From contig CDRNVI010000190.1 of assembly GCA_977017575.1 (NCBI GenBank), positions 62,001 to 126,000 of the forward strand: a stretch of DNA of 64,000 bases, written 5' to 3'. This document shows positions 1 through 64,000 of the stretch, in pieces; the first letter of the stretch is position 1, and every line of letters begins with the position of its first letter. The notes under the pieces are model-generated. The model was given only the letters and a program-made list of their open reading frames with translations. It was not told the origin of the DNA and did not search any database. The stretch is from Paramoeba atlantica. Lineage: Eukaryota; Protista; Discosea. Both the position numbers and the translations under genes were made by a program.

Positions 1-98
1 ATGATATTCCAAAACTGTTTAAGTTTCGATTCTCCAAACTCACCACTCATTTTTTCCAATTTCGAGAGTGATAAATCCTCCAATTCTTCGATCATCAT
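1..98 (-). CDS. 5' end of a hypothetical protein running off the left edge
   Basis: ATG at 98 opens MMIEELEDLSLSKLEKMSGEFGESKLKQFWNI... with no stop before position 1. Too short to identify. Confidence 0.3.
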   Translation of the reverse strand, partial: MMIEELEDLSLSKLEKMSGEFGESKLKQFWNI

Positions 99-149
99 TA
101 TGAATACACAAAACAAAATAAAAAATCCTTTTTCTCCCTGATAAAAAAT

Positions 150-2155
150 CTATTTAGAAATAGGAGGAGTATATTTCCACACCCTCATCGTCTTATCAGC
201 AGAACCACTCAAAATGAGACCACTCGGCATCGCAAACATAGCTGTCACCCCATCCAAATGTCCCAAGAATTTGCACACAATTTTTCCGGTCTCTAATCCC
301 CACATAACAATCGACGAATCATAAGAAGCACTAACAATATACAAATTTTTGGAGATAGCAACTTGTGTGATGGCCTCTTTGTGTCCATTCAGAGCTGCAA
401 GGAACTTCGGGACCCCTGTTGGGCCATTCGGTGTTTCAGAGACCACAACTTTCCAAATTCGAAGAGATGTATCTGATGAACCACTCACAAAACATCCTTG
501 TGTCCCTGTTCCAATCTTTTTTGTCAGAGATTTATGGGGGGAAAATGGGATTTAAATAAAAACAAAAATAAACCAGGAATTAAAGCAATTGAATTCACAG
601 GGCCAGTGTGCCCACTCAAAGTTGCCAAACAGGCGTCAGAGGTCAAATCCCAAAATCGAACTGTTTGATCAGAGCTTCCACTCATCAGATAGTTGCTGTT
701 TTCATGAAGCTCCATGCAATTTACTGTATCAGTATGTCCCTTTAATGTCGAGATACACTCGATCGCGTCTTCATCTTTCGTCACTCGGCAAACGAGAATT
801 TGTCCGCCTGATGTACCACACAAGATTCGCTTGTCAGCATTAACCATCACACATTTAAGTCCGTCTGAACAACGAAGAGTTCCATAACAATCCACTTCTA
901 TTTTATTTTATTTTGATCGCTTATTAATGATTGAAAAAAGAAAGCGAAAATAAAAGCGAACTCTTGGGAGAAGGGGAAAGAAAGAAAAGAAAGAAAATTG
1001 TAAAAAAAAAAAAAAGATACCAACACCCCCTTTCCGCAGCTCAACAATCTTCCAGACCTTCATAGTTTTATCCAGGGAAACAGACACAATCCGAGAAGGT
1101 GCTAACTCTGCAGCACCTGTCACTGGGCCAGTATGACCACACATTGTCGCAATACACTGTCCACCACTCGCATCATCAATCTCCCACATGATTTCCCATA
1201 ATCGAATTGTCTTGTCTGTAGAAGTTGAAACGACTTCTCCTGTGGAAAGAGATGTGATACTTAAGATGGCGTCTGTGTGAGCGTCAAATGTGTCAGCGGA
1301 ATAGCAGAGACAACAAGCTCGAACTGGGAAGTTGTGGTTCAAGATTGCTGGAAATGGAACTTCTTTATTTGGAGGACAACAATCATTACAAAATATTCTT
1401 CCACAAAGACGGCAGTGATGCTGTTGTTCTTCGATGGTGAGTGATCCATTCTTGATCAATCAAAAAGAAGAAGAAAAAAACTTACCCGTCGAACAACAAC
1501 AGAGAAATTAGTGTGACAATGAAAACAAGATTGATGAGCATCATCATCTGCCCATTCTAAGCCCCTCATTTTGAGATTTTGAATATCCCTTGCTCTTAAT
1601 GATGCATCTCCTCCTCCCACTCGAGATTTAGGTGCTTCTTCAACCACTTCAAACTCCGCTATTAGTGTTTGTTTGAAATGATCGAAAGGAATAAAAAGAA
1701 AAAAAGAAAGAAAAAAAAAAGAAGAGAAAAAAAGAAAAAAAAAGAGTTGGGAGAAAAGTGGGTACCATTCGGCATGGGGGAAGGAGAGCGATTTGAAGAA
1801 GAGGAAGAGGAAGAGGAAGAGGAAGAGGAAGAACAAGAAGGGGCCGCGAGAGAATCAGAACCACCAAACCATCGAGAAATCGAAGCTTCAATTTGTTGTT
1901 CTTTTGATTTTGATTGCTTCTTTTCGACAATTGACACTCTCACTGGCTATTGTTTTTTTTTTTTCCTTTCAGTTTCTTTTTCTCTGTTTGTTTGATCTTT
2001 TTGTCTGGTGGTGTTGTTTTTTCATCACCCACTGTTTCTCTTCTTGGAATACTTTTTTCTTTTTCGGTAGAATTGAATAAAAAAACCTGAGATTTCCTCT
2101 TTGATTCTTTGTCTTCCTCCTTTGAGTCATCGATCTCGACATCAACGATAGACAT
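150..2155 (-). CDS. FYVE-domain + WD40-repeat protein (multi-exon)
   Basis: ATG at 2155; intron 2086-1947. Splicing intron 1485-1421 restores the FYVE signature WADDD..C..C..RRHHCRLCG..C..CC..VRAC. Several GH..WD-type repeats follow (GHTDTVNCM..VRFWD, GHKEAITQV..VMWG). Stop at 150. Confidence 0.85.
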
Positions 2156-2445
2156 GATCCCGAACTCAAAAAAAACAAAACAAACAAAAAAAGGCCACAA
2201 AAACGAAAAGGAAAAAATCCACGTCATCTTCAAAAAAAAGCCGCAAAAACCGACAACACAAAAAAAATATTTTCCCTGTCATCTTTTTTTTCGAACACCC
2301 GAAAAATCGAAAAAATCGCTTCTTTTTCTTGCTTGCCTTTTAGTTTTTTGTTCGCCTTCTCTCTCCTTCTCTTTCTCTTTCGTTCTTCTTTATCTCCACT
2401 CCTCTCTTTAGATCGTTGTTCGTCATCAAAAAAAAACCTCAAAAC

Positions 2446-3867
2446 ATGGCTGACCAAGAACTTGATTTTACTTTTGTGCCTCATGACCCCACAGATACGA
2501 AATGGTACGAAAACAGAGAGTTGGGACAACCAGACGACCCTTACAACAAAAATTGCAAGAACATCCCAAAAGAGAATCCCCTCTATGCTGAGTACATCAG
2601 CATTGGCCAACAACTTTGTGACCAACTCGAAACAGATATCCTGACGAATGAAGATGAGGGGTGGATTTTCATGTCTGAATCTGATGGCGTCACTGTACAT
2701 AAGAAGGAGAACGAAGGGAGTTCAATTTTGACGTTCAAAGGATCGACAGTCATCCCCTCAACCCCTGAGATGATCCGCCTTTGGCTCATTCAGGTTTCTT
2801 TCTCTCCTTTTTTTTAAATTTCTCTTGAGAACAATTCTTTAAAAAAATCGTAAGACTTCAAAGTTCATTGAACTAATTGGAAAGCTTTGTAGACTGATCA
2901 GAGAATTTATTGGGATCCCACATTTGTTCAAGGGACGTATGAATTGGAGGCTGAGGTGCATGCTCGAGTTGCTTCTTATCTTTATTCTGCCCCATGGCCA
3001 GTCAGTTATCGCGACTTTGTGGTTGTTGCTTCTGAAGCAATCCGAGATAATGGATTGTTTATTGCCGGAGCCCATTCAGTCGAACATGAAGATTTCCCAG
3101 CTACTGAGCATGTTCGTGGAACCATTTACTCAAGTGGATTTGTGATCAAACCTCTTCCAACAACCGAAGAAGGCATTCCTCAATGTCAAGTCTGGTAAAA
3201 AAAAAATCTTTTCTTATCAAAGATAAGGAAAAAAAGATTGAAAGAAAACTGATTCCGTCTCACCAAAAAAATTGAATAGGTACACAGGAACAATCGATCC
3301 AGCTGGATGGATTCCAGTTTCAGTCTCCAATATTGTAAACAGTTCCCAACCAATGAATCTTGCGAAACTCCGAGATCTCATTGTAAATGTTTCTGCATTG
3401 ATTCGTGATGTTTTGACCGATCTTTTTGCACTTGAAGACGGTAAAATGACTTCCTCAGAAATCAAACAAATTTTTGAAATGAATCTTGAGAAACATGGTA
3501 AAAAATTCGTTCTCTTCTTAGCTTCCGATCTCTCTTCTTTTCCACTCTTTTTTTTTTTTAACGAACTTTTCTGATAAAGGGCTGAATGAGCATCCTGATA
3601 TTTTGTATGATGCTATGAAGAATTTTTTCTTACAAAAGGTTTTTTCCTTTTTTTCTTTTCTCTTTTTGGGTGTAAAAGTGTGTTTTTGATCCTCTGTTTG
3701 AAAAGCGAATTGGTCCAACAAATGAAGAACTCTTGTCTGCAATGGAAAAAGAAGGAAAGAAAAAAACGATGACTAAGTTGTTCAAAGCATTTGGCCAGTA
3801 CATTCGGACAATTCGTGGTGGAAAAGAATTGATTTCGATTGCAGAAAAATACTTTAATTCTCAATGA
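2446..3867 (+). CDS. START (StAR-related lipid transfer) domain protein with helical C-terminal extension
   Basis: Spliced exons give GW..SESDGVTVHKK, RIYWD, YSAPWPVSYRDFVV, VRGTIYSSGFVIKP and DPAGWIP, all START motifs. Stop TGA ends at 3867. Confidence 0.85.
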
Positions 3868-4093
3868 GAACAAACTATCTTTCTCTGGTCAGAGACCTCT
3901 CGATTGCCTCAAAAATTTCTTTTCTTCCCTCAAAATTGAATGAAAGTCTGTGTGATGATTAAATAAATGTTTCGAACAAGACAATCAAATCGCCCTTTTG
4001 ATAACAAAATAGATGATTCTTTTCTTTTATATTTTACAAAAAAAAAACACAACTTTCCTTGGAAAAAACTGCTTCCTCCACAGCAGGTGACAA

Positions 4094-5101
4094 TTACATC
4101 CCAAGCAAGGTGAGGAGTTTTGTTTGCCGTTTTGCTTGCGCTTCCTCTATCAAAGATACCAACTCCATTCTCCCCTTTTCCACATCATCAACTCGCACCC
4201 CATCTTCAACATTTAATTCATTCTTTTTTTTGTGAGATATCTTTGTCATTGTTCGGCTCTTCTTGTCCAACAATGTGAGCAACTCGTTATATATTGTAAT
4301 TTCCCCATCCAACTCAGAAGTGAGAAACTCTTTTTCGTGGATCCCAAGGTCGTCCTCTGAACTTAAAGGTTTATCACTCTTTTGATATTCAATTTTCAGA
4401 GACTTTTTGCCAAGAGAACACTTCTTTTTAAAGATGCTGAAAGAACGACACAAGAGAGAGAAATCATCGACCACGTTCGTTTGACGAATTGGAAAGACAT
4501 GGGTTTGGATAAATTGACTATCAAGCTTGTGGAGGTACCATCGATGATCGGGCTGCCAATGAATCATCGGAACGAAAGGGGATTGTGCTAAATGGAGACA
4601 CTCTTCTTCGCTGCTTGGTCTGCTGTTAGTCCCTTCGATTTTTGTTGCCCTCGCTTTCAAATAGTCATTTAAAGAAGGAAAACATTGGAAAAGCTTCTCT
4701 TCCGTTGCATTGAAACAGTTCTTCGAAACTGCACACTTCTCCTTCCTCGATTTCCAAATTGCAAGAGCTCGATCAACAGGTTCTCGAATGGTCATTAACA
4801 CAGGCCGGTATCGAATATCGAGCATCGAAGGAGCACAACGATAGAAATCAGATTTGAAATGGAAAATTGGAGAAAGGGCACTCACCAAATGGTTTCCCCC
4901 TGTCTCATCAACATGAACCACAACAAACTCAGACAAAGGAACCTCATCTTTTCTGGGACTCCTTACACATGTATCGTCAGGAAAGTCTGTTTTCAGATCG
5001 CTTTTCCCAAATGAGAAAGAATTCGTTGTTTCATTCAAATTGGCCAACGGAAACCCCACAGAAAAGAGAGTTGTCAAAACCAACACCCTCCTCAAATCCA
5101 T
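4094..5101 (-). CDS. Secreted sulfotransferase-family-2-like protein with degenerate PAPS motifs
   Basis: Intronless 335 aa ORF with a signal-peptide-like N-terminus. HVDETGGNH and TIREPVDRALAIW resemble HIPKTGGTS and RDPxxRxxSxY. Paralogue at 13382-14539. Confidence 0.65.
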   Translation of the reverse strand: MDLRRVLVLTTLFSVGFPLANLNETTNSFSFGKSDLKTDFPDDTCVRSPRKDEVPLSEFVVVHVDETGGNHLVSALSPIFHFKSDFYRCAPSMLDIRYRPVLMTIREPVDRALAIWKSRKEKCAVSKNCFNATEEKLFQCFPSLNDYLKARATKIEGTNSRPSSEEECLHLAQSPFVPMIHWQPDHRWYLHKLDSQFIQTHVFPIRQTNVVDDFSLLCRSFSIFKKKCSLGKKSLKIEYQKSDKPLSSEDDLGIHEKEFLTSELDGEITIYNELLTLLDKKSRTMTKISHKKKNELNVEDGVRVDDVEKGRMELVSLIEEAQAKRQTKLLTLLGM

Positions 5102-5669
5102 TCACACACAAAAATGAAGAGGAAAACGTAAAAAAGACAACGAAAACAACAACAACAAAAAAACAAAACTAGCCTTTTCTGCACACAAAAAAAAAATATC
5201 AAAAGTTGTTCTGAGGTGAGAGTGTTGGGGGGAGGGTGGTTTGGTGCTCCTCTCCAACAAAGAAACTACAAACTTCAAAATCACTTCAAAATCAAATCAA
5301 AAAGAAGAAAACAGATTGAGTGAGTGTGGATGGGATTTCTTCTGAGACAGGCGGTTGTCTAATAATGTGATTGGCTGAATTTTTGATTTCAACTGCCTTT
5401 CCCCAACACAAATTCTGTATCCTTCGTTTCTTATTCCTTTCTGTCTTTTTTTTTTCTTTTGGAAAGGGTATTTTCTTTTGGATGGAAGAAGAATTGAAAA
5501 ATGGGAATGGGTCTTCATCAGGAAGACCAGAAACCTTTCTGTTTTTTTTTTTTTTTAAACACACTCTTTCTTTTTTCAAATTCTACACGGTGTTGATTCA
5601 ATCAAGTTTTTTTCAGAATAAAGAAATTGACGACAAGACAAATTTCTTCTCTCCCTTTCTCTCCTTTGT

Positions 5670-5957
5670 TTAGTGAGTGATCGGTTTCAACGGATCAGCA
5701 CAAATTCGACTTAAATCGAGTTTGGAATCGGCATCTTCGTCAAGCTCTCCCAGAACAGCAATATTATCTCCTCGAACCAAATACAATCCAAGGGGAACTT
5801 TCTGTGTCCCAGAACGATCATACACTCTTTCGTGACAGTCAACCAAGATCACATTGGTCATTTGATCAACTCCTTGGAGAACTCCCACCACATTTCGTCC
5901 GTCGTTGGTTAAAACCGAAACTGGTTGTTCCACCAAATCCTCTAAGAGAGAGGTCAT
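5670..5957 (-). CDS. LSM8: U6 snRNA-associated Sm-like protein LSm8
   Basis: 95 aa MTSLLEDLVEQPVSVLTNDGRNVVGVLQGVDQMTNVIL..LGLYLVRGDNIAVLGELDE, the characteristic LSm8 sequence. Confidence 0.93.
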   Translation of the reverse strand: MTSLLEDLVEQPVSVLTNDGRNVVGVLQGVDQMTNVILVDCHERVYDRSGTQKVPLGLYLVRGDNIAVLGELDEDADSKLDLSRICADPLKPITH

Positions 5958-6251
5958 TTTTTTGGTCTTATTCTCTCTTGAAAAAAAGTTTTCGCTTTTG
6001 CACAAACAAAAAGAGAGAAAGAAGAACTCTCTAAAAATCGGCAGACAAAAAACAACTTCGCTTGTGGAGTTTGAACGAAGAGAAAAAAAAACCACCAAGA
6101 AAGTAACTTGGAAGCTTAAAATAATCTTATCGGATTTTTCATCAGATTCTCATACTTCCCGATTTTTTTTTTCGCTCCTTTTTTTTTGTTTTTTTCTTTC
6201 TCTTGTTCGTTTTCTTTTTCTTCTTTGTATTTCACATACACAAGGGGGAGG
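5958..6251. promoter_or_regulatory. Putative bidirectional promoter between LSM8 and PRP40
   Basis: About 294 bp between divergent ATGs. Inferred from geometry only; no motif identified. Confidence 0.4.
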
Positions 6252-8498
6252 ATGTTACCTGCAGGGAGAGGTCGTTCGATGACTGTACCAGCCTGGATGA
6301 CAGGTGATGGTGCATCTTCAAGTCAACCTCCACCACAACAACAACAACAAAAACAATGGCAACAAGAACCCAATGTGACCGTTCCTCCTCGTGGTCGTGG
6401 TGCCAATTCCGTTGCTGTTCAACAACGACCCACCGCCTCTGCTGCTGCGGCGAGTTCAGGTGGATTGCTTGAGACTCCTTCTTCCTCTTCTTCTTCTACT
6501 CCCACCTCCTCTTCTTCAGCAAGTTCTTCTGTTTGGACAGAACATGCTACTCCAGAAGGAAGAAAATATTGGTTTAACACAAAGACCCAGGAATCGACTT
6601 GGGAGAAGCCAGAAGACTTAAAGAGTGCTCTTGAAAAGAAGGTGAGCTCTTGTCCTTGGAAAGAATATACTTCAGATAATGGAAAGCCATACTACTACAA
6701 CTCTATTACCAAAGAATCGTCCTGGACAATTCCTAAAGAGCTCAAAGATGTAAGAGAACTGGAAAACGCAGGAAAACCAGCCACAACACCCTCCCCTGCT
6801 GCTGTAACAGCTTCAACACAACAAACGATTACAAATGGAGCTGGGTCTTCTTCTTCTTCTTCACAAGTTGCACCCGCAGCAGCGAAACAAGCACCAACTG
6901 AATCAAAAAAACCATCAACATCGACAACAACAGTAACAGAAGGAGTTCGCAAGTTTTCTCGAAAGAAATACGCATCCAAAGACGAAGCTATTCAAGCGTT
7001 CCATGAAATGTTAGAAGAACGTGACGTTTCACCTGACTTCCATTGGAACGATGTTGTCAAACACGTGATGGACGATCCTCGATATTCTGCCTTATCAACA
7101 CAGAAACAGAAGAAAGCTGCGTTTTCAGAATGGGCTGATCGAACTCGAAAAAGAAGACGAGAAGAGCGTTTGAAGCGAGATAAAAAACTGAGAGACGATT
7201 TTTGTGATTTACTTGCAGAAAAACTGGAATCTGGAGATATCGATACTCTCTTTAAGTGGAAGAAAGCGATCCCTATCTTGGAGGATGACCCACGATATCA
7301 AGCTTTGATTGAAGTTGAACGAGAAGATTATTTTGAACATTACCTGTATGAAGAAACCAGGAGACAAAAAGACAAAGCGAAAGAAAATGCGAAAGAAAAT
7401 ATGGAGGTTTTGCGACAAGAGATGATGGATGATCAAGAAATTACGAGTACGTCTCAATGGAGGAAAATCTCTCCTTTCTACAAGGAGAAATCCAAAGCTT
7501 TTCAAAGCTTATGCTCTGATGATCGTTTAAAAATTTTCCAAGATGTGATTCGAGAGAGAGAGCGAGTTGAAGATGAGGAACGCCAGAAAAAGAAAGAAGA
7601 GGAGAATCGTCTTGCACGAAAGGCTCGAGCAACTTTTCGAACTCTTTTGGAGGAAGAATACAAAGCAGAAGAATTTACAGCTTCAACTCGATTCTCAGAT
7701 TTTCTTCCCAAAATCGAAAAAGAATCTGCTTATACAGAACTCCTTCCTCTTCCCGGAAGTACCCCTCGAGAACTTTTTTATGATTATGTAGAAGAACTCT
7801 CTTCCTATCTCCGCGAGAAACGTAAGAAGATTGAAGAAATTTTAGATTATAAGAAAGAATCGATGCAATTGGATGGTACTTTCGAAGATTTCCAAGAACT
7901 TTTAGAAAAGGTTCAGAAATCGAACGAAGAAATGGAACAAGGTGAAGAAAATGATGGGAGAGAAGAAGAGTTAGCGAAAATTGTCCAAAGTTTACCTCCA
8001 TTTGAGCTCAAGGAAATATTTTCTGCGGTAAGTGATCTCTTTTTACTCTTTTTCCCCCCCTTTCTAATTCGAGAAAAGGATTTCTCGTTTTTTTAATACT
8101 TTTTTTTTTTTCCACCACCATTTTTTTTATTATGTACAAAATTGTTCTTTTTGAACTTTTTTTTTGAACACTCTCTCTTTTTCAAGATGAAGGAGAAGCT
8201 CGAACATAAAGAGAAACATAAACAAAAGAAACGAAAGAGAATCATTGAAAGCTACAAGGATCTCTTACGAAGTTCTCGTGTCTCGTTGGGACCAAATGAA
8301 ACGTGGGAGACCGCGAAACAGAAGCTTGAAGGGCACAAAGCTTATGACTCTCTTCCAGAAGAGGATCTCAAGCAACAACTCTTTGACGAGTACATGCAAA
8401 AGATTGAAGATAAGAAGAGAAAAAGGCAAAAGGACGATTCTGATTCTGAACGTGAGTCTGACTCGAAACGGAGAAAGAAGGATGAGGGAGAAGAGTAA
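6252..8498 (+). CDS. PRP40: Pre-mRNA processing factor 40 (2 WW + FF domains)
   Basis: Tandem WW domains (WTEHATPEGRKYWFNTKTQESTWEKP; WKEYTSDNGKPYYYNSITKESSWTIP) followed by FF repeats. One intron with a GTAAGT donor at 8028. Confidence 0.92.
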
Positions 8499-8668
8499 TA
8501 AATAAAATATTTTTTGCCATCACCCATCATCCATCGACTCCAAACCAAAAAAATCCAATTTTTGTGTTCGTTCATCCATAAGATAAATAATAATAAACCA
8601 TCCAGCCTTTTTCAAAGACAAGAGAAAGGAAAAATCTTTTTTTTCCCTCTCAAATCCTCCAAACAGAT

Positions 8669-10573
8669 TTAGTGTCCCAGATTATAAATCTTCATGGCTT
8701 CGAGTAAAACTTCTTGTTTTCCTTGATCAACCAGAAATTGTCCACGATTTCGGAGATCTTCTGTAAAAGGGCGGAGTCTTTGAGTTGGGACCCAGAATGA
8801 ATTGGTTTCAGGAAACCCAACGGGGCAGACGAGAATTATTTCGTGTTCAAGAAAACCTGGGGGTCGAGGTATCTGGCGACTGAGGACTGCGACTGCAGGA
8901 AATGAAACGTTTCATGTGAGTTCAAAAATGGAAGAAGAAAAGAAAAGAAAAAAGAATTCTTACCAAATTCAAGTGGTAACAAAAAAACTGGCCAAAAAAT
9001 TTCAGCATCATCCATTTCAACCCAAAAGAGTTTCTCATTCCCAAAGTATTCGTCAGGCGGGGGTGGGTGGACAACAAGAGGGAGAGGAAGATTGGCCCCT
9101 GGTGTCGGAACCACTGGAGATGGTGTTGGAGCTGGAGGTGATGGTGTTGGTGGTGGTGGTGTAGCTTTTTTAGGCGTCACTTTTTCTTTTACTTGAAGGT
9201 CTTCGTCTTTTTCATTGATTCTTCCCATTCGAATGACTAACTTTTCAGATTGGACTTCAGCATGTCGACGGATTGGAATAAATTTCATTCTCTTTGTTAA
9301 GTCTGGCTTTGGTTTTAATGCGATCGCACCTTCATTTGTACTGAGGAGTTCAGAAAGTTCATCATCAGACTTTGGCGGCTGAGAAGAATCCGCAGACATT
9401 TCGTTTTGGGGTTCAGATTTTTTATCCCTGATAATATCGCTCGTCGCTCGAACAAACTGCTGTCTTTCATATTTTGTACAAAGTTCAGCGCCTGGCATAT
9501 CTTGAATTAACTTTGCAATAGCTGGGTAACTAAAACCAAACATTTCTGGGCCACTCAATTGGGTGTTGATTCGACGACCAAGAATTCCTTCTTTTAGAGC
9601 AGAAACTCTCTTTCCGATTTCTGCCCAGGCACCAGAAGGTGTTGCGTGAATAATTGGAGTATCTGGATCTTCATCTGATGTAACAATGAATCGTACGTCT
9701 CCATTGTGTTCGACAATCTCATTTGTATAGAGGCAACGAACGTCGGGGTGGTCCATGCTGTGCACAGATAAAAGTAATTAAAAATTTGAGCTTAAACAGA
9801 GTTTAAAAAGAAATTTAAAAAACAAAACAAAGACAAAAATCTTGAGATGAAAAAGAAAGAAAAACTTTCCTCTCTGAAAAGAGCGAAGGGGTATGGAGAA
9901 GGAAAAAACAGACAAGAAAAAAAAAGAAAAAAAACCTGTAGTATGGTCGTTCACTTTTAAATCCAACAGGCCAAATATATCTTTTGGCATGAAAGTTTGG
10001 ATTGGCATGGTTAACTTTCCCCAAACAGAGAATTTTCAGACCTTTTAATGTGATTGGTAAAATAACTTCCCCTGATTCATCGACTGGCAATCGTGTATAC
10101 TCTTTAATCAACTTTGGAACATTCCTCTTTCTCTTCTTCTTTTCGCCTTGTTGGGGAGGTTCAGAAGGAGAATCAGAAGAGCTATTTTCTGCTGGGCGTT
10201 TTCTTGAACTTGCAGGAGTGGGGAAGGGCTTTCTTCGAGAACAAGCAAGGTTCCAATCTTTGCAATCAGCAGAAAGACCACTGTCCTGAATTTCGCAAAT
10301 TTGGATCTCACCAACAATTGGGATCGTATCTTCAAGCCCTGCGACAACGAAAGAACTCACTCTTTTTCTTTGCTTGCTGGCACAAAACCCATATTCTGAA
10401 GATTGTTGATCATCATTCAATAGAATCACACTCCTTCGAGAACTTGATCTTGTTTTCGGTCGACTTGAGGATGAAATTGCTTCATCCATTTCTCTTTCAT
10501 TGAAGAAGTCGCCATAAGAAGTTGTGTTTTTCGCACGCCGTTCTCGTCTTGGTCTTTGTCTCCCTGATTTCAT
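8669..10573 (-). CDS. FYRN/FYRC + C-terminal PWWP-like chromatin protein
   Basis: FYRN (LPITLKGLKILCLG..IWPVGFKSERPY) and FYRC (CLYTNEI..TPSGAW..SGPEMFGF..IQDMPGAELC). Spliced C-terminus LFWVEMDDAEIFWP|VAVL..ILVCPVG..SFWVPTQRLRPF resembles a PWWP barrel. Stop at 8669. Confidence 0.75.
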
Positions 10574-10930
10574 GGTTTGGAGAGAAAAAAAAACCACACA
10601 AAAAAAAGAAAGAAACAAAGATGAGAGAGAAAGAGAAAGTGAAAAAGAAAAAAGAGAGCCAAAAAATTAAACGCACGAAAAAAAGCGAAAAAAAAAAACA
10701 CGAAAAAAAAAAACTTTGGGGAATTTCCTCAAAAAGTGTTTTGAGTTTTGATTCGTCCCATAAAAAGTAGCAGTCAGTGGTGGCACAAATAAAATGACAT
10801 CGTGAAAAAAGAGATTGGGTTTTGGGAACCTTTGTTTGGTTTATTTGGAAAAAGAACTTTACAACAATGAGGGTGGAAGACGCAAGACTCCCATCACACC
10901 GAATCAGCGAGCGAGTGGAAAAAATGTAAT

Positions 10931-11555
10931 TTAGGGCTTAGAGTGGACCATCATTTTGACGAACTCATCATAGTTGATTTGACCATCACCGTCAACATCT
11001 GCTTCTCGGATCATCTCATCGACCTCTTCGTCAGTCAACTTCTCTCCCAAGTTGGTCATAACGTGTCTCAACTCAGCAGCAGAAATGTAACCGTTTCCGT
11101 CTTTGTCGAAAACCTTGAAAGCTTCCTTAATCTCTTCTTCGCTTTCATTGTCCTTCATTTTCTTTGCCATCATGGCCAAAAACTCGGGGAAATCAATTGT
11201 TCCACTTCCGTCAGCATCAACTTCGTTGATCATCTCACGAAGCTCAGCCTCAGTTGGGTTTTGTCCAAGAGATCGCATGACAGTACCAAGCTCCTTTGTA
11301 GTGATGTTACCATCTCCATCTTTGTCGAACAAGGAGAAAGCTTCCTTGAATTCACCGACTTGTTCCTCAGACAGATGATCAACCTTTTGTTTTTGCCAGA
11401 GAGTCAACAAAACAGTAATAACTCAATCAAAAAAAAGGAAAAAACAAACAAAGAAAAAAACACCAACACAACAGAGAAAAAGAAAAAGAAAAAGAGAGAC
11501 ACAAAGATCCTCTCATTCAAAGAGAGGAAGAAGAAAAGGAGAAATCTCAAACCAT
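10931..11555 (-). CDS. CaM: Calmodulin
   Basis: ATG-only exon 11555-11553, intron 11552-11384, exon 11383-10931. Four canonical EF hands and LGEKLT. Confidence 0.97.
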
Positions 11556-11900
11556 GTTTGTGTTTTTTGGTGTGTGGGTGTGTGTTTTGCAAGAAAAAGT
11601 CGTTCCCCGTTGATCGCTCACGTCACCAAAAAGTCCATAATGGGGCTGTTTTGGATTGGCCAATTGTGGTGCTTTTTTTCGCTTTTCAAAAAAAACTTCA
11701 ACGGTCTTTTCGATTTTTTTTTGGTGGTTTTGAATTTTTTGATTTTTGTTCTTTTTTCGTATTTAAAAAATTATGATGTCGAAAAGATGAAAGTCGTTCT
11801 TTTTTTTTTGTTTTTCTTTTTTTTTTTGTTTTTTTCTTTTTGTCGGTTCGGCAAAACACAAAAGAAAAAACCAACCTCCCCTTCTCTCCCCTTCTCATTG

Positions 11901-13070
11901 ATGGAAGAAGAAGAGAGTATTCAATCTGTTTCTCCTCATACAATCCATCGACAAGAGAATGTTGTTCTCTACAGATTCAAGGGAACAGAATGGGTTGACT
12001 CAGGAAGAGGAAGTTTTCTCATTCGAGCTCTCTCAATTTGTTTTCGTTGTGGTTCAGCATTGAAATTTTGTTCTCACCCAAAGGCAGATGCCTATTATCG
12101 TTGTGAGAGTTGTTCGTGGACTACGAGTGGTCTTCCAAGTCATCGATTATGGGTTGAATTGATCCAGAATTCTGGTCGAACAGTCTTTGTTGGACAGGCA
12201 ATTCCCAAGGTCACCACATTTGATGCTTGGCCTTCTCACCTGAACACAATTCGAATTCAAAAGCTCGGTGAAGTGACTTCACAAGGAAATATTTCCTCTC
12301 TCTCGACTATCGCACTTCGACCTTTGGGAAAACCTTCTTCTCCCAACGATGTCGATGTTGAACAAAAAGGAGACGAGGAAGAGGGGGAGGAGAAGGCAAG
12401 AAAACAAGATGAAGATGAAGTGATCAAAAAAGACAGTTCAAAGAATTCTTTCTTCTCCCAAGAAAGAGTTGCCTGGGAAGTGATTGACATTTTGAAACAA
12501 TACCCTGGATGTCTCAATAGGAGTCAAAATGGCAATCACATTCGAATTTTTACCCATCCACATTCTCAGTTACTTCGTTTGCGAGATGGAAATGAATGGG
12601 TTGACTCTGGATTCGGAAAATTATTGATTGATCAAACATCTTCAAAATTCTATATCAAATTTGTTCAATCTGGGACTGGTCGAATTTTATTTCATTCAAT
12701 TCTTGGAAAAAATGCCAGATTTTTGGATATGAATCAAGAACATTCTGTCCTTTTGAGTTCAATTGATTACACGAGGAAAAAGGAAGGCGAACCTTGCATT
12801 GTCGCTTTTCGACTTTCTTCGTTGCCAAAGATTCAAGAAAGCAGCGAAGATGATGAGCTCCTTCTTCTGGACCAACACCTTTCTTCTCTTTCGGTTCTCT
12901 CTTTTTTTTTTTTTTTGTTTTCTTTTTCTCTTTTTTGAAAAAAAAAATTCTTTTTTTAGATTTCAACTGATGAAATCGAGAGAAAAGTCTTTCATCGAAC
13001 CTTCTTGAGGGTTCTGAAGCGAATTCAGAAAAGTTCTGGTCTTGGACGACTGGAACCTCTTGCACAATAA
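11901..13070 (+). CDS. Protein with two RanBD/PH-like repeats and a Cys4 insertion in the first
   Basis: Repeated motif (LYRFKGTEWVDSGRG; LLRLRDGNEWVDSGFG) similar to RanBD 'LyRf...eWkerG.G'. CFRC..CESC lies within repeat 1. Last exon after an intron near 12892-12960. Confidence 0.6.
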
Positions 13071-13381
13071 GTAGGTGGTCGATATTTTACTTTGGAAACA
13101 CTAACAATAGAGAGGGTTCTCTCTTTTGAGATGAGCTTTCATAAATCTTCAAATCGAAATTAAAGGGGTGGATGAGATTTTCTCCCCAGGGGAGAGAGGT
13201 AACGGTAGCGGGTGTTCCCCTCTCAACTTCCAAGGGATATTGCTCTTCTGTTTCCTTTTCCCTTTGACACCACTCTCTCCATCTCGTTTTTGGGAAAGGA
13301 CAGCGGAATCGGTGAAAAGAATTAGAAAGGAAAAAAGAAAAAAAAATGAATAAAATAATTTTCTTTTCCAGACTTTTTTCA

Positions 13382-14539
13382 TTATTTTTCTTCTCTTTCC
13401 ACTTGTTTTCTTGAATTCTGATTCCACAAACAGTAACACATATTGAAAAAGATCACTAAAGCAACGACAAAGAAAAGAACTATTTTTGTTAGTCTTTCTT
13501 CCTCCTCTCTTTCTCTCAAAACCTTTTTCCTCGCCCTCTCCTCTGCCTCATACATCCTGATCTCTGCTTCTTTCACCTTTTTTGCTGATTCCTTGTATTT
13601 CCTTTCCATATTTTTTCTCCTTTTAATTGCTTCTGTTCTACGGGTTTTCTCTTTTTTCTTTTTTTCCTTCACTTTTTTCTCTTTTTCCTTCCTTTGCTCC
13701 CTTTCTTTGTGGAGCATCATTTTTACAAATCTCTGTTCTTCTTTGAGTCCCACTTGGGTTCTGTTGTACGTGATAACAAGAAGATTATTGTACATTTTAA
13801 TTTCCTCTTCCAGCTCAGACTCCAAGAACTCTCTTGCTTCATTCGATAGCATCGAATCGTTTGGGACTGTTAAATTGTTCAGGGAAGCAGCAGCATCTAA
13901 CCTCTTTTTTGCATGTGAACACCGCTCCCTTTCGAATTTGGAAGCCAAACAAAACGCATAAAAATCATCAGCCAAGTTGGACTGACGAACAGGAAAAATA
14001 TGACGACGAATAAAGTGACTCTCGAATTTGCGAAGATGCCAACGATGATCCAATTGCCAATTGTTTGAAGCAACGAGGGGAGAATCTGCGAATTGGGAGC
14101 AAGAATCGCTTAAAGTCGATCTGTCAGCGCTTGGTAATTTCCCCCTGGCTTCCAAAAAGTCATTGAGAGAGGGGAAACATTGATAAAGTTTTTGATGAGA
14201 ATCGAAGCAAGCTCCGTTCTTTGGAGAACATGAGTGCTTCCCCCAAATCGAAAGAGTTCGAGAAACAGGTTCTTCTATTGTTATCAACGCAGGTCGACCT
14301 TTCACGTCTTTTATTGATGGCGCACAAAGATGAAAGTCACTCGCAATCTTGAAGATTCCGTGAAGACTTTTCATCAATTTGGAGCCACCAGTCCCACCAA
14401 CATGAATAAAAGTGAACTCTGAAGTTTCATCGTGGCGAGGAGGCCGTCTGAAACAAGTTTTCGAATAATTTTGAGTCCAAGAAGGCTCGAAAAAAAGAGC
14501 AAAGAGAATTATTAGCACAAAGAGAAAACGAGTTTGCAT
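13382..14539 (-). CDS. Type I membrane sulfotransferase-family-2-like protein with coiled-coil stalk
   Basis: ATG at 14539, signal peptide, HVGGTGGSK and TIEEPVSRTLSIW motifs, K/E-rich coiled coil, C-terminal TM IVLFFVVALVIFFNMCYCLW. Intronless. Confidence 0.65.
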   Translation of the reverse strand: MQTRFLFVLIILFALFFEPSWTQNYSKTCFRRPPRHDETSEFTFIHVGGTGGSKLMKSLHGIFKIASDFHLCAPSIKDVKGRPALITIEEPVSRTLSIWGKHSCSPKNGACFDSHQKLYQCFPSLNDFLEARGKLPSADRSTLSDSCSQFADSPLVASNNWQLDHRWHLRKFESHFIRRHIFPVRQSNLADDFYAFCLASKFERERCSHAKKRLDAAASLNNLTVPNDSMLSNEAREFLESELEEEIKMYNNLLVITYNRTQVGLKEEQRFVKMMLHKEREQRKEKEKKVKEKKKKEKTRRTEAIKRRKNMERKYKESAKKVKEAEIRMYEAEERARKKVLREREEEERLTKIVLFFVVALVIFFNMCYCLWNQNSRKQVEREEK

Positions 14540-14798
14540 AGGCGGTCGCAAGAGAAAAAGAGGACCGCGCCACTTTCGCCACCAAGAACCCCCAATATTT
14601 CTCTGGTCACCCACAAGGAAAAAGAAAAACTTTTTCAAAAATCAAAAAGGCGGAGGATTTTTTTCAAATATTGAAAAAACCTTGAAAAATCTTTTGAGTG
14701 TTGCAAAAAAATCGATTGAAAAAGAAAGAGTTTTTTACTTCAAAAAGTTGTTTTTTCTTTTGAATTTGTGCTTTCAAAAAGAAAGAGAGGATTGGGGA

Positions 14799-17700
14799 AT
14801 GAGAAGTGTTCTTCTTCGAAATGGTTTGAGATTGAGAAATTGTTTTTCTTCTCCACCTCTTCTCCCCTTCTCTTCTCGAAACGAAAAGAGATATCTTTCT
14901 TCTTCTCTCTTCGATGATGTTTTCGGAAAGAACCATTCTTCAAAGATGGGGAAGAAGAATCGATTTTTGAGCAAGAGTTTTGCAATGTGGAAAGAAAAAG
15001 AAGAAGAAAAATTGAGTCATGTACCACTTGTCGCTTTGATTGGAAGGCCCAATGTTGGAAAGTCTTCTCTTTTCAACAGGTTTGGTTTTTGGGTTTGGGA
15101 TTTTGTCGCAATTCTTCTTCTCTTGATTGAGAGTTTTATTCTTTATGACCTGAGAGAGAGAGAGTCTTTTCTTTCTTCTTCTCACCTTGCTTTTGATGTT
15201 CAGTTTTATTCGAGAACCCCGTGCTTTGATTAGCCCTGTTGCTGGAACAACTCGAGATAGGTTCTTTATTTTTCTTTCTCCTCTCTTTTTCCTTTTGTTC
15301 ATTAAGTGTGGGATTTATTCTTGTTTTTTTAGAGCTTATGGAGACTTGGAATGGAATGGAGAGCGAATGTCCCTTGTTGACACAGGTCTTTTTTTGAAAA
15401 AGAGAATTAAGGGGAAAAAATCTATTTTTTGAGTTTTCTATTCAACTCAGTAGAGAAACAAAAGAGAAGAAAAAAGAGTAGAGAAAAGAAGAGATTTTTT
15501 TCTTTTTTTCTCGATTGAGATGTTTGGTAAATAGGTGGAATGTTGGGAGGAAATGAATGTGAATTGTCTGTTCCAATTCATAACCAAACTCTTGTGGCAA
15601 TTGAGGTTTTTATTTCTTCTCTTATTTGATCTCTTTTTTTGTCTTGTTCAGTTTTTTTTTTTTTTTTTTTTGAATTTGGTCAATTTGTCGAAATATAAAA
15701 AATAATTGGTGTTCTATTTTTGTTTGAAAGAAAAATGAATTTGGATTTTTGTTTTTAGGAAGCTGATATTTTGGTTTTTGTTGTGGATGTCATGGATGGT
15801 TTACATCATGTTGATCGCGTTTGGATTTCTCTTTTTTTGGATTTCTCTTTTTTTTGCATTTTGGAAAAGGAGAGGAGAAAAAGAAAGAAAAAGAAGGAAG
15901 AAATAACATTTTTAATTTCCAGGAAATCGCAAAGACATTGAGAAAATATAAAGGAGAAAAAAAAGTGATTGTGGCAGTAAATAAGGTTGACAATGTTCAC
16001 CGTGTTGCACTTGCTGAGGTTCTTTCTTTTCTATCATTTTCATTTTTCCTCGCTCTCAATTTTTTTTCTCTCTCTGACCATGTTTTAATCTTCCAAAATA
16101 GGAAGCGATCTTTGAAAGATTGGGGGGGTACGAGGTTCAACAAGTATCTGCCATTCATCGAAATGGTGTTTCTGATCTGTTGGATTCTCTTGTCTTGATG
16201 GTTCTTCTTTTTGTATATTTTGTATTTCTCTTTTGTTTTTCTGATTCTCTCAAAAAAGGTTCAAAAACAAAAAGAAGAAAAAAAGAAAGAAAACATTGAA
16301 TTTGAATTTGAATCAAACGTTCTTCCAGAAGAGCCACCAAGGTCTTCTCTTTCAGGTCTCTCTTTTCTCTCTTTTCTCTCTTTTCTCTCTTTCAATCCTT
16401 CTTACTCCCATTTTAGATGTACAAATAAAAGTTGGAATTTTTGGGAAACCAAATGTTGGAAAATCAACTTTATTGAATCAATTGGTTGGGTCTTCTCGTG
16501 TCCTAGTGAATGACCTTGCTGGTACAACTCGTGATCCTGGTATTGTTTCTTTTCGTTTTTCATTTAAATATTCATTAAAAAGATTTAAAATAAGAAAGAG
16601 AAAAATAATAAGAAAGGAAAGAGGAGAGGGGAGAAGAATGCAGGTGAATTAGCGGGGCATTTTCTTAAGAAATGAAATGTCTTTTAACACATCTGCTAGA
16701 GATAAAAAAAAGTAACTTTTTAAATATGAAAGAAAGAAATAAATGTTGGACACTTTTTTTTGTCACTTTGTCACTCTTTTTGACATTTTTGATAGTGAAT
16801 GAAGAATTAATTTGGGAAGAACCTTTCAACACTGGAAAAGAATATCTCCTCTATCGAGTTCCTTCTTCTTCTTCTTCTTCTTCTTCTTCTTCTTCTTCTT
16901 CTTTACAAAAAAAGAGTGAGGAAGTGAGGGTAGAAGGAGAAGAGAGAAGTGGTGTTGATGGAGAAGATCGGGAAGATGTGGCATTGGATATTGGAGAAAC
17001 AAGAAAAGGAGAAGAGAAAGAAGATATTGGAATTCTTGAGGAGGATATTGGGGATGCAGAGAAAGAAGAGGAAGAAAGAGAGAGAGAGAAGATTATTGAG
17101 GAGGTGGTTGAAGAGGGATTTCGCCGTTTTCGGTTTACTTTGATTGATACTGGTTTTTATCTTTTTCATTTTTTCAGGATTACTTTTAAATTACTTTTCA
17201 ATCAAATTGTAAGATTTCACAAAAATTAATCTATTTTTATATTGTAGCTGGGGTTCGCCGAAGATCAAAACATAATCGAGATCTGGAACATCTCAGTACA
17301 ATGTGGGCTCTTCGTGTTTGTTTTTCTCTTTCAAAAAAGATTTTTATTTTTTGAATTTTTTCTTATTTTTTGGACAGGCAATTGAGAAATGTGATGTTGC
17401 TCTCCTTGTGCTCGATAGTCAGGGTATTTTGTCTCTTTATTTTTCTTCACTCTCTTTCAGGTGTTCTCTTTGAACTCTTTTTTATAGATGGTGGACGTTC
17501 ACAAGATGCGCATATTGCACAGTCGATTTTAGAACAAGTTTTCTTTTTTCTTTTTCTTTTTTTCTTTTGTGAAATTTATAAATGATTAAATTTCTTTTTT
17601 TTCCCTTGTTTTCTTTTCAAGTACAAGTCGTGCATCATAGTTGTCAACAAATGGGATGTTACGGGATCTGAGGGTTTAAATATCAAAAATCAAGTATCTA

Positions 17701-18832
17701 TTTGCTACACTTTCCTTTTTTTTTTTACTCGTTACTAATTGGGGAACAAAAAGAAAGAATATGAAGCTTTTTTGAGGAAAAAGTTTTCTTTTGTGGATTA
17801 TGTTGATGTTGTTTTTATCTCTGCTTTGGAGGGTTATAATGTTTCTTCTCTTCTTTCTCGTTGCATTCAGGTTTTTTATCTTTTATCTCGTTGTTTTTTT
17901 TCATTTCGATTTTATTTTTAAATCGAAGAAATGGGAAATTTTATTGCAAGAAAATTTCTGTTGGCAAGAGAAACTTGTTTTTATTTTATTGCAAGAAAAT
18001 GATGTCGAGCAACCAAACGAGTTTCAATCAAAAAACACATTTTTCGAAATCAGGCGAAATAGTTAAGTGGTAAAATTCTCGCTTAGGGTGCGAGAGGCCC
18101 GGGTTCGATTCCCGGTTTCGCCCATTTTTTTTTTTTTTTTTTGAAAATTCCAGAGTTTTGTGGAAAAGTTTTGTTTGCAAACCTGTTTCACTTTTTTGAA
18201 AGTTGTTTTCTTTCCCTTTTTTCATTTTTTTTTCATAAAGATTTTCATGAAGAGACAGCTTCGTCTTTCTTCAAGGTTTCTTTCTTTCTCTCCTCTTTCT
18301 CTTCTCGTTCAAACTCATTCGATTCAATAGGAATCTAAATGAGGTGATTCGACGAGCTCAAGATGCGCATCAATCTCCTTCAAAAGGTCTTTTTTTCTTC
18401 TTTTCCCTTGCATATGAACACAAATGAACAACTTTTGAATTTTCAATTAAATCAAGTTCAATTCAATTGAGAATTCACAAATGTAAAAATAAATAAAAAT
18501 AGGAAAAAAATCATTTAAAATTCGTTATGGAGTCCAAAGTCGGTCTTCTGTTCCGAGTTTTGTATTCTTTGTCAATCGACCTCTTGCTGTCCACTATTCA
18601 TACAAAAGGTCTTTTTTTCTTTCTTTTCTTTCTTTTTCTCTTTGTTTTTGATTTTATTTTCTTTCTTTCTTTTTCCCTCTTTAGATATCTTGAAAACACA
18701 ATCAGAAGTTATTATGGTGCCTTTGAAGGTTCTCCAATTCGCCTGTTCTTTCGTGCCTCGCGAGAGGAAAGAGAAAAGAAGAAGGGAATGGAAAGGAAAG
18801 GGAAAAAGAGAGGAAAGAGGGTTTTGAGATGA
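14799..18832 (+). CDS. der (engA): Organellar (probably mitochondrial) double-G-domain GTPase Der/EngA, many introns
   Basis: Two G domains ([20 protein letters not shown] and [21 protein letters not shown]) and a C-terminal KH-like domain ([31 protein letters not shown]). Arg/Ser-rich presequence-like N-terminus. Confidence 0.9.
18053..18123 (+). tRNA. trnP-AGG: tRNA-Pro(AGG), intronless, inside a der intron
   Basis: Acceptor stem GGCGAAA/TTTCGCC; anticodon arm CTCGC-TTAGGGT-GCGAG; T arm CCGGG-TTCGATT-CCCGG; followed by oligo-T. Confidence 0.96.
18125..18142 (+). terminator. RNA polymerase III oligo-T terminator
   Basis: Run of T immediately 3' of the tRNA. Confidence 0.75.
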
Positions 18833-18882
18833 GAGACTTTTTTGGTGACTCCCCTCTTCTTTTTCTTTGTCTCCAATCGGAA

Positions 18883-19025
18883 TTGATTAAAAGGACAAGA
18901 CTGAAAGAAAGGGGGTGTGTGTGGGAGTTTGGAGCTGCTTGCAATTCGGTAATCTTGCCAAGGGTTGATCAATTTTTTAAAGCAATTTTCAACAAACTCA
19001 TCTCAAACCTGCAAAAAGAGACTGA
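18883..19025 (+). pseudogene. 3' remnant of the small array gene (copy 1)
   Basis: ELIKRTRLKERGCVWEFGA..VDQFFK, then a 1-nt frameshift before HLKPAKRD*. No 5' half. Confidence 0.75.
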
Positions 19026-19292
19026 AAAGCTCATTTTTCCCCAACAAACCAACTCTCTCTTCCTCCTTTTTGAAGAAGCTTTTAATTCTTTCTGTTTTTC
19101 TCTTTCGCGGGAGGACGAAAGTTTTTTTGGCTCTTTTATTTCACCCACCTAACAGAAAACTTTCATTCTTCTTCTTCTCTTTCTTCTTCTCTGTTGTTGG
19201 GTTAAAACTCATTCTTTTGTGTCTCTGTTTGGTTTCTTGTTCTTTACCTTGCCCCTTGAAAGAAAGAGGAAGGACGAAAGAAAAAGGGGACA

Positions 19293-19500
19293 ATGGCAAA
19301 TGTTGATGAAAGAATCAAAACCAAAATTTTTGGTGATTGGTGGTTCAGTAGTAATTTGTGGAAGGTTGAATTGTGAAGGGATTCTTTTCTACCCGGTCAA
19401 TACCCTTTCTGAATTCGGTGATCTCTTTGAAGAAGCAATTGTTTCTTTTGAAAAAGATGTTGAGAGTTTTGGGGGATTGAAGGGTGGTTTTACAACCAAA
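19293..19500 (+). pseudogene. Disrupted array gene (copy 2)
   Basis: ATG GCA AAT GTT GAT GAA, then a 2-nt deletion relative to intact copies, an internal deletion (GRLN joined directly to CEGILF) and 3' truncation after GGLKG. Confidence 0.75.
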
Positions 19501-19764
19501 AAATTGGTTTTCAAAAAGAACGACTTTTTTGGGCTCTTTTTTTCGCCTTCCAAACGAAAGTTTTCTGTTTGTTCTTGTTCTTCTTTTTCTCTTTTCTCTG
19601 TTGTTGTTCTTTTCTATCTCTTTCTCGTTTTACCACTGGTGGTTCAAACTCATTTGTTTGTGTCTCCGTTTGCTCTTTTTCTCTTCTTTTTCTTGCCCCT
19701 TGAAAGTTTGAGAAAACTCAAGTGGAGGACGAAAGAAAGAGGAAGGACGAAAGAAAAAGGGACA

Positions 19765-20205
19765 ATGGCGGATGTCGATGAAAGTGAATCAAAACCAAAA
19801 ATTTTGGTGATTGGTGGTTCGAAATCAGTTTGTGGAAGGTTGAATCAGAAAAAGGGGTTGGGTTTTTTCTTTTTGGATGTGATTTCTGATTTCAGAGATT
19901 GTGAAGGGATTCTTTTCTACCCGCTCAATACCCTTTCTGGAGTAGGATCTCTCTTTGAAGAAGCAATTGTTTCTTTTGAAAAAGATGTTGAGAGTCTTGG
20001 AGGGATTGAAGGGGTGGTTGTGTATATTTGGGCTGATAAACCTGATCGAACGATGAAAGAAGAAATAGTGGAAAGGTTGAGATTGGAAGAAAGAGGATGT
20101 GTTTGGAAGTTTGGAGCTGGGTTTGATTCTGAGATTACTCCAAAGATTGATAAATTCTTTAAAGAGAATTTACAAACGATTGTCAAACCAGCAAAAAGAG
20201 ACTGA
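19765..20205 (+). CDS. Small array protein, degenerate small-GTPase-like fold (copy 3)
   Basis: Intronless MADVDESESKPKILVIGGSK..DFRDCEGILFYP..VVVYIWADKPD..KPAKRD. Family membership is certain; the fold is inferred. Confidence 0.8.
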   Translation: MADVDESESKPKILVIGGSKSVCGRLNQKKGLGFFFLDVISDFRDCEGILFYPLNTLSGVGSLFEEAIVSFEKDVESLGGIEGVVVYIWADKPDRTMKEEIVERLRLEERGCVWKFGAGFDSEITPKIDKFFKENLQTIVKPAKRD

Positions 20206-20445
20206 ATTAAGAACAGAAAACAATTATTTTTTGTAAAATTGAATCTCCAACAAAAACAACAAGAACGACTTTTTTTGGCTCTTTTTTTCACCTCCCGTTC
20301 TTCTTCTTCTCTTTCTTTTTCTCTTTTCTCTGTTGTTGTTGTTCTTTCTATCTCTTTCTTGTTTTACCACTGGTGGTTAAAACTCATTCTTTTGTGTCTC
20401 TGTTTGCTCTTTTTCTTTTTCTTGCCCTTTGAGAAGAAAGAGACA

Positions 20446-20895
20446 ATGGCGGATGCCGATGAATGTGAATCAAAACCAAAAATTTTGGTGATTGGTGGTT
20501 CGAAATTAATTGTTGGAAAGTTGAAGAAGAGAGAGGGATTGAGTTTTGTCTTGACGGATGTGATTTCTGATTTCAGAGGTTGTGAAGGGATTCTTTTCTA
20601 CCCGGTCAAGACCCTTTCTCTAATGCTAGATTTCTTTGAAGAAGCAATTGTTTCTTTTGAAAAAGATGTTGAGAGTTTTGGTGGGATTGAAGGGGTGGTT
20701 GTGTATGTTTCGGTTGATGAACGTGATCGAGGGTTGAAAGAAGAAATAGTGAAAAGGTTGAGATTGAAAGAAAGAGGGTGTGTTTGGGGGTTTGGAGCTG
20801 GGGAGAATGATGAGATTATCCCAAAGATGGATCAATTCTTTAAAGAGAATTTACAAACTGTTGTTCTCAAACCAGCAAAAAGAGATGAAAAATAA
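20446..20895 (+). CDS. Small array protein (copy 4)
   Basis: Full-length paralogue MADADECESKPKILVIGG..KPAKRDEK. Confidence 0.8.
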   Translation: MADADECESKPKILVIGGSKLIVGKLKKREGLSFVLTDVISDFRGCEGILFYPVKTLSLMLDFFEEAIVSFEKDVESFGGIEGVVVYVSVDERDRGLKEEIVKRLRLKERGCVWGFGAGENDEIIPKMDQFFKENLQTVVLKPAKRDEK

Positions 20896-21179
20896 TTTCA
20901 TGAATTAATAATCTAATTTGAATCTCAAGAAGAACGACTTTTTTTGGCTCTTTTTTCACTCGCCCCAAACAGAAACTTTCGTTCTTCTTCTTTTTCTCTT
21001 TTCTATCTCTTTCTCTTTTCTCTGGTGTTGTTACTCTTTCTCTATCTCTTTCTCGTTTTACCACTGGTGGTTAAAACTCATTCTTTTGTGTCTCTGTTTT
21101 TGTTTTTGTTTTTTCTTTTCTTGCCCCTTGAAAAAGAAGAAAGAGTGAACCAAAAGGAGGAGGGCGAAAGAAAGAGGCG

Positions 21180-21620
21180 ATGGCGGATGTTGATGAAAGT
21201 GAATCAAAACCAAAAATTTTGGTGATTGGTGGTTCGAAATCAGTTTGTGGAAGGTTGAATAAGAAAGAGGGGTTGAGTTTTTTCTTTTTGGATGTGATTT
21301 CTGATTTCAAAAATTGTGAAGGGATTCTTTTCTATCCGCCCGAGACCCTTTCTCGAATCGTAGGATCTCTCTTTGAAGCAGTTGTTTCTTTTGAAAAAGA
21401 TGTTGAGAGTCTTGGTGGGATTGAAGGGGTGGTTGTGTATATTTGGGCTGATGAACCTGATCGAACGATGAAAGAAGAAATAGTGGAAAGGTTGAGATTG
21501 GAAGAAAGAGGATGTGTTTGGAAGTTTGGAGCTGGGTCCGATTCAGAGATTATTCCAAAGATTGATAAATTCTTTAATGAGAATTTACAAACGATTGTCA
21601 AACCAGCAAAAAGAGACTGA
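21180..21620 (+). CDS. Small array protein (copy 5)
   Basis: 146 aa paralogue, closest to copy 3. Confidence 0.8.
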   Translation: MADVDESESKPKILVIGGSKSVCGRLNKKEGLSFFFLDVISDFKNCEGILFYPPETLSRIVGSLFEAVVSFEKDVESLGGIEGVVVYIWADEPDRTMKEEIVERLRLEERGCVWKFGAGSDSEIIPKIDKFFNENLQTIVKPAKRD

Positions 21621-21858
21621 ATTAACAACAGAAAACAATAATTTGAATCTCCAACAAAAACAAAAAGAACGACTTTTTGGCTCTTTTTTTCGCCTTCCAA
21701 ACTTTCGTTTCTTCTTCTTCTCTCTTCTTTTTCTCTGTTATTGCTTCAACTCCCAATTTTCTTTTGGGTTTTCTTGGAAGTCCAACACTCAATCTTTGGT
21801 TTTTTCTTCTTCCCTTTTCTCTTCTTTTCCTTGACCTTTTTCAGAAAGGAAAAGAGAC

Positions 21859-22302
21859 ATGGCAGATATCGATGAAAGTGAACCAAAACCAAAAATTTTT
21901 GTGATTGGCGGTTCGAAACGAATCATTCGAAGGTTGAATCAGAGAAAGGGATTGAGTTTTGTCTTTTTGGACGTGATTTCTGATTTCAAAGATTGTGAAG
22001 GGATTCTTTTCTACCCTCGCGATGCCCTTTCTCGAATCGAAGCTGCCTTTGAAGAAGCAATTGTTTCTTTTGAAAAAGATGTTGAGAGTCTTGGTGGGAT
22101 TGAAGGGGTGGTTGTGTATGTTTCGGTTGATGAACGTGATCGAGGGTTGAAAGAAGAAATAGTGAAAAGGTTGAGATTGGAAGAAAGAGGATGTGTTTGG
22201 GGGTTTGGAGCTGGGTCCGATTCTGAGATTATTCCAAAGATGGATCAATTCTTTAAAGAGAATCTCCAAACAATTGTTCTCAAACCAGCAAAAAGAGATT
22301 AA
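21859..22302 (+). CDS. Small array protein (copy 6)
   Basis: 147 aa paralogue; its C-terminal half is closest to copy 4. Confidence 0.8.
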   Translation: MADIDESEPKPKIFVIGGSKRIIRRLNQRKGLSFVFLDVISDFKDCEGILFYPRDALSRIEAAFEEAIVSFEKDVESLGGIEGVVVYVSVDERDRGLKEEIVKRLRLEERGCVWGFGAGSDSEIIPKMDQFFKENLQTIVLKPAKRD

Positions 22303-22357
22303 AACTAAAGAGAAAGATTTTTTTGAATCCAACTGCTTCAGAAAAACAAATTTTATT

Positions 22358-23668
22358 TCAATTTTTGTTTCCTTTTGCACCTTTGACATTAACTCCAGAG
22401 GAACAACCCACATAGAAAAGCTGAGGCCATTCTTCAAATAAATAATTTCTCACTCGCTCTTGCATCTTATCCATCATTTTCAAGAGCTGTTCTTTTTCGA
22501 CAGTTTGTACAAAATCCCCAAAATAATCATGCCCCCAATCCTGAGCTGGAATAGGAGATGGAGGGTTCTCCCAGAGACGAATAAAAGCAACAGTGGCGAC
22601 AAAAATTTCTGAAACGCCATAAAATAACATTCGATCCCAAATAAAAAGAGAAATGGGAATGGGATTAAATTGCCCATCTACAAAGATCAGAAGAACCTTT
22701 CGATGGAGGCTTGAGTCCATAATACTCGAATAATCTTCTAAATCCACCCATTTTTGAAACTTTGGACAAAATTTTGGGATAAGTGATCGCAGGACCGATA
22801 TTATTGAGAAGTCTTCTTCAAAACGAAAAAGGTTTCTTACTCCGAGAGAATGAAGCAATTTTGCGAAAGCAAGGATCATGAAATCTTTTTTTGTTAGTTG
22901 AGAAGATGGAGAAGGAGAAGGAGAAGGGGAGAGAAAAGGAGAAGAAAAAGAAGGAAATGATAGAGGGAGACCTCGAAAGAGATCTCTTGCAAGAAATGGC
23001 AGACAATCTACATAACCAACCTCAGGATCAAAAAAAGCATAACAAACAAAAACCTCTTTCATTATCTCGCTCCATTCTTGGATTTCTCTTCCTGTGAGAC
23101 ATGATCGAGGGATATCTCTCACCGCTTGTTCACCTGACCTCTTCGCTACCTTGAATCTCTTTTTCTCTTCTTCATCTTCCTCTTCTTCTTCTCCTTCATT
23201 CTGTTCTTCTCCTTTTCCCTTTTCTTTTCCCTTTTTCTTTAAAGAAAGAATCTGATATCCATCAATGTCAATCAAAAGAGAGAGATCATCAGGGAGAGGA
23301 GAAGACCAACCACTCGAAATTTGATCTCCAGAAGAGAGAGAACCAAGTAACACAAACCAAAGAAGAGGTCTGACCCAAGAAGGGATTCTTCCTTTTTTCA
23401 CATTTTGTTCAATGAATTGTTTGTGTTGGTGAACAAAAAAATCTGGTGTTTGTATGTTTGTTTCAAGTTCTGAGAATGAGAATGAGTGTGGGATCGATGG
23501 TGATGAACAAGAGGAAGAAGAAGAGGAACAAGAGGAGGAAGACGAAGACGAAGACGAAGACGAAGACGAAGACGAAGAAGACGAGAGAAGATTTGGGAGA
23601 TGTTGTTGAAGGAACTGAAGCCAAATTTTGTCAACATCTTTTGTTTGTTTCTTTTGAAAAAAAGACAT
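22358..23668 (-). CDS. TBC (Rab-GAP) domain protein, unconventional
   Basis: Intronless 436 aa. IPSWVRPLLWFVLLG, AVRDIPRS, YAFFDPEVGYVDCLPFLA and IWDRMLFYG match TBC motifs, but YxQ is replaced by YVD. Confidence 0.85.
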   Translation of the reverse strand: MSFFQKKQTKDVDKIWLQFLQQHLPNLLSSSSSSSSSSSSSSSSSSCSSSSSSCSSPSIPHSFSFSELETNIQTPDFFVHQHKQFIEQNVKKGRIPSWVRPLLWFVLLGSLSSGDQISSGWSSPLPDDLSLLIDIDGYQILSLKKKGKEKGKGEEQNEGEEEEEDEEEKKRFKVAKRSGEQAVRDIPRSCLTGREIQEWSEIMKEVFVCYAFFDPEVGYVDCLPFLARDLFRGLPLSFPSFSSPFLSPSPSPSPSSQLTKKDFMILAFAKLLHSLGVRNLFRFEEDFSIISVLRSLIPKFCPKFQKWVDLEDYSSIMDSSLHRKVLLIFVDGQFNPIPISLFIWDRMLFYGVSEIFVATVAFIRLWENPPSPIPAQDWGHDYFGDFVQTVEKEQLLKMMDKMQERVRNYLFEEWPQLFYVGCSSGVNVKGAKGNKN

Positions 23669-23931
23669 TGTTTCTCCTTCTCCTTCCTCCCTTCCTCTCC
23701 TGATGCTTGTTCAATTCGAAGCAACTGATTCTCTTGTTCTCCCTTCCTCTCCTTTGGCAAAGAAAACAAATTTAGCGTCTTGTTTTTAGAGCTCCAAAAT
23801 AACCTCTCATTTTTCTCTCTTTTTCTCTTTCTCTCACCATTCTGCACCGAAAGGAGAAACCTGTTTCTTCAATTCTTTCTTCAATTCCAAAAACTATCAT
23901 CCCGACACTCTGGAAAATTTTGAAAGAGACA

Positions 23932-24399
23932 ATGGTGGATGTTGACGAGAGTGAATCAAAACCAAAAATTTTGTTGATTGGGGCTCTTGATCCAACTCCT
24001 TGGAGATTAGTTACAGCGTTCAACTGTTCCAAGAGTTCGAGTTTTGTCTATACGGATCTGATTTCTCATTTCAAAGATTGCCAAGGAGTTCTTTTATTCA
24101 CATTGGCTTCCATTTCTCAAAGCGAGGGTCGCTTTGAAACAGCAATGAATTCATTTGAAAAGAGTATTTCAAGTCTTGGTGGGATTGAGGGCACGGCTGT
24201 GTTTCTGCTTGTTTGTGGGAAAGAGGCGGAAGATGAGTTTCTCTTGAAAGAGAAAATGGTGAAAAGATTGAGATTGGAAGAAAGAGGCTGTGTTTGGGGG
24301 TTTGGAGCTGGGTCCGCTCCAACAAAGGTTTTTCCAGAGAGTGATCAATTCTTTCATGATGCACAGCCTAATCTCAAACCAGCAAAGAAAGAAAAATAG
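23932..24399 (+). CDS. Divergent small array protein (copy 7)
   Basis: MVDVDESESKPKILLIG..FKDCQGVLLF..RLRLEERGCVWGFGAG..KPAKKEK. Confidence 0.8.
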   Translation: MVDVDESESKPKILLIGALDPTPWRLVTAFNCSKSSSFVYTDLISHFKDCQGVLLFTLASISQSEGRFETAMNSFEKSISSLGGIEGTAVFLLVCGKEAEDEFLLKEKMVKRLRLEERGCVWGFGAGSAPTKVFPESDQFFHDAQPNLKPAKKEK

Positions 24400-24539
24400 T
24401 TTTAAGAGCTCTGGGAAGAGTTCAAAACTGACAAGTAAAAGCTTAAGCTGAAAAACAAAAGATTTTGAAGATGAATAATTATATTTTGGGACAATCTTTC
24501 ATTTGAAGAAAAAATATTTTTTTGGACGGTTTACAGCAA

Positions 24540-24542
<3 letters not shown>

Positions 24543-24571
<29 letters not shown>

Positions 24572-24587
24572 CAAAACAAAACAAAAC
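24543..24587. repeat. (AAAAC)n microsatellite
   Basis: About 9 perfect pentamer units just 3' of the alpha-2-macroglobulin stop. Confidence 0.9.
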
Positions 24588-24588
24588 A

Positions 24589-27500
24589 TTAAATACTCAA
24601 AGGATCCCAAAGAGCTTCCCATCCTCCTTTTGGTGGGACTGGCAAAAAGATTTGAGAACCATCTTCTTCCTTCACATAAAGACAATGGTTTGAATCTGGG
24701 GGATTAACAGAGGTTTCTTTCCCTTCAACTTCAAGTGAACCACTCTCTGTCAACCCAAATACCTCTGGAGAAAGAAGAAGATAGGCTCTTGTCGATGGTA
24801 CAAGATACTCTCCTATTAAAATGGAGAAAAGATTAAAAAATAAAATCAAAATATTTTCAAAAAAAAAAAAAAAGAAACCTCGAGTTACAGCAATTGCTTT
24901 GTAAGTGATTGTATGAGTCCCAGCAGGAAGATAAGATGCATAAAATTCAACAGAACTCTATTTTACAGATAAAAAAAAATCAACAAACCCACAAAAAAAA
25001 TTTCTAATGTTAATTTTTGAACGAAACAAATAAAAAAATGAAAGACTTACACTGAAAAATTGACGTTCAGAAAAGTAATTGTACCAGTACGAGATTTTCT
25101 GCCAAGGTAACATTGGAGAGGGTGTTGGGTCATCAAGATTATCATCAAGTCCCTCAAGTCCCCCTGAAAAAGGGATTTTTTCAGAATTGGGTTTTTTCAG
25201 AATTGGGAAGAGAAGAGAAGAGAAAGAGAGAAGAGGGAGAAAGAGAAAAGAGAAAAAAAATAGAAAGAAATAAAAAAAAATAAACCAGGAAGTGGATCTT
25301 TCACATAAACATTCTGGTAATCATCAGGAGTCCAGATTTGGATCGTTACTTCCACAGTATCTCCTCTTCGGAGTTTTGTGACTGGTGTCCCAGATCCAAC
25401 ACCAGTTGTATGATTTAACATCTAAATCAAAGAGAAAGAGAGAGAGAAAGAAAGAGAGAAAGTCTTAACATAAAAGTTTTCTTGTTTGGTATATTTTGTG
25501 AAAAAAGAATAATTTAAACCAAAACCTTAATCACTTTCTCCACACGAATGCCAAAGTCAACAGCAACAGTTACAGGTTGGTCAGGGACAAAAGACAAAGA
25601 AGACATAATATTTAATGCTCCACTCCCATTTAACCAAGTTTTAACTTCATTTCCAGAAAGATGATCAAAAGGAGTTGAAGAAGAGAGAACATTCTCCATT
25701 TGAGATCCCATAAATGAACCAGAGAGTAAGATAGAGTTGCCACATGCCATTTGGAACTGACAGTTTGGTTGAGCAGATCCACTGTGGATTTTTGATGAGC
25801 GAAAAACAAAAAAAGAACAAGCAAAAAGGAGGGAATGGAACCTTAACGAATCAAAAGAAGACAATGCTAAAAGAGAATAAGCAATTTGTTGATCACCAAA
25901 CCCATAAGAACGAGCATGGTGGATGGCAGATGATCCACTATCATCATTTCCTTGTCCAACAAACGCAGCCAACTTTCCGACTATTTGTGAATGGATCTTT
26001 CCTCCCCTATTCAACCAATCAATGAATCATTTGAAAACTAAAAGCAAAGGAAAAAAAATTAAAGAAAAAAAATAAAACCAGACAAGAGCTTCCAGAGAAA
26101 TAACAGATCCAGTCACATCAAGGTATCGATCTGTCCCAACATAACCAAGGCGACCAGATACGCGAATTTCAGAGAGAAGAAAATTTAAAATGCGATCAAC
26201 AAAACGAGAAGGAGTTGGATTGGAGTAGAGATCCGTCAAAGCTCTGTACGCTTTTCCAGTCGAGCTGCACTGGTCAATGATACTGTCCAAATACCTCATT
26301 GACAATGTATCTAAATAAAAGTAAAAAGTTGGTCAATTATCTAAAAGATTCAAAAACAATAGATCAAGTCACAATTCATACCAGCAAATTGATGAGGAGA
26401 CCAATTCTTTCCAAGTGCCAAATAAGAGATAGCGAGAACGTCACATGACCATCCCGAACTGCCTCGACGACCAGAATCATATAATCCATCTTCAATTGAT
26501 TTCTTCCAAGTGTTTAAAAGAGAGGAAGGAGTTGCTCCTTCTGGTCCAAGGAGAGATTCGGAGCGATTACTAATGTAAACTGCCATTGCATTCAAAGTGA
26601 CTTGATAGGATGGATATCTGAAAGACAGAAATCATTTTCAATTTTAGTGCTCACAGAAGAGAATAAACAAATAAGAGTCTTAAAATAATCAAAAAAACTC
26701 CGCAAAGAATGACTCACCGAGTAATCAGAGTGGGTTGCAAACCATACTTCGGGTCTGTGGCCACTGATAATAACTCCAACGCTCTCTTGTGCGCTCTCTT
26801 CGCATGAACATATGTTGGATTTGCCTCTCCCGAATTTTGATAGTGTGAAAGAGCGGGCCAAGGCACCAATTGTGAGAGAAGATGAAGAGAATATCGATAG
26901 CGGTCATCTTTCGATTCTTTGCCGAAAGTAGAAACTGATAAAGCTGTGACTGTTGGTAAGTAACCAACCCCAGCTGTTAAAATGAGTGATCCTGAATGAG
27001 GGGCAGCTCCTGGAATTTGTAAGCCCTCTGTGTATGGTAAATACATATCTAAAAAGGGTAATTCAATACAAGGTTATTTGTTAAAAAAAGAGAAGAGAGA
27101 TAAGCTCTCTGGAACCTGTATTTTGAGCATTGAGAAGAACAGAGGAAGAAAGGAGGACAGGCTGACAACATCCAAAAATGGAGAGAGTGGTTTGAAATGC
27201 GTCTACTTCCACAAAACCTGAACTTGTTGCTCTCCACAAAGAAATTTTGATTGCAGCATCTCCAGCCCCCTGAAAAATCTACTTTTGAGGAAAAAATAAA
27301 AAAGAGAACAACAAATAAAAAAAGCAGTTACCAGCGCTTTAACATTAAACAAAACTTCCTTTGGAGGATCAATCAAGGACATCAAAAATGTTTTCTCACT
27401 CTCTCCCTCGAATGCAATGAGCTCACAATCAACTTCTAATCGTACAGTAAAAGTGTTTTTAAGATACGCATCCTCAACACCTGAAGAAAATGTAGTCAAA

Positions 27501-30500
27501 ACTGCTCCAAGTGCCACACTATCTCCTACATGTAATCCTCGAGGCAAATTTGGTGTTACACTCCCAATGAAAGGCCGAACGATTTGTTCAACAGGATCTT
27601 CTTTTGGCTGAGCAGGATACTGCCCAAAACGTGTCCCATCATTTGCTGCAGCAAAGGCCATAATTGCATAAGACCCAAGTAAATCGGAAGTTCGGAATGG
27701 TATAGAAACAGACCCACTTGCATCTGTCAAAGCAGACATCTGGTGCAGTTCAGTAATCACAAAGTCAGTTCTGACTGTCAAAGTTTCAGAAGAGGAAGAT
27801 GAAGGGTTTGATCCATCATCTGATGGATTCGGTCCTGGTTGTGCACCTTTCTGAAAGGACTCCTCGACTACATCAGCAGCTTCCTCCTCTAACTCAAACC
27901 CACCAGCTGAGTACATCGGAGCGTTTTCTTGCCAATTCCCTCGAAAACCCCAACCATTTGGGAACATCGAAATTCGAGTGGTAAAAAGTCGATGGAGTTC
28001 ATCTTCAGTCTTATCAACTGGGTCCTTTTGCCAACGATCAGGCTGAAGGATCCATGGAGGAGAAAACCACGGGTCGTCCCTCATGACTTTGGTAAATTTT
28101 TCAATTGATGCCAAATACCCTTCAAGAGAAGAAAGTTGAGACATTGTTGCAAATGTTGAAATTGTTGAAGACGGGAGATATCTGAGATCTCTTGGAAGAT
28201 CGAATAATCCTGTAAGCTGAGCAGGGAGAAAGAGATCAAGCCAAGCACGATGAACTGCAAACACACAAACTTCAACAGAATCGACTGGATTGGAAGTAGA
28301 CTCATCCGTTACTGCCACTTTCACAACTGAAGAAGCACCAGGCTCTGCAATCGGAGGTGAAACCTGAACATCCACATTTAATTTCGCATCAACCTCCACC
28401 TCCAAACTCACAGAAAGACTATGGGATGCTGGTGCAGAAGGATCATAGAGTTGAGAATGAATAAAAGAAACACCTTCATTCACAAGTGGGCTTCGGGGGC
28501 GATAAGTCACAATCGAGACCTCACATCCAGATCGGCAGTGTTCATTTACTGGGATTGAAAGAGTTACCAAACGAGGACCATCAACAACCAAATGATCAAC
28601 AACTGAAGTTTGTTCATCTTGTATTGTTTCATAGTCATGACCAAATAGAGCAAGAGTTCGTGCATTTCGATAGGGGCAATAAAATGATATTTGAGCTGTT
28701 TCTCCCATGCGATATGCTCCTTCTCGATCTTTCTTTTGAGTAAAGGCTCCAAATCCATAAAATGGCTGGTTGTGCCACTCTGATTCTGTCAAACCAACAG
28801 GGTATAAAGTGTGAATGGGACGATCATTTCGATCATACATAAGACCACCAACTAAAAATCGTCCATACTGAGGCAAAATAAAAGTACAATAATTCGGTTG
28901 ATCTTCTTTGATAGTACCACCAATTACACACGAGTCAATAACTGTTGGTTCCCAAATACCTTCACCTGGAATGACAAGTAACCCTTCTTCATTTGTCTCA
29001 ATTGGGGTGACACCATCCCACTCAAACAATGACATTGTCATTTGACCAACCCCATTAACTTGTTTATCTCCATTAAGAGTTCGAACCTCAGCAAACATTG
29101 CAAACGAAACATGAGGAGGGATTGGACTCTCAAAGGAAGGAGTTAGCTGAAGGAGAAGCTCAGATTGAGCAAAAGGAATTCCAAGGGACGAAGAAATAAG
29201 TTCTCCAGTGGGACCTACCCATTCAGCAGTTACACTGAGTCTATCACCTTCCATTGGAGGAATTGAGTAATCAGGAAGGAGAGTATAGTGCAGTTGTCCA
29301 ATGTGATCAGTTGTAACTGTGATGACTCCAGACTCAGGGGCAATGGGTTCCCCTTCTTTGTTTTGGGGAATCATGATCGACGGATTGGTAAAGATGCATC
29401 CAGAGAGGGTCTCCCCAGGCCTTGGAGTTGGTGATGTAATAGAACCTGATTGATCACGACTCAGTTCCCATGTAAGATTGACTGTTGCATCACCTACAGG
29501 TTCACCCAAATAAGACAAAGTTTCAAGGTCCAACTCGACTCCACCTTGTTCTGATGATGGCCGAATAATTTTTTGGGAAGTTTCAAATAACATTTTTACA
29601 GTTGGTGGTCGAGGATCAGCAATCAAAATCGTCTTTTGATTCAGATACCAACGGTTCTGATTCTGAAGAATGATGGAACGAGGGCCTAGGGTGACATTAT
29701 GAACTGTCTCACTGTTCATTGGAACTTCAAAGGAGGCTTCGAAACTTCCAAAATCAGGGTGAACATCAACTGGAATCAGTGTTTCTTCTCCCCCATTTTT
29801 CCAGGTGACACTCAACCTCACCGACTTCGCAAGATCCTCGGGGATCTTGATAGGATATCGGAAAGGCTGGCGAATGTATCCTTTGAGGTAGATTGGATCC
29901 CCTGGTCGATAGACATGACGATCAGTCACCAATTGAGCAGTAACGGTCTCAGTTGTCAGGTGGCTTGATATGGGGACGGACTGAGAAATTTGAAGCTTTC
30001 CATTGTGTTCAAAAACAGCAAAGTAACGAATCCTTCTGGGAGGATCTGAAACTTCCAATGTTGCAATCCCATCTTCGTTTGTCACAGTTTGATCTAAAAT
30101 TCGAACATCGTTTTGATGGCCACAGGAAGAGGGGATAGAATAAAGGGTGATTTTAACACCTTCCAGGTGATCTGTATTTGAAGAAGCTGTTGCCCAAAAA
30201 AGAAGACGATTTTTTGAAGATTGACCTGAGCTAGAAAACATGGTGACAAAGAAATCGCTCGATGCCACAAATCCTTTCCTCCAATAAGTCCCACACGAAA
30301 ACTTATCCCAGTGGTAAAACAAACCAGAAGAAGACAAAAGGGATTGTGTATCAAATGAATAAGCTTTTTCTTCTTCAACACGAATATTGAATGAACGAAG
30401 GCTTTGGGTCCACGATGGAAGAAATTTTGAAGACACAGCACTACACAAAACTGATTGTAAGGAACTATTCGTTACAGGTGTGGCATAAGCAAAACTATCC

Positions 30501-31960
30501 CCTGTCTCGGCTGGGCAATAACGAAAGAAATTTGATAGATTCCTTGTCAAGTAAGTCCAATTAAACTCTGCTCCCCCTTCATCACGAAACTCAAAGATCG
30601 GATCTGGAACATCAAAAGGAGTTGCAAGCACACCAGCTGAATGGGAACTCGTAAATTCAATAAACGATTCTTGAACAGGTTGCCCAATTCCATCGATAAT
30701 ATCGCATTGATCAAGCTCTCCAAAACTAACTTTGTAGCGATGGTTTGGCTTAAACGATCCTTCAATTTCCAAAATCGCTTTTGATCGTTTAGCGAAAGAT
30801 AAGGTTACAGGAACTTCTTCCAATCTCCTCTCTTCGGACCGGACAATCACACAATCTTGAAGCTGAGAAAGAGACACTGATTGATCTAACCCGTGCCGCA
30901 GATAAATTTCCCAAACACGATAAGAAGGATTTCCAACTAAACCGTGGGATTGACGCTTCTTTGACATTGGTGCATTTCCTGAAAACTCGGGTGCTGTTCC
31001 TGGTCTCCCCTTGTCATTTTCTCGACGAGTATTAGATTCAAAAAATGGAATCACAAAAGGATAAGGACCAGATAACTTAATATCTAAGTCAGTTGAGGAA
31101 GGTCCTGCATAAGAGTGATACATTGAACCTCTTGGGAGGACAAGATGGTAAAAAAGACCAGGCACGAAATTTTCATTTGGAGTTAAGAGCAAACAAGAAT
31201 CTCCTGGATTGATTTCTTGTTTCTGTGATGAACTACAATATTCCAACTCAAAAGAAGGAGAAGAAGTTCCATCTTCAGATCGGAGAGAAAGATCTTGGAG
31301 AAGGGCAATTTCGACGTGGTTGTTGAAAGATAACTGGAGTGTTCCATCAGAAGGAACCTCGCTAATTCCTTCCACCCATTCAATCGATTGACCATTTAGT
31401 TGGGGACCTTTTCGAGCTGGAGGAGAGGAAGCCCTCCACCAATTGTCTGTCAAATTTAAAAGAAGAGGGGATTTCACACTTTGGAGATTCCAAGTTAAAG
31501 ATTGAGTTGTGAAAGAATAAGAACGTATTCCAGGGAGCTGAATTTTCTCACCATCAAAAGTTTCTAAATCCTCATTGATCACAATTGAGAAAGACAAATC
31601 AGAAGGCCAGGGAATGAAAGCATCAAAACGAGCAATGTAAGTTCCGACCCATCGAATCCGACCAGGAACAGAGGCACCCTCCAATCGAAAAGGAGGAGGT
31701 GTAGACATTGGAGATCCATCGGGTGACCAATCTCCTCCTAAAGGAAGGACAGGACGATTGAAAACAACTGTAATCGTATCCCACTCTCTCAACACAACGG
31801 GAGAAGAAGAATCGCCATTTAAGACAGAAGTAATGGAAGGGAGGACGGTGGAGACACGGAGAGGGTTGTTCTCAGATGAACTCACACCAATCCATAACAC
31901 AAGACCAAGAAGAAGAAGAAGACTTCTTGCTCTCCAACACCCAGAAATAGGGGACCACAT
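24589..31960 (-). CDS. Secreted bacterial-type alpha-2-macroglobulin-family protein lacking the thioester
   Basis: Signal peptide; Ig-like N-terminus (VVFNRPV..GRIRWVG); MG2 motif LVTDRHVYRPGDPIYLKGYIR; VRTDF..TDASGSVSIPF..GSYAIMAFA; alpha-barrel region. First exon 31960-27332, then many short exons down to WDPLSI*. Confidence 0.8.
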
Positions 31961-32218
31961 TCCCTCCTGATTATTTGAGGGAAAACCAAAGTTTGGAGAA
32001 GAGAAAAAGGAGCGTCTCTCTCTTGCTGAAGAGACGCAAAATGAAAGAAAACGTGTAACACAATAGACGCAAAACGTGTACGACCCTTTCTTCGTTCGAC
32101 TTTTTTGAAAAATTGATTTATTGATTTTCGCGCACTTGAAAAGTATGAAACCGTCCCCAAATCATTTCATTTTCTTTTCTTCTGCTTTTCAAATTCTCTC
32201 GAACAAAACAGAAAGAAG

Positions 32219-33309
32219 ATGGATGAAGAAGAAGAAACTCCAAATGAAGAAACAAAGAAACTTTTTGATGGTGTTGAGAAAGGAGATGAAGAACTTGTCA
32301 AAGTTCTTCTTCTTGGAAAAGAAAACAAACAATTCAAACTTGATATCAACTTCCAATTCGAAGACAAGGTTTTTTTTCAAAACCTTTCTCTCTCTCTCTC
32401 TCTTTCTTTGTTTTTCAAAAATTGAACAACTTTTTTCTCTCTTCTCCTTGTTTTGTCCTTTTTGAACAACTTCTTTTTGTTAAGTATGGAATGACCGCTC
32501 TTCACTTTGCTGCTTTCAAAGGTTTTGAAGAAATTGTGAAGATTCTTGTTGAACATGGAGCCAATGTTAATCTTCAAACCACAGTTTTGATTTTCTTTTT
32601 TCTCGTTTTATTTGTTGTTAATTCTTGGTTGTTCATGTTGTTCTGATGTGTTTTATGTGATATTTATTTTGTGGTTCTTTTAACAACTTCTTTTTGTTAA
32701 GAATGGATATACCGCTCTTCACTATGCTGCTTCCAGAGATTTTGAAGAAATTGTGAAGATTCTTCTTGAACATGGACTTCTTGAATATCAACCCAATGTT
32801 GATCTTCAAGATTCAGTTTTGATTTTCTTTTTTTTTGGTTGTCGATGTTGTTCTGCTGGGAAGAGTGAGATTTTCTTTTTTGTTTTGTTCTTTTAACAAC
32901 TTCTTTCTGTTAAGGATGGAATGGCTGCTCTTCACTGGGCCGCTAGGAGGGGTCATGAAGAAGTTGTGAAAATTCTTGTTGAAAAAGGGTCCAACATCCA
33001 TCTTCAAAATTCAGTTTTGATTTTCTTTTTTCATTTTGTGGAAATTGTATGATCCAATTTGTGACCGGAGTGTGAAGTGTTCTTTTTTTAACTTTCTTTT
33101 TTTTTGTTAGGATGGTCAGACAGTCCTTGATGTTGCAAAAGATCAGAACATTGTTGAACTGATCATCCAATTGAAGGTTTCATTTTTTTCTCTCTTCCTG
33201 ATTTTCTTTTTTTTCATTTTTTCCGATTGAAGTGCGGAATGGATGGAATCTCATATTGTTTTTCTTTGGTTTGCAGGGACGAACCATCAAACCAGCTCAA
33301 AGAAAATAA
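32219..33309 (+). CDS. Small ankyrin-repeat protein, one repeat per exon
   Basis: Exons 32219-32368, 32485-32583, 32702-32815, 32915-33013, 33111-33176 and 33277-33309, with G.TALH.AA..G..E.VKIL.E.G repeats. Confidence 0.9.
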
Positions 33310-33733
33310 GAAAATTAAAGTTTTGGGAATTTACGAAGAGAAAGAGAAATGAGAGGAAGAAAGGAAAGAGAAAGGAAGGGAGAAGCTCAAACAAGACCAT
33401 TTTCAATTTTTGTGAAAAAAACAAACTCGCAATTGAAATAAGATATAAAGATGTTGGACTTGAAAAATATTGATTTCATATTCTGAGAATGTGAAGTCAT
33501 GAGAATAGGAGGTTGAATTAACTATTTTTGAATAAATTCAAAAGCCAATTTGACCTTGCTTCCCTCTTGATTTCCTTCTTTTTGTGACAAAATTTCGTGC
33601 TTTTTTAAAAACCACAACCACACAACCAAAAGAGCCAAAAAGTTGTTTATTTTCTTTCTTTGCTTTGTGAAAAACCAAAATCATCTCTTCTCTCCAGCCA
33701 GGAGTCTCCCTTATCTTGTTTTTTCTTTAAAGA

Positions 33734-34297
33734 ATGGAGAAATCCGTCCTTCTCGAAGAATACCAATATCCCCTCTTTGCAAGTGTGGCATACATCCTTA
33801 CTATCTATCGGTTTATTGCGATTCAACGAGACGTCAAGTATCGAGCAATCGTCGAATTTCAAAAAGAAGGAAAGAAATTTGATCGATATTACTCCAAACA
33901 TCCCCCACAACTCGCAGCTGATCGAATCCTGGGCAACTATCTCGAACAAACACCCCCCTTCCTTCTTTCCATGTGGTGCAGCGCTCTCTTTGTCGATGCC
34001 ACTTTTGCAGGTTTGTCTGGCATTTTTTGGGTCTTTCTTCGAAATCTCTATCCCTTTTTCATGGGTCCAAAGCTTGCTAGAAACAACCCAAAGGGAGTTT
34101 ATTTTTCAACACTCCCATCTTATATCATCGTTTTCCTCAATACCGGGAGAATTTTGGTCTCCTTGTTGTGTTGTTGTCCTTCGTCCTCTCCCCAACTCCA
34201 TTGGATTTTGACCAGTCTCTTTGTCATTTCAAGTGTTGTTTTATTTGCTCTCTCTCAGAAACATTTGATAGTTTCGATAAAAAGTGAGGAGAAGTGA
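33734..34297 (+). CDS. MAPEG family membrane protein
   Basis: Intronless 187 aa with several TM segments and the ADRILGNYLEQTPPFLLSMW..WVFLRNLYP motif typical of MAPEG. Confidence 0.8.
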   Translation: MEKSVLLEEYQYPLFASVAYILTIYRFIAIQRDVKYRAIVEFQKEGKKFDRYYSKHPPQLAADRILGNYLEQTPPFLLSMWCSALFVDATFAGLSGIFWVFLRNLYPFFMGPKLARNNPKGVYFSTLPSYIIVFLNTGRILVSLLCCCPSSSPQLHWILTSLFVISSVVLFALSQKHLIVSIKSEEK

Positions 34298-34415
34298 AGA
34301 AAAAAAAGTATTAAGGTACACATCCGGATGGTTGAAAATGAACCATCTCCAAACTGAAATAAATTACCAAAATTCACAAAAGTAGTGATTTTAAAAACTG
34401 AATGAACTGCTGTTT

Positions 34416-36522
34416 TCACTTTCGTTCACTCTTCTTGACATTTGGTTCCAATCGAGCGACTGCTTCTTTCGCTTCTTTATCACCTTGTTTTGCTGCCAAT
34501 TGATAATATAACAACGCTTGTTCCTTATTAGGTGCCACCCCCTCTCCTCCGTTTTCATATCGGTTTCCAAGCTTCTTTTGAGAGTAAAGACTCCCTTTTT
34601 CAGCTGCGATCATATAATAATAAATAGCCATTCCATCATCTTTCTCCACCCCAACCCCATTCGCATAACAAAATCCAAGATTTGATGTTCCAACAACAAG
34701 CCCACTCTCCGAAGCCAATTTGTAATGGTAAAAAGCAAGAAAATCGGATTGAGGCACACCATGACCATGAAGATAACAATCAGCCAACATGCCAACTGCA
34801 TTCAATTGTCCCTTTGGATGGGATTAATGAATTGCAAAAATAAAATTGAGAAAGAAGAGAAGGAAAAAAAATTACTTGAGCAACAGCAAGGCGTATGTAA
34901 CTGACAGCCTTTTTATAGTCAACCTCCATCCCGTTTGCTCCTGATTTGTGGTAATACGCTATATTTTTTTGTGATTGAGGCCAACCAATTCCGTCTGCAA
35001 GCTTTTCAGACAAAAGAGGTTATTCACAAGAGCAAAAAAGTTTTCAAAGAAAAAAAATTGGATGATTACCTCAGTCATGATTTTAAGACCTCTGACAGTG
35101 TCCTTTTCAACTCCAATCCCATTCAGAAGATTCCCTACAATATGACTCGGAATCAGATAAAAGGGTGGTGATGGGAACAGTGAGAGAAGGAGAATATTTT
35201 CGGTTGTTTGGTTCAAAAAGAATTAAAGAAAAAAACCTGCCATATTATTCGTTGCACTTGCAAGTCCTTGTTCAGAACCTTTGCAATAATATTGGTATCC
35301 AAGATTTCGCTCTCCAAGTTGTTCACAACATCGTCCAATACACCTTTGCGCAATGGAAATTCCCTAAATCAAGGAACAAAAAATGTCAAATCTCGAGAGG
35401 GAGAAACAACAACAAAAGATGAAAGAGTAAAAAGAAATGAATGTCAACCTTCTCGGCAAAAGGAAGTAAAATTGGTTTCACTTGATCATAAGAACGTGTT
35501 CCTTGAACATAAAGTTGAATCCCTCTTCCAAACCAGGAACCAGATTCAACAGAATATTGGGCCCATTTTCGACAAGAGGAATCAGAAATTTTTGTCCCAA
35601 CTCCATCAAGAAAACATATTGCAAGAAGTGCGGCACAATCTCCATCTAATTCACATTAAAAAAAGAGAATAATTATTAGTCTTTCAAACCAAAAAACAAA
35701 CAATTCTTTTTTTTGTTAGGAAAAAAGGAGGGGGGGAGAAAAATCACAAAAGATTGTGCCACAACCTGACCAAGCATGGTGGGAAGAAAGTAAAAAGGCA
35801 GAGAGGTGTTTCCTTTCGTTTAAAAGGGAAACCACTTTTGTTGCGATTGGCGATAGTTGGTTGCAACCTTTCTTTGAAACTTCTTTTGTACTTTTCCTTC
35901 TCTTTGGTTTTTGTTTGCTGAGATTTCCCCCCTTTCCTTCTCTTTTTTCTTCTTGTTTTTCCTCCTCTTGCTTTTCTTCTTCTTTTTCATCCTCTTTGCC
36001 CTCGTTTTTTCCTTCTTCTTGGTCTTCTTTTCGATGATCAAGTATTTCCGATCTTCGATGAAAAGATAAACGATCCAACTGGTGTAAATGAACAGAACAA
36101 CTCTCACATTGTCGCTGACAACCTTTTTGACAATCACAACAAATCACTCTTTGCTCCATTTCTCCGCAGATTTCACAATTTCTGTCTTCTTTCTCCTCTT
36201 CCTTTTTCTTTCTCTTCTCTTCGTCCTCACCAACTTCGGTAAGAAGCTCGATCAAAGAATAATTTTTCCCAATTGTATAGCCACTCTCTTGCATACAAAA
36301 AGGACAAGAAGGATTGGTAGGAGATTTTGTGAGCTCGTTCCAACAGCGAGAACATAATGAATGACCACAATGCAGAGACAGCGGAAGAAAAGATTCCGCT
36401 GTGTTTTTTGGGATGAACAAGAAAGAAGAAAAAGGGGAAACAAAAATGAAATCTCAAATACCTGTGACCGTAAAACTCTCAAAACAAAGATAACACAATC
36501 GTCCACTGGCTCTTGGGGCCAT
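34416..36522 (-). CDS. RING + B-box + Sel1-repeat protein (putative E3 ligase)
   Basis: Spliced RING CYLC..CGHSLCSRC..CPFC; B-box-like CEIC..CCDC..CESC..H..H; E/K-rich linker; Sel1 repeats (LGFCYANGVGVEKD, LGNRYENGGEGVAPN). Confidence 0.78.
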
Positions 36523-36762
36523 CTCTTGGTTCTCTTGTTTCTCTTGGATTCGAGAGAGAGAGAAGAGACGAAAAGAGTTTCCGAAACGAAAGAGGAGAAA
36601 GAAGAGAATTCTCTTTTTGGAATTGAGGATCCAAATTTGAAAGGTCGTCGGTTCAATTCCCTTTCCCGATTCTTTTTTTTTCTTTTAATTTTCTTCTTTT
36701 TTTCGTTTTCCAAGAAGAGAAGAAAGAGAGAAGAAAGAGAGAAGAAAGAGAGAAGACGAGAA

Positions 36763-36799
<37 letters not shown>

Positions 36800-36819
36800 T
36801 TTTTTTTTGAAATCCTAAA

Positions 36820-39800
36820 ATGAGTGGATTTCAAAGAAGCTTCATTCTTTCTCAAAAGAGATGGTTTAATGTTTGGTCCCACAGAAAAACTCTCTCTTTC
36901 TTTCCAAAAGAAAGAGAGAGTTGTGAGAGTTTTCTTTCACCCAAAAAAAGTTTTTCTTTCTTTTCTTCCTCTTCTCTCAAAACAAAAGAAAACTTTCCTT
37001 TCCTTTCTCCCTCTCCTTTCGAAAAAGAAAGTGTCTCTCTCTTTTCTTCCTCTTCTTTTGCAAAAGCAAATTCTTTTGGAGAGTTGAAATTGCAAGCGCC
37101 TTTTGTTCGAGCGATTGATGATTTGGGTTTGTAATTTCTTTCTTTTTTTTGAAATTTTGAGAAAGAAAAAGAAAGAAAAAGGGAAAGGAGAAAAAGGAGA
37201 AAAAGAAGGAAGAGGGGGAGAGAGGGATCGAAGAAAAAAGAACTTTTTTTATTTTTTTCTCTTTTCTGAAAGAAAATAAACATTTTTATTGATTTGTTAT
37301 TGATTTGTTATTTATTTATTTTTATTTATTTATTTTTTAAAGGATACAAAGAAGCAACAGAAGTTCAAAAGAAAGTGATTCCTCCTGCTCTTCGTGGTCT
37401 CAATGTTGTTGCTTCTTCTTATGGTCTTCTTTTTTCTTTTCTTTTTCTTTTTCTTTTTCTTTCTTTCTTTTTGTTCATTCAATATCTAGTTTCTTTTTCA
37501 ATTTTTCTTTCAAAAAATTAAATTAATAATTTTTAGAAATGTTTTCTCTTTTCTAACCATTTTTTCCCTTTATCTCTCTTTTTCCTTTCCTCTCCTTCTC
37601 TCTTTTTTCTTTTCTCTTTCTTTATTTCAAGGGGGATCAGGAAAAACAGATGCGTATGGATTGCCACTAATGCAAAGAGTCCAACTTCTTCTTGATGAAG
37701 AGAGAAGAACTGGATTTCAACGTCATCGTGGTTATTTTTTTTTTTTTTTCTTCTTCTTCTTTTCTCTTTCTCTTCTTTCTCTCTTCTTCTATCTCTTTTT
37801 CTTCTTTTTCTTTCTTTTCTCTTTCTTTCTTTCTGATTTGAGTCTGTTCCAGCTCCTTTTGGAATGGTGATTGTTCCTTCAACAGCTCTTGTAAAGCAAG
37901 TTGTCAGACATTTTCAAAAGGTCTTTTTTCCTCTTCTCTTTTTTAACAAAATAAAATAAAAATAAAATAAAATAAAATAAAATTCTTTCAAAAAACAAAA
38001 TATTTAATCAGACCACCATCAAATAATAATCGAATAAGAGAAAAAGAGAAGAAGAGAAAGAGAAATAATTTTATATTCTTCTAATATGATAAATAAAGAT
38101 TGAAAATAATAAATAATGAAATAGTTGGGAGTTCATTTGAAACATAAACCCAAAATTTCAAGTCTTGATGGAAATACATCAGCTGAAACTCAAAGGTTCT
38201 TTTTTTTCTTTATCTTTTTCTCTTTTATTATTATTATTGATTATTTCCTAATAATTCATTATAATATGTTTCTGTTTTATGTTTAATTTTTGATTAAATA
38301 TTCTATTATTTTTTTTTATTCAATTAAAATTTTGTTTCTTTTTAAAATTTTTGATTTCTTTTCTGATTTTTGGATTTTTTTTAGTCAACAAATTGGCGAG
38401 GGCGTTGATATTGTTGTTGGAACTCCTGAGAGATTGTTAAGGTTCTTTTTTTAAGTTTTCTTTTTTCTCTTTCGGTTTCTTTCTTTTATTTCTTTACCTG
38501 TATTATTTTTTCAACTTTATTCAATTCTCTCTTCAAAAATAAACCCAAAATTTCCCCCAACTCACCAAAAACCCAACAACAACAACAAAAAAGGTTATCT
38601 CTCTCAACAATTGACGAAACAACCTCCCAAATAACCCCCCCAAAATGCGAAACACCATCATCCGAATCCCTCGAACAAGCACAAAAAGAACCGTCCTCTC
38701 ATCCTCTCAATCTCTCGCTTGTCAAATGTGTCGTTCTTGATGAGTGTGACGACCTTTTTGGGTTGAATCATCTTCCTGCTGTTATGGCTTTGAGGAGATT
38801 GTTGCCTCGTCCTGTGAAGAGCCGGTCCCGGATTTCTTTGGGGGGGGGAGAGAGAGAGGAGAGGGGAGAGAGAGGGGAGAGGGGAGAGAGAGAAGAGAGG
38901 GAAGAGAGAGAGGAGAGGGGGGAGAGAGAAGAGGGAGCGGAAAAATGGGATGAGGTTTGAATCATTTTTTATTATTATTTTTTTCTTATTATTTATTTTT
39001 GGAATTAAAAAATGATTTTTTTTTTTTGAAGGAGAGTGGGATTTCGAGTCGTGAATGGTTTGCGATGAAAGTTCGAGAACAAAAAAAATTTCGAGAGGTC
39101 TTCTTTCTCTTTTCTTTCTCTTTCTTCTTTGTCCTTCTTGACAAAATATATTCAATTATATTAAATTAGAATAAAATTAAAATAAAATTAAAATAAAATT
39201 AAAATAAAATAAAATGAAATTAAATAGGTTGGAGCAACACAAGTTCTTCAACTAACAGCAACACTAACTCAAGAAGTTGATAATGTTTCAAGAAGATGGG
39301 CACCAAAACATGAGAGATTTGATTTAAATGCTTCTTTTTCTCTTCCTCCTACTGTTAAGGTATTTATTCTCTCTGTTTTTATTTGTTTTTTTTTGTTTTT
39401 GTTTTTTTGTTTTTCTTTTTGGTTTTTTGTTTTTGTTTTTGTTTTTGTTTTTTAAAATATCAGAGGAAGACCATCTTTTTTTACAAAAAAATTCGAGTAA
39501 TTTTGTCTCTTTTTAGCATACGGCTTATGAAGTTTCGAATCGAAGAAAAGAGTCTCTTCTCTACTACCTTCTACATCGGAGGTATGAAGAAGAAACAAAA
39601 GAAAAGGAGAGAGAAGGAGAGAAGGAGAAAAGAAGAAGAAAAATTCTCATATTTTTTTTGAAGAGGGTCTTTGAAAGGACAACAAGTTTTAATTTTTACA
39701 AGAACAACTCAACGAGCTCGTCGATTGGTTTCTCTTTTCTCTCTCTCTCTCTCTTCCTCTCTCTTCTTTTTCAGAGATATTCTCTTCCTTCTTTTCTTTC

Positions 39801-41192
39801 TTTTCTGGACTTCTCTTACTTGTATTTCTTCTTCCTTCTTCCTTTCTCTCTCTCTCTAGAATGAAGAACTCTCCGAAGAGGGGTTTGTCTCAGCAATTGC
39901 ACGAGGAGGTGTCAATTCGAAAGGTCTTTTCTCTCTTCTCATTCTCTCTTTCTCTCTTCTTTCTTCCTCTTCCTCTTTAAATTTTTATTGATACTGGCAT
40001 AAAAAGCAATCCAAGATTTTCGAAGTGGTAAAATACAAATTCTTGTGACAACAGATGCTTTGGCAAGAGGGTCCTTTCTTTTTTTTTCTTTCTATTTTTT
40101 TTTTTAAATTTTTTCTGAATTTTTTTTCTTTGATTTATTTTCTTTTATTTATTTTTAATTTAATTTATGAATTTTATGTATTTTTTTGTTTAAGTTTTTG
40201 ATTAAAAATTGTAGATTTGATATGCCACAATTAAAAAACATGATCAACTATGACATTCCCAGGTTATCTTCTCTCTCTCTCTTCTCTTCTCTTCTTTTTC
40301 ATCTTTTCTTTCTCATCATTCTTTTTTCTTTTCAGTGAAGCAACAGATTTTATTCATCGTGTGGGGCGAGTGGGCAGAGGGGGGGCGAGTGGACATGCTT
40401 TTTCTTTTGTTGCGAGGTCTTCTCAAGTGATCCAAATTGGAGGGCGAACTGTCGGTTTTTTATTTCTTTTTCTTTTTTTCCCTCTTTTCTTTTTTCTCTT
40501 TTCTTTTTCACTCTCCTTCACTCTTCTCTTCTCTTTTTAATCTTTCATTTTCACTTCCACCCCAAAAAGAATTAAACGAAAAACATTTTTATGGAAATCT
40601 GACAAAGTTTTGTAATGCAAAATTACCAATAACAAAAATACCTGGGCCATGGTCTGATCCTCTGAATGAAGATGAACAGAACACTCATCTCGAATCTCTC
40701 TCTCAGAATAAGGTCCTTTCTTCTCTCTTTTCTCTTTCTCTTTTTGTTTCTCTTTTCCTTTCTCCTCTTTTCTGAAAATTCAGTTTTTTGATCTGTTGGT
40801 ATTCAGGCCAAAGAACTTCAACAAAAAAGAAGAGAAATGATTGAGAAACCAGAACTCCAAAAAAAATTATCTCGAAATGAGAAGAGAAAGATCCGTCTCC
40901 ATTTTGACAAACCAAAAGAAGACACGGTTTTCTTTTCTTTCAAATATTTCTTTTCTTTTTCCTTCTTTTTTTCTTCTTTTTAGTTTGATTTAATTTTATT
41001 TTTGATTCTTTCTTTCGAAAATAGAAAAAGTCTTCTCCTCCTTCTCTCCGTTCATTCAAAGAAGGAAGATACGAACACACAATCTCTCTCTTTCAACAGA
41101 GAAAATTGCTCCAAATGAAAACAATGGGTGTTTCAACTCCAATGGGGAAGAAAAAGAAAAAGAAAAGAAAGAGAAATATGGAAGATGATTGA
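36820..41192 (+). CDS. DEAD-box (DECD) RNA helicase, probably organellar, intron-rich
   Basis: Q motif (F..L..ATEVQ), GSGKT, PSTAL, GTPERL, DECD, TAT, TDALARG.D and HRVGRVGR spread over many exons. Presequence-like N-terminus. Confidence 0.85.
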
Positions 41193-41408
41193 AGAAGAGA
41201 AAAGATTTTGCAACATTGCACAATCTTTCTTTCACGAGAGAGAAAAATGGAAAGGAGAGACAAAAATGATCTTTTCAAGCGAGGAAAAGAGATTTTAAAA
41301 CAAAAAAATGGTCAAAAGAAACCATGTCTCCCTCTTCTTTCTTCTTTCTTCTTCTCTCTTCCAAAAAAATAAAAAAAAGAAAGAGGAAAATTTCTAAATA
41401 TTTCTAAA

Positions 41409-44283
41409 TTATCCACTCGGAAGAAGAGAAGAAGGAGCAAAAGATAAAAGACGAGATTTTTCGACATTTTCGAGCGCTTCAAGAGTGAGAGGGTGTCTCT
41501 CTCCATGGGTGATTGAGAGAATTGTTGCTGCTTCTTCAAATGATTGGAGAGATTCAGTGATTCCTATTAACCTTTGAAAGAGAAGAAAGAGAGAGAAAGA
41601 GAGAAAGAGAAGAAAGAGAAGAAAGAGAGAAGAGAAGAAGAAAAGGGGTTGTTGAGAAAAGGTTGGAAATGGAAATATGGGAGAGATGAAAAAAAAGGAA
41701 AGAAAAATGAATGAATGAATGAATGAACAAACATTTGCAATTTTCCAACTTTGAAATTATGAAAAGCAACAGCAGGCCAATACCTCCCATAATAAGCTTT
41801 TTGTTTACAAGTTTTAAATAATATTCTGTCATTTTGTTTTGGAGAAAAGAAAAGAAAAAGAAAAGAAAAAGAAAAGAAAAAGAAAAAGAAAAAGGGAAAA
41901 AGGAAAAAAGAAAAGAGAAAAAAACCATAAAAAGAAGGAACAAGTTGAACACCAATCTCAAGTGCATCAATCCATCTCTCATCACAAAGAAGACATTGAA
42001 AGAGTGATTGAGAGAGAGAAAATAGGATATAATTGTGCTGTTTCAAGAAATGAATTATTCAAGAAAGAAAAAAAGAATAAAAGAAAAAAAATTAGGATTA
42101 AAAAGAAAAAGAAAAAGAAAAAGAAAAAAAGAAAATAAGAGAGAGGAAAAACCTGATGAAGAAGAGAAGAAAGAGAAGAAACAAGAGAAAAGAGATCATC
42201 TGTTTTTGCATCTTTGAAATCGAAATTGGTCATTAAAGATGAACAAGAATTCGAGACAGAAATATCATTCAAAGATAAATTCTCTTTCTTTTTGTATTTT
42301 CCTGTGAACCAACCAACCATTAAAAAGAGATCATATGAGAAATGAGAGAAGAAAAGAAAAAAAACCAATTTTCAGGAATAGTTTTTGAGAAAATTCTGAA
42401 TACAAAATAATTGTCTTACAATTCTCACATTCCCATCTCTCTCCTTCTCCTATTTCTTCCTCTTCTCCTATTTCTTCCTCCTTTTCTTCTTTCTTCTCTT
42501 TCTCTTTCCCTTGGTTGATGACAATCCCATATCCTTTTCAAAACTTTGTTAAATTCTCCAAGAGAGGAAAAGAAAAGAAAAGAAAAGAAAAGAAAAGAAA
42601 AGAATAAAGAAGAAATAACAAAAAGAGGATTAAATCAAACCAGAACACTGAGGACAAACAATTGCTTTCATCATCTTCTCAGACAACTCCAATACATCTT
42701 CCCCATATTTTGGAAAAGAAGAAGAACAAGAAACAGAACCAAGAGAGCGAGAAGAGAGAGAACAAGGAGAGAGAGGAGAGCAGAGAGAACAAGAACATTG
42801 AAAGAAGAAACTCTCTTGTAAATCTTTGATTCTTTCTTCTTTTGGTCTTCCTTTTTCAACATAACATATTGTCAGTTCTTCTCCTGAAAACAAAATTACA
42901 TCCAATTAATTCTTGTTAAAAGAACAAAAAGAAAGGCAAAAGAAAAAAAAAGAAAAAAAATGGAAATGAAAAAAAAACCTTTTTCAATTGGACAAGAAGC
43001 TCGAACCAAAAGATTTGTTCCATGAAAAGTACAAATTGAATTCGGTTTACATGAATGATTTACCATCGCCATCTCTTTATACAATCCAACTCCTATCTTT
43101 TTTAAAAAAGAAAAGAGGAAAAGAAAGAAAAAAAGAAAGGATCAATTGTGAGAGTGGAAGAGAGGTTTCAGAAAAGGAGAAAGGAAAAGAGAAGAAAAAG
43201 AAGAAAAAGGAAAGAAAAAGAAAACCTGATTCATCTCAGCATCACTGATAACAAGACAATTCGACATCAAAGAAGCAAAAAGAGAAAACAAAAAAGAAGA
43301 AGAAAGAGAAGAAAAGGAATTCTCAATCTTTTTCTTTGATGCATAAGAAGAAAGAAGATAATGTGTCCCCATTGCCAATTGAGTTGTTGCTTCTAGTGTT
43401 TTCCCTTTCAGTTCTTCTTTGTGGTTTATCAGCTGTTTCATATCATCGATTTCTGACAAAGAGAGATTTTAGAAGATTTGTTTCTTTTTTGATCTTTCCT
43501 TTTTGATCTTTCCTTTTTTTTCATCTCTATCTTTCTTTGAATATTTGAAAAATTGAGAATTACTGAACCAAATGATCTGAGATAAGTTAAATAAATTTTC
43601 CTACTTCCCAAATAGATATTTTAATACAAAAAAGAAATGCAAAGAAAAAACCTGGAAGAGAAGAAGAATTGCGAGCAATAATTCGAAACATGAGCCGCAT
43701 ACTTCTTGTGGGTCTCTTGCTTGGTCCACCAATTTGCAAAATCTCACATTCCATCTTTTACAAAAACTCTTTTTCAGTCTCCACCTCTTCTTCTCTTCTT
43801 CTCTTTTCTTTTCTTTCTCTTCTTTTCTGATTTTTTCTCTCTTTTCTTTGTTCTTTTGTTAACCTTGTGAATTGGCCAGACATTCTTCTGGCATTGACGA
43901 GAACAATATTTCAAATACTGACACTGACTACATCTTTTCAATGTCATCCTATTTTTCTTGGTTTTAGAGAAAGAAAGGAGAAGAAGATATCAAGAGAGAG
44001 AGAAAGGGAGAAAACAAGAAGGAAACCCTGTTTTAAAACAACCATCACAATAAGATGAAATAGATTCTTCATCCAGAACAGCAGCAACAGGTTTTTCTTC
44101 CCAAACCAACTTCCCTCTCCCAACCTTTTTCAAAGTTGTTTTTTGAGAACGAAAGAAGACAAGATAAGACACAACAAATCAAAATACCTTTGATGAAGAA
44201 GAAGAAGAAGAGAGAAAAACACCTCTCCCCTTTCCCACAGCGTGTTTCACTTCCCAACAACCATCTTTGTCCCATTCACCCAT
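41409..44283 (-). CDS. SMYD-type SET/MYND lysine methyltransferase, copy 1 (no zinc-finger tail)
   Basis: GKGRGV, MYND (CDGC..CSQC..YCSRQCQ..W..H..C), NHSC.PN, GEELTICY, post-SET CSCSLC and a TPR-like C-terminus. Stop TAA at 41409. Confidence 0.88.
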
Positions 44284-44557
44284 CGACTCTCCCAACAAAA
44301 ACAACAAAACAACAAAAACAACAAAACCAACAACAAAAACTGAAAATCAGATGGTGTCCCCAAAATTGTGGGACATTTTGGTGTCTTTTCGTTCTTGGTG
44401 TCCCTTTCCACGCAAAAAAAGACATCAAAAAAATTGGAGGTGAGTTGGGAAATGAAGGAAAAAAGGGTCAAAATTGGTCTTTAAAAAAAAAACTCATTTC
44501 ATTTCTAAAGTAAAGAAAAAGCTTAATATTAAGTAAAGAAAATTAAATAAAATTCAT

Positions 44558-44762
44558 TTAAAAGTAAAAAAAATTTGTGAAGGGTGTGGTTGGGTGGTGG
44601 GTGCTCTGGGTTTTGGATATTGGTTTGCTTGAAGAGAGTGTGAGTGATGGGGGTGGGAGTTTGAAAGGGGGGAGCGGTTTGGTTGGGGAGAGTGGAGGTC
44701 TCAGTATCAAGGGTGGTGTGGAAGTGGAGGGGGGAGTTGATGAAGAGCTGAGAGTTGGAAGG

Positions 44763-44794
<32 letters not shown>

Positions 44795-46714
44795 GGAAGA
44801 GGGAGAACAAGAGGTTTCTGATTTTTTGGGGGTTCTTGCATCCTTTGCTTGTGCACAATGCTTTTTTCCTCTCTTCTGTTGCTGGTCTATTCGGTTTGCA
44901 AACAAAATTAAATGTGAGTTCACTTGCTCAGGAATTTCTTTTTTCGCCTTTTCAAACCATTGTTTCACTTTTCTTAAAATTGCTTGATTCTCTGTCTCAA
45001 GAAAGATGATATCTCCCAAGCTAAAAAACACCTCAGAGTGATTTTCAAAAACATGATCATACAAAGAAACTAAATTTCCAGGATTCAATGTTGTTTGACA
45101 ATCCCCCAAAGAACACCTCCAAAACACCCCCTCCTTTCGAAAACACCGCCTTTTCAGGACTGACATTCGACGTCCTCCTTTACATGGTGTTGGTGTAGAA
45201 GCACTGCCTTCTCAAATAATAATATTAGAAAAATAAAGATGAACTTTAAAAAAAAGAAAATAAACCTGCTTCACTCTCTCCACCAGAAACAAAAGAAGGA
45301 GGAGAAGGAGAAGGAGAAAGAGGAGGAGATGAGGAGGAAAAGGAGGAGGAAGAGGAGGAAGAAGAAGAGGAAGAAGAAGGGGGAGAATGAGAGGCTTCTG
45401 ATTTTTTGGGGGTTCTTTCATCCAATGTTTGGGCATAATCTATTTTTCTTCTCTTCTGTTGATGGTCTATTTGGTTTGCAAAAAAATTTAAATGTGAGTT
45501 CACTTGCTCAGGAATTTCTTTTTTCGCCTTTTCAAACCATTGTTTCACTTTTCCTAAAATTTTCTGATTCTCTGTCTCAAGAAAGATGATATCTCCCAAG
45601 CTAAAAAACACCTCAGAGTGATTTCCAAAAACATGATTGTAGAGAGTAGCTAAGCTTGTCCTGTGTATCAATTTTGAACAATTCCCCAATGAACACTTCA
45701 AATACACCCCCTCCTTTTGAAAACACTGACTTTTCAGGACTGACTCTTCACACCTTGAAGTTTGACCTCTTTTACATAGTAGTGTTGGTGTATAAGCACT
45801 TCCTTCTCAAACAATAATATTAGAAAAATAAAGATGAACTTTAAAAAATAGAAAATAAACCTACTTCACTCCCTTCACCAGAAAGAGGGAGTTCTTGTCT
45901 TGGTGGACGCATTTTTCTTTTCTTTCGGTGAAGGTCTATTTGGTTTGCAAAAAAATTTAAATGTGAGTTCACTTGCTCAGGAATTTCTTTCTTCGCCTTT
46001 TCAAACCATTGTTTAACTTTTACTAAAATTTCCTTATTCTCTGTCTCAAGGAAGATGATATCTCCCAAGCTAAAAAACACCTCAGAGTGATTTTCAAAAA
46101 CATGATTGTAGAAACAAACTGCGCCTGTAGTATTTAGCAAACACGTTTGACAATCTCCCAAAGAACACTTCCAATTCACCCCCTCCCTTCGAAAACACCG
46201 ACTTTTCAGCACTGATATTTTACCCCGACCTCCTTTGCATGGTGTTGGCGCATAAGCACTTCCTTCTCAAATAATAATATTAGAAAAATAAAGATGAACT
46301 TTAAAAAAATAGAAAATAAACCTACTTCACTCCCTTCACCAGAAAGAGGGAGTTCTTGTCTTGGTGGACGCATTTTTCTTTTCTTTCGGTGAAGGTCTAT
46401 TTGGTTTGCAAAAAAATTTAAATGTAAATTCACTTGCTCAGGAACGTCTCTCTTTGCCTTTTCAAACCATTGTTTAACTTTCACTAAAATTTCCTTCTTC
46501 TCTGTCTCGAGAAAGATAATATCTCCCAAGCCAAAAAACACCTCAGAGTGATTTTCAAAAACATGATCATAGAAATAAACTAATTTCGTACTTTGTATCA
46601 AAAATGTTTGACAATCCCCCAAAAAACACTTCCAATTCGCCCCCTCCTTTCGAAAACACCGACTCTTCAAGAATGCAACCCGGCTTCCTTTTAGTGTTGG
46701 TGTATAAGCACTTC
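44558..46714 (-). repeat. Zinc-finger exon array of SMYD copy 2 (4 units)
   Basis: Exons 46714-46322 (393 nt), 46262-45861 (402), 45802-45266 (537) and 45207-44558 (terminal), separated by near-identical 58-59 nt phase-1 introns. Confidence 0.85.
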
Positions 46715-49634
46715 CTTCTCAAAGAATAAGATTAGAAAAATAAAGATGGACTAAAAAAAAAGAAAAAAACCTGCTTCACTCCCTCCACTTGAAACAAAAG
46801 AAGGAGAAGAAGGAGAAGGAGAAGGAGAAGGAGCAAAAGATAAAAGACGAGATTTTTCGACATTTTCGAGTGCTTCAAGAGTGAGAGGGTGTTTCTCTCC
46901 ATGGGTGATTGAGAGAATTGTTGCTGCTTCTTCAAATGATTGGAGAGATTCGGTGATTCCTATTAACCTTTGAAAGAGAAGAAAGAGAGAAAGAGAAGAA
47001 AGAGAAGAAAGAGAGAGAAAGAGAAGAAAGAAGAAGAAAAGGGATTGTTGAGAAAAGATTGGAAATGGAAATATGGGAGATGAAAAAAAAAAAGGAAAGA
47101 ATAATGAATGAATGAAAAAACATTTGCAATTTTCCAACTTTGAAATTATGGAAAGCAACAACAGGCCAATACCTCCCATAATAAGCTATTTGTTCCCAAG
47201 TTTTAAATATTATGTCATTTTGTTTTGGAGAAAAGAAAAAGAAAAAGGGAAAAAGGAAAAAGAAAATGGGAAAAATAACCATAAAAAGAAGGAACAAGTT
47301 GAACACCAATCTCAAGTGCATCAATCCATCTCTCATCACAAAGAAGACATTGAAAGAGTGATTGAGAGAGAGAAAATAGGATATAATTGTGCTGTTTCAA
47401 GAAATGAATTATTCAAGAAAGAAAAAAAGAAAAAAAAAAAAAAGAAAAATTAGGATAAAAAAAAGAAAAAAAGAAAATAAGAGAGAGGAAAAACCTGATG
47501 AAGAAGAGAAGAAAGAGAAGAAACAAGAGAAAAGAGATCATCTGTTTTTGCATCTTTAAAATCGAAATTGGTCATTAAAGATGAACAAGGATTCGAGACA
47601 GAAATATCATTCAAAGATAAATTCTCTTTCTTTTTGTATTTTCCTGTGAACCAACCAACCATTAAAAAGAGATCATGAAAAATGAGAGAAGAAAAAGAAA
47701 AGAAAAGAAATTAAATCTAAATCTAAATCGAAAGAAAATCAAGCATAAAAAAAAACCAATTTTCAGGAATAGTTTTTGAGAAAATTCTGAATACGAAATA
47801 ACTGTCTTACAATTCTCACATTCCCATCTCTCTCCTTCTTCTTCCTCTTCCTCTTCCTCTTCTCCTGTTTCTTCCTCCTTTTCTTCTTTCTTCTCTTTCT
47901 CTTTCCCTTGGTTGATGACAATCCCATATCCTTTTCAAAACTTTGTTAAATTCTCCAAGAGAGGAAAAGAAAAGAAAAGAAAAGAAAAGAAAAAGAAAAA
48001 AGAAGACTAAAAAAGAAAAAAAAGGATTTAAAATCGAACCTGAACACTGAGAACAAACAATTGCTTTCATCATCTTCTCAGACAACTCCAATACATCTTC
48101 CCCATATTTTGGAAAAGAAGAAGAACAAGAAACAGAACCAAGAGAGCGAGAAGAGAGAGAACAAGGAGAGAGAGGAGAGCAGAGAGGACAAGAACATTGA
48201 AAGAAGAAACTCTCTTGTAAATCTTTGATTCTTTCTTCTTTTGGTCTTCCTTTTTCAACATAACATATTGTCAGTTCTTCTCCTGAAAACAAAATTACAT
48301 CCAATTAATTCTTGTTAAAAAGAAAAAAGGGAAAAAGAAATGAAAAAAGAAAAAAATGGAAAAAAAAAGAGAAAAAAAAACCTTTTTCAATTGGACAAGA
48401 AGCTCGAACCAAAAGATTTGTTCCATGAAAAGTACAAATTGAATTCGGTTTACATGAATGATTTACCATCGCCATCTCTTTATACAATCCAACTCCTATC
48501 TTTTTTAAAAAGAAAAGAGAAAAAGAAAGAAAAAAAGAAAGGATCAATTGTGAGAGTGGGAGAGAGGTTTCAGAAAAGGAGAAAGGAAAAGAGAAGAAAG
48601 AGAAGAAAAAAGAAAGAAAAAGAAAACCTGATTCATCTCAGCATCACTGATAACAAGACAATTCGACATCAAAGAAGCAAAAAGAGAAAACAAAAAAGAA
48701 GAAGAAAGAGAAGAAAAGGAATTCTCAATCTTTTTCTTTGATGCATAAGAAGAAAGAAGGTACTGTGTTTCCATGTCAATTGAATTGTTGCTTCGAATGT
48801 TTTCCCTTTCAGTTCTTCTTTGTGGTTGATCATTTGTTTCATATCATCGATTTCTGAGAAATTGAGATTTTAGAAGAATTGGCTCCCACTTCTTTGAATT
48901 TTTTCTTTTTTTCAATCTCTATCTTTCTTTGTTGGATTGAATAAATATTTAAAAAATTGCAGAATTATTGAATGTTAATAAAAAAAAAGAAATGCAAAGA
49001 AAAAACCTGGAAGAGAAGAAGAATTGCGAGCAATAATTCGAAACAAGAGCCGCATACTTCTTGTGGGTCTCTTGTTTGGTCCACCAATTTGCAAAATCTC
49101 ACATTCCACCTTTTACAAAAACTCTTTTTCAGTCTCAACCTCTTCTTCTCTTCTTCTCTTCTTTTCTTTTCTTTCTCCTTCTTTTCTGATCTTTTCTCTT
49201 TTCTTTGTTCTTTTGTTAACCTTGTGAAGTGGCCAGACATTTTTCTGGCATTGACGAGAACAATATTTCAAATACTGACACTGACTACATTTTTTCAATG
49301 TCATCCTATTTTTTCTTGGTTTTAGAGAAAGAAAGGAAGGAGAAGAAGATATCAGAGAGAGAGAAAGAGAGAAAACAAGAAGGAAACCCTGTTTTAAAAC
49401 AACCATCACAATAAGATGAAATAGATTCTTCATCCAGAACAGCAGCAACAGGTTCCTCTTCCCAAACTAGCTTCCCTCTCCCAACCTTTTTCAAAGCTGT
49501 TTTTTGAGAACGAAAGAAAAAAGATAAGACACAACAAATCAAAAAACCTTTGATGAAGAAGAAGAGAGAAAAACACCCCTCCCCTTTCCCACAGCGTGTT
49601 TCACTTCCCAACAACCATCTTTGTATTCACCCAT
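44558..49634 (-). pseudogene. SMYD copy 2 fused to four zinc-finger modules; 1-nt frameshift near 48775 (pseudogene or sequence error)
   Basis: ATG at 49634. Reads ttgacatggaaac where copy 3 has ttggcaatggaaac, shifting frame before NHSC. All downstream exons, including four finger exons, stay open. Confidence 0.65.
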
Positions 49635-50020
49635 CGACTCTCCCAACAAAACCAACAAAACAACAAAACAACAAAACCAACAACAAAAACTGAAAATTTG
49701 AAAAGACAACGGTTTTTCGTTCGTGGTGTCCCTTTCCATAATTCCTTTCTTTTTTGGTGTCCCTTTGGAACTCTTTCATTTTTCTCAGCTCTCTTGAGTC
49801 GAATCCTTCATTTGATTTCGAAAGAATTTATTTTCTAGAATTATCCAAGATCCAGCTCCAATTTTTGAATCTGGTGGAAGTTGTTGGTCCACTTGTTCTT
49901 TTCTTCTTCTGAAAGCAATCTAAAAACTCATTGAATGAAATAAAATAAAATCCATTAAAAGTAAAAAACAATTCTTCTTCCTCTTGTTTTTTTGGGAAAA
50001 GAATTTGATCCCGATCACTT

Positions 50021-53000
50021 TCAGGAAAATACTCTCTCAACTTCACAGTTTCTGGTAATGCAAAGGATATTAAAATCAATATCGTCTTCATCACTTTCAC
50101 GATACAACATCTCATAAATTGTCAAAATGTTCAACTGCAACCCAACATCAGGAGAAGCCTCAAAGGAAGAGGGATAAGTCATCCAAAATAAAAAATATCC
50201 ACTTTCAAAATCACCTTCTTCATCTTCCTCACATGATGGGAAACTTCGATGGATTTCGTTCGCTCGAAAGGTTTGAAAGGTTCCCATTTCGGAATTCGTT
50301 CCACCCAAAATTTGGAATGGCGTTACTCCTGCTCCAATAAAAGGTGATGGAATCAATAAAGGCCACATTCTCTTTTTAATATATTGCTTCCATTGAACTG
50401 ATAGATCTTTTGGATCAAAGGTATCATCACTTGGAGGAACATCACTTGCATAAGGAAAGAGAATCATTTGTGTTGTTTTTCCTGAAATATACACAAAATT
50501 AACCCACACATTCTGAAGAAATGAACCAACACAAAACTCTTGGTTCAAAGCACGAGATTTAACAAACTCAATATCTGTGAATTGTGCTGTATCTTTCTGA
50601 AACCCTTGCAATTCAATTGCAACATTCTGTTGAAAAGAATTCAAGTGCATCTTTGTTTCTGAATCTTCCAAGATAAATTTTCGTTGGTTCGCATTATTAA
50701 TTGAAACCCACTTCGAATCACCTTCTTCCTCTATGATACTCTCTTTTCTTGCTTGTTGAAAAACTTCCTGAGCAGCAGATTCCCCCATAAAATTACAAAA
50801 GAAAGATGTATCTTTTACATAAAACCGTTCACCTTCAAAAGAAGAAGACGAGGAGGAAGATGAGGAGGAAGAAGAAGAGGAAGAAGAAGAGGAAGAAGAA
50901 AAAGAGGGAGAACGAGAGGTTTCTGATTTCTTGGGGGTTCTTGCTTCCTTTGTTTGTGTTTCATCCATTTTTCTTCTCTTCTGTTGATGGTCTCTTTGGT
51001 TTGCAAAAAAATTTAAATGTGAGTTCACTTGCTCAGGAATTTCTTTCTTTGCCTTTTCAAACCATTGTTTCACTTTTCTTAAAATTATTTGATTCTCTGT
51101 CTCAAGAAAGATGATATCTCCCAAGCTAAAAAACACCTCAGAGTGATTTTCAAAAACATGGTCATAGAGATAAACTAAGTTTAGACCTTTCAGTGTTGTT
51201 TGGCAATCCCCCAAAGAACACTCCCAAAACTCCCCATCCTTTCGAAAACACTGACTTTTCAGCACTGACATTCGATATCGACTTCTTTTACGTTGTGTTG
51301 ACAGATAAGCACTTCCTTCTCAAATAATAACATTAGAAAAATAAAGATGAACTTTAAAAAAAAGAAAAAAACCTGCTTCACTCCCTCCACTAGAAACAAA
51401 AGAAGGAGAAGAAGGAGGAGAAGAAGGAGAAGAGGAAGGAGGAGAAGGAGAAGGGGTATATCCCGCTTGGATTAACAAATCAATAAGATCTTCTCTCTCA
51501 CTAAACCCATACATCTCAGGGTCAATAGAGAGAGAAGAGAGAGCCTCTTTTATTTCTTTGATGCTCATTTCTTTGATTGGTTTTTGATATGGAGGAGGAG
51601 AAGAGGAAGAAGAGGAAGAAGAGGAAGAAGAAGAAGAACAAGAGGAAGAAGAACAAGAGGGAGAACGAGAGGTTTCTGATTTCTTGGGGGTTCTTGCTTC
51701 CTTTGTTTGTGTTTCATCCATTTTTCTTCTCTTCTGTTGCTGGTCTCTTTGGTTTGCAAAAAAATTTAAATGTGAGTTCACTTGCTCAGGAATTTCTTTC
51801 TTTGCCTTTTCAAACCATTGTTTCACTTTTCTTAAAATTGTCTTATTCTCTGTCTCAAGAAAGATGATATCTCCCAAGCTAAAAAACACCTCAGAGTGAT
51901 TTTCAAAAACATGGTCATAGAGATAAACTAAGTTTGAACCTTTCAGTGTTGTTTGGCAATCCCCCAAAGAACACTTCGAAAACTGCCCATCCTTTCGAAA
52001 ACACCGACTTTTCAGCACTGATATTTGATATCCCTGACCTCTTTTATGTTGTGTTGGTGAAAAAGCACTGCCTTCTCAAATAATAATATTAGAAAAATAA
52101 AGATGAACTTTAAAAAAAGAAAAAAAACCTACTTCACTCCCTCCACTGGAAACAAAAGAAGGAGAAGGAGAAGGAGAAGGGGTATATCTTGCTTGGATTA
52201 ACAAATCAATAAGATCTTCTCTCTCACTAAACCCATACATCTCAGGGTCAATAGAGAGAGAAGAGAGAGCCTCTTTTATTTCTTTGATGCTCATTTCTTT
52301 GATTGGTTTTTGATATGGAGAAGGAGAAGAGAAAGAAGAGAAAGAAGAAGAGGAAGAAGAGGAAGAAGAAGAACAAGAGGGAGAACAAGAGGTTTCTGAT
52401 TTCTTGGGGGTTCTTGCTTCCTCTGTTTGTGCATAATGTATTTTTCGCCGCTTCTGTTGCTGGTCTATTCGGTTTGCAAAAAATTTTAAATGTGAGTTCA
52501 CTTGCTCAGGAATTTCTTTCTTTGCCTTTTCAAACCATCGTTTCACTTTTACTAAAATTGTCTGATTCTCTGTCTCAAGAAAGGTGATATCTCCCAAACT
52601 AAAAAACACCTCAGAGTGATTTTCAAAAACATGATTGTAGAAAGAAACACAGTTTCCAGGATTCAGTTTTGTGTGACAATCCCCCAAAGAACACTTCCAA
52701 AACTCCCCATCCTTTCGAAAACACTGCCTTTTCAGGACTGACATATTACCCCGACCTCTTTTGCAATATGTTGGTGTATAAGCACTGCCTTCTCAAATAA
52801 TAACATTAGAAAAATAAAGATGAACTTTAAAAAAAAAAAAGAAAAAAACCTACTTCACTCCCTTCACCAGAAACAAAAGAAGGAGAAGGAGAAGAGGAAG
52901 AAGAGGAAGACAAAGAAGAAGAACAAGAGGGAGAATGAGAGGTTTCTGATTTCTTGGGGGTTCTTGCTTCCTTTGTTTGTGCTTCATCCATTTTTCTTCT

Positions 53001-53344
53001 CTTTTGTTGATAGTCTATTTGGTTTGCAAAAAAATTTAAATGTGAGTTCACTTGCTCAGGAACTTCTTTCTTCGCCTTTTCAAACCATTGTTTCACTTTT
53101 CCTAAAATTTTCTGATTCTTTGTATCAAGAAAGATGATATCTCCCAAGCTAAAAAACACCTCAGAGTGATTTTCAAAAACGTGATCATAGAACTGAACTA
53201 AGTTCTGACTTTGCATCAAAAATGTTTGACAATCCCCCAAAGAACACTTCGAAAACACCCCCTCCTTTCGAAAACACCGACTTTTCAGGAATGAAATTGA
53301 ACCCGGACGTCTTTTACATAGTAGTGTTGGTGTATAAGCACTTC
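50021..53344 (-). repeat. Zinc-finger exon array of SMYD copy 3 (4 units)
   Basis: Exons 53344-52850 (495 nt), 52788-52129 (660), 52071-51373 (699) and 51315-50021 (terminal), separated by 57-61 nt phase-1 introns. Confidence 0.85.
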
Positions 53345-56300
53345 CTTCTCAAATAATAGCATTAGAAAAATAAAGATGAACTTTAAAAAAAAACAAAAAA
53401 AACCTACTTCACTCCCTCCACCAGAAACAAAAGAAGGAGAAGGAGGAGGAGAAGGAGAAGGAGAAGGAGAAGGAGAAGGAGAAAGAGAAGGAGAAAGTCC
53501 TTGTCTTGGTGGACTTATTGAATGTTTGGAATTCTCAACACCATCATTACTGTTAGAAGAAGGAGAAGGAGAAGGAGCAAAAGATAAAAGACGAGATTTT
53601 TCGACATTTTCGAGTGCTTCAAGAGTGAGAGGGTGTTTCTCTCCATGGGTGATTGAGAGAATTGTTGCTGCTTCTTCAAATGATTGGAGAGATTCAGTGA
53701 TTCCTATTAACCTTTGAAAGAAAAGAAAGAAAAGAGAGAGAGAGAGAAAGAGAAGAAAAGGGGTTGTTGAGAAAAGATTGGAAATGGAAATATGGGAGAG
53801 ATGAAAAAAAAAGGAAAGAAAAATGAATGAATGAATGAATAAACATTTGCAATTTTCCAACTTTGAAATTATGAAAAGCAACAACAGGCCAATACCTCCC
53901 ATAATAAGCTATTTGTTCCCAAGTTTTAAATATTCTGTCATTTTGTTTTGGAGAAAAGAAAAAGGAAAAAGAAAATGGGAAAAATAACCATAAAAAGAAG
54001 GAACAAGTTGAACACCAATCTCAAGTGCATCAATCCATCTCTCATCACAAAGGAGACATTGAAAGAGTGATTGAGAGAGAGAAAATAGGATATAATTGTG
54101 CTGTTTCAAGAAATGAATTATTCAAGAAAGAATAAAAGAAAAAAAAAAAAAGAAAAATTAGGATAAAAAAAAGAAAAAAAGAAAATAAGAGAGAGGAAAA
54201 ACCTGATGAAGAAGAGAAGAAAGAGAAGAAACAAGAGAAAAGAGATCATCTGTTTTTGCATCTTTAAAATCGAAATTGGTCATTAAAGATGAACAAGGAT
54301 TCGAGACAGAAATATCATTCAAAGATAAATTCTCTTTCTTTTTGTATTTTCCTGTGAACCAACCAACCATTAAAAAGAGATCATATGAGAAATGAGGGAG
54401 AAGAAAAAGAAAAGAAAAGAAAAGAAATTAAAATCGAAAAAAAATCAAGCATAAAAAAAAACCAATTTTCAGGAATAGTTTTTGAGAAAATTCTGAATAT
54501 GAAATAACTGTCTTACAATTCTCACATTCCCATCTCTCTCCTTCTTCTTCCTCTTCTCCTGTTTCTTCCTCCTTTTCTTCTTTCTTCTCTCTCTCTTTCC
54601 CTTTGCTGATGACAATCCCATATCCTTTTCAAAACTTTGTTAAATTCTCCCATGAAAGAAAAAAGGAAAGAAAAGAAAAATAAAGAAAGGAAAAAATGGA
54701 AAAGAAAAGAAAAGAAAAAGAAAAAAGAAGATTAAGAAAGAAAAAAAGGGATAAAATCAAACCAGAACACTGAGGACAAACAATTGCTTTCATCATCTTC
54801 TCAGACAACTCCAATACATCTTCCCCATATTTTGGAAAAGAGGAAGAAGAACAAGAAACAGAACCAAGAGAGCGAGAAGAGAGAGAACAAGGAGAGAGAG
54901 GAGAGCAGAGAGAACAAGAACATTGAAAGAAGAAACTCTCTTGTAAATCTTTGATTCTTTCTTCTTTTGGTCTTCCTTTTTCAACATAACATATTGTCAG
55001 TTCTTCTCCTGAAAACAAAATTACATCCAATTAATTCTTGTTAAAAGAACAAAAAGAAAGGATAAAGAAAAAAAAATGGGAATAAAAAGAGAAAAAAAAC
55101 CTTTTTCAATTGGACAAGAAGCTCGAACCAAAAGATTTGTTCCATGAAAAGTACAAATTGAATTCGGTTTACATGAATGATTTACCATCGCCATCTCTTT
55201 ATACAATCCAACTCCTATCTTTTTTAAAAAAGAAAAGAGGAAAAGAAAGAAAAAGAAAGGATCAATTGTGAGAGTGGAAGAGAGGTTTCAGAAAAGGAGA
55301 AAGGAAAAGAGAAGAAAGAGAAGAAAAAAGAAAGAAAAAGAAAACCTGATTCATCTCAGCATCACTGATAACAAGACAATTCGACATCAAAGAAGCAAAA
55401 AGAGAAAACAAAAAAGAAGAAGAAAGAGAAGAAAAGGAATTCTCAATCTTTTTCTTTGATGCATAAGAAGAAAGAAGGTACTGTGTTTCCATTGCCAATT
55501 GAGTTGTTGCTTCTAGTGTTTTCCCTTTCAGTTCTTCTTTATGGTTGATCATTTGTTTCATATCATCGATTTCTGACAAAAAGAGAATTTAGAAGAATTG
55601 TTTCTTTTTTGATCTTTCCTTTTTGATTTTTTTTTTCATCTCTATCTTTCTTTGGATTGAATAAATATTTAAAAAATGGCAGAATTATTGAATGTTAATA
55701 AAAAAAAAGAAATGCAAAGAAAAAACCTGGAAGAGAAGAAGAATTGCGAGCAATAATTCGAAACAAGAGTCGCATACTTCTTGTGGGTCTCTTGCTTGGT
55801 CCACCAATTTGCAAAATCTCACATTCCATCTTTTACAAAAACTCTTTTTCAGTCTCCACCTCTTCTTCTCTTCTTCTCTTCTCTTTTCTTTTCTTTCTCT
55901 TCTTTTCTGATCTCTCTCCTTCTTCTCTGATCTTTTCTCTCTTTTCTTTGTTCTTTTGTTAACCTTGTGAAGTGGCCAGATATTCTTCTGGCATTGACGA
56001 GAACAGTATCTCAAATACTGACACTGACTACATCTTTTCAATGTCATCCTATTTTTTCTTGGTTTTAGAGAAAGAAAGGAGAAGAAGATATCAAGAGAGA
56101 GAGAAAGGGAGAAAACAAGAAGGAAACCCTGTTTTAAAACAACCATCACAATAAGATGAAATAGCTTCTTCATCCAGAACAGCAGCAACAGGTTTTTCTT
56201 CCCAAACCAACTTCCCTCTCCCAACCTTTTTAAGCTGTTTTTTGAGAACGAAAGAAGACAAGATAAGACACAACAAATCAAAATTACCTTTGATGAAGAA

Positions 56301-56386
56301 GAAGAAGAAGAAGAGAGAAAAACACCCCACCCCTTTCCCACAGCGTGTTTCACTTCCCAACAACCATCTTTGTCCCATTCCCCCAT
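50021..56386 (-). CDS. SMYD copy 3 fused to four zinc-finger modules and a C-terminal domain of about 270 aa
   Basis: ATG at 56386; SET/MYND motifs present. The last SMYD exon (ends 53404) splices in frame to four finger exons. Stop at 50021. Not every upstream junction was checked. Confidence 0.8.
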
Positions 56387-56664
56387 CGACTCTCCCAACA
56401 AAACCAACAAAACAACAAAAACAACAAAACCAACAACAAAAACTGAAAATACAACGGTTTTTCGTTCGTGGTGTCCCTTTCCATAATTCCTTTCTTTGTT
56501 GGTGTCCCTTTGGAACTCTTTCATTTTTCTCAACTCTCTTGAGTCGAATCCTTCATTTGATTTCGAAAGAATTTATTTTCTAGAATTATCCAAGATCCAG
56601 CTCCAATTTTTACCCCACAAACAATTAAATTATTGTCTTTTAGTTCGAGATTTTCTTTTATTTT

Positions 56665-58541
56665 TCATGTTGGAGATAAGGACAAAGGTGAGGAAGAGGA
56701 TGAGGACGAAGAAGAGGAAGAGGAAGAGGAGGAAGAGGAGGAAGAGGAAGTTGAAAAAGAAGACGAAGTAACCAGCCCACTTTGACCTCTTAAAGCCACA
56801 GTTGCCTTCAACAGAGGTCCATCCCACTCAATCCCTTTAATTTCAAAGACTCGATGTAATAATTTATAAATTAGCCACTGGATTGGATCTCGAGCAAACT
56901 CTTTTGCAGGATCAGCAAGAATTCCCTCGATTACTTCACTCCACACTTCCATCATCTGTCTTCTGGCGATCTTTCTTGTCACTTCTTTTGTTTCTTTTTC
57001 AACATCAGGAGATATCCGACTAATTCCTGGAATATCCCCCTCTCTCTCTGTCTCTATTCCCTCTCCATCAACATGAATGCTCTTTTCAACAGAAGCATGT
57101 TGAACACGAAAAGAACCACGAAGATCTTTGCAATCTATCAATCGCTTCATTGCAATTTGGTTGTGTATTTCTGTTACAGTTTCGTTTTCGTCCTGAAAGA
57201 GAATCGTTTTGCGGAAAAAGCCATAAAATTCGATGGTACTCAATCCGTTTGATTGTGGGTGAAGTTGAATCTATCATTTTTTTTTCGAAATTCAGTTGGG
57301 AACAAACACAAGAAAACACAAGAAAACACAAGTTAAAAGCAGACAAATAACCTGAGTGCTAACTGCCCTCCATTTTGGTTTTTGAAGATCAAAAACAGTG
57401 GTTGCGAGGAAATTATTTAACATATCCTTTTGAGCATACACTTTTACGATTTCTCCTTCTTTAAAATTTTCAATTGGGAGAGCTTCCAAAAGGATATGGT
57501 CCATGTTCCCTGTTTTTTTTTAGTTGTAACTTTCAAAAATACAGAGGAGATTGAATCAAATGATACAACTCGCGTATAATGTTCAAAAAAGATACAAACC
57601 GCCAGGTGGACCAACAAAGAAGGCAAACTTTAGAAATTTTCCATCGAACACCGGAGCAAACTTAAAATACTGATGTAGAGTACGAGCATCAAGCCCTCGA
57701 TCTCGCAACAAGAATTCCATTGGTGTGTGGAGAAAGATGGACGAAAAGTTTAGAGGAACCCCCGATTGAGTTTTCTTCATTTCTGTCGAAAGATTCCATT
57801 CAGGGAGGATACCTGTGATTGTGGAGAGTCGTTGAGCGACTTTCATGATCATGGAGGAGTATTTTGTTGTTGTTGGTCCTGGTCTGTTTTTAATTTTGGT
57901 TAGCGAAGAGATAGAAAGAGAAGTCCCAGAGTGATGAGGATTGGAATTAAACTGTGGCTTTTTTGACGTGTGGAAAGTTAATTGATGAGTGATTATCAGA
58001 AGGGAAAAGAGTTTGGTTTTGACCTGTGTTTGATCTTCCCCATCTTCAGACTCAAAAAACGAAACCCATTATCAGGTAAAAGGAGAATTTTGATCTGTCA
58101 AATTATCACAAAATTAGAGAGTCCTGGTTTCAAAGAATTTAATAAACCTTTCTTTCCACAGAAAAAAAAAACCTCGAAGGTTCCTTTCAAATCAAGAGAT
58201 CCCTCTTCAAAAAGAGGAATTCGGAGTTTGTTGGGGCCAATCTCAATTCGTATTTTAACAACCACGTTACAACTGGGGATTTTGTCCTTCATTTGGGACA
58301 GCACTTCACTACTCCCTCTCTCCCCTTCTCCCTTCTTTTTGCTCTCTTTTTCTTTCTTTTTCTCTTTGTCTCGATTCGGGGTAAGCCAGCGACCTTTTTT
58401 TTTCTCCGCTTTATACTTTTCAAAAGAAGTACACCAGATGGATATGGATCGAAGATCAAAATTTGGACCCATTGGTGGAAAATTGATCACAAGTTCCTCC
58501 TCCATCTTCACTGCTCCATACACAAGTTTCTCCTCGTCCAT
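56665..58541 (-). CDS. Hypothetical multi-exon protein (one or two genes)
   Basis: Several coding-like exons (MDEEKLVYG.., [10 protein letters not shown].., DHILLEAL.., ..poly-Ser end). The junction near 57950-58030 could not be resolved. No recognised domain. Confidence 0.5.
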
Positions 58542-58696
58542 TGTGTCCAAGGTCAATCGAACGAAATAAAAATTTTGTGCTTTATTTTTCGGAGATGAAA
58601 TTGAACAAAAAAAGGTGTTTTGCACATTTGAAAAAGTTCTGCCTTCACCAAAAGTTTTTTTTGGGTTTTTTTATTTCTCTCCCCTCTTTCCACTCG

Positions 58697-59578
58697 ATGG
58701 CTGACCAGGACCTCTTAATCAAACTTCTTTTGATTGGTGACAGCGGTTCGTTTTCGAGAAAAAACTTCTTTTCTTTTTCACAAAACTCTTCTCAACCGAT
58801 TTCTTCGACAATCTTAGGTGTGGGAAAGACATCTGTTCTCATTCGTTTCGCGGAAGATTCTTTTACTCCCAACTATGTTACAACAATCGGAATTGACTTT
58901 CGAATTCGGACAATTGAATTAGGAGGGAAGAGAATGAAACTTCAACTTTGGGATACAGCTGGTCAAGAACGATATCAATCCATTACAAAAGGTGAGATTT
59001 TTTTTTTAATCTTCATCATCAATTTCATGAGAAAGAGATTGAGTTTCCTCTCAAATCAAAGGGTATTACCGTCATACAATGGGAATCATAGTTGTATATG
59101 ATGTCACCAACGAACATTCTTTTCGAAATCTTCGGCATTGGATTCGGAACATCGAAAAAGACGCCCCGCAGAATGTCATTCCAATCCTCGTTGGAAACAA
59201 GTGTGACCTTGTGGATGAAAAGGTTTTTTTTTCTTGAAAACTCTTTCCTTTCAAAATCTCTTCTCAAAAACTAAATGGATCAAAAAGGTGATTGAGACCA
59301 ATCGAGGGCAAGCTTTGGCAGACGAGAGGAAAATGCCTTTTTTTGAAACCAGCGCAAAAAATGGCGTAAATGTCGAAGAAGCATTCCTGACTTTAGTTCA
59401 TGCAATTCTTCAAGCAAGAAAAATTGACCTGAGTGACGGTCCAAAAGAGGTTGCTTCAAAAGAGGCAAAGCCACCAATCGATATTGGGAAACAAATGCCA
59501 CACCAACACCCAGACAAAATAACCCCTCCCCCTCCAAATGATACAAATGGTTGTTGTTCAGGAGCAGGGCAAAAGTAG
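58697..59578 (+). CDS. Rab GTPase, Rab8/Sec4-like
   Basis: [34 protein letters not shown] and ETSAK, with a CC motif near the C-terminus. Three introns. Confidence 0.92.
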
Positions 59579-59847
59579 AGAAAAACTCATGAAAAAGGAG
59601 TATTTAAAGAAGAAACTTCAAACAAAAAATTCAAAAAGCAAAAAGAAACTCTTCAAATGATCAATCGAGTAATTCCAACAACCCAAAAAAAATTGGCTCA
59701 AAAAACGAGTTATTTTTTCAAAGGACTGGAAAACCCAAAAAACACCAAAACGACTCTTTCTCTCCTTTTTCGCCCAATCCGTTTTCGTATTGTATTTTTC
59801 TCTCTCTCTCTTCCTGTCTCTTCTTTTCCTCCCTTCATTCCTGCCTA

Positions 59848-60442
59848 ATGGCGGAAGAACCTTCATACAATTACTCTCAGATTGATGAGGACGAGGTGCG
59901 TGGTTCTCTTGAAGAGCGTGTTTCGCTTGAGGAACGTGTTTCGCTTGAGGAACGTGTATCACTTGAGGAACGTTCTTCCTTAGAGAAAGACTTCCCTGTT
60001 GATCCTCTCATTCCACCGCACCCTCCTCGGCGGTCTGCCACCCCAGACGCAAGTATCTTTCAAAAGTTCTTTCTCCAAGTCTTTCTATTTTTTCTGTCTA
60101 AAACCCATTTTTTGAAAAGTTTACATTGGTCCAAACTGGACACCGTCGGGGGATCCCCTCTCTTCCGAACCCACTCACGTTCTTTTCTTTCAAAATATTT
60201 GTGCATCAACCTCACTAACATTACATCTCTAATAGATCACCTGTCACCACTGTGGGGCGGAAGGACAGTCATCTGTTGAATACGAATCAGGTCTCCTCAC
60301 TTGGCTTATTTGTGGGGCCTCTTGCATGGCGGGTTGTTGGTTAGGATGCTGTACAATCCCGTTCTGTGTAAAGTGTGTGCAAGATGCTGTTCACAGATGC
60401 GCATCTTGTGGTCGTGTAGTGGGAGTTTTCAAACCTCTCTAG
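59848..60442 (+). CDS. LITAF/SIMPLE-domain protein
   Basis: Two introns. Last exon ITCHHCG..YESGLLTWL..GCWLGCCTIPFC..QDAVHRCASCG..G is the LITAF zinc ribbon with its hydrophobic insert. Confidence 0.88.
59905..59985 (+). repeat. 18-nt coding tandem repeat (SLEERV x ~4.5)
   Basis: tcgcttgaggaacgtgtt-like units in LITAF exon 1. Confidence 0.9.
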
Positions 60443-60583
60443 CCTCCCTTGTACAGCCGGACAAACAACAAAAAATGAAGTTCTTATTTATTCATTGCGA
60501 ACTGAGTGCTTTGTTTGCTGGGGGGTAGTTTTGGTTCAACACACCATTATGTTTCATCAGAGATCACTTTACCACTGATTTTT

Positions 60584-62997
60584 TCAACCTTGGTGAACAA
60601 TTTCATAGTTTTCAACTTCCAAACGAGACTCAAGAGAAAAAGGGACTGCTCGTTCATTTTCAACTAAACAGACTTTCTCGATCTAAAAAGAGACATTCCC
60701 TTTAGAATTTAATTGCTTAATTTTTTTTTTGGATGAGAAAAAAAGACCTGGAAATTGGGAACACTTGATGACGAAAGGAAACCAACATGGATTGGGAAGA
60801 AGATCGAAGAATCTCCCTCAACTTGAACCTTAAAGTTCAAAGAGGCACTTGTTACATTTTCGTCGAGAGATTGAATCTGCCAAACCAACACCCCTGCACT
60901 CTCGTCAAAGTGATATTGTCCATCAACATTCTCAACACTTGGGACAAAGGATCTTGATGAAAGAAGAAAAAAAAGAATTATGAATAACTAATTTTGCTTC
61001 CACAAAAAAATTCGAGAACAAACCTTGTTGGGATATGGATTTCAATGAAATTCAAACTCATGTGTTGTTGTTGGAGTTCACATTCCAAAGCACACGAAGT
61101 TGTTCCATCACCATTCTGAGTGGGCCAACAAGTAACTAGAGGATCCAGCAGCAGGTGTGAGAGACAGTTTACCAAAAAAAAAAGAGAGAATTTTAAAAAA
61201 AAAAAATAACTGAACCTGATAATGGAAGTTCTTCTTCTCTTGAAGAAACACATCGATATTTCAGAACTCCAAGGGGATTTCCTGTTGGATAAGGTTGTGA
61301 TGGATTCTTTAGAATCAACACGCTCTCCCGAGAGAAGCGTGCCTTGTCAATATTTGGATGGGTCTTTTCAAAATTGAAATGAGTTGTTATGCAAGTAAGA
61401 GAAAAAGAAGATTAAAGAGACCTTATATTGAACAGAAGTCACAGGTTTTTGCACGACAGTGAAGACTTTGGCACAATTTGGATCGTTGATCAAAACACTA
61501 AGATCTCCCTTTACTTCCATGGATACGTCTCCATCATGTTGGATAACCACACTAATCTTCTCATCTTGAAGAACATGTACATTCCTAGAATAGTTTTTTG
61601 AGAAAGAAACGAGAAAAGTTGAAAAAGGAATTGGAACAAAAGACAAACTTTTGTTCAACTTGTTGCTGTTGTTGCTGCTGCTGTTGCTGTGGTTGTTGTT
61701 GTGGTGGTGGGAGTTCGGGTTCTTGGTGAGAACTTTCAATTTCAATATTTAATTCTATGAAAAAAAAAAGAATGTGAGAAAGAGTTCCTCAATCCTTAAA
61801 TATGGAAGCAATCAAATGTGAGAACTGTCCAAAAATTCGTTTTTCTTGCTGACAGGTCCCAAACTCATTCCTTTGCGTTCTCTTTTCGGTTGTGCTTTTG
61901 GGCTACTCTTTTTTGATTAGAAAAAAAAAAGAAAAAGAATTGAATTTAAAAAAAACCTAGAAATAGAGGCCATTGTTGTACTTGACGTTGGTTGATACGG
62001 TGTGATAACTTGAGGAGTGTAGCTCGAATTTCCCCCGTAGACCCCGTCGTTTTGGACTTGCTAGTAAGCTATTTTTAAGAAAGGAAAGGGAGAGAACAAA
62101 TTGGGAAACTTACCCTTGAGTCTCTGCGATCTTGTTCGATTTGGTGTTGACGTCTCTTTGCTTCTTCCATGGCCTCTCTTCTTTTACTCTGACACTTGAA
62201 TTAAGGATCGAGAAAAAAAGACAGAAAGGGAAAAGGGAGATGAGAACCTTTTCAATCATTTCATAAAGACGCTCATCTTGGCTGTCCATTTCGAGATATT
62301 GATGGATTTGTGGAAGAGTGACTTTTTCTCTGTTATTTTTTTCAAAAAAAAAACCAAGAGAGACATCTTCGATTCCCAACACAGCCTCTCTTTTCTTAAT
62401 CAAACCAAAAACAATATTTTACCTGTAACCTCCAGTAATAACTTCATCGAAAGCGAAAGTCAAGTCCAAAGCTTTATGAATCACATCCTCTTCATCGAAC
62501 CCACGGCAAATATCTGTCGTCTATTTAAAAATAAATATAAAAGTTACAAAGAAAGAAAACAAAGAGAAAAGGAATGAAAAGGGAAAAAGAATACCACGCG
62601 AACAATTAGTTGAAGAGTCTCAAGATCTTCCAAAATATTGGAAGACTTGTTTGTAACCAGAACAACATAATATTGATCCAAAGGTTGGTACAAATATCGA
62701 ACTGAATCTGTTTCCAGATAGGTGTGGTGTTTGTCTAGCATTTTTGAGGAAAAGAGAGTCAAAAGAGAGAGAAAAAGAAACAAAAGAAAAGGGAAAGGAC
62801 AAACCTGCACTCCCCAATAATTTTGGAAAAGCAGCAAGGAGACCCTCGATCCTCAATCGAGGGATGTTTTGGAATTGCCTTGCCACCATGACTTTCCCTC
62901 CTTTTGAACAAATTGCTGTTGATAACACCACCTGTTCCATAATGTTTGAGAACATTTTAACAAGAGGCAAAAGAAGAAGAAAAAGATGAAGAACCAT
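60584..62997 (-). CDS. ARCN1 (delta-COP): Coatomer subunit delta
   Basis: ATG-only exon at 62997, then [47 protein letters not shown] and [10 protein letters not shown], with a mu-homology C-terminus. Stop at 60584. Confidence 0.93.
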
Positions 62998-64000
62998 CTT
63001 GTTTTTCTTGTTGCTGTCTCACGAAAGAGAAGAGAAAAAGAAAAACATGAAAAAAAAGAGGCAAAGAAAAAACGTGTTGGTCGCTACATTAACCGGAACT
63101 TTTTTAAATTGGGAAGGTTTTCTTTTTGTTAGGAAAAGACTCCAAAAAAATAAAATTGAAATGTCAAAAGAGAATAATAATTTTCACAATGAAAAAATGC
63201 ATTTTTCTTTTTAAAATAACGTCGAAAAAATCGGAAGAAACACCTTTCATTTTGTGGAGCAGACGAAAGGCTGTGGTGGAAGTTTGGAAAAGATGAGAGC
63301 GAGAGACATTCACCTTTCCACCTTTCCACGAAAGTTCTTTGAAACTCTTTAAAATTTAAGGAAAAAGGACTTTTCTTGCAATGCAAGGGTGACCTGCAAA
63401 CCTCCCCTCACAACAACAACAGAGGAACTTTGTTTTTCTTTTTTTTGTGGCTCTCCCACTCGCGTACCTGCTTTTCTCCCGTCCCTTTGTTTTCCTCCCC
63501 TGGTTCTGATCCTCCCCGTTGTGTTTCTTTCTCGGTAGGTGATCGTCTCATTGGATCATACTCAAAGAAGGGGAATGCACAGAACAATTACCGTGGCTTA
63601 GAGGTGCAATTTACAGTTGGTGATTATCAACAAATTGAGAGGGGGCCAGGTTTTTTTAACTTGACGCTCCTGTTGTTGAAAACATTGTTTCTGAGGATAT
63701 CAACTTCTTCTCTTTCTAGAATTTCTTATCAACTGATCAAGGCATCTTCCCGAATCTGAGAGTATTTTTGTTTATGATGTCGCCGCAACGCCAGACCCTC
63801 CAATGGCTTGTGGTGACAATCTTGGAATTATCGAGTGAATTGGCATGCTGATTGTACAAAATTTACTTTGTTGCTCATTGACGATCCTTGTGAGGGAAGA
63901 ATCGAGCTGTGGGATAGGATGTCCCTTTCGAAACCCAAACCAGAGGAGGAGTGCTCGATTTTCACTGGTTCACTCGCCTGATTTGAAGACCAACAACATC

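Follow-up and report, generated by a model that had tools for sequence, protein, structure and literature searches.

Introduction

SMYD enzymes are widespread and mostly known for methylating both non-histone and histone proteins, substrates brought in via protein contacts; how the enzymes are aimed at these substrates is poorly understood. Enzymes of the SMYD1-3 type carry a MYND finger within the SET domain; post-SET cysteines come next, and then a C-terminal domain that is TPR-like and binds partners. In PRDM9, which also carries KRAB and SSXRD domains, a PR/SET-type methyltransferase is followed by repeated Cys2His2 units, 28-aa fingers encoded in a single minisatellite exon and homogenised except for a short hypervariable stretch. 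Modules carried on phase 1-1 exons form another class of arrays, and the shuffling rule for them was worked out on extracellular modules of metazoans. A survey (bioRxiv 10.1101/2021.11.30.470311) has also covered the gain of reader or targeting domains by SET methyltransferases in individual lineages (for example, SETDB1-MBD and ASH1L Bromo/BAH).

Here we describe a locus of Paramoeba atlantica, contained in an analysed stretch of 64 kb (the window), in which three SMYD genes (copies A, B and C) lie in tandem on the minus strand. These genes resemble the SMYD1-3 type in their split SET domain, post-SET cysteines and putative TPR-like C-terminal domain, with the NHSC and ELTICY motifs present, but copies A and B appear to run on into four spliced lineage-specific cassettes that would add 620-1050 aa. 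The succession of a SET-type methyltransferase and repeated Cys2His2-patterned units, homogenised except for a short hypervariable stretch, recalls PRDM9 and the PRDM/KRAB-ZNF logic; however, the SET domain here, with its MYND insert, is a SMYD-type one, no KRAB or SSXRD match was found in the pieces scanned, and the four units, ~115 aa long and lacking homology to C2H2 fingers, are encoded one per exon (internal exons 393-699 nt, the terminal one longer) and separated by long, probably disordered linkers. As in the surveyed SET accretion cases, a conserved catalytic core has gained lineage-differing accessory domains, although the P. atlantica accessory unit is an orphan domain, repeated four times and added as exon cassettes. 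The likeness to metazoan phase 1-1 modules lies in symmetric phase-1 exons that represent whole modules, tandem exon duplication giving in-frame arrays, but in this case the host is amoebozoan, the protein is an intracellular chromatin-type enzyme and the introns measure only 56-61 nt.

Results

Two of three tandem SMYD genes are predicted to continue into cassette exons

The predicted translation supports the upstream gene as a real SMYD, that is, a SMYD3-like lysine methyltransferase. The Pfam zf-MYND model matched exon 3 (39.2 bits, E = 7e-10, cutoff 22.7), which is flanked by the N-terminal part of SET on one side and by the exons for its C-terminal part on the other. Pfam SET reached 21.8 bits on one exon of 39 aa, slightly below its cutoff of 22.4. 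Matches in the PDB placed exons 6 and 7 consecutively on SMYD3 residues 195-230 and 229-265. The catalytic part looks intact: it has the GxG, NHSC and ELTICY motifs as well as the MYND finger and post-SET cysteines. The last SMYD exon matched TPR_12 weakly (E = 0.018), and exons 10-12 appear by eye to line up with the C-terminal domain of SMYD3.

The 11 introns of SMYD-A measure 53-154 nt. In the genomic sequence of SMYD-A and SMYD-B, the usual stop past the putative TPR-like C-terminal domain is replaced by a linker rich in Ser and Pro that runs up to a phase-1 donor, and SMYD-A thus reaches its 3' end without a stop codon. The continuation of both genes into four downstream cassette exons each, joined via introns of 56-61 nt, is well supported as a gene model (Table 1); gene A then totals 4920 nt (1639 aa plus the stop), and the predicted proteins would measure ~1640 aa (A) and ~1210 aa (B). 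SMYD-C, whose stop directly follows the putative TPR-like domain, adjoins the stretch 44558-56386 outside its bounds; this conventional form serves as an internal control for copies A and B. In exon 5 of SMYD-B, a 1-nt deletion near 48775 shifts the frame in this window only; the exon is intact (227 nt), free of the deletion, in a second assembly (L001).

Table 1. Predicted SMYD genes, module exons and associated features (window positions)
Feature	Position	Strand	Description
SMYD-A	53404..56386	-	12 exons, from the ATG at 56386 to a final exon at 53711-53404
Intron SMYD-A to module A1	53345..53403	-	59 nt, GTTTTT donor, CTAAT branch motif, GAGAAG acceptor
Module exon A1	52850..53344	-	495 nt, phase 1-1, Cys/His motif 53166-53246
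Module exon A2	52129..52788	-	660 nt, phase 1-1, Cys/His motif 52616-52693, SAP-like insert 52184-52318
Module exon A3	51373..52071	-	699 nt, phase 1-1, Cys/His motif 51896-51973, SAP-like insert 51458-51592
Terminal module exon A4	50021..51315	-	1295 nt, TGA 50023-50021, Cys/His motif 51143-51220
A4 orphan C-terminal region	50024-50839	-	272 aa
SMYD-B	46771..49634	-	12 exons as in SMYD-A, ending at an identical phase-1 donor
Module exon B1	46322..46714	-	393 nt, Cys/His motif 46548-46628
Module exon B2	45861..46262	-	402 nt, Cys/His motif 46087-46167
Module exon B3	45266..45802	-	537 nt, Cys/His motif 45618-45695
Terminal module exon B4	44558..45207	-	650 nt, TAA 44560-44558, Cys/His motif 45038-45115
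SMYD-C	41409..44283	-	intact 12-exon paralogue, own TAA at 41411-41409, without modules

The initial annotation had taken eight apparent small ORFs for exons with a common acceptor and a common donor, the internal ones multiples of 3 in length and the first joined in frame to the last SMYD exon, and our analysis bears this out. The acceptor pattern TTTGAGAAG|G[AC]AGTGCT and the donor pattern GAAG[CT]AG|GTTT have exactly eight matches each, all on the minus strand and none elsewhere in the 64 kb. All internal module exons (495, 660 and 699 nt in A; 393, 402 and 537 nt in B) have lengths divisible by 3 and share one open frame; the last SMYD exon joins the first module in frame through the same phase-1 donor in both A and B. 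Free-standing translation is contradicted by five of the eight modules, which have no ATG upstream of the Cys/His motif: module A1 cannot be translated as a gene of its own because its first Met lies inside the motif, A3, B1 and B2 offer no upstream ATG, and B3 contains no Met codon throughout. The proposed product, one SMYD followed by four modules, was right as to the number of modules per gene, but the span holds two such genes, SMYD-A and SMYD-B. The inter-module introns (56-61 nt) are, as a set, not multiples of 3, each contains an in-frame stop, and their GTTTTT or GTTTAT donors, CTAAT branch motif and A-rich acceptor follow the style of the 11 SMYD and three Rab introns nearby.

The basis for regarding the modules as exons is evolutionary. 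Indels in the N-terminal linker among the eight paralogous modules are all multiples of 3, as are the SMYD exon length differences among A, B and C (-12, -3, +12, -111, -3, -3 and +6 nt), whereas the corresponding intron differences mostly are not. A second, independent ENA assembly (98.4% identity) shows the identical 4+4 layout; hence, this layout, in which the module number agrees between the two assemblies, is not an assembly artefact. Relative to the window, its sole exon length change is 3 nt and three introns differ by 1 nt; the last exons of SMYD-A and SMYD-B are open up to the donor, even across a 191-aa in-frame insertion that the second assembly carries. Two protein searches yielded no peptide with a module from the species transcriptome MMETSP0151 (EukProt), although a neighbouring gene was recovered from it at 100% identity; the gene may be silent in culture, assembly of its transcripts may have failed, or the collection may lack entries. 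Since all internal exons are phase 1-1, exon skipping would keep the frame, and intron retention would end translation within 6-40 codons; both could give isoforms with fewer cassettes.

The cassettes encode a putative orphan Cys/His-containing module

Each module comprises, in this order, a variable N-terminal linker, the Cys/His motif, a ~50-aa helical segment, a KRRK cluster and a Ser-rich linker. The motif reads C-x4-C-x14/15-H-x4-H in all eight modules, and the hydrophobic residue noted earlier at H-3 is F or L in every one of them. The helical segment is highly conserved and the Ser-rich linker is probably disordered; with units of ~115 aa and disordered linkers of 20-120 aa, the arrangement is not a tandem C2H2 array. 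Basic, NLS-like KRRK clusters occur in seven of the eight modules, B4 having an N-terminal KRR only and a tail rich in Pro, Ser and Thr. Two cassettes (A2 and A3) add a SAP-like helix-loop-helix, and A4 ends in a 272-aa orphan domain, for which no homologue and no Pfam match were found and the AlphaFold pLDDT is 36. The KRRK clusters and the SAP-like inserts are hints of a nuclear or nucleic-acid-associated role.

A profile search of 1.84 billion proteins for module homologues returned only the module itself, and by this search the module is an orphan, Cys/His-containing unit. The modules gave no Pfam match to zf-C2H2, BED or any other zinc-finger profile at E up to 10, and a PDB profile search with the module gave no zinc-finger match; the spacing also departs from that of the classical C2H2 finger (C-x2-4-C-x12-H-x3-5-H). 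AlphaFold modelled the core with low confidence (pLDDT about 50-65, ~50 over the Cys/His motif), placing both His in a predicted helix and a hairpin before the first Cys; the core secondary structure consists of four helices forming two hairpins, with SLGD before each. Hence, of the zinc-finger identity first assigned to the module, the conserved Cys/His spacing stands, but HMM searches and structure prediction, both proposed in the initial annotation, yielded neither a family match nor a confident fold. Nor did the modules qualify as TPR repeats, which are helical hairpins of 34 aa: Pfam TPR models gave no match on the modules, an internal repeat was unsupported, and the matches to TPR proteins were sums of weak repeats.

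The SAP-like insert is modelled at pLDDT 78-86, and its best Foldseek matches are SAP or SAP-like domains, at E above 1, with a target-normalised TM-score (TMt) up to 0.84 and an rmsd of 0.9 Å over 40 residues. The predicted helix-loop-helix resembles the SAP domain, a helix-extended loop-helix of ~35 aa (SAF-A/B, Acinus, PIAS; the SAP-like C-terminal domain of MANF/CDNF), but Pfam SAP scored below its threshold of 23.9 (11.4 bits, E = 0.26) and canonical SAP domains have a shorter loop.

Divergence is concentrated between the Cys and His pairs

Between the Cys and His pairs lies a patch of 15 codons whose nucleotide divergence is ~6 times that of its flanks (0.355, vs. 0.054 in the adjacent intron and 0.062 in the helical part); 13 of the 15 positions separating C38 from H54 are variable. 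In four independent sister pairs, pN/pS was 0.35 in the helical segment, 0.21 at the ligand motifs and 1.21 in the inter-ligand patch (Fisher test of patch vs. helix, p = 0.064; rate heterogeneity, p = 2e-7). The patch is fast-evolving, but a pN/pS of ~1.2 is also expected under relaxed constraint and does not set this apart from positive selection, which marks the DNA-contact residues of PRDM9. Arrays A and B differ in module order and content and carry different patch sets, the patch of B1 being nearest to that of A1 and the patch of B4 to that of A2. These differences fit gain, loss or shuffling of modules, which the predicted phase 1-1 exons, as anticipated, would permit.

Discussion

We favour, at a probability of roughly 0.55, the explanation that SMYD-A and SMYD-B are SMYD enzymes with four spliced-on cassettes each, which would act as diversified nuclear targeting or adaptor units; the structure is seen in the sequence, and the function is our proposal. 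The cassettes would tether the SMYD catalytic domain to partners, which could be chromatin, nucleic acid or protein substrates. Recognition would fall to the surface formed by the fast-diverging patch, and four cassettes would therefore provide four specificities. The MMETSP0151 absence, the SMYD-B frameshift, the orphan module with its low-confidence model and the patch pN/pS near 1 are points against this explanation.

The modules might be true zinc fingers with sequence-specific DNA binding, i.e., a PRDM9/KRAB-ZNF-like programmable code directing lysine methylation to genomic sites. The Cys2-His2 pattern, kept in 8/8 modules while the residues between C38 and H54 vary, the concentration of divergence at the expected start of the recognition helix and the differing patch sets of the two arrays speak for it, and the NLS-like clusters and SAP-like motifs suit a nuclear, nucleic-acid-associated protein. 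However, we consider such a code quite improbable given the lack of any finger match in the Pfam (E up to 10) and PDB profile searches, a C-to-H spacing of 14-15 rather than the classical 12, the low-confidence model with a hairpin before the first Cys of the pair, and a pN/pS not significantly above 1. Moreover, four ~115-aa units per protein with linkers of 20-120 aa are unlike arrays that read contiguous DNA, and SMYD enzymes are known mostly for acting on substrates brought in via protein contacts. DNA binding, programmable targeting and a PRDM9-like role of the cassettes, as suggested by the initial annotation, are speculation. A module without a metal site, i.e., an all-helical TPR-like protein-interaction unit with the patch as a peptide-binding surface and the Cys/His residues structural or incidental, also appears rather unlikely. 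It agrees with the two predicted SLGD-preceded hairpins, with the TPR-like, partner-binding nature of the SMYD C-terminal domain itself and with the fact that the only non-self matches in two independent searches were TPR repeat proteins, at the GDIIFLETEN...KVKQWFEKAKK segment; but those scores sum many weak repeats (in the PDB case, ~4 bits per repeat), hhalign matches the two putative half-repeats to each other at SLGD only (probability 1.5%), and the modules show neither a Pfam TPR match nor similarity to the SMYD C-terminal domain. In addition, the four Cys/His residues are invariant beside a hypervariable stretch, for which we calculate a chance of ~0.012 given 10 invariant columns out of 27.

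Alternatively, the cassettes could lie outside a functional SMYD protein, as a recent, decaying or silent tandem duplication or as sequences transcribed separately from SMYD. The missing transcriptome peptide and the SMYD-B frameshift in this window are compatible with that scenario, and, because the modules differ so little in nucleotide sequence, youth or gene conversion could account in part for their intact frames. Nevertheless, it seems improbable: ~5.1 kb of cassette sequence is open with 16/16 splice sites intact, exon indels are multiples of 3 only vs. free indels in introns 57 nt away, and pN/pS is well below 1 in the helical part and at the ligand motifs. Furthermore, 5/8 modules have no usable start codon, the stop missing from SMYD-A and SMYD-B is present in SMYD-C, and the second assembly does not show the frameshift.

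Under the favoured explanation of spliced-on targeting or adaptor cassettes, the conventional SMYD-C beside the cassette-bearing A and B is a natural experiment in a methyltransferase gaining targeting modules, and the locus is a clean example of how phase-1 exon cassettes expand in a protist whose introns are very short. A further gain is a new orphan Cys/His domain, open to direct tests of its fold and ligand. In the boldest version, which we hold to be a long shot, an amoebozoan would have independently built a diversifiable targeting array on SMYD: the cassettes would be new metal-stabilised recognition domains, their patches would decide which DNA, RNA or protein is targeted, and exon duplication, shuffling or skipping, or intron retention, would reprogram lysine methylation, giving an analogue of PRDM/KZFP systems made from unrelated parts outside animals. 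Should the cassettes indeed differ in the binding specificity they confer, the P. atlantica locus would represent a convergent 'enzyme plus programmable array' outside Metazoa.

Organization of the locus and its surroundings

The repeat scan revealed three tandem copies of one SMYD lysine methyltransferase gene (SMYD-A, SMYD-B and SMYD-C), spaced by 6.7 and 5.4 kb, together with a family of eight 300-nt repeats; all features of the locus lie on the minus strand. SMYD-A was modeled with 12 exons (56386-53404) and 11 introns of 53-154 nt. Its exon 3 matches Pfam zf-MYND (39 bits, above the cutoff) and its exon 6 Pfam SET (21.8 bits), exons 6 and 7 align with consecutive residues of human SMYD3 in the PDB (195-230 and 229-265), and the SAM-binding and catalytic motifs GxG, NHSC and ELTICY were found. 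Judged from its sequence, the catalytic part belongs to the SMYD family. SMYD-B shares the 12 exons and the donor of SMYD-A, and SMYD-C (44283-41409) is intact, ending in '...SFAPSSLLPSG' and TAA directly after the TPR-like domain. No module-like sequence was found after SMYD-C; as it stops without modules, it provides a built-in control for a gene lacking the extension.

Exon 5 of SMYD-B (48853-48628, minus strand) is 226 nt long in the window assembly vs. 227 nt in SMYD-A and SMYD-C, owing to a frameshifting 1-nt deletion (TTGAC-ATGG) near 48775. In L001, the version of the locus in a second assembly, it is intact at 227 nt, and the deletion reflects an assembly error or else a true null allele of SMYD-B. 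Identity among the SMYD copies (41400-56600) is mosaic, the 5' end of SMYD-C being 97-99% identical to SMYD-A vs. 66-82% to SMYD-B, with other pairings elsewhere, which points to gene conversion between the tandem copies. In the intron 1 region (44125-44135, 49486-49496, 56226-56234) the first AG is changed to AA in SMYD-C and a 2-nt indel follows just after; hence, all three copies use AAAAAG, further downstream, as the true intron 1 acceptor.

The neighbors are ordinary amoebozoan nuclear genes (PRP40, FYRN/FYRC, RabGAP-TBC, an alpha-2-macroglobulin-like ORF, RING, a Rab GTPase and one tRNA), and there is no sign of a mobile element or virus in the surroundings. Several further ORFs are listed as side observations in the table.

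Coordinates of the cassette exons and of neighboring features in the window
Feature	Position	Strand	Length	Remarks
A1	53344-52850	-	495 nt	internal exon
A2	52788-52129	-	660 nt	internal exon
A3	52071-51373	-	699 nt	internal exon
A4	51315-50021	-	1295 nt	terminal exon
B1	46714-46322	-	393 nt	internal exon
B2	46262-45861	-	402 nt	internal exon
B3	45802-45266	-	537 nt	internal exon
B4	45207-44558	-	650 nt	terminal exon
FYRN/FYRC protein gene	8836-10618	-
tRNA gene	18053-18123	+		sole Rfam match in window
RabGAP-TBC protein gene	22358-23668	-
RING-finger protein gene	35716-36420	-
Rab GTPase gene	58700-59580	+		3 introns of 65-72 nt, splice-signal references
Alpha-2-macroglobulin-like ORF	27203-31960	-	1585 aa	uninterrupted, exceptionally long for one exon where introns are plentiful; N-terminal signal-like segment, MG2 and bait-region domains
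Small-gene copies	19219-20895	+		several in tandem; common motif '...SKPKILVIGGS...CEGILFYP...FEEAIVSFEKDVES...'; no Pfam match
Paralogous ORFs	4094-5101, 13382-14638	-		signal-peptide-like N termini; common blocks 'H[VG]..TGG..L' and 'EPV.R.LSIW'; no Pfam match

The cassettes are probably coding exons joined to SMYD

SMYD-A and SMYD-B are each followed by four modules (A1-A4 and B1-B4) with the Cys/His motif C-x4-C-x14/15-H-x4-H. The initial annotation had delimited these modules by common splice motifs, and both motifs recurred exactly there: the acceptor TTTGAGAAG|G[AC]AGTGCT and the donor GAAG[CT]AG|GTTT have eight matches each and no others in the window. Its claim that the internal module exons are multiples of three was also borne out, since all six have the listed lengths and are open in phase 1. 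Of the single SMYD-(module)x4 gene that it described, the in-frame join and the four modules stood, but the stretch assigned to that gene comprises two genes. The coding sequence of SMYD-A exons 1-12 (1771 nt) runs without a stop to the shared donor, which it reaches in phase 1; together with A1-A4 it amounts to 4920 nt, i.e., 1639 aa and a TGA.

Taken together, we consider it probable (about 0.8) that at least some transcripts join the cassettes one after another to SMYD as coding exons. The case for their exon status is an evolutionary one. Exon length differences among the three SMYD copies (-12, -3, +12, -111, -3, -3 and +6 nt) are all multiples of three, and those of the introns mostly are not. 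The same holds for the modules: the exon lengths are each distinct and, for the internal exons, all multiples of three, the gaps in the variable N-terminal stretch (N-linker) measure 3, 6, 9 or 12 nt, and the introns differ among themselves by 1-5 nt. As the eight module introns range over 56-61 nt, their lengths do not form a series of multiples of three; each contains an in-frame stop, and read-through of any of them would terminate after 6-40 codons.

The splice signals are of the local kind. SMYD-A donors start with GTT in 9 of 11 introns (GTTTTT four times, GTTTAT once), and the module introns use GTTTTT and GTTTAT, both found among them. Acceptors are typically A-rich (AAAG, ACAG), and a branch-like CTAA[AT] motif lies 14-22 nt before it; the Rab gene nearby shows this in its three introns as well. 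The module acceptor is a GAG/AAG tandem with a 3-nt shift, and the donor has a phase-1 alternative, A|GTGAAG, 6 nt further upstream; since both alternative sites keep the frame, the frame result is independent of the exact splice site.

The modules might instead be free-standing small genes, a reading that the initial annotation had dismissed for all of them. We reject it for five of the eight (A1, A3, B1, B2 and B3), because these have no ATG before the Cys/His motif (B3 has no Met at all).

The second assembly, L001 (an ENA contig from ERZ24900291), is 98.4% identical to the window locus and again carries 4+4 modules. The sole change in module exon length is 3 nt (A1, 495 vs. 492), and three introns differ by 1 nt each. 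The last exon of SMYD-B in L001 (L001:8423-9410, corresponding to window 46771-46967) contains 191 additional Pro/Ser-rich, low-complexity residues in frame to the donor; hence, the linker is highly polymorphic in length.

Neither profile nor indexed protein searches returned a module-containing peptide from the P. atlantica transcriptome. Peptides of this transcriptome are present in the collections searched, since the PRP40-like ORF (6252-8093) was recovered at 100% identity as EukProt EP00008_Paramoeba_atlantica_P001721 (MMETSP0151). The gene may be weakly expressed in culture, its repetitive transcript may have failed to assemble, or the collections may be incomplete; the search results also lacked some genomic ORFs of this contig.

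Diversification is concentrated between the Cys and His pairs

Among the eight copies, mean nucleotide p-distance is 0.054 in the 3' 40 nt of the intron, 0.062 in the conserved helical segment that follows the His pair (162 nt), 0.21 in the N-linker and 0.355 in the 45 nt between C38 and H54. Selection was measured on four independent sister pairs (A1-B1, A2-B4, A3-A4 and B2-B3). The hypervariable patch between the ligand pairs gave a pN/pS of 1.21, compared with 0.21 for the ligand motifs and 0.35 for the helical segment; the stretch C23-K32 has 14 nonsynonymous and 0 synonymous changes, so that no ratio was calculated. Rates are strongly heterogeneous between patch and helix (p = 2e-7), and the nonsynonymous excess in the patch is not significant over the four pairs (p = 0.064). 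This pattern fits repeats homogenized by recent duplication or gene conversion save where differing sequences were kept; the patch may also be a loop under simple relaxation. By patch similarity A1 pairs with B1, A2 with B4 and A3 with A4; hence, arrays A and B have been rearranged since the A/B duplication.

The module is an orphan domain

The eight cores show 75-79% identity to A1, with C23, C33, C38, H54 and H59 among the invariant residues and the helical segment S60-N107 nearly entirely so. A KRRK-type basic cluster follows the core in seven of eight modules (B4 has only an N-terminal KRR) and a Ser-rich linker in six, B1 and B2 having a short Pro/Arg-rich tail instead.

The HMM search of the module, proposed in the initial annotation, did not bear out a zinc finger: neither Pfam (E up to 10) nor a PDB profile search matched the module to a finger or any other family. 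In a search of 1.84 billion representative proteins, a profile built from the eight cores hit only the locus itself (a 112-aa ORF) and two bacterial TPR-CHAT proteins. All hits of a word-indexed protein search were ORFs from the same ENA contig, and a JGI metagenome scan yielded one spurious TPR-repeat contig. A dispersed repeat or mobile element was rejected as well, further copies being found neither in the window nor in protein collections.

An all-helical, TPR-like unit is a weak candidate. Matches to TPR proteins speak for it, though they are weak and summed over repeats, and the direct tests gave no support: hhalign did not favor two TPR-like half-repeats with a common SLGD, and no similarity to the SMYD C-terminal domain, as a possible source of the module, was detected. 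AlphaFold2 on exon A3 with a nine-sequence alignment did place helices in the core (35-42, 47-57, 63-72, 76-92 and 94-125, after a hairpin at 24-33), but at a pLDDT of about 50-65. Given this low confidence and the lack of a family match, 'zinc finger' stays a pattern-based hypothesis, and the spacing of the module is longer than that of a classical C2H2 finger. By the tests run, the extension falls outside the C2H2, PRDM9 and TPR families; it is, as far as homology searches can tell, built from an orphan domain.

The proposed structure prediction suggested a SAP-like fold for one part only, a 45-aa insert present in A2 and A3 (pLDDT 78-86), and Foldseek was informative for this insert alone because the rest of the model is of low confidence. 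Its best matches were SAP or SAP-like domains, namely the CDNF/MANF C-terminal domain (target-normalized TM-score 0.84, rmsd 0.9 Å), E1B-AP5, Hcc-1 and PDB 1h1j (SAP domain), but the statistics are weak, with Foldseek E-values above 1 and E = 0.26 for Pfam SAP. The C-terminal 272 aa of A4 (50024-50839, minus strand) form a second orphan region, for which no homologue or Pfam match was found (AlphaFold pLDDT 36); B4 has a Pro/Ser/Thr-rich tail there.

Possible function of the extension

SET enzymes that gain lineage-specific targeting domains are a general pattern (bioRxiv 10.1101/2021.11.30.470311), and the SMYD extension is at most 'like' this pattern. From a gene structure read off genomic DNA we infer, as the likeliest reading, that the cassettes, which obey the phase 1-1 exon-shuffling rule, are nuclear targeting or adaptor units on a catalytically competent SMYD. 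Each cassette would carry its own recognition patch for a DNA, RNA or protein ligand, aided in two of them by the SAP-like nucleic-acid or partner-binding motif, and the symmetric phase-1 exons with their stop-containing introns would permit isoforms with fewer cassettes.

Follow-up and report, generated by a model that had tools for sequence, protein, structure and literature searches.

Exon-encoded zinc-finger-like modules behind tandem SMYD-type genes of Paramoeba atlantica differ most between Cys2 and His1

Zinc fingers of the classical C2H2 type (PF00096) follow the spacing C-X2-4-C-X12-H-X3-5-H, and BED fingers (PF02892), which bind DNA and are marked by CX2C, a long spacer, HX3-5[H/C] and conserved aromatic residues upstream, have a spacing similar to that of the modules described here. 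SMYD-family enzymes combine a SET domain with a MYND finger, and to our knowledge no SMYD protein carries a C-terminal array of finger-like modules. In tandem C2H2 arrays, such as those of PRDM9 and the KRAB-ZNF proteins, finger-like repeats are kept similar by exchange and differ chiefly in the residues that directly precede the first His. For PRDM9 arrays, two published reports describe the general pattern of focused variation on a homogenised scaffold (PMC3890296, PMC6116924). Here we analyse a locus of Paramoeba atlantica at which a comparable pattern is found in finger-like modules that lie one to an exon behind SMYD-type genes.

The analysed stretch of DNA (contig CDRNVI010000190.1, 64,000 nt, hereafter the window, to whose positions all coordinates refer) carries exactly eight modules (M1 to M8), all on the minus strand, with two conserved probes giving eight matches each versus none expected, and these eight are the only copies in the whole 45.7-Mb assembly. 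Each module appears to run from a short basic linker through a β-hairpin, a CX4C...HX4H zinc-finger-like knuckle and helix, and a three-helix scaffold to a basic KRRK patch and a low-complexity tail. None of the putative zinc ligands C16, C21, H36 and H41 varies among the eight modules, and the segment between Cys2 and His1 is everywhere bordered by CX4C and HX4H; five of the segments are 14 residues long, and the other three 15. Translation yielded exactly the eight segments that an earlier note on this DNA had listed, located at 53184..53228 (M1, 15 codons; nearest to M5, 6 of 45 nt different), 52634..52675 (M2, 14 codons; nearest to M8, 9 of 42 nt different), 51914..51955 (M3, 14 codons; one codon different from M4), 51161..51202 (M4, 14 codons), 46566..46610 (M5, 15 codons; grouping with M1 by its segment and with its neighbour M6 by its flanks), 46105..46149 (M6, 15 codons; 15–20 of 45 nt different from all others), 45636..45677 (M7, 14 codons; the most divergent, 18–23 of 42 nt from all others, with ordinary flanks) and 45056..45097 (M8, 14 codons).

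Measured against the classical C2H2 spacing, the CX4C and HX4H pairs fit, while the spacer is 14 or 15 in all eight modules instead of 12. An AlphaFold2 model of the module, of moderate confidence (pLDDT 69), places the Cys pair at the end of the hairpin and both His on one helix, a β-β-α layout, with structural matches at E >1. In this model the segment, with a pLDDT of 72–74, comprises a strand followed by a turn and the opening six residues of the helix ahead of His1. It does not lie in a disordered region of the model; a disordered location had been named beforehand as one that would speak against diversifying selection on a binding surface. The linker and finger modelled alone reached a pLDDT of 52, and that model was not used. 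The Foldseek look-alikes, all at E >1, included the BED fingers 2ct5 and 2djr (TM-score normalised by target 0.41–0.47), the ARS2 finger and Tramtrack. The modules resemble BED fingers in having a Cys pair, a long spacer, HX4H on a helix and an aromatic F/W upstream of the first Cys, along with a weak structural resemblance to the ZBED1 and ZBED2 fingers, but differ from them in having CX4C instead of CX2C, in lacking a Pfam match even at E 10 and in Foldseek values of E >1. That the spacing of 14–15 points to a protein or RNA ligand over DNA, as had been suggested, is a weak argument, since the nearest structural look-alikes, although non-significant, are BED fingers.

No relatives of the modules outside this organism were found in the databases searched. 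Family searches against Pfam and NCBIfam were run exon by exon and covered the modules, the finger part by itself, a 272-residue C-terminal domain and a tail motif (the last two described below); none gave a meaningful match. For the modules, Pfam reported no zinc-finger family even with E limits of 1 and 10, and NCBIfam reported none either. Apart from an ORF of the organism itself, a profile search of 1.84 billion representative proteins brought up nothing but two bacterial TPR-CHAT proteins; their TPR repeats resemble the helical part of the module, and both are taken as spurious, repeat-inflated matches. A word-indexed search returned only ORFs of one 38-kb ENA contig, and no significant match to the modules came from the PDB sequence search, from Foldseek, from VIA-align wide or from the ESM Atlas, the VIA-align output consisting of generic helical-repeat matches to residues 40–100 only.

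The modules lie in frames that are open in all eight cases and span 141–432 codons. The M1 exon is placed at 52859..53347 (489 nt, phase 1-1, stop-free), from a TTTGAG acceptor to a GTGAAG donor, and would encode the linker, the CX4C..HX4H finger, the helices and a Ser-rich tail. M2 (52138..52791, 654 nt) and M3 (51382..52074, 693 nt) are likewise predicted as stop-free phase 1-1 exons, and the M2 tail contains an additional helix-loop-helix motif of ~40 residues that recurs in the M3 tail. M4 (50021..51318) is a predicted terminal exon, in which the module is followed by a 272-residue orphan C-terminal domain, without a second copy in the genome, and then a stop. In the other group, M5 (46331..46717, 387 nt) and M6 (45870..46265, 396 nt) are predicted phase 1-1 exons with short tails, M7 (45275..45805, 531 nt) is a predicted phase 1-1 exon, and M8 (44558..45210) is a predicted terminal exon with a Ser/Pro-rich tail before its stop. 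The six internal exons all have lengths that are multiples of three and no stops, and the module exons have both donor and acceptor in phase 1. A TCAG near the module start is present in six modules and absent from M1 and M5. A reading of the modules as separate small genes was rejected, because an ATG stands near the start in only three of eight while the junctions are phase-compatible in all eight. The introns on the contig are ordinary cis-introns.

Two of three SET+MYND gene copies, all on the minus strand, stand directly upstream of module groups: copy C (53413..56386) ahead of M1 and copy B (46780..49635) ahead of M5, whereas copy A (41410..44280, start approximate) has its own stop and no modules behind it. 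Copies A and C were delimited from sequence and repeat families. Divergence is 2.5% between copies B and C and 2.4–2.9% between copy A and the other two. The exons of copy B match PF00856 SET at 22.4 bits, exactly at the cut-off, and PF01753 zf-MYND at E 4.7e-9; by eye, an NHSC motif, an EELxxxY-type motif and a post-SET CxCxxC can be recognised, and all three copies have SET and zf-MYND Pfam matches, so that the host gene has the SET domain and MYND finger of the SMYD family. The last exons of copies B and C end in a donor identical to that of the modules, and a module-type intron follows the last exon of copy C. Judging from splice phases, donor and intron, four modules are most likely spliced onto each of two tandem SMYD-type lysine methyltransferase genes, and in this C-terminal placement of finger-like modules the locus would differ from the SMYD family. 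If the modules are expressed within SMYD proteins, this would be an undescribed architecture, in which a lysine methyltransferase is joined to an orphan finger-like domain present four times.

The mean pairwise nucleotide difference among the eight modules was calculated for each part of the unit and amounted to 0.074 in the intron, 0.215 in the exon-start linker, 0.125 in the hairpin up to Cys2, 0.354 in the Cys2-His1 segment (bootstrap 0.28–0.43) and 0.080 between His1 and the KRRK motif. No other 45-column window of the unit varies as much as the segment (median window 0.115), and the proposal that variation is concentrated there holds in this respect (0.35 versus 0.07 for the intron and 0.08 for the scaffold that follows), but needs to be widened, as the linker, 3–4 hairpin positions ahead of Cys1 and several residues of the second long helix vary too. 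Similarly, the introns are almost invariant as had been claimed, except that a variable stretch of ~65 nt directly upstream of each module, at the apparent intron 3′ end, is coding: its frame is open in all eight, all of its indels are multiples of three, the linker having undergone no fewer than five independent length changes of this kind, and the true intron is ~67 nt long. Its alternative reading as a non-coding intron end, ruled out by these frames and indels, would have argued against selection on the protein. The excess in the segment is not confined to replacement changes. At positions with the same residue, silent codon differences reached 27% in the segment versus 7–11% in the flanks (Mann-Whitney p 0.0016), same-residue columns were polymorphic in 6 of 9 versus 20 of 81 cases (Fisher p 0.016), and the tree length was 5.6 versus 1.0 substitutions per codon (~5.5-fold). 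Because silent divergence is raised as well, the segment looks older than its flanks, not merely faster in protein.

The genealogies of the two parts differ. The segment tree groups (M1,M5), (M2,M8) and (M3,M4), whereas the flank tree joins the neighbours (M5,M6) with 95% bootstrap, and the segment and flank data each reject the other's tree (AU p 0.017 and 0.040); M5 is a long-branch outlier. A second assembly of the locus (ENA ERZ24900291, contig ctg3668l) differs by 16 substitutions in 6.1 kb, 14 of which lie inside units, and for 9 of these 14 both states are found among paralogues. In the M1 linker, five substitutions and an in-frame 3-nt indel between the assemblies fall within a 45-nt tract, which looks like one conversion event. 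None of the 16 substitutions lies in the segments (351 nt), where ~0.9 would be expected, so that this comparison has no power. Mosaic genealogies and allelic variants that copy paralogue states are the marks of concerted evolution, and the homogenised scaffold of the earlier note is supported by both.

We consider it somewhat better than an even chance (probability roughly 0.55) that the modules are symmetric phase 1-1 exon units of ~130–230 codons on SMYD genes, homogenised by exchange, from which the segment escapes, with module-specific specificities kept by selection. Ongoing gene conversion or unequal exchange among the copies would hold the intron and the scaffold within ~7–8%, while the 14–15 Cys2-His1 codons, and less so the linker, would escape homogenisation and retain old module-specific sequences, so that silent and replacement differences would both be several-fold higher there. 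In the structural model, the variable positions lie on the strand and the turn and in the opening turn of the helix ahead of His1, where a finger of this type would be expected to contact its ligand. The most likely meaning would be modules with differing binding specificities, preserved by selection against converted copies. The locus offers a compact natural case in which concerted evolution passes over a putative specificity patch, and with eight loop variants on a constant scaffold, recognition by the loop is directly testable by binding assays.

The other half of the earlier proposal, diversifying selection on a binding surface, fared less well than its homogenisation part. By counting, pN (0.355) and pS (0.364) of the segment are about equal and dN/dS is 0.98; by likelihood, its ω is 1.32 (interval about 0.55–3.1), significantly different neither from 1 (p 0.50) nor from the scaffold value of 0.69 (p 0.11), so that diversifying selection is unproven and adaptive diversification of the segment is not demonstrated. 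For the scaffold, the interval lies mostly below 1 and values ≥1.32 are rejected (p 0.03); the overall ω is 0.78–0.92. These codon models had only eight sequences and 15 codons to work on, and recombination breaks their single-tree assumption.

The segment dN/dS would be explained equally well by a tolerant loop drifting neutrally and by adaptive diversification. A neutral mosaic is a possible, although unlikely, alternative: the loop tolerates almost any residue and drifts, and mismatch-sensitive recombination then halts conversion tracts at the loop edges, with no selection for diversity. A segment ω of ~1, the joint rise of silent and replacement divergence, and the milder form of the pattern in the disordered-looking linker would all agree with it. 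However, one would expect drift in the intron to be no less free, and it is only 7% divergent, so that a neutral loop had no head start; the low-high-low-high-low alternation at a scale of ~50 nt is not predicted by a distance-decay conversion model; and the segments have preserved their hydrophobic anchor positions and reading frame in all eight modules, with a length range of one codon. A bolder reading, namely a SMYD-type SET methyltransferase with a programmable targeting array, i.e. an orphan exon-encoded zinc module whose ligand-contact loop owes its continued diversity to selection and whose remainder is homogenised, as an independently evolved analogue of the PRDM9 type, seems distinctly unlikely to us.

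A reading of the modules as exon-like relics, decaying or unexpressed, with a pattern that comes only from duplication history and conversion and does not reflect function, is quite improbable. It could draw on the failure to find homologues outside this organism, the high overall ω, the long branch of M5 and the missing TCAG of M1 and M5, but open frames in all eight modules, the in-frame linker changes and internal exon lengths, and the fact that the second assembly carries a low-complexity expansion of 600 nt in frame all argue against decay, as does the scaffold ω.

A PRDM9-like system in the strict sense, a SET methyltransferase aimed by a fast-turnover finger array with recurrent positive selection on contact residues and high allelic diversity, is very improbable here. 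The locus shares with tandem C2H2 arrays finger-like repeats that exchange keeps similar and, on a homogenised scaffold, variation that centres on the residues ahead of His1. Should the splicing inference be right, the same gene would also encode a SET-domain enzyme; a SET-domain gene with in-frame compatible splice phases lies directly upstream. In contrast to those arrays, its units of 130–230 codons stand one per exon with their own intron, four per gene, and do not form a minisatellite of 28-residue fingers; the spacing is CX4C-X14/15-HX4H without a profile match; the SET domain is SMYD-type with a MYND finger and no PR domain; and the segment ω is not above 1. High allelic diversity of the array was not seen in the two genomes compared, in which the segments, the module number and the module order are identical.

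Targeted local hypermutation of the segment, which would raise silent and replacement changes equally as observed, is extremely improbable, given that a comparison of the assemblies shows no new mutation anywhere in the 351 nt of segments, and given no donor cassettes found elsewhere in the genome, an ordinary κ of 2.6, and the segment pairs M1/M5, M2/M8 and M3/M4, which reflect inheritance, not scrambling.

Two conserved probes gave exactly eight matches each (0 expected by chance), and a six-frame search of the whole source assembly (45.7 Mb in 248 contigs, the window lying on contig C190) recovered only these eight modules, M1–M8, all on the minus strand and each with a CX4C...HX4H zinc-finger-like motif. 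Upon translation, the eight segments between the second Cys (Cys2) and the first His (His1) were reproduced exactly as the earlier note had listed them, five being 14 and three 15 residues long. The mean pairwise nucleotide difference over the eight aligned units was determined to be 0.354 in this segment (bootstrap 0.28–0.43), compared with 0.215 in the linker at the exon start, 0.125 in the hairpin up to Cys2, 0.080 from His1 to the KRRK motif and 0.074 in the intron, and the top-scoring 45-column window of the unit coincided with the segment. Thus, the concentration of variation in the Cys-to-His segment is statistically solid.

The earlier note had ascribed this to diversifying selection and proposed a dN/dS test. 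The segment yielded pN 0.355 and pS 0.364 (pN/pS 0.98; ML omega 1.32; tree length per codon 5.6), compared with 0.078 and 0.137 in the rest of the exon core (0.57; 0.78; 1.0) and 0.067 and 0.143 in the C-terminal scaffold (0.47; 0.69; 0.92). By profile likelihood, the omega intervals were ∼0.55–3.1 for the segment and ∼0.35–1.25 for the scaffold, so that the segment estimate, though higher as a point value, differed significantly neither from 1 (P = 0.50) nor from the scaffold value of 0.69 (P = 0.11). Total divergence, silent changes included, was clearly elevated in the segment. Since multiply hit codons could inflate pS, codons were also compared solely where two modules share a residue, and these differed in 27% of cases in the segment versus 7–11% elsewhere (column-wise Mann–Whitney P = 0.0016; Fisher P = 0.016). 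Were the segment and its flanks equally old, faster change at the protein level alone would leave silent divergence unaffected; the segment thus either traces back further than its flanks or mutates at a higher rate. Diversifying selection is therefore plausible but unproven, with omega near 1, silent sites equally diverged and the segments identical in two genomes.

Homogenisation of the scaffold, the other half of the proposal, was supported by conflicting trees and by paralogue-like allelic states. The segment tree paired M1 with M5, M2 with M8 and M3 with M4, pairings that cross the two module clusters, whereas the flank tree joined the neighbours M5 and M6 (95% bootstrap), and segment and flank data rejected each other's tree (AU P = 0.017 and 0.040). 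Neighbours can be near-identical in the scaffold yet near-random in the segment, as exemplified by M7 and M8, which differ at 11 of 194 scaffold nucleotides but at 23 of 42 in the segment. An independent second assembly of the locus (ENA ERZ24900291, contig ctg3668l; 98–99% identity) differed from the window by 16 substitutions in 6.1 kb across both clusters, and for nine of the 14 that fall within aligned units both states occur among the paralogues. Within 45 nt of the M1 linker (region 53297–53333) there are five clustered substitutions plus a 3-nt indel that preserves the frame, with alternative states mostly matching M2/M6, which looks like one gene-conversion tract; ongoing exchange between modules is well supported by these comparisons. 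Through one of the changes, the alternative M1 allele gains a CAG that lies six bases upstream of the TCAG position of the other modules. As to allelic diversity, which the earlier note had wished to see surveyed, the segments (351 nt) carried no substitution between the two assemblies, a comparison without power as only ∼0.9 was expected.

Something has to shield the segment against overwriting. Selection maintaining differing loops is the most economical reading of its divergence, and divergence-limited conversion, by which the segment would stay distinct, is a possible alternative. Simple neutral drift of a tolerant loop does not easily explain the pattern, because the intron should be no less free to change, yet is 7% divergent against 35% in the loop alone. 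In leaving a putative specificity patch out of concerted evolution, the modules resemble finger arrays such as PRDM9 (PMC3890296, PMC6116924); here this known kind of pattern occurs in an orphan domain apparently joined to SMYD genes. A PRDM9-like reading of the locus is not favoured by the comparison of the two assemblies.

Each exon was searched separately for related families, profiles and structures. The module matched no Pfam or NCBIfam family in any of its parts; among 1.84 billion representative proteins, a profile search retrieved only an ORF of the organism itself and two bacterial TPR-CHAT proteins, and a word-indexed search only ORFs of the same ENA contig, which makes the module a lineage-restricted orphan. 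The TPR-CHAT proteins were regarded as spurious matches, their repeats resembling the helical half of the module (∼residues 48–76 of module alignment A1, GD-II-F..E then WFEKAKKE; E ∼1e-6, in 5–7 stretches per protein), probably through a convergent helix-turn-helix repeat pattern. The AlphaFold2 model (pLDDT 69) comprised a hairpin up to Cys1, a short strand past Cys2, a helix with both His and three more helices. A disordered segment, which would have spoken against a binding surface, is not what the model suggests: the strand, turn and first six helix residues that form it are predicted to be ordered, given a block pLDDT of 72–74. Its anchors are kept (the L that follows Cys2+3; a V; either L or F at the third residue ahead of His1; an invariant Y), and its most variable positions are polar, located in the strand, the turn and helix positions −1 and +3. 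The best finger-like Foldseek matches were the BED fingers of ZBED1 and ZBED2, the ARS2 finger and Tramtrack, all with E >1, and a wide structural search gave nothing beyond generic helical-repeat matches, all to the C-terminal helices. The suggestion that a 14–15-residue spacing argues against a DNA ligand does not hold, since BED fingers, which are spaced much alike, are DNA binders; binding to nucleic acid or chromatin would be compatible with the basic linker and the KRRK patch.

The window is eukaryotic in character, with low GC, short cis-introns and AG|GTTTTT donors, and carries three tandem minus-strand copies of a SET+MYND (SMYD-type) gene (Pfam SET and zf-MYND). Copy A (41410–44280), at the lowest coordinates, has its own stop. 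The final exons of copies B (46780–49635) and C (53413–56386) lack one and close with Ser/Pro-rich sequence, a donor and the intron common to every module end. Copy C is followed by M1–M4, of which M4 continues into a 272-residue orphan domain whose stop is at 50021, and copy B by M5–M8, where M8 has a Ser/Pro-rich tail up to its stop at 44558. The ∼65 variable, indel-bearing nucleotides upstream of each module (the linker) were considered as an intron 3′ end and rejected: the frame is open from the TGA within a conserved ATTTGAG in all eight units, and the six distinct linker lengths differ by multiples of three, so the stretch is coding. Allelic indels were in-frame 3 nt there versus single bases in intron T-runs. 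The six internal exons, from acceptor TTTGAG| to donor |GTGAAG (489, 654, 693, 387, 396 and 531 nt), are all multiples of three, phase 1-1 and without internal stops; as such symmetric exons, the modules are predicted to be spliceable in frame, both with one another and with the final exon of SMYD copies B and C. Module introns could alternatively use A|GTGAAG or AG|GTTT as donor, either being phase 1.

Pairwise substitutions among the SMYD copies amount to just 2.4–2.9%, compared with ∼10% between M1 and M5, so that the SMYD copies either are far more recent than the arrays of modules that follow them or have undergone stronger homogenisation. The copies are also separated by more than 60 gap openings, most of which lie in intron repeats rich in purines or pyrimidines, and in the copy B introns (47400–49600, minus strand) the AG|GTTTTT donors run on into long T/C-rich tracts, which is an unusual kind of 5′ splice site. 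In the second assembly, the last exon of copy B is longer by ∼600 nucleotides of low-complexity repeat coding for Ser/Pro plus a duplicated short motif (46811–46833 of the window versus 8734–9348 of L010, the second-assembly sequence), open in frame throughout, a large structural allele difference within a coding exon. The 272-residue domain (50024–50839, minus strand) is single-copy in the 45.7-Mb assembly, acidic toward its end and without a Pfam or NCBIfam match. The tails of M2 and M3 (52170–52330 and 51449–51613, minus strand) have in common a helix-loop-helix motif of ∼40 residues, which weakly and non-significantly (E 0.07) resembles EF-hand 1 of myosin regulatory light chains; the motif could alternatively be SAP/HeH-like.
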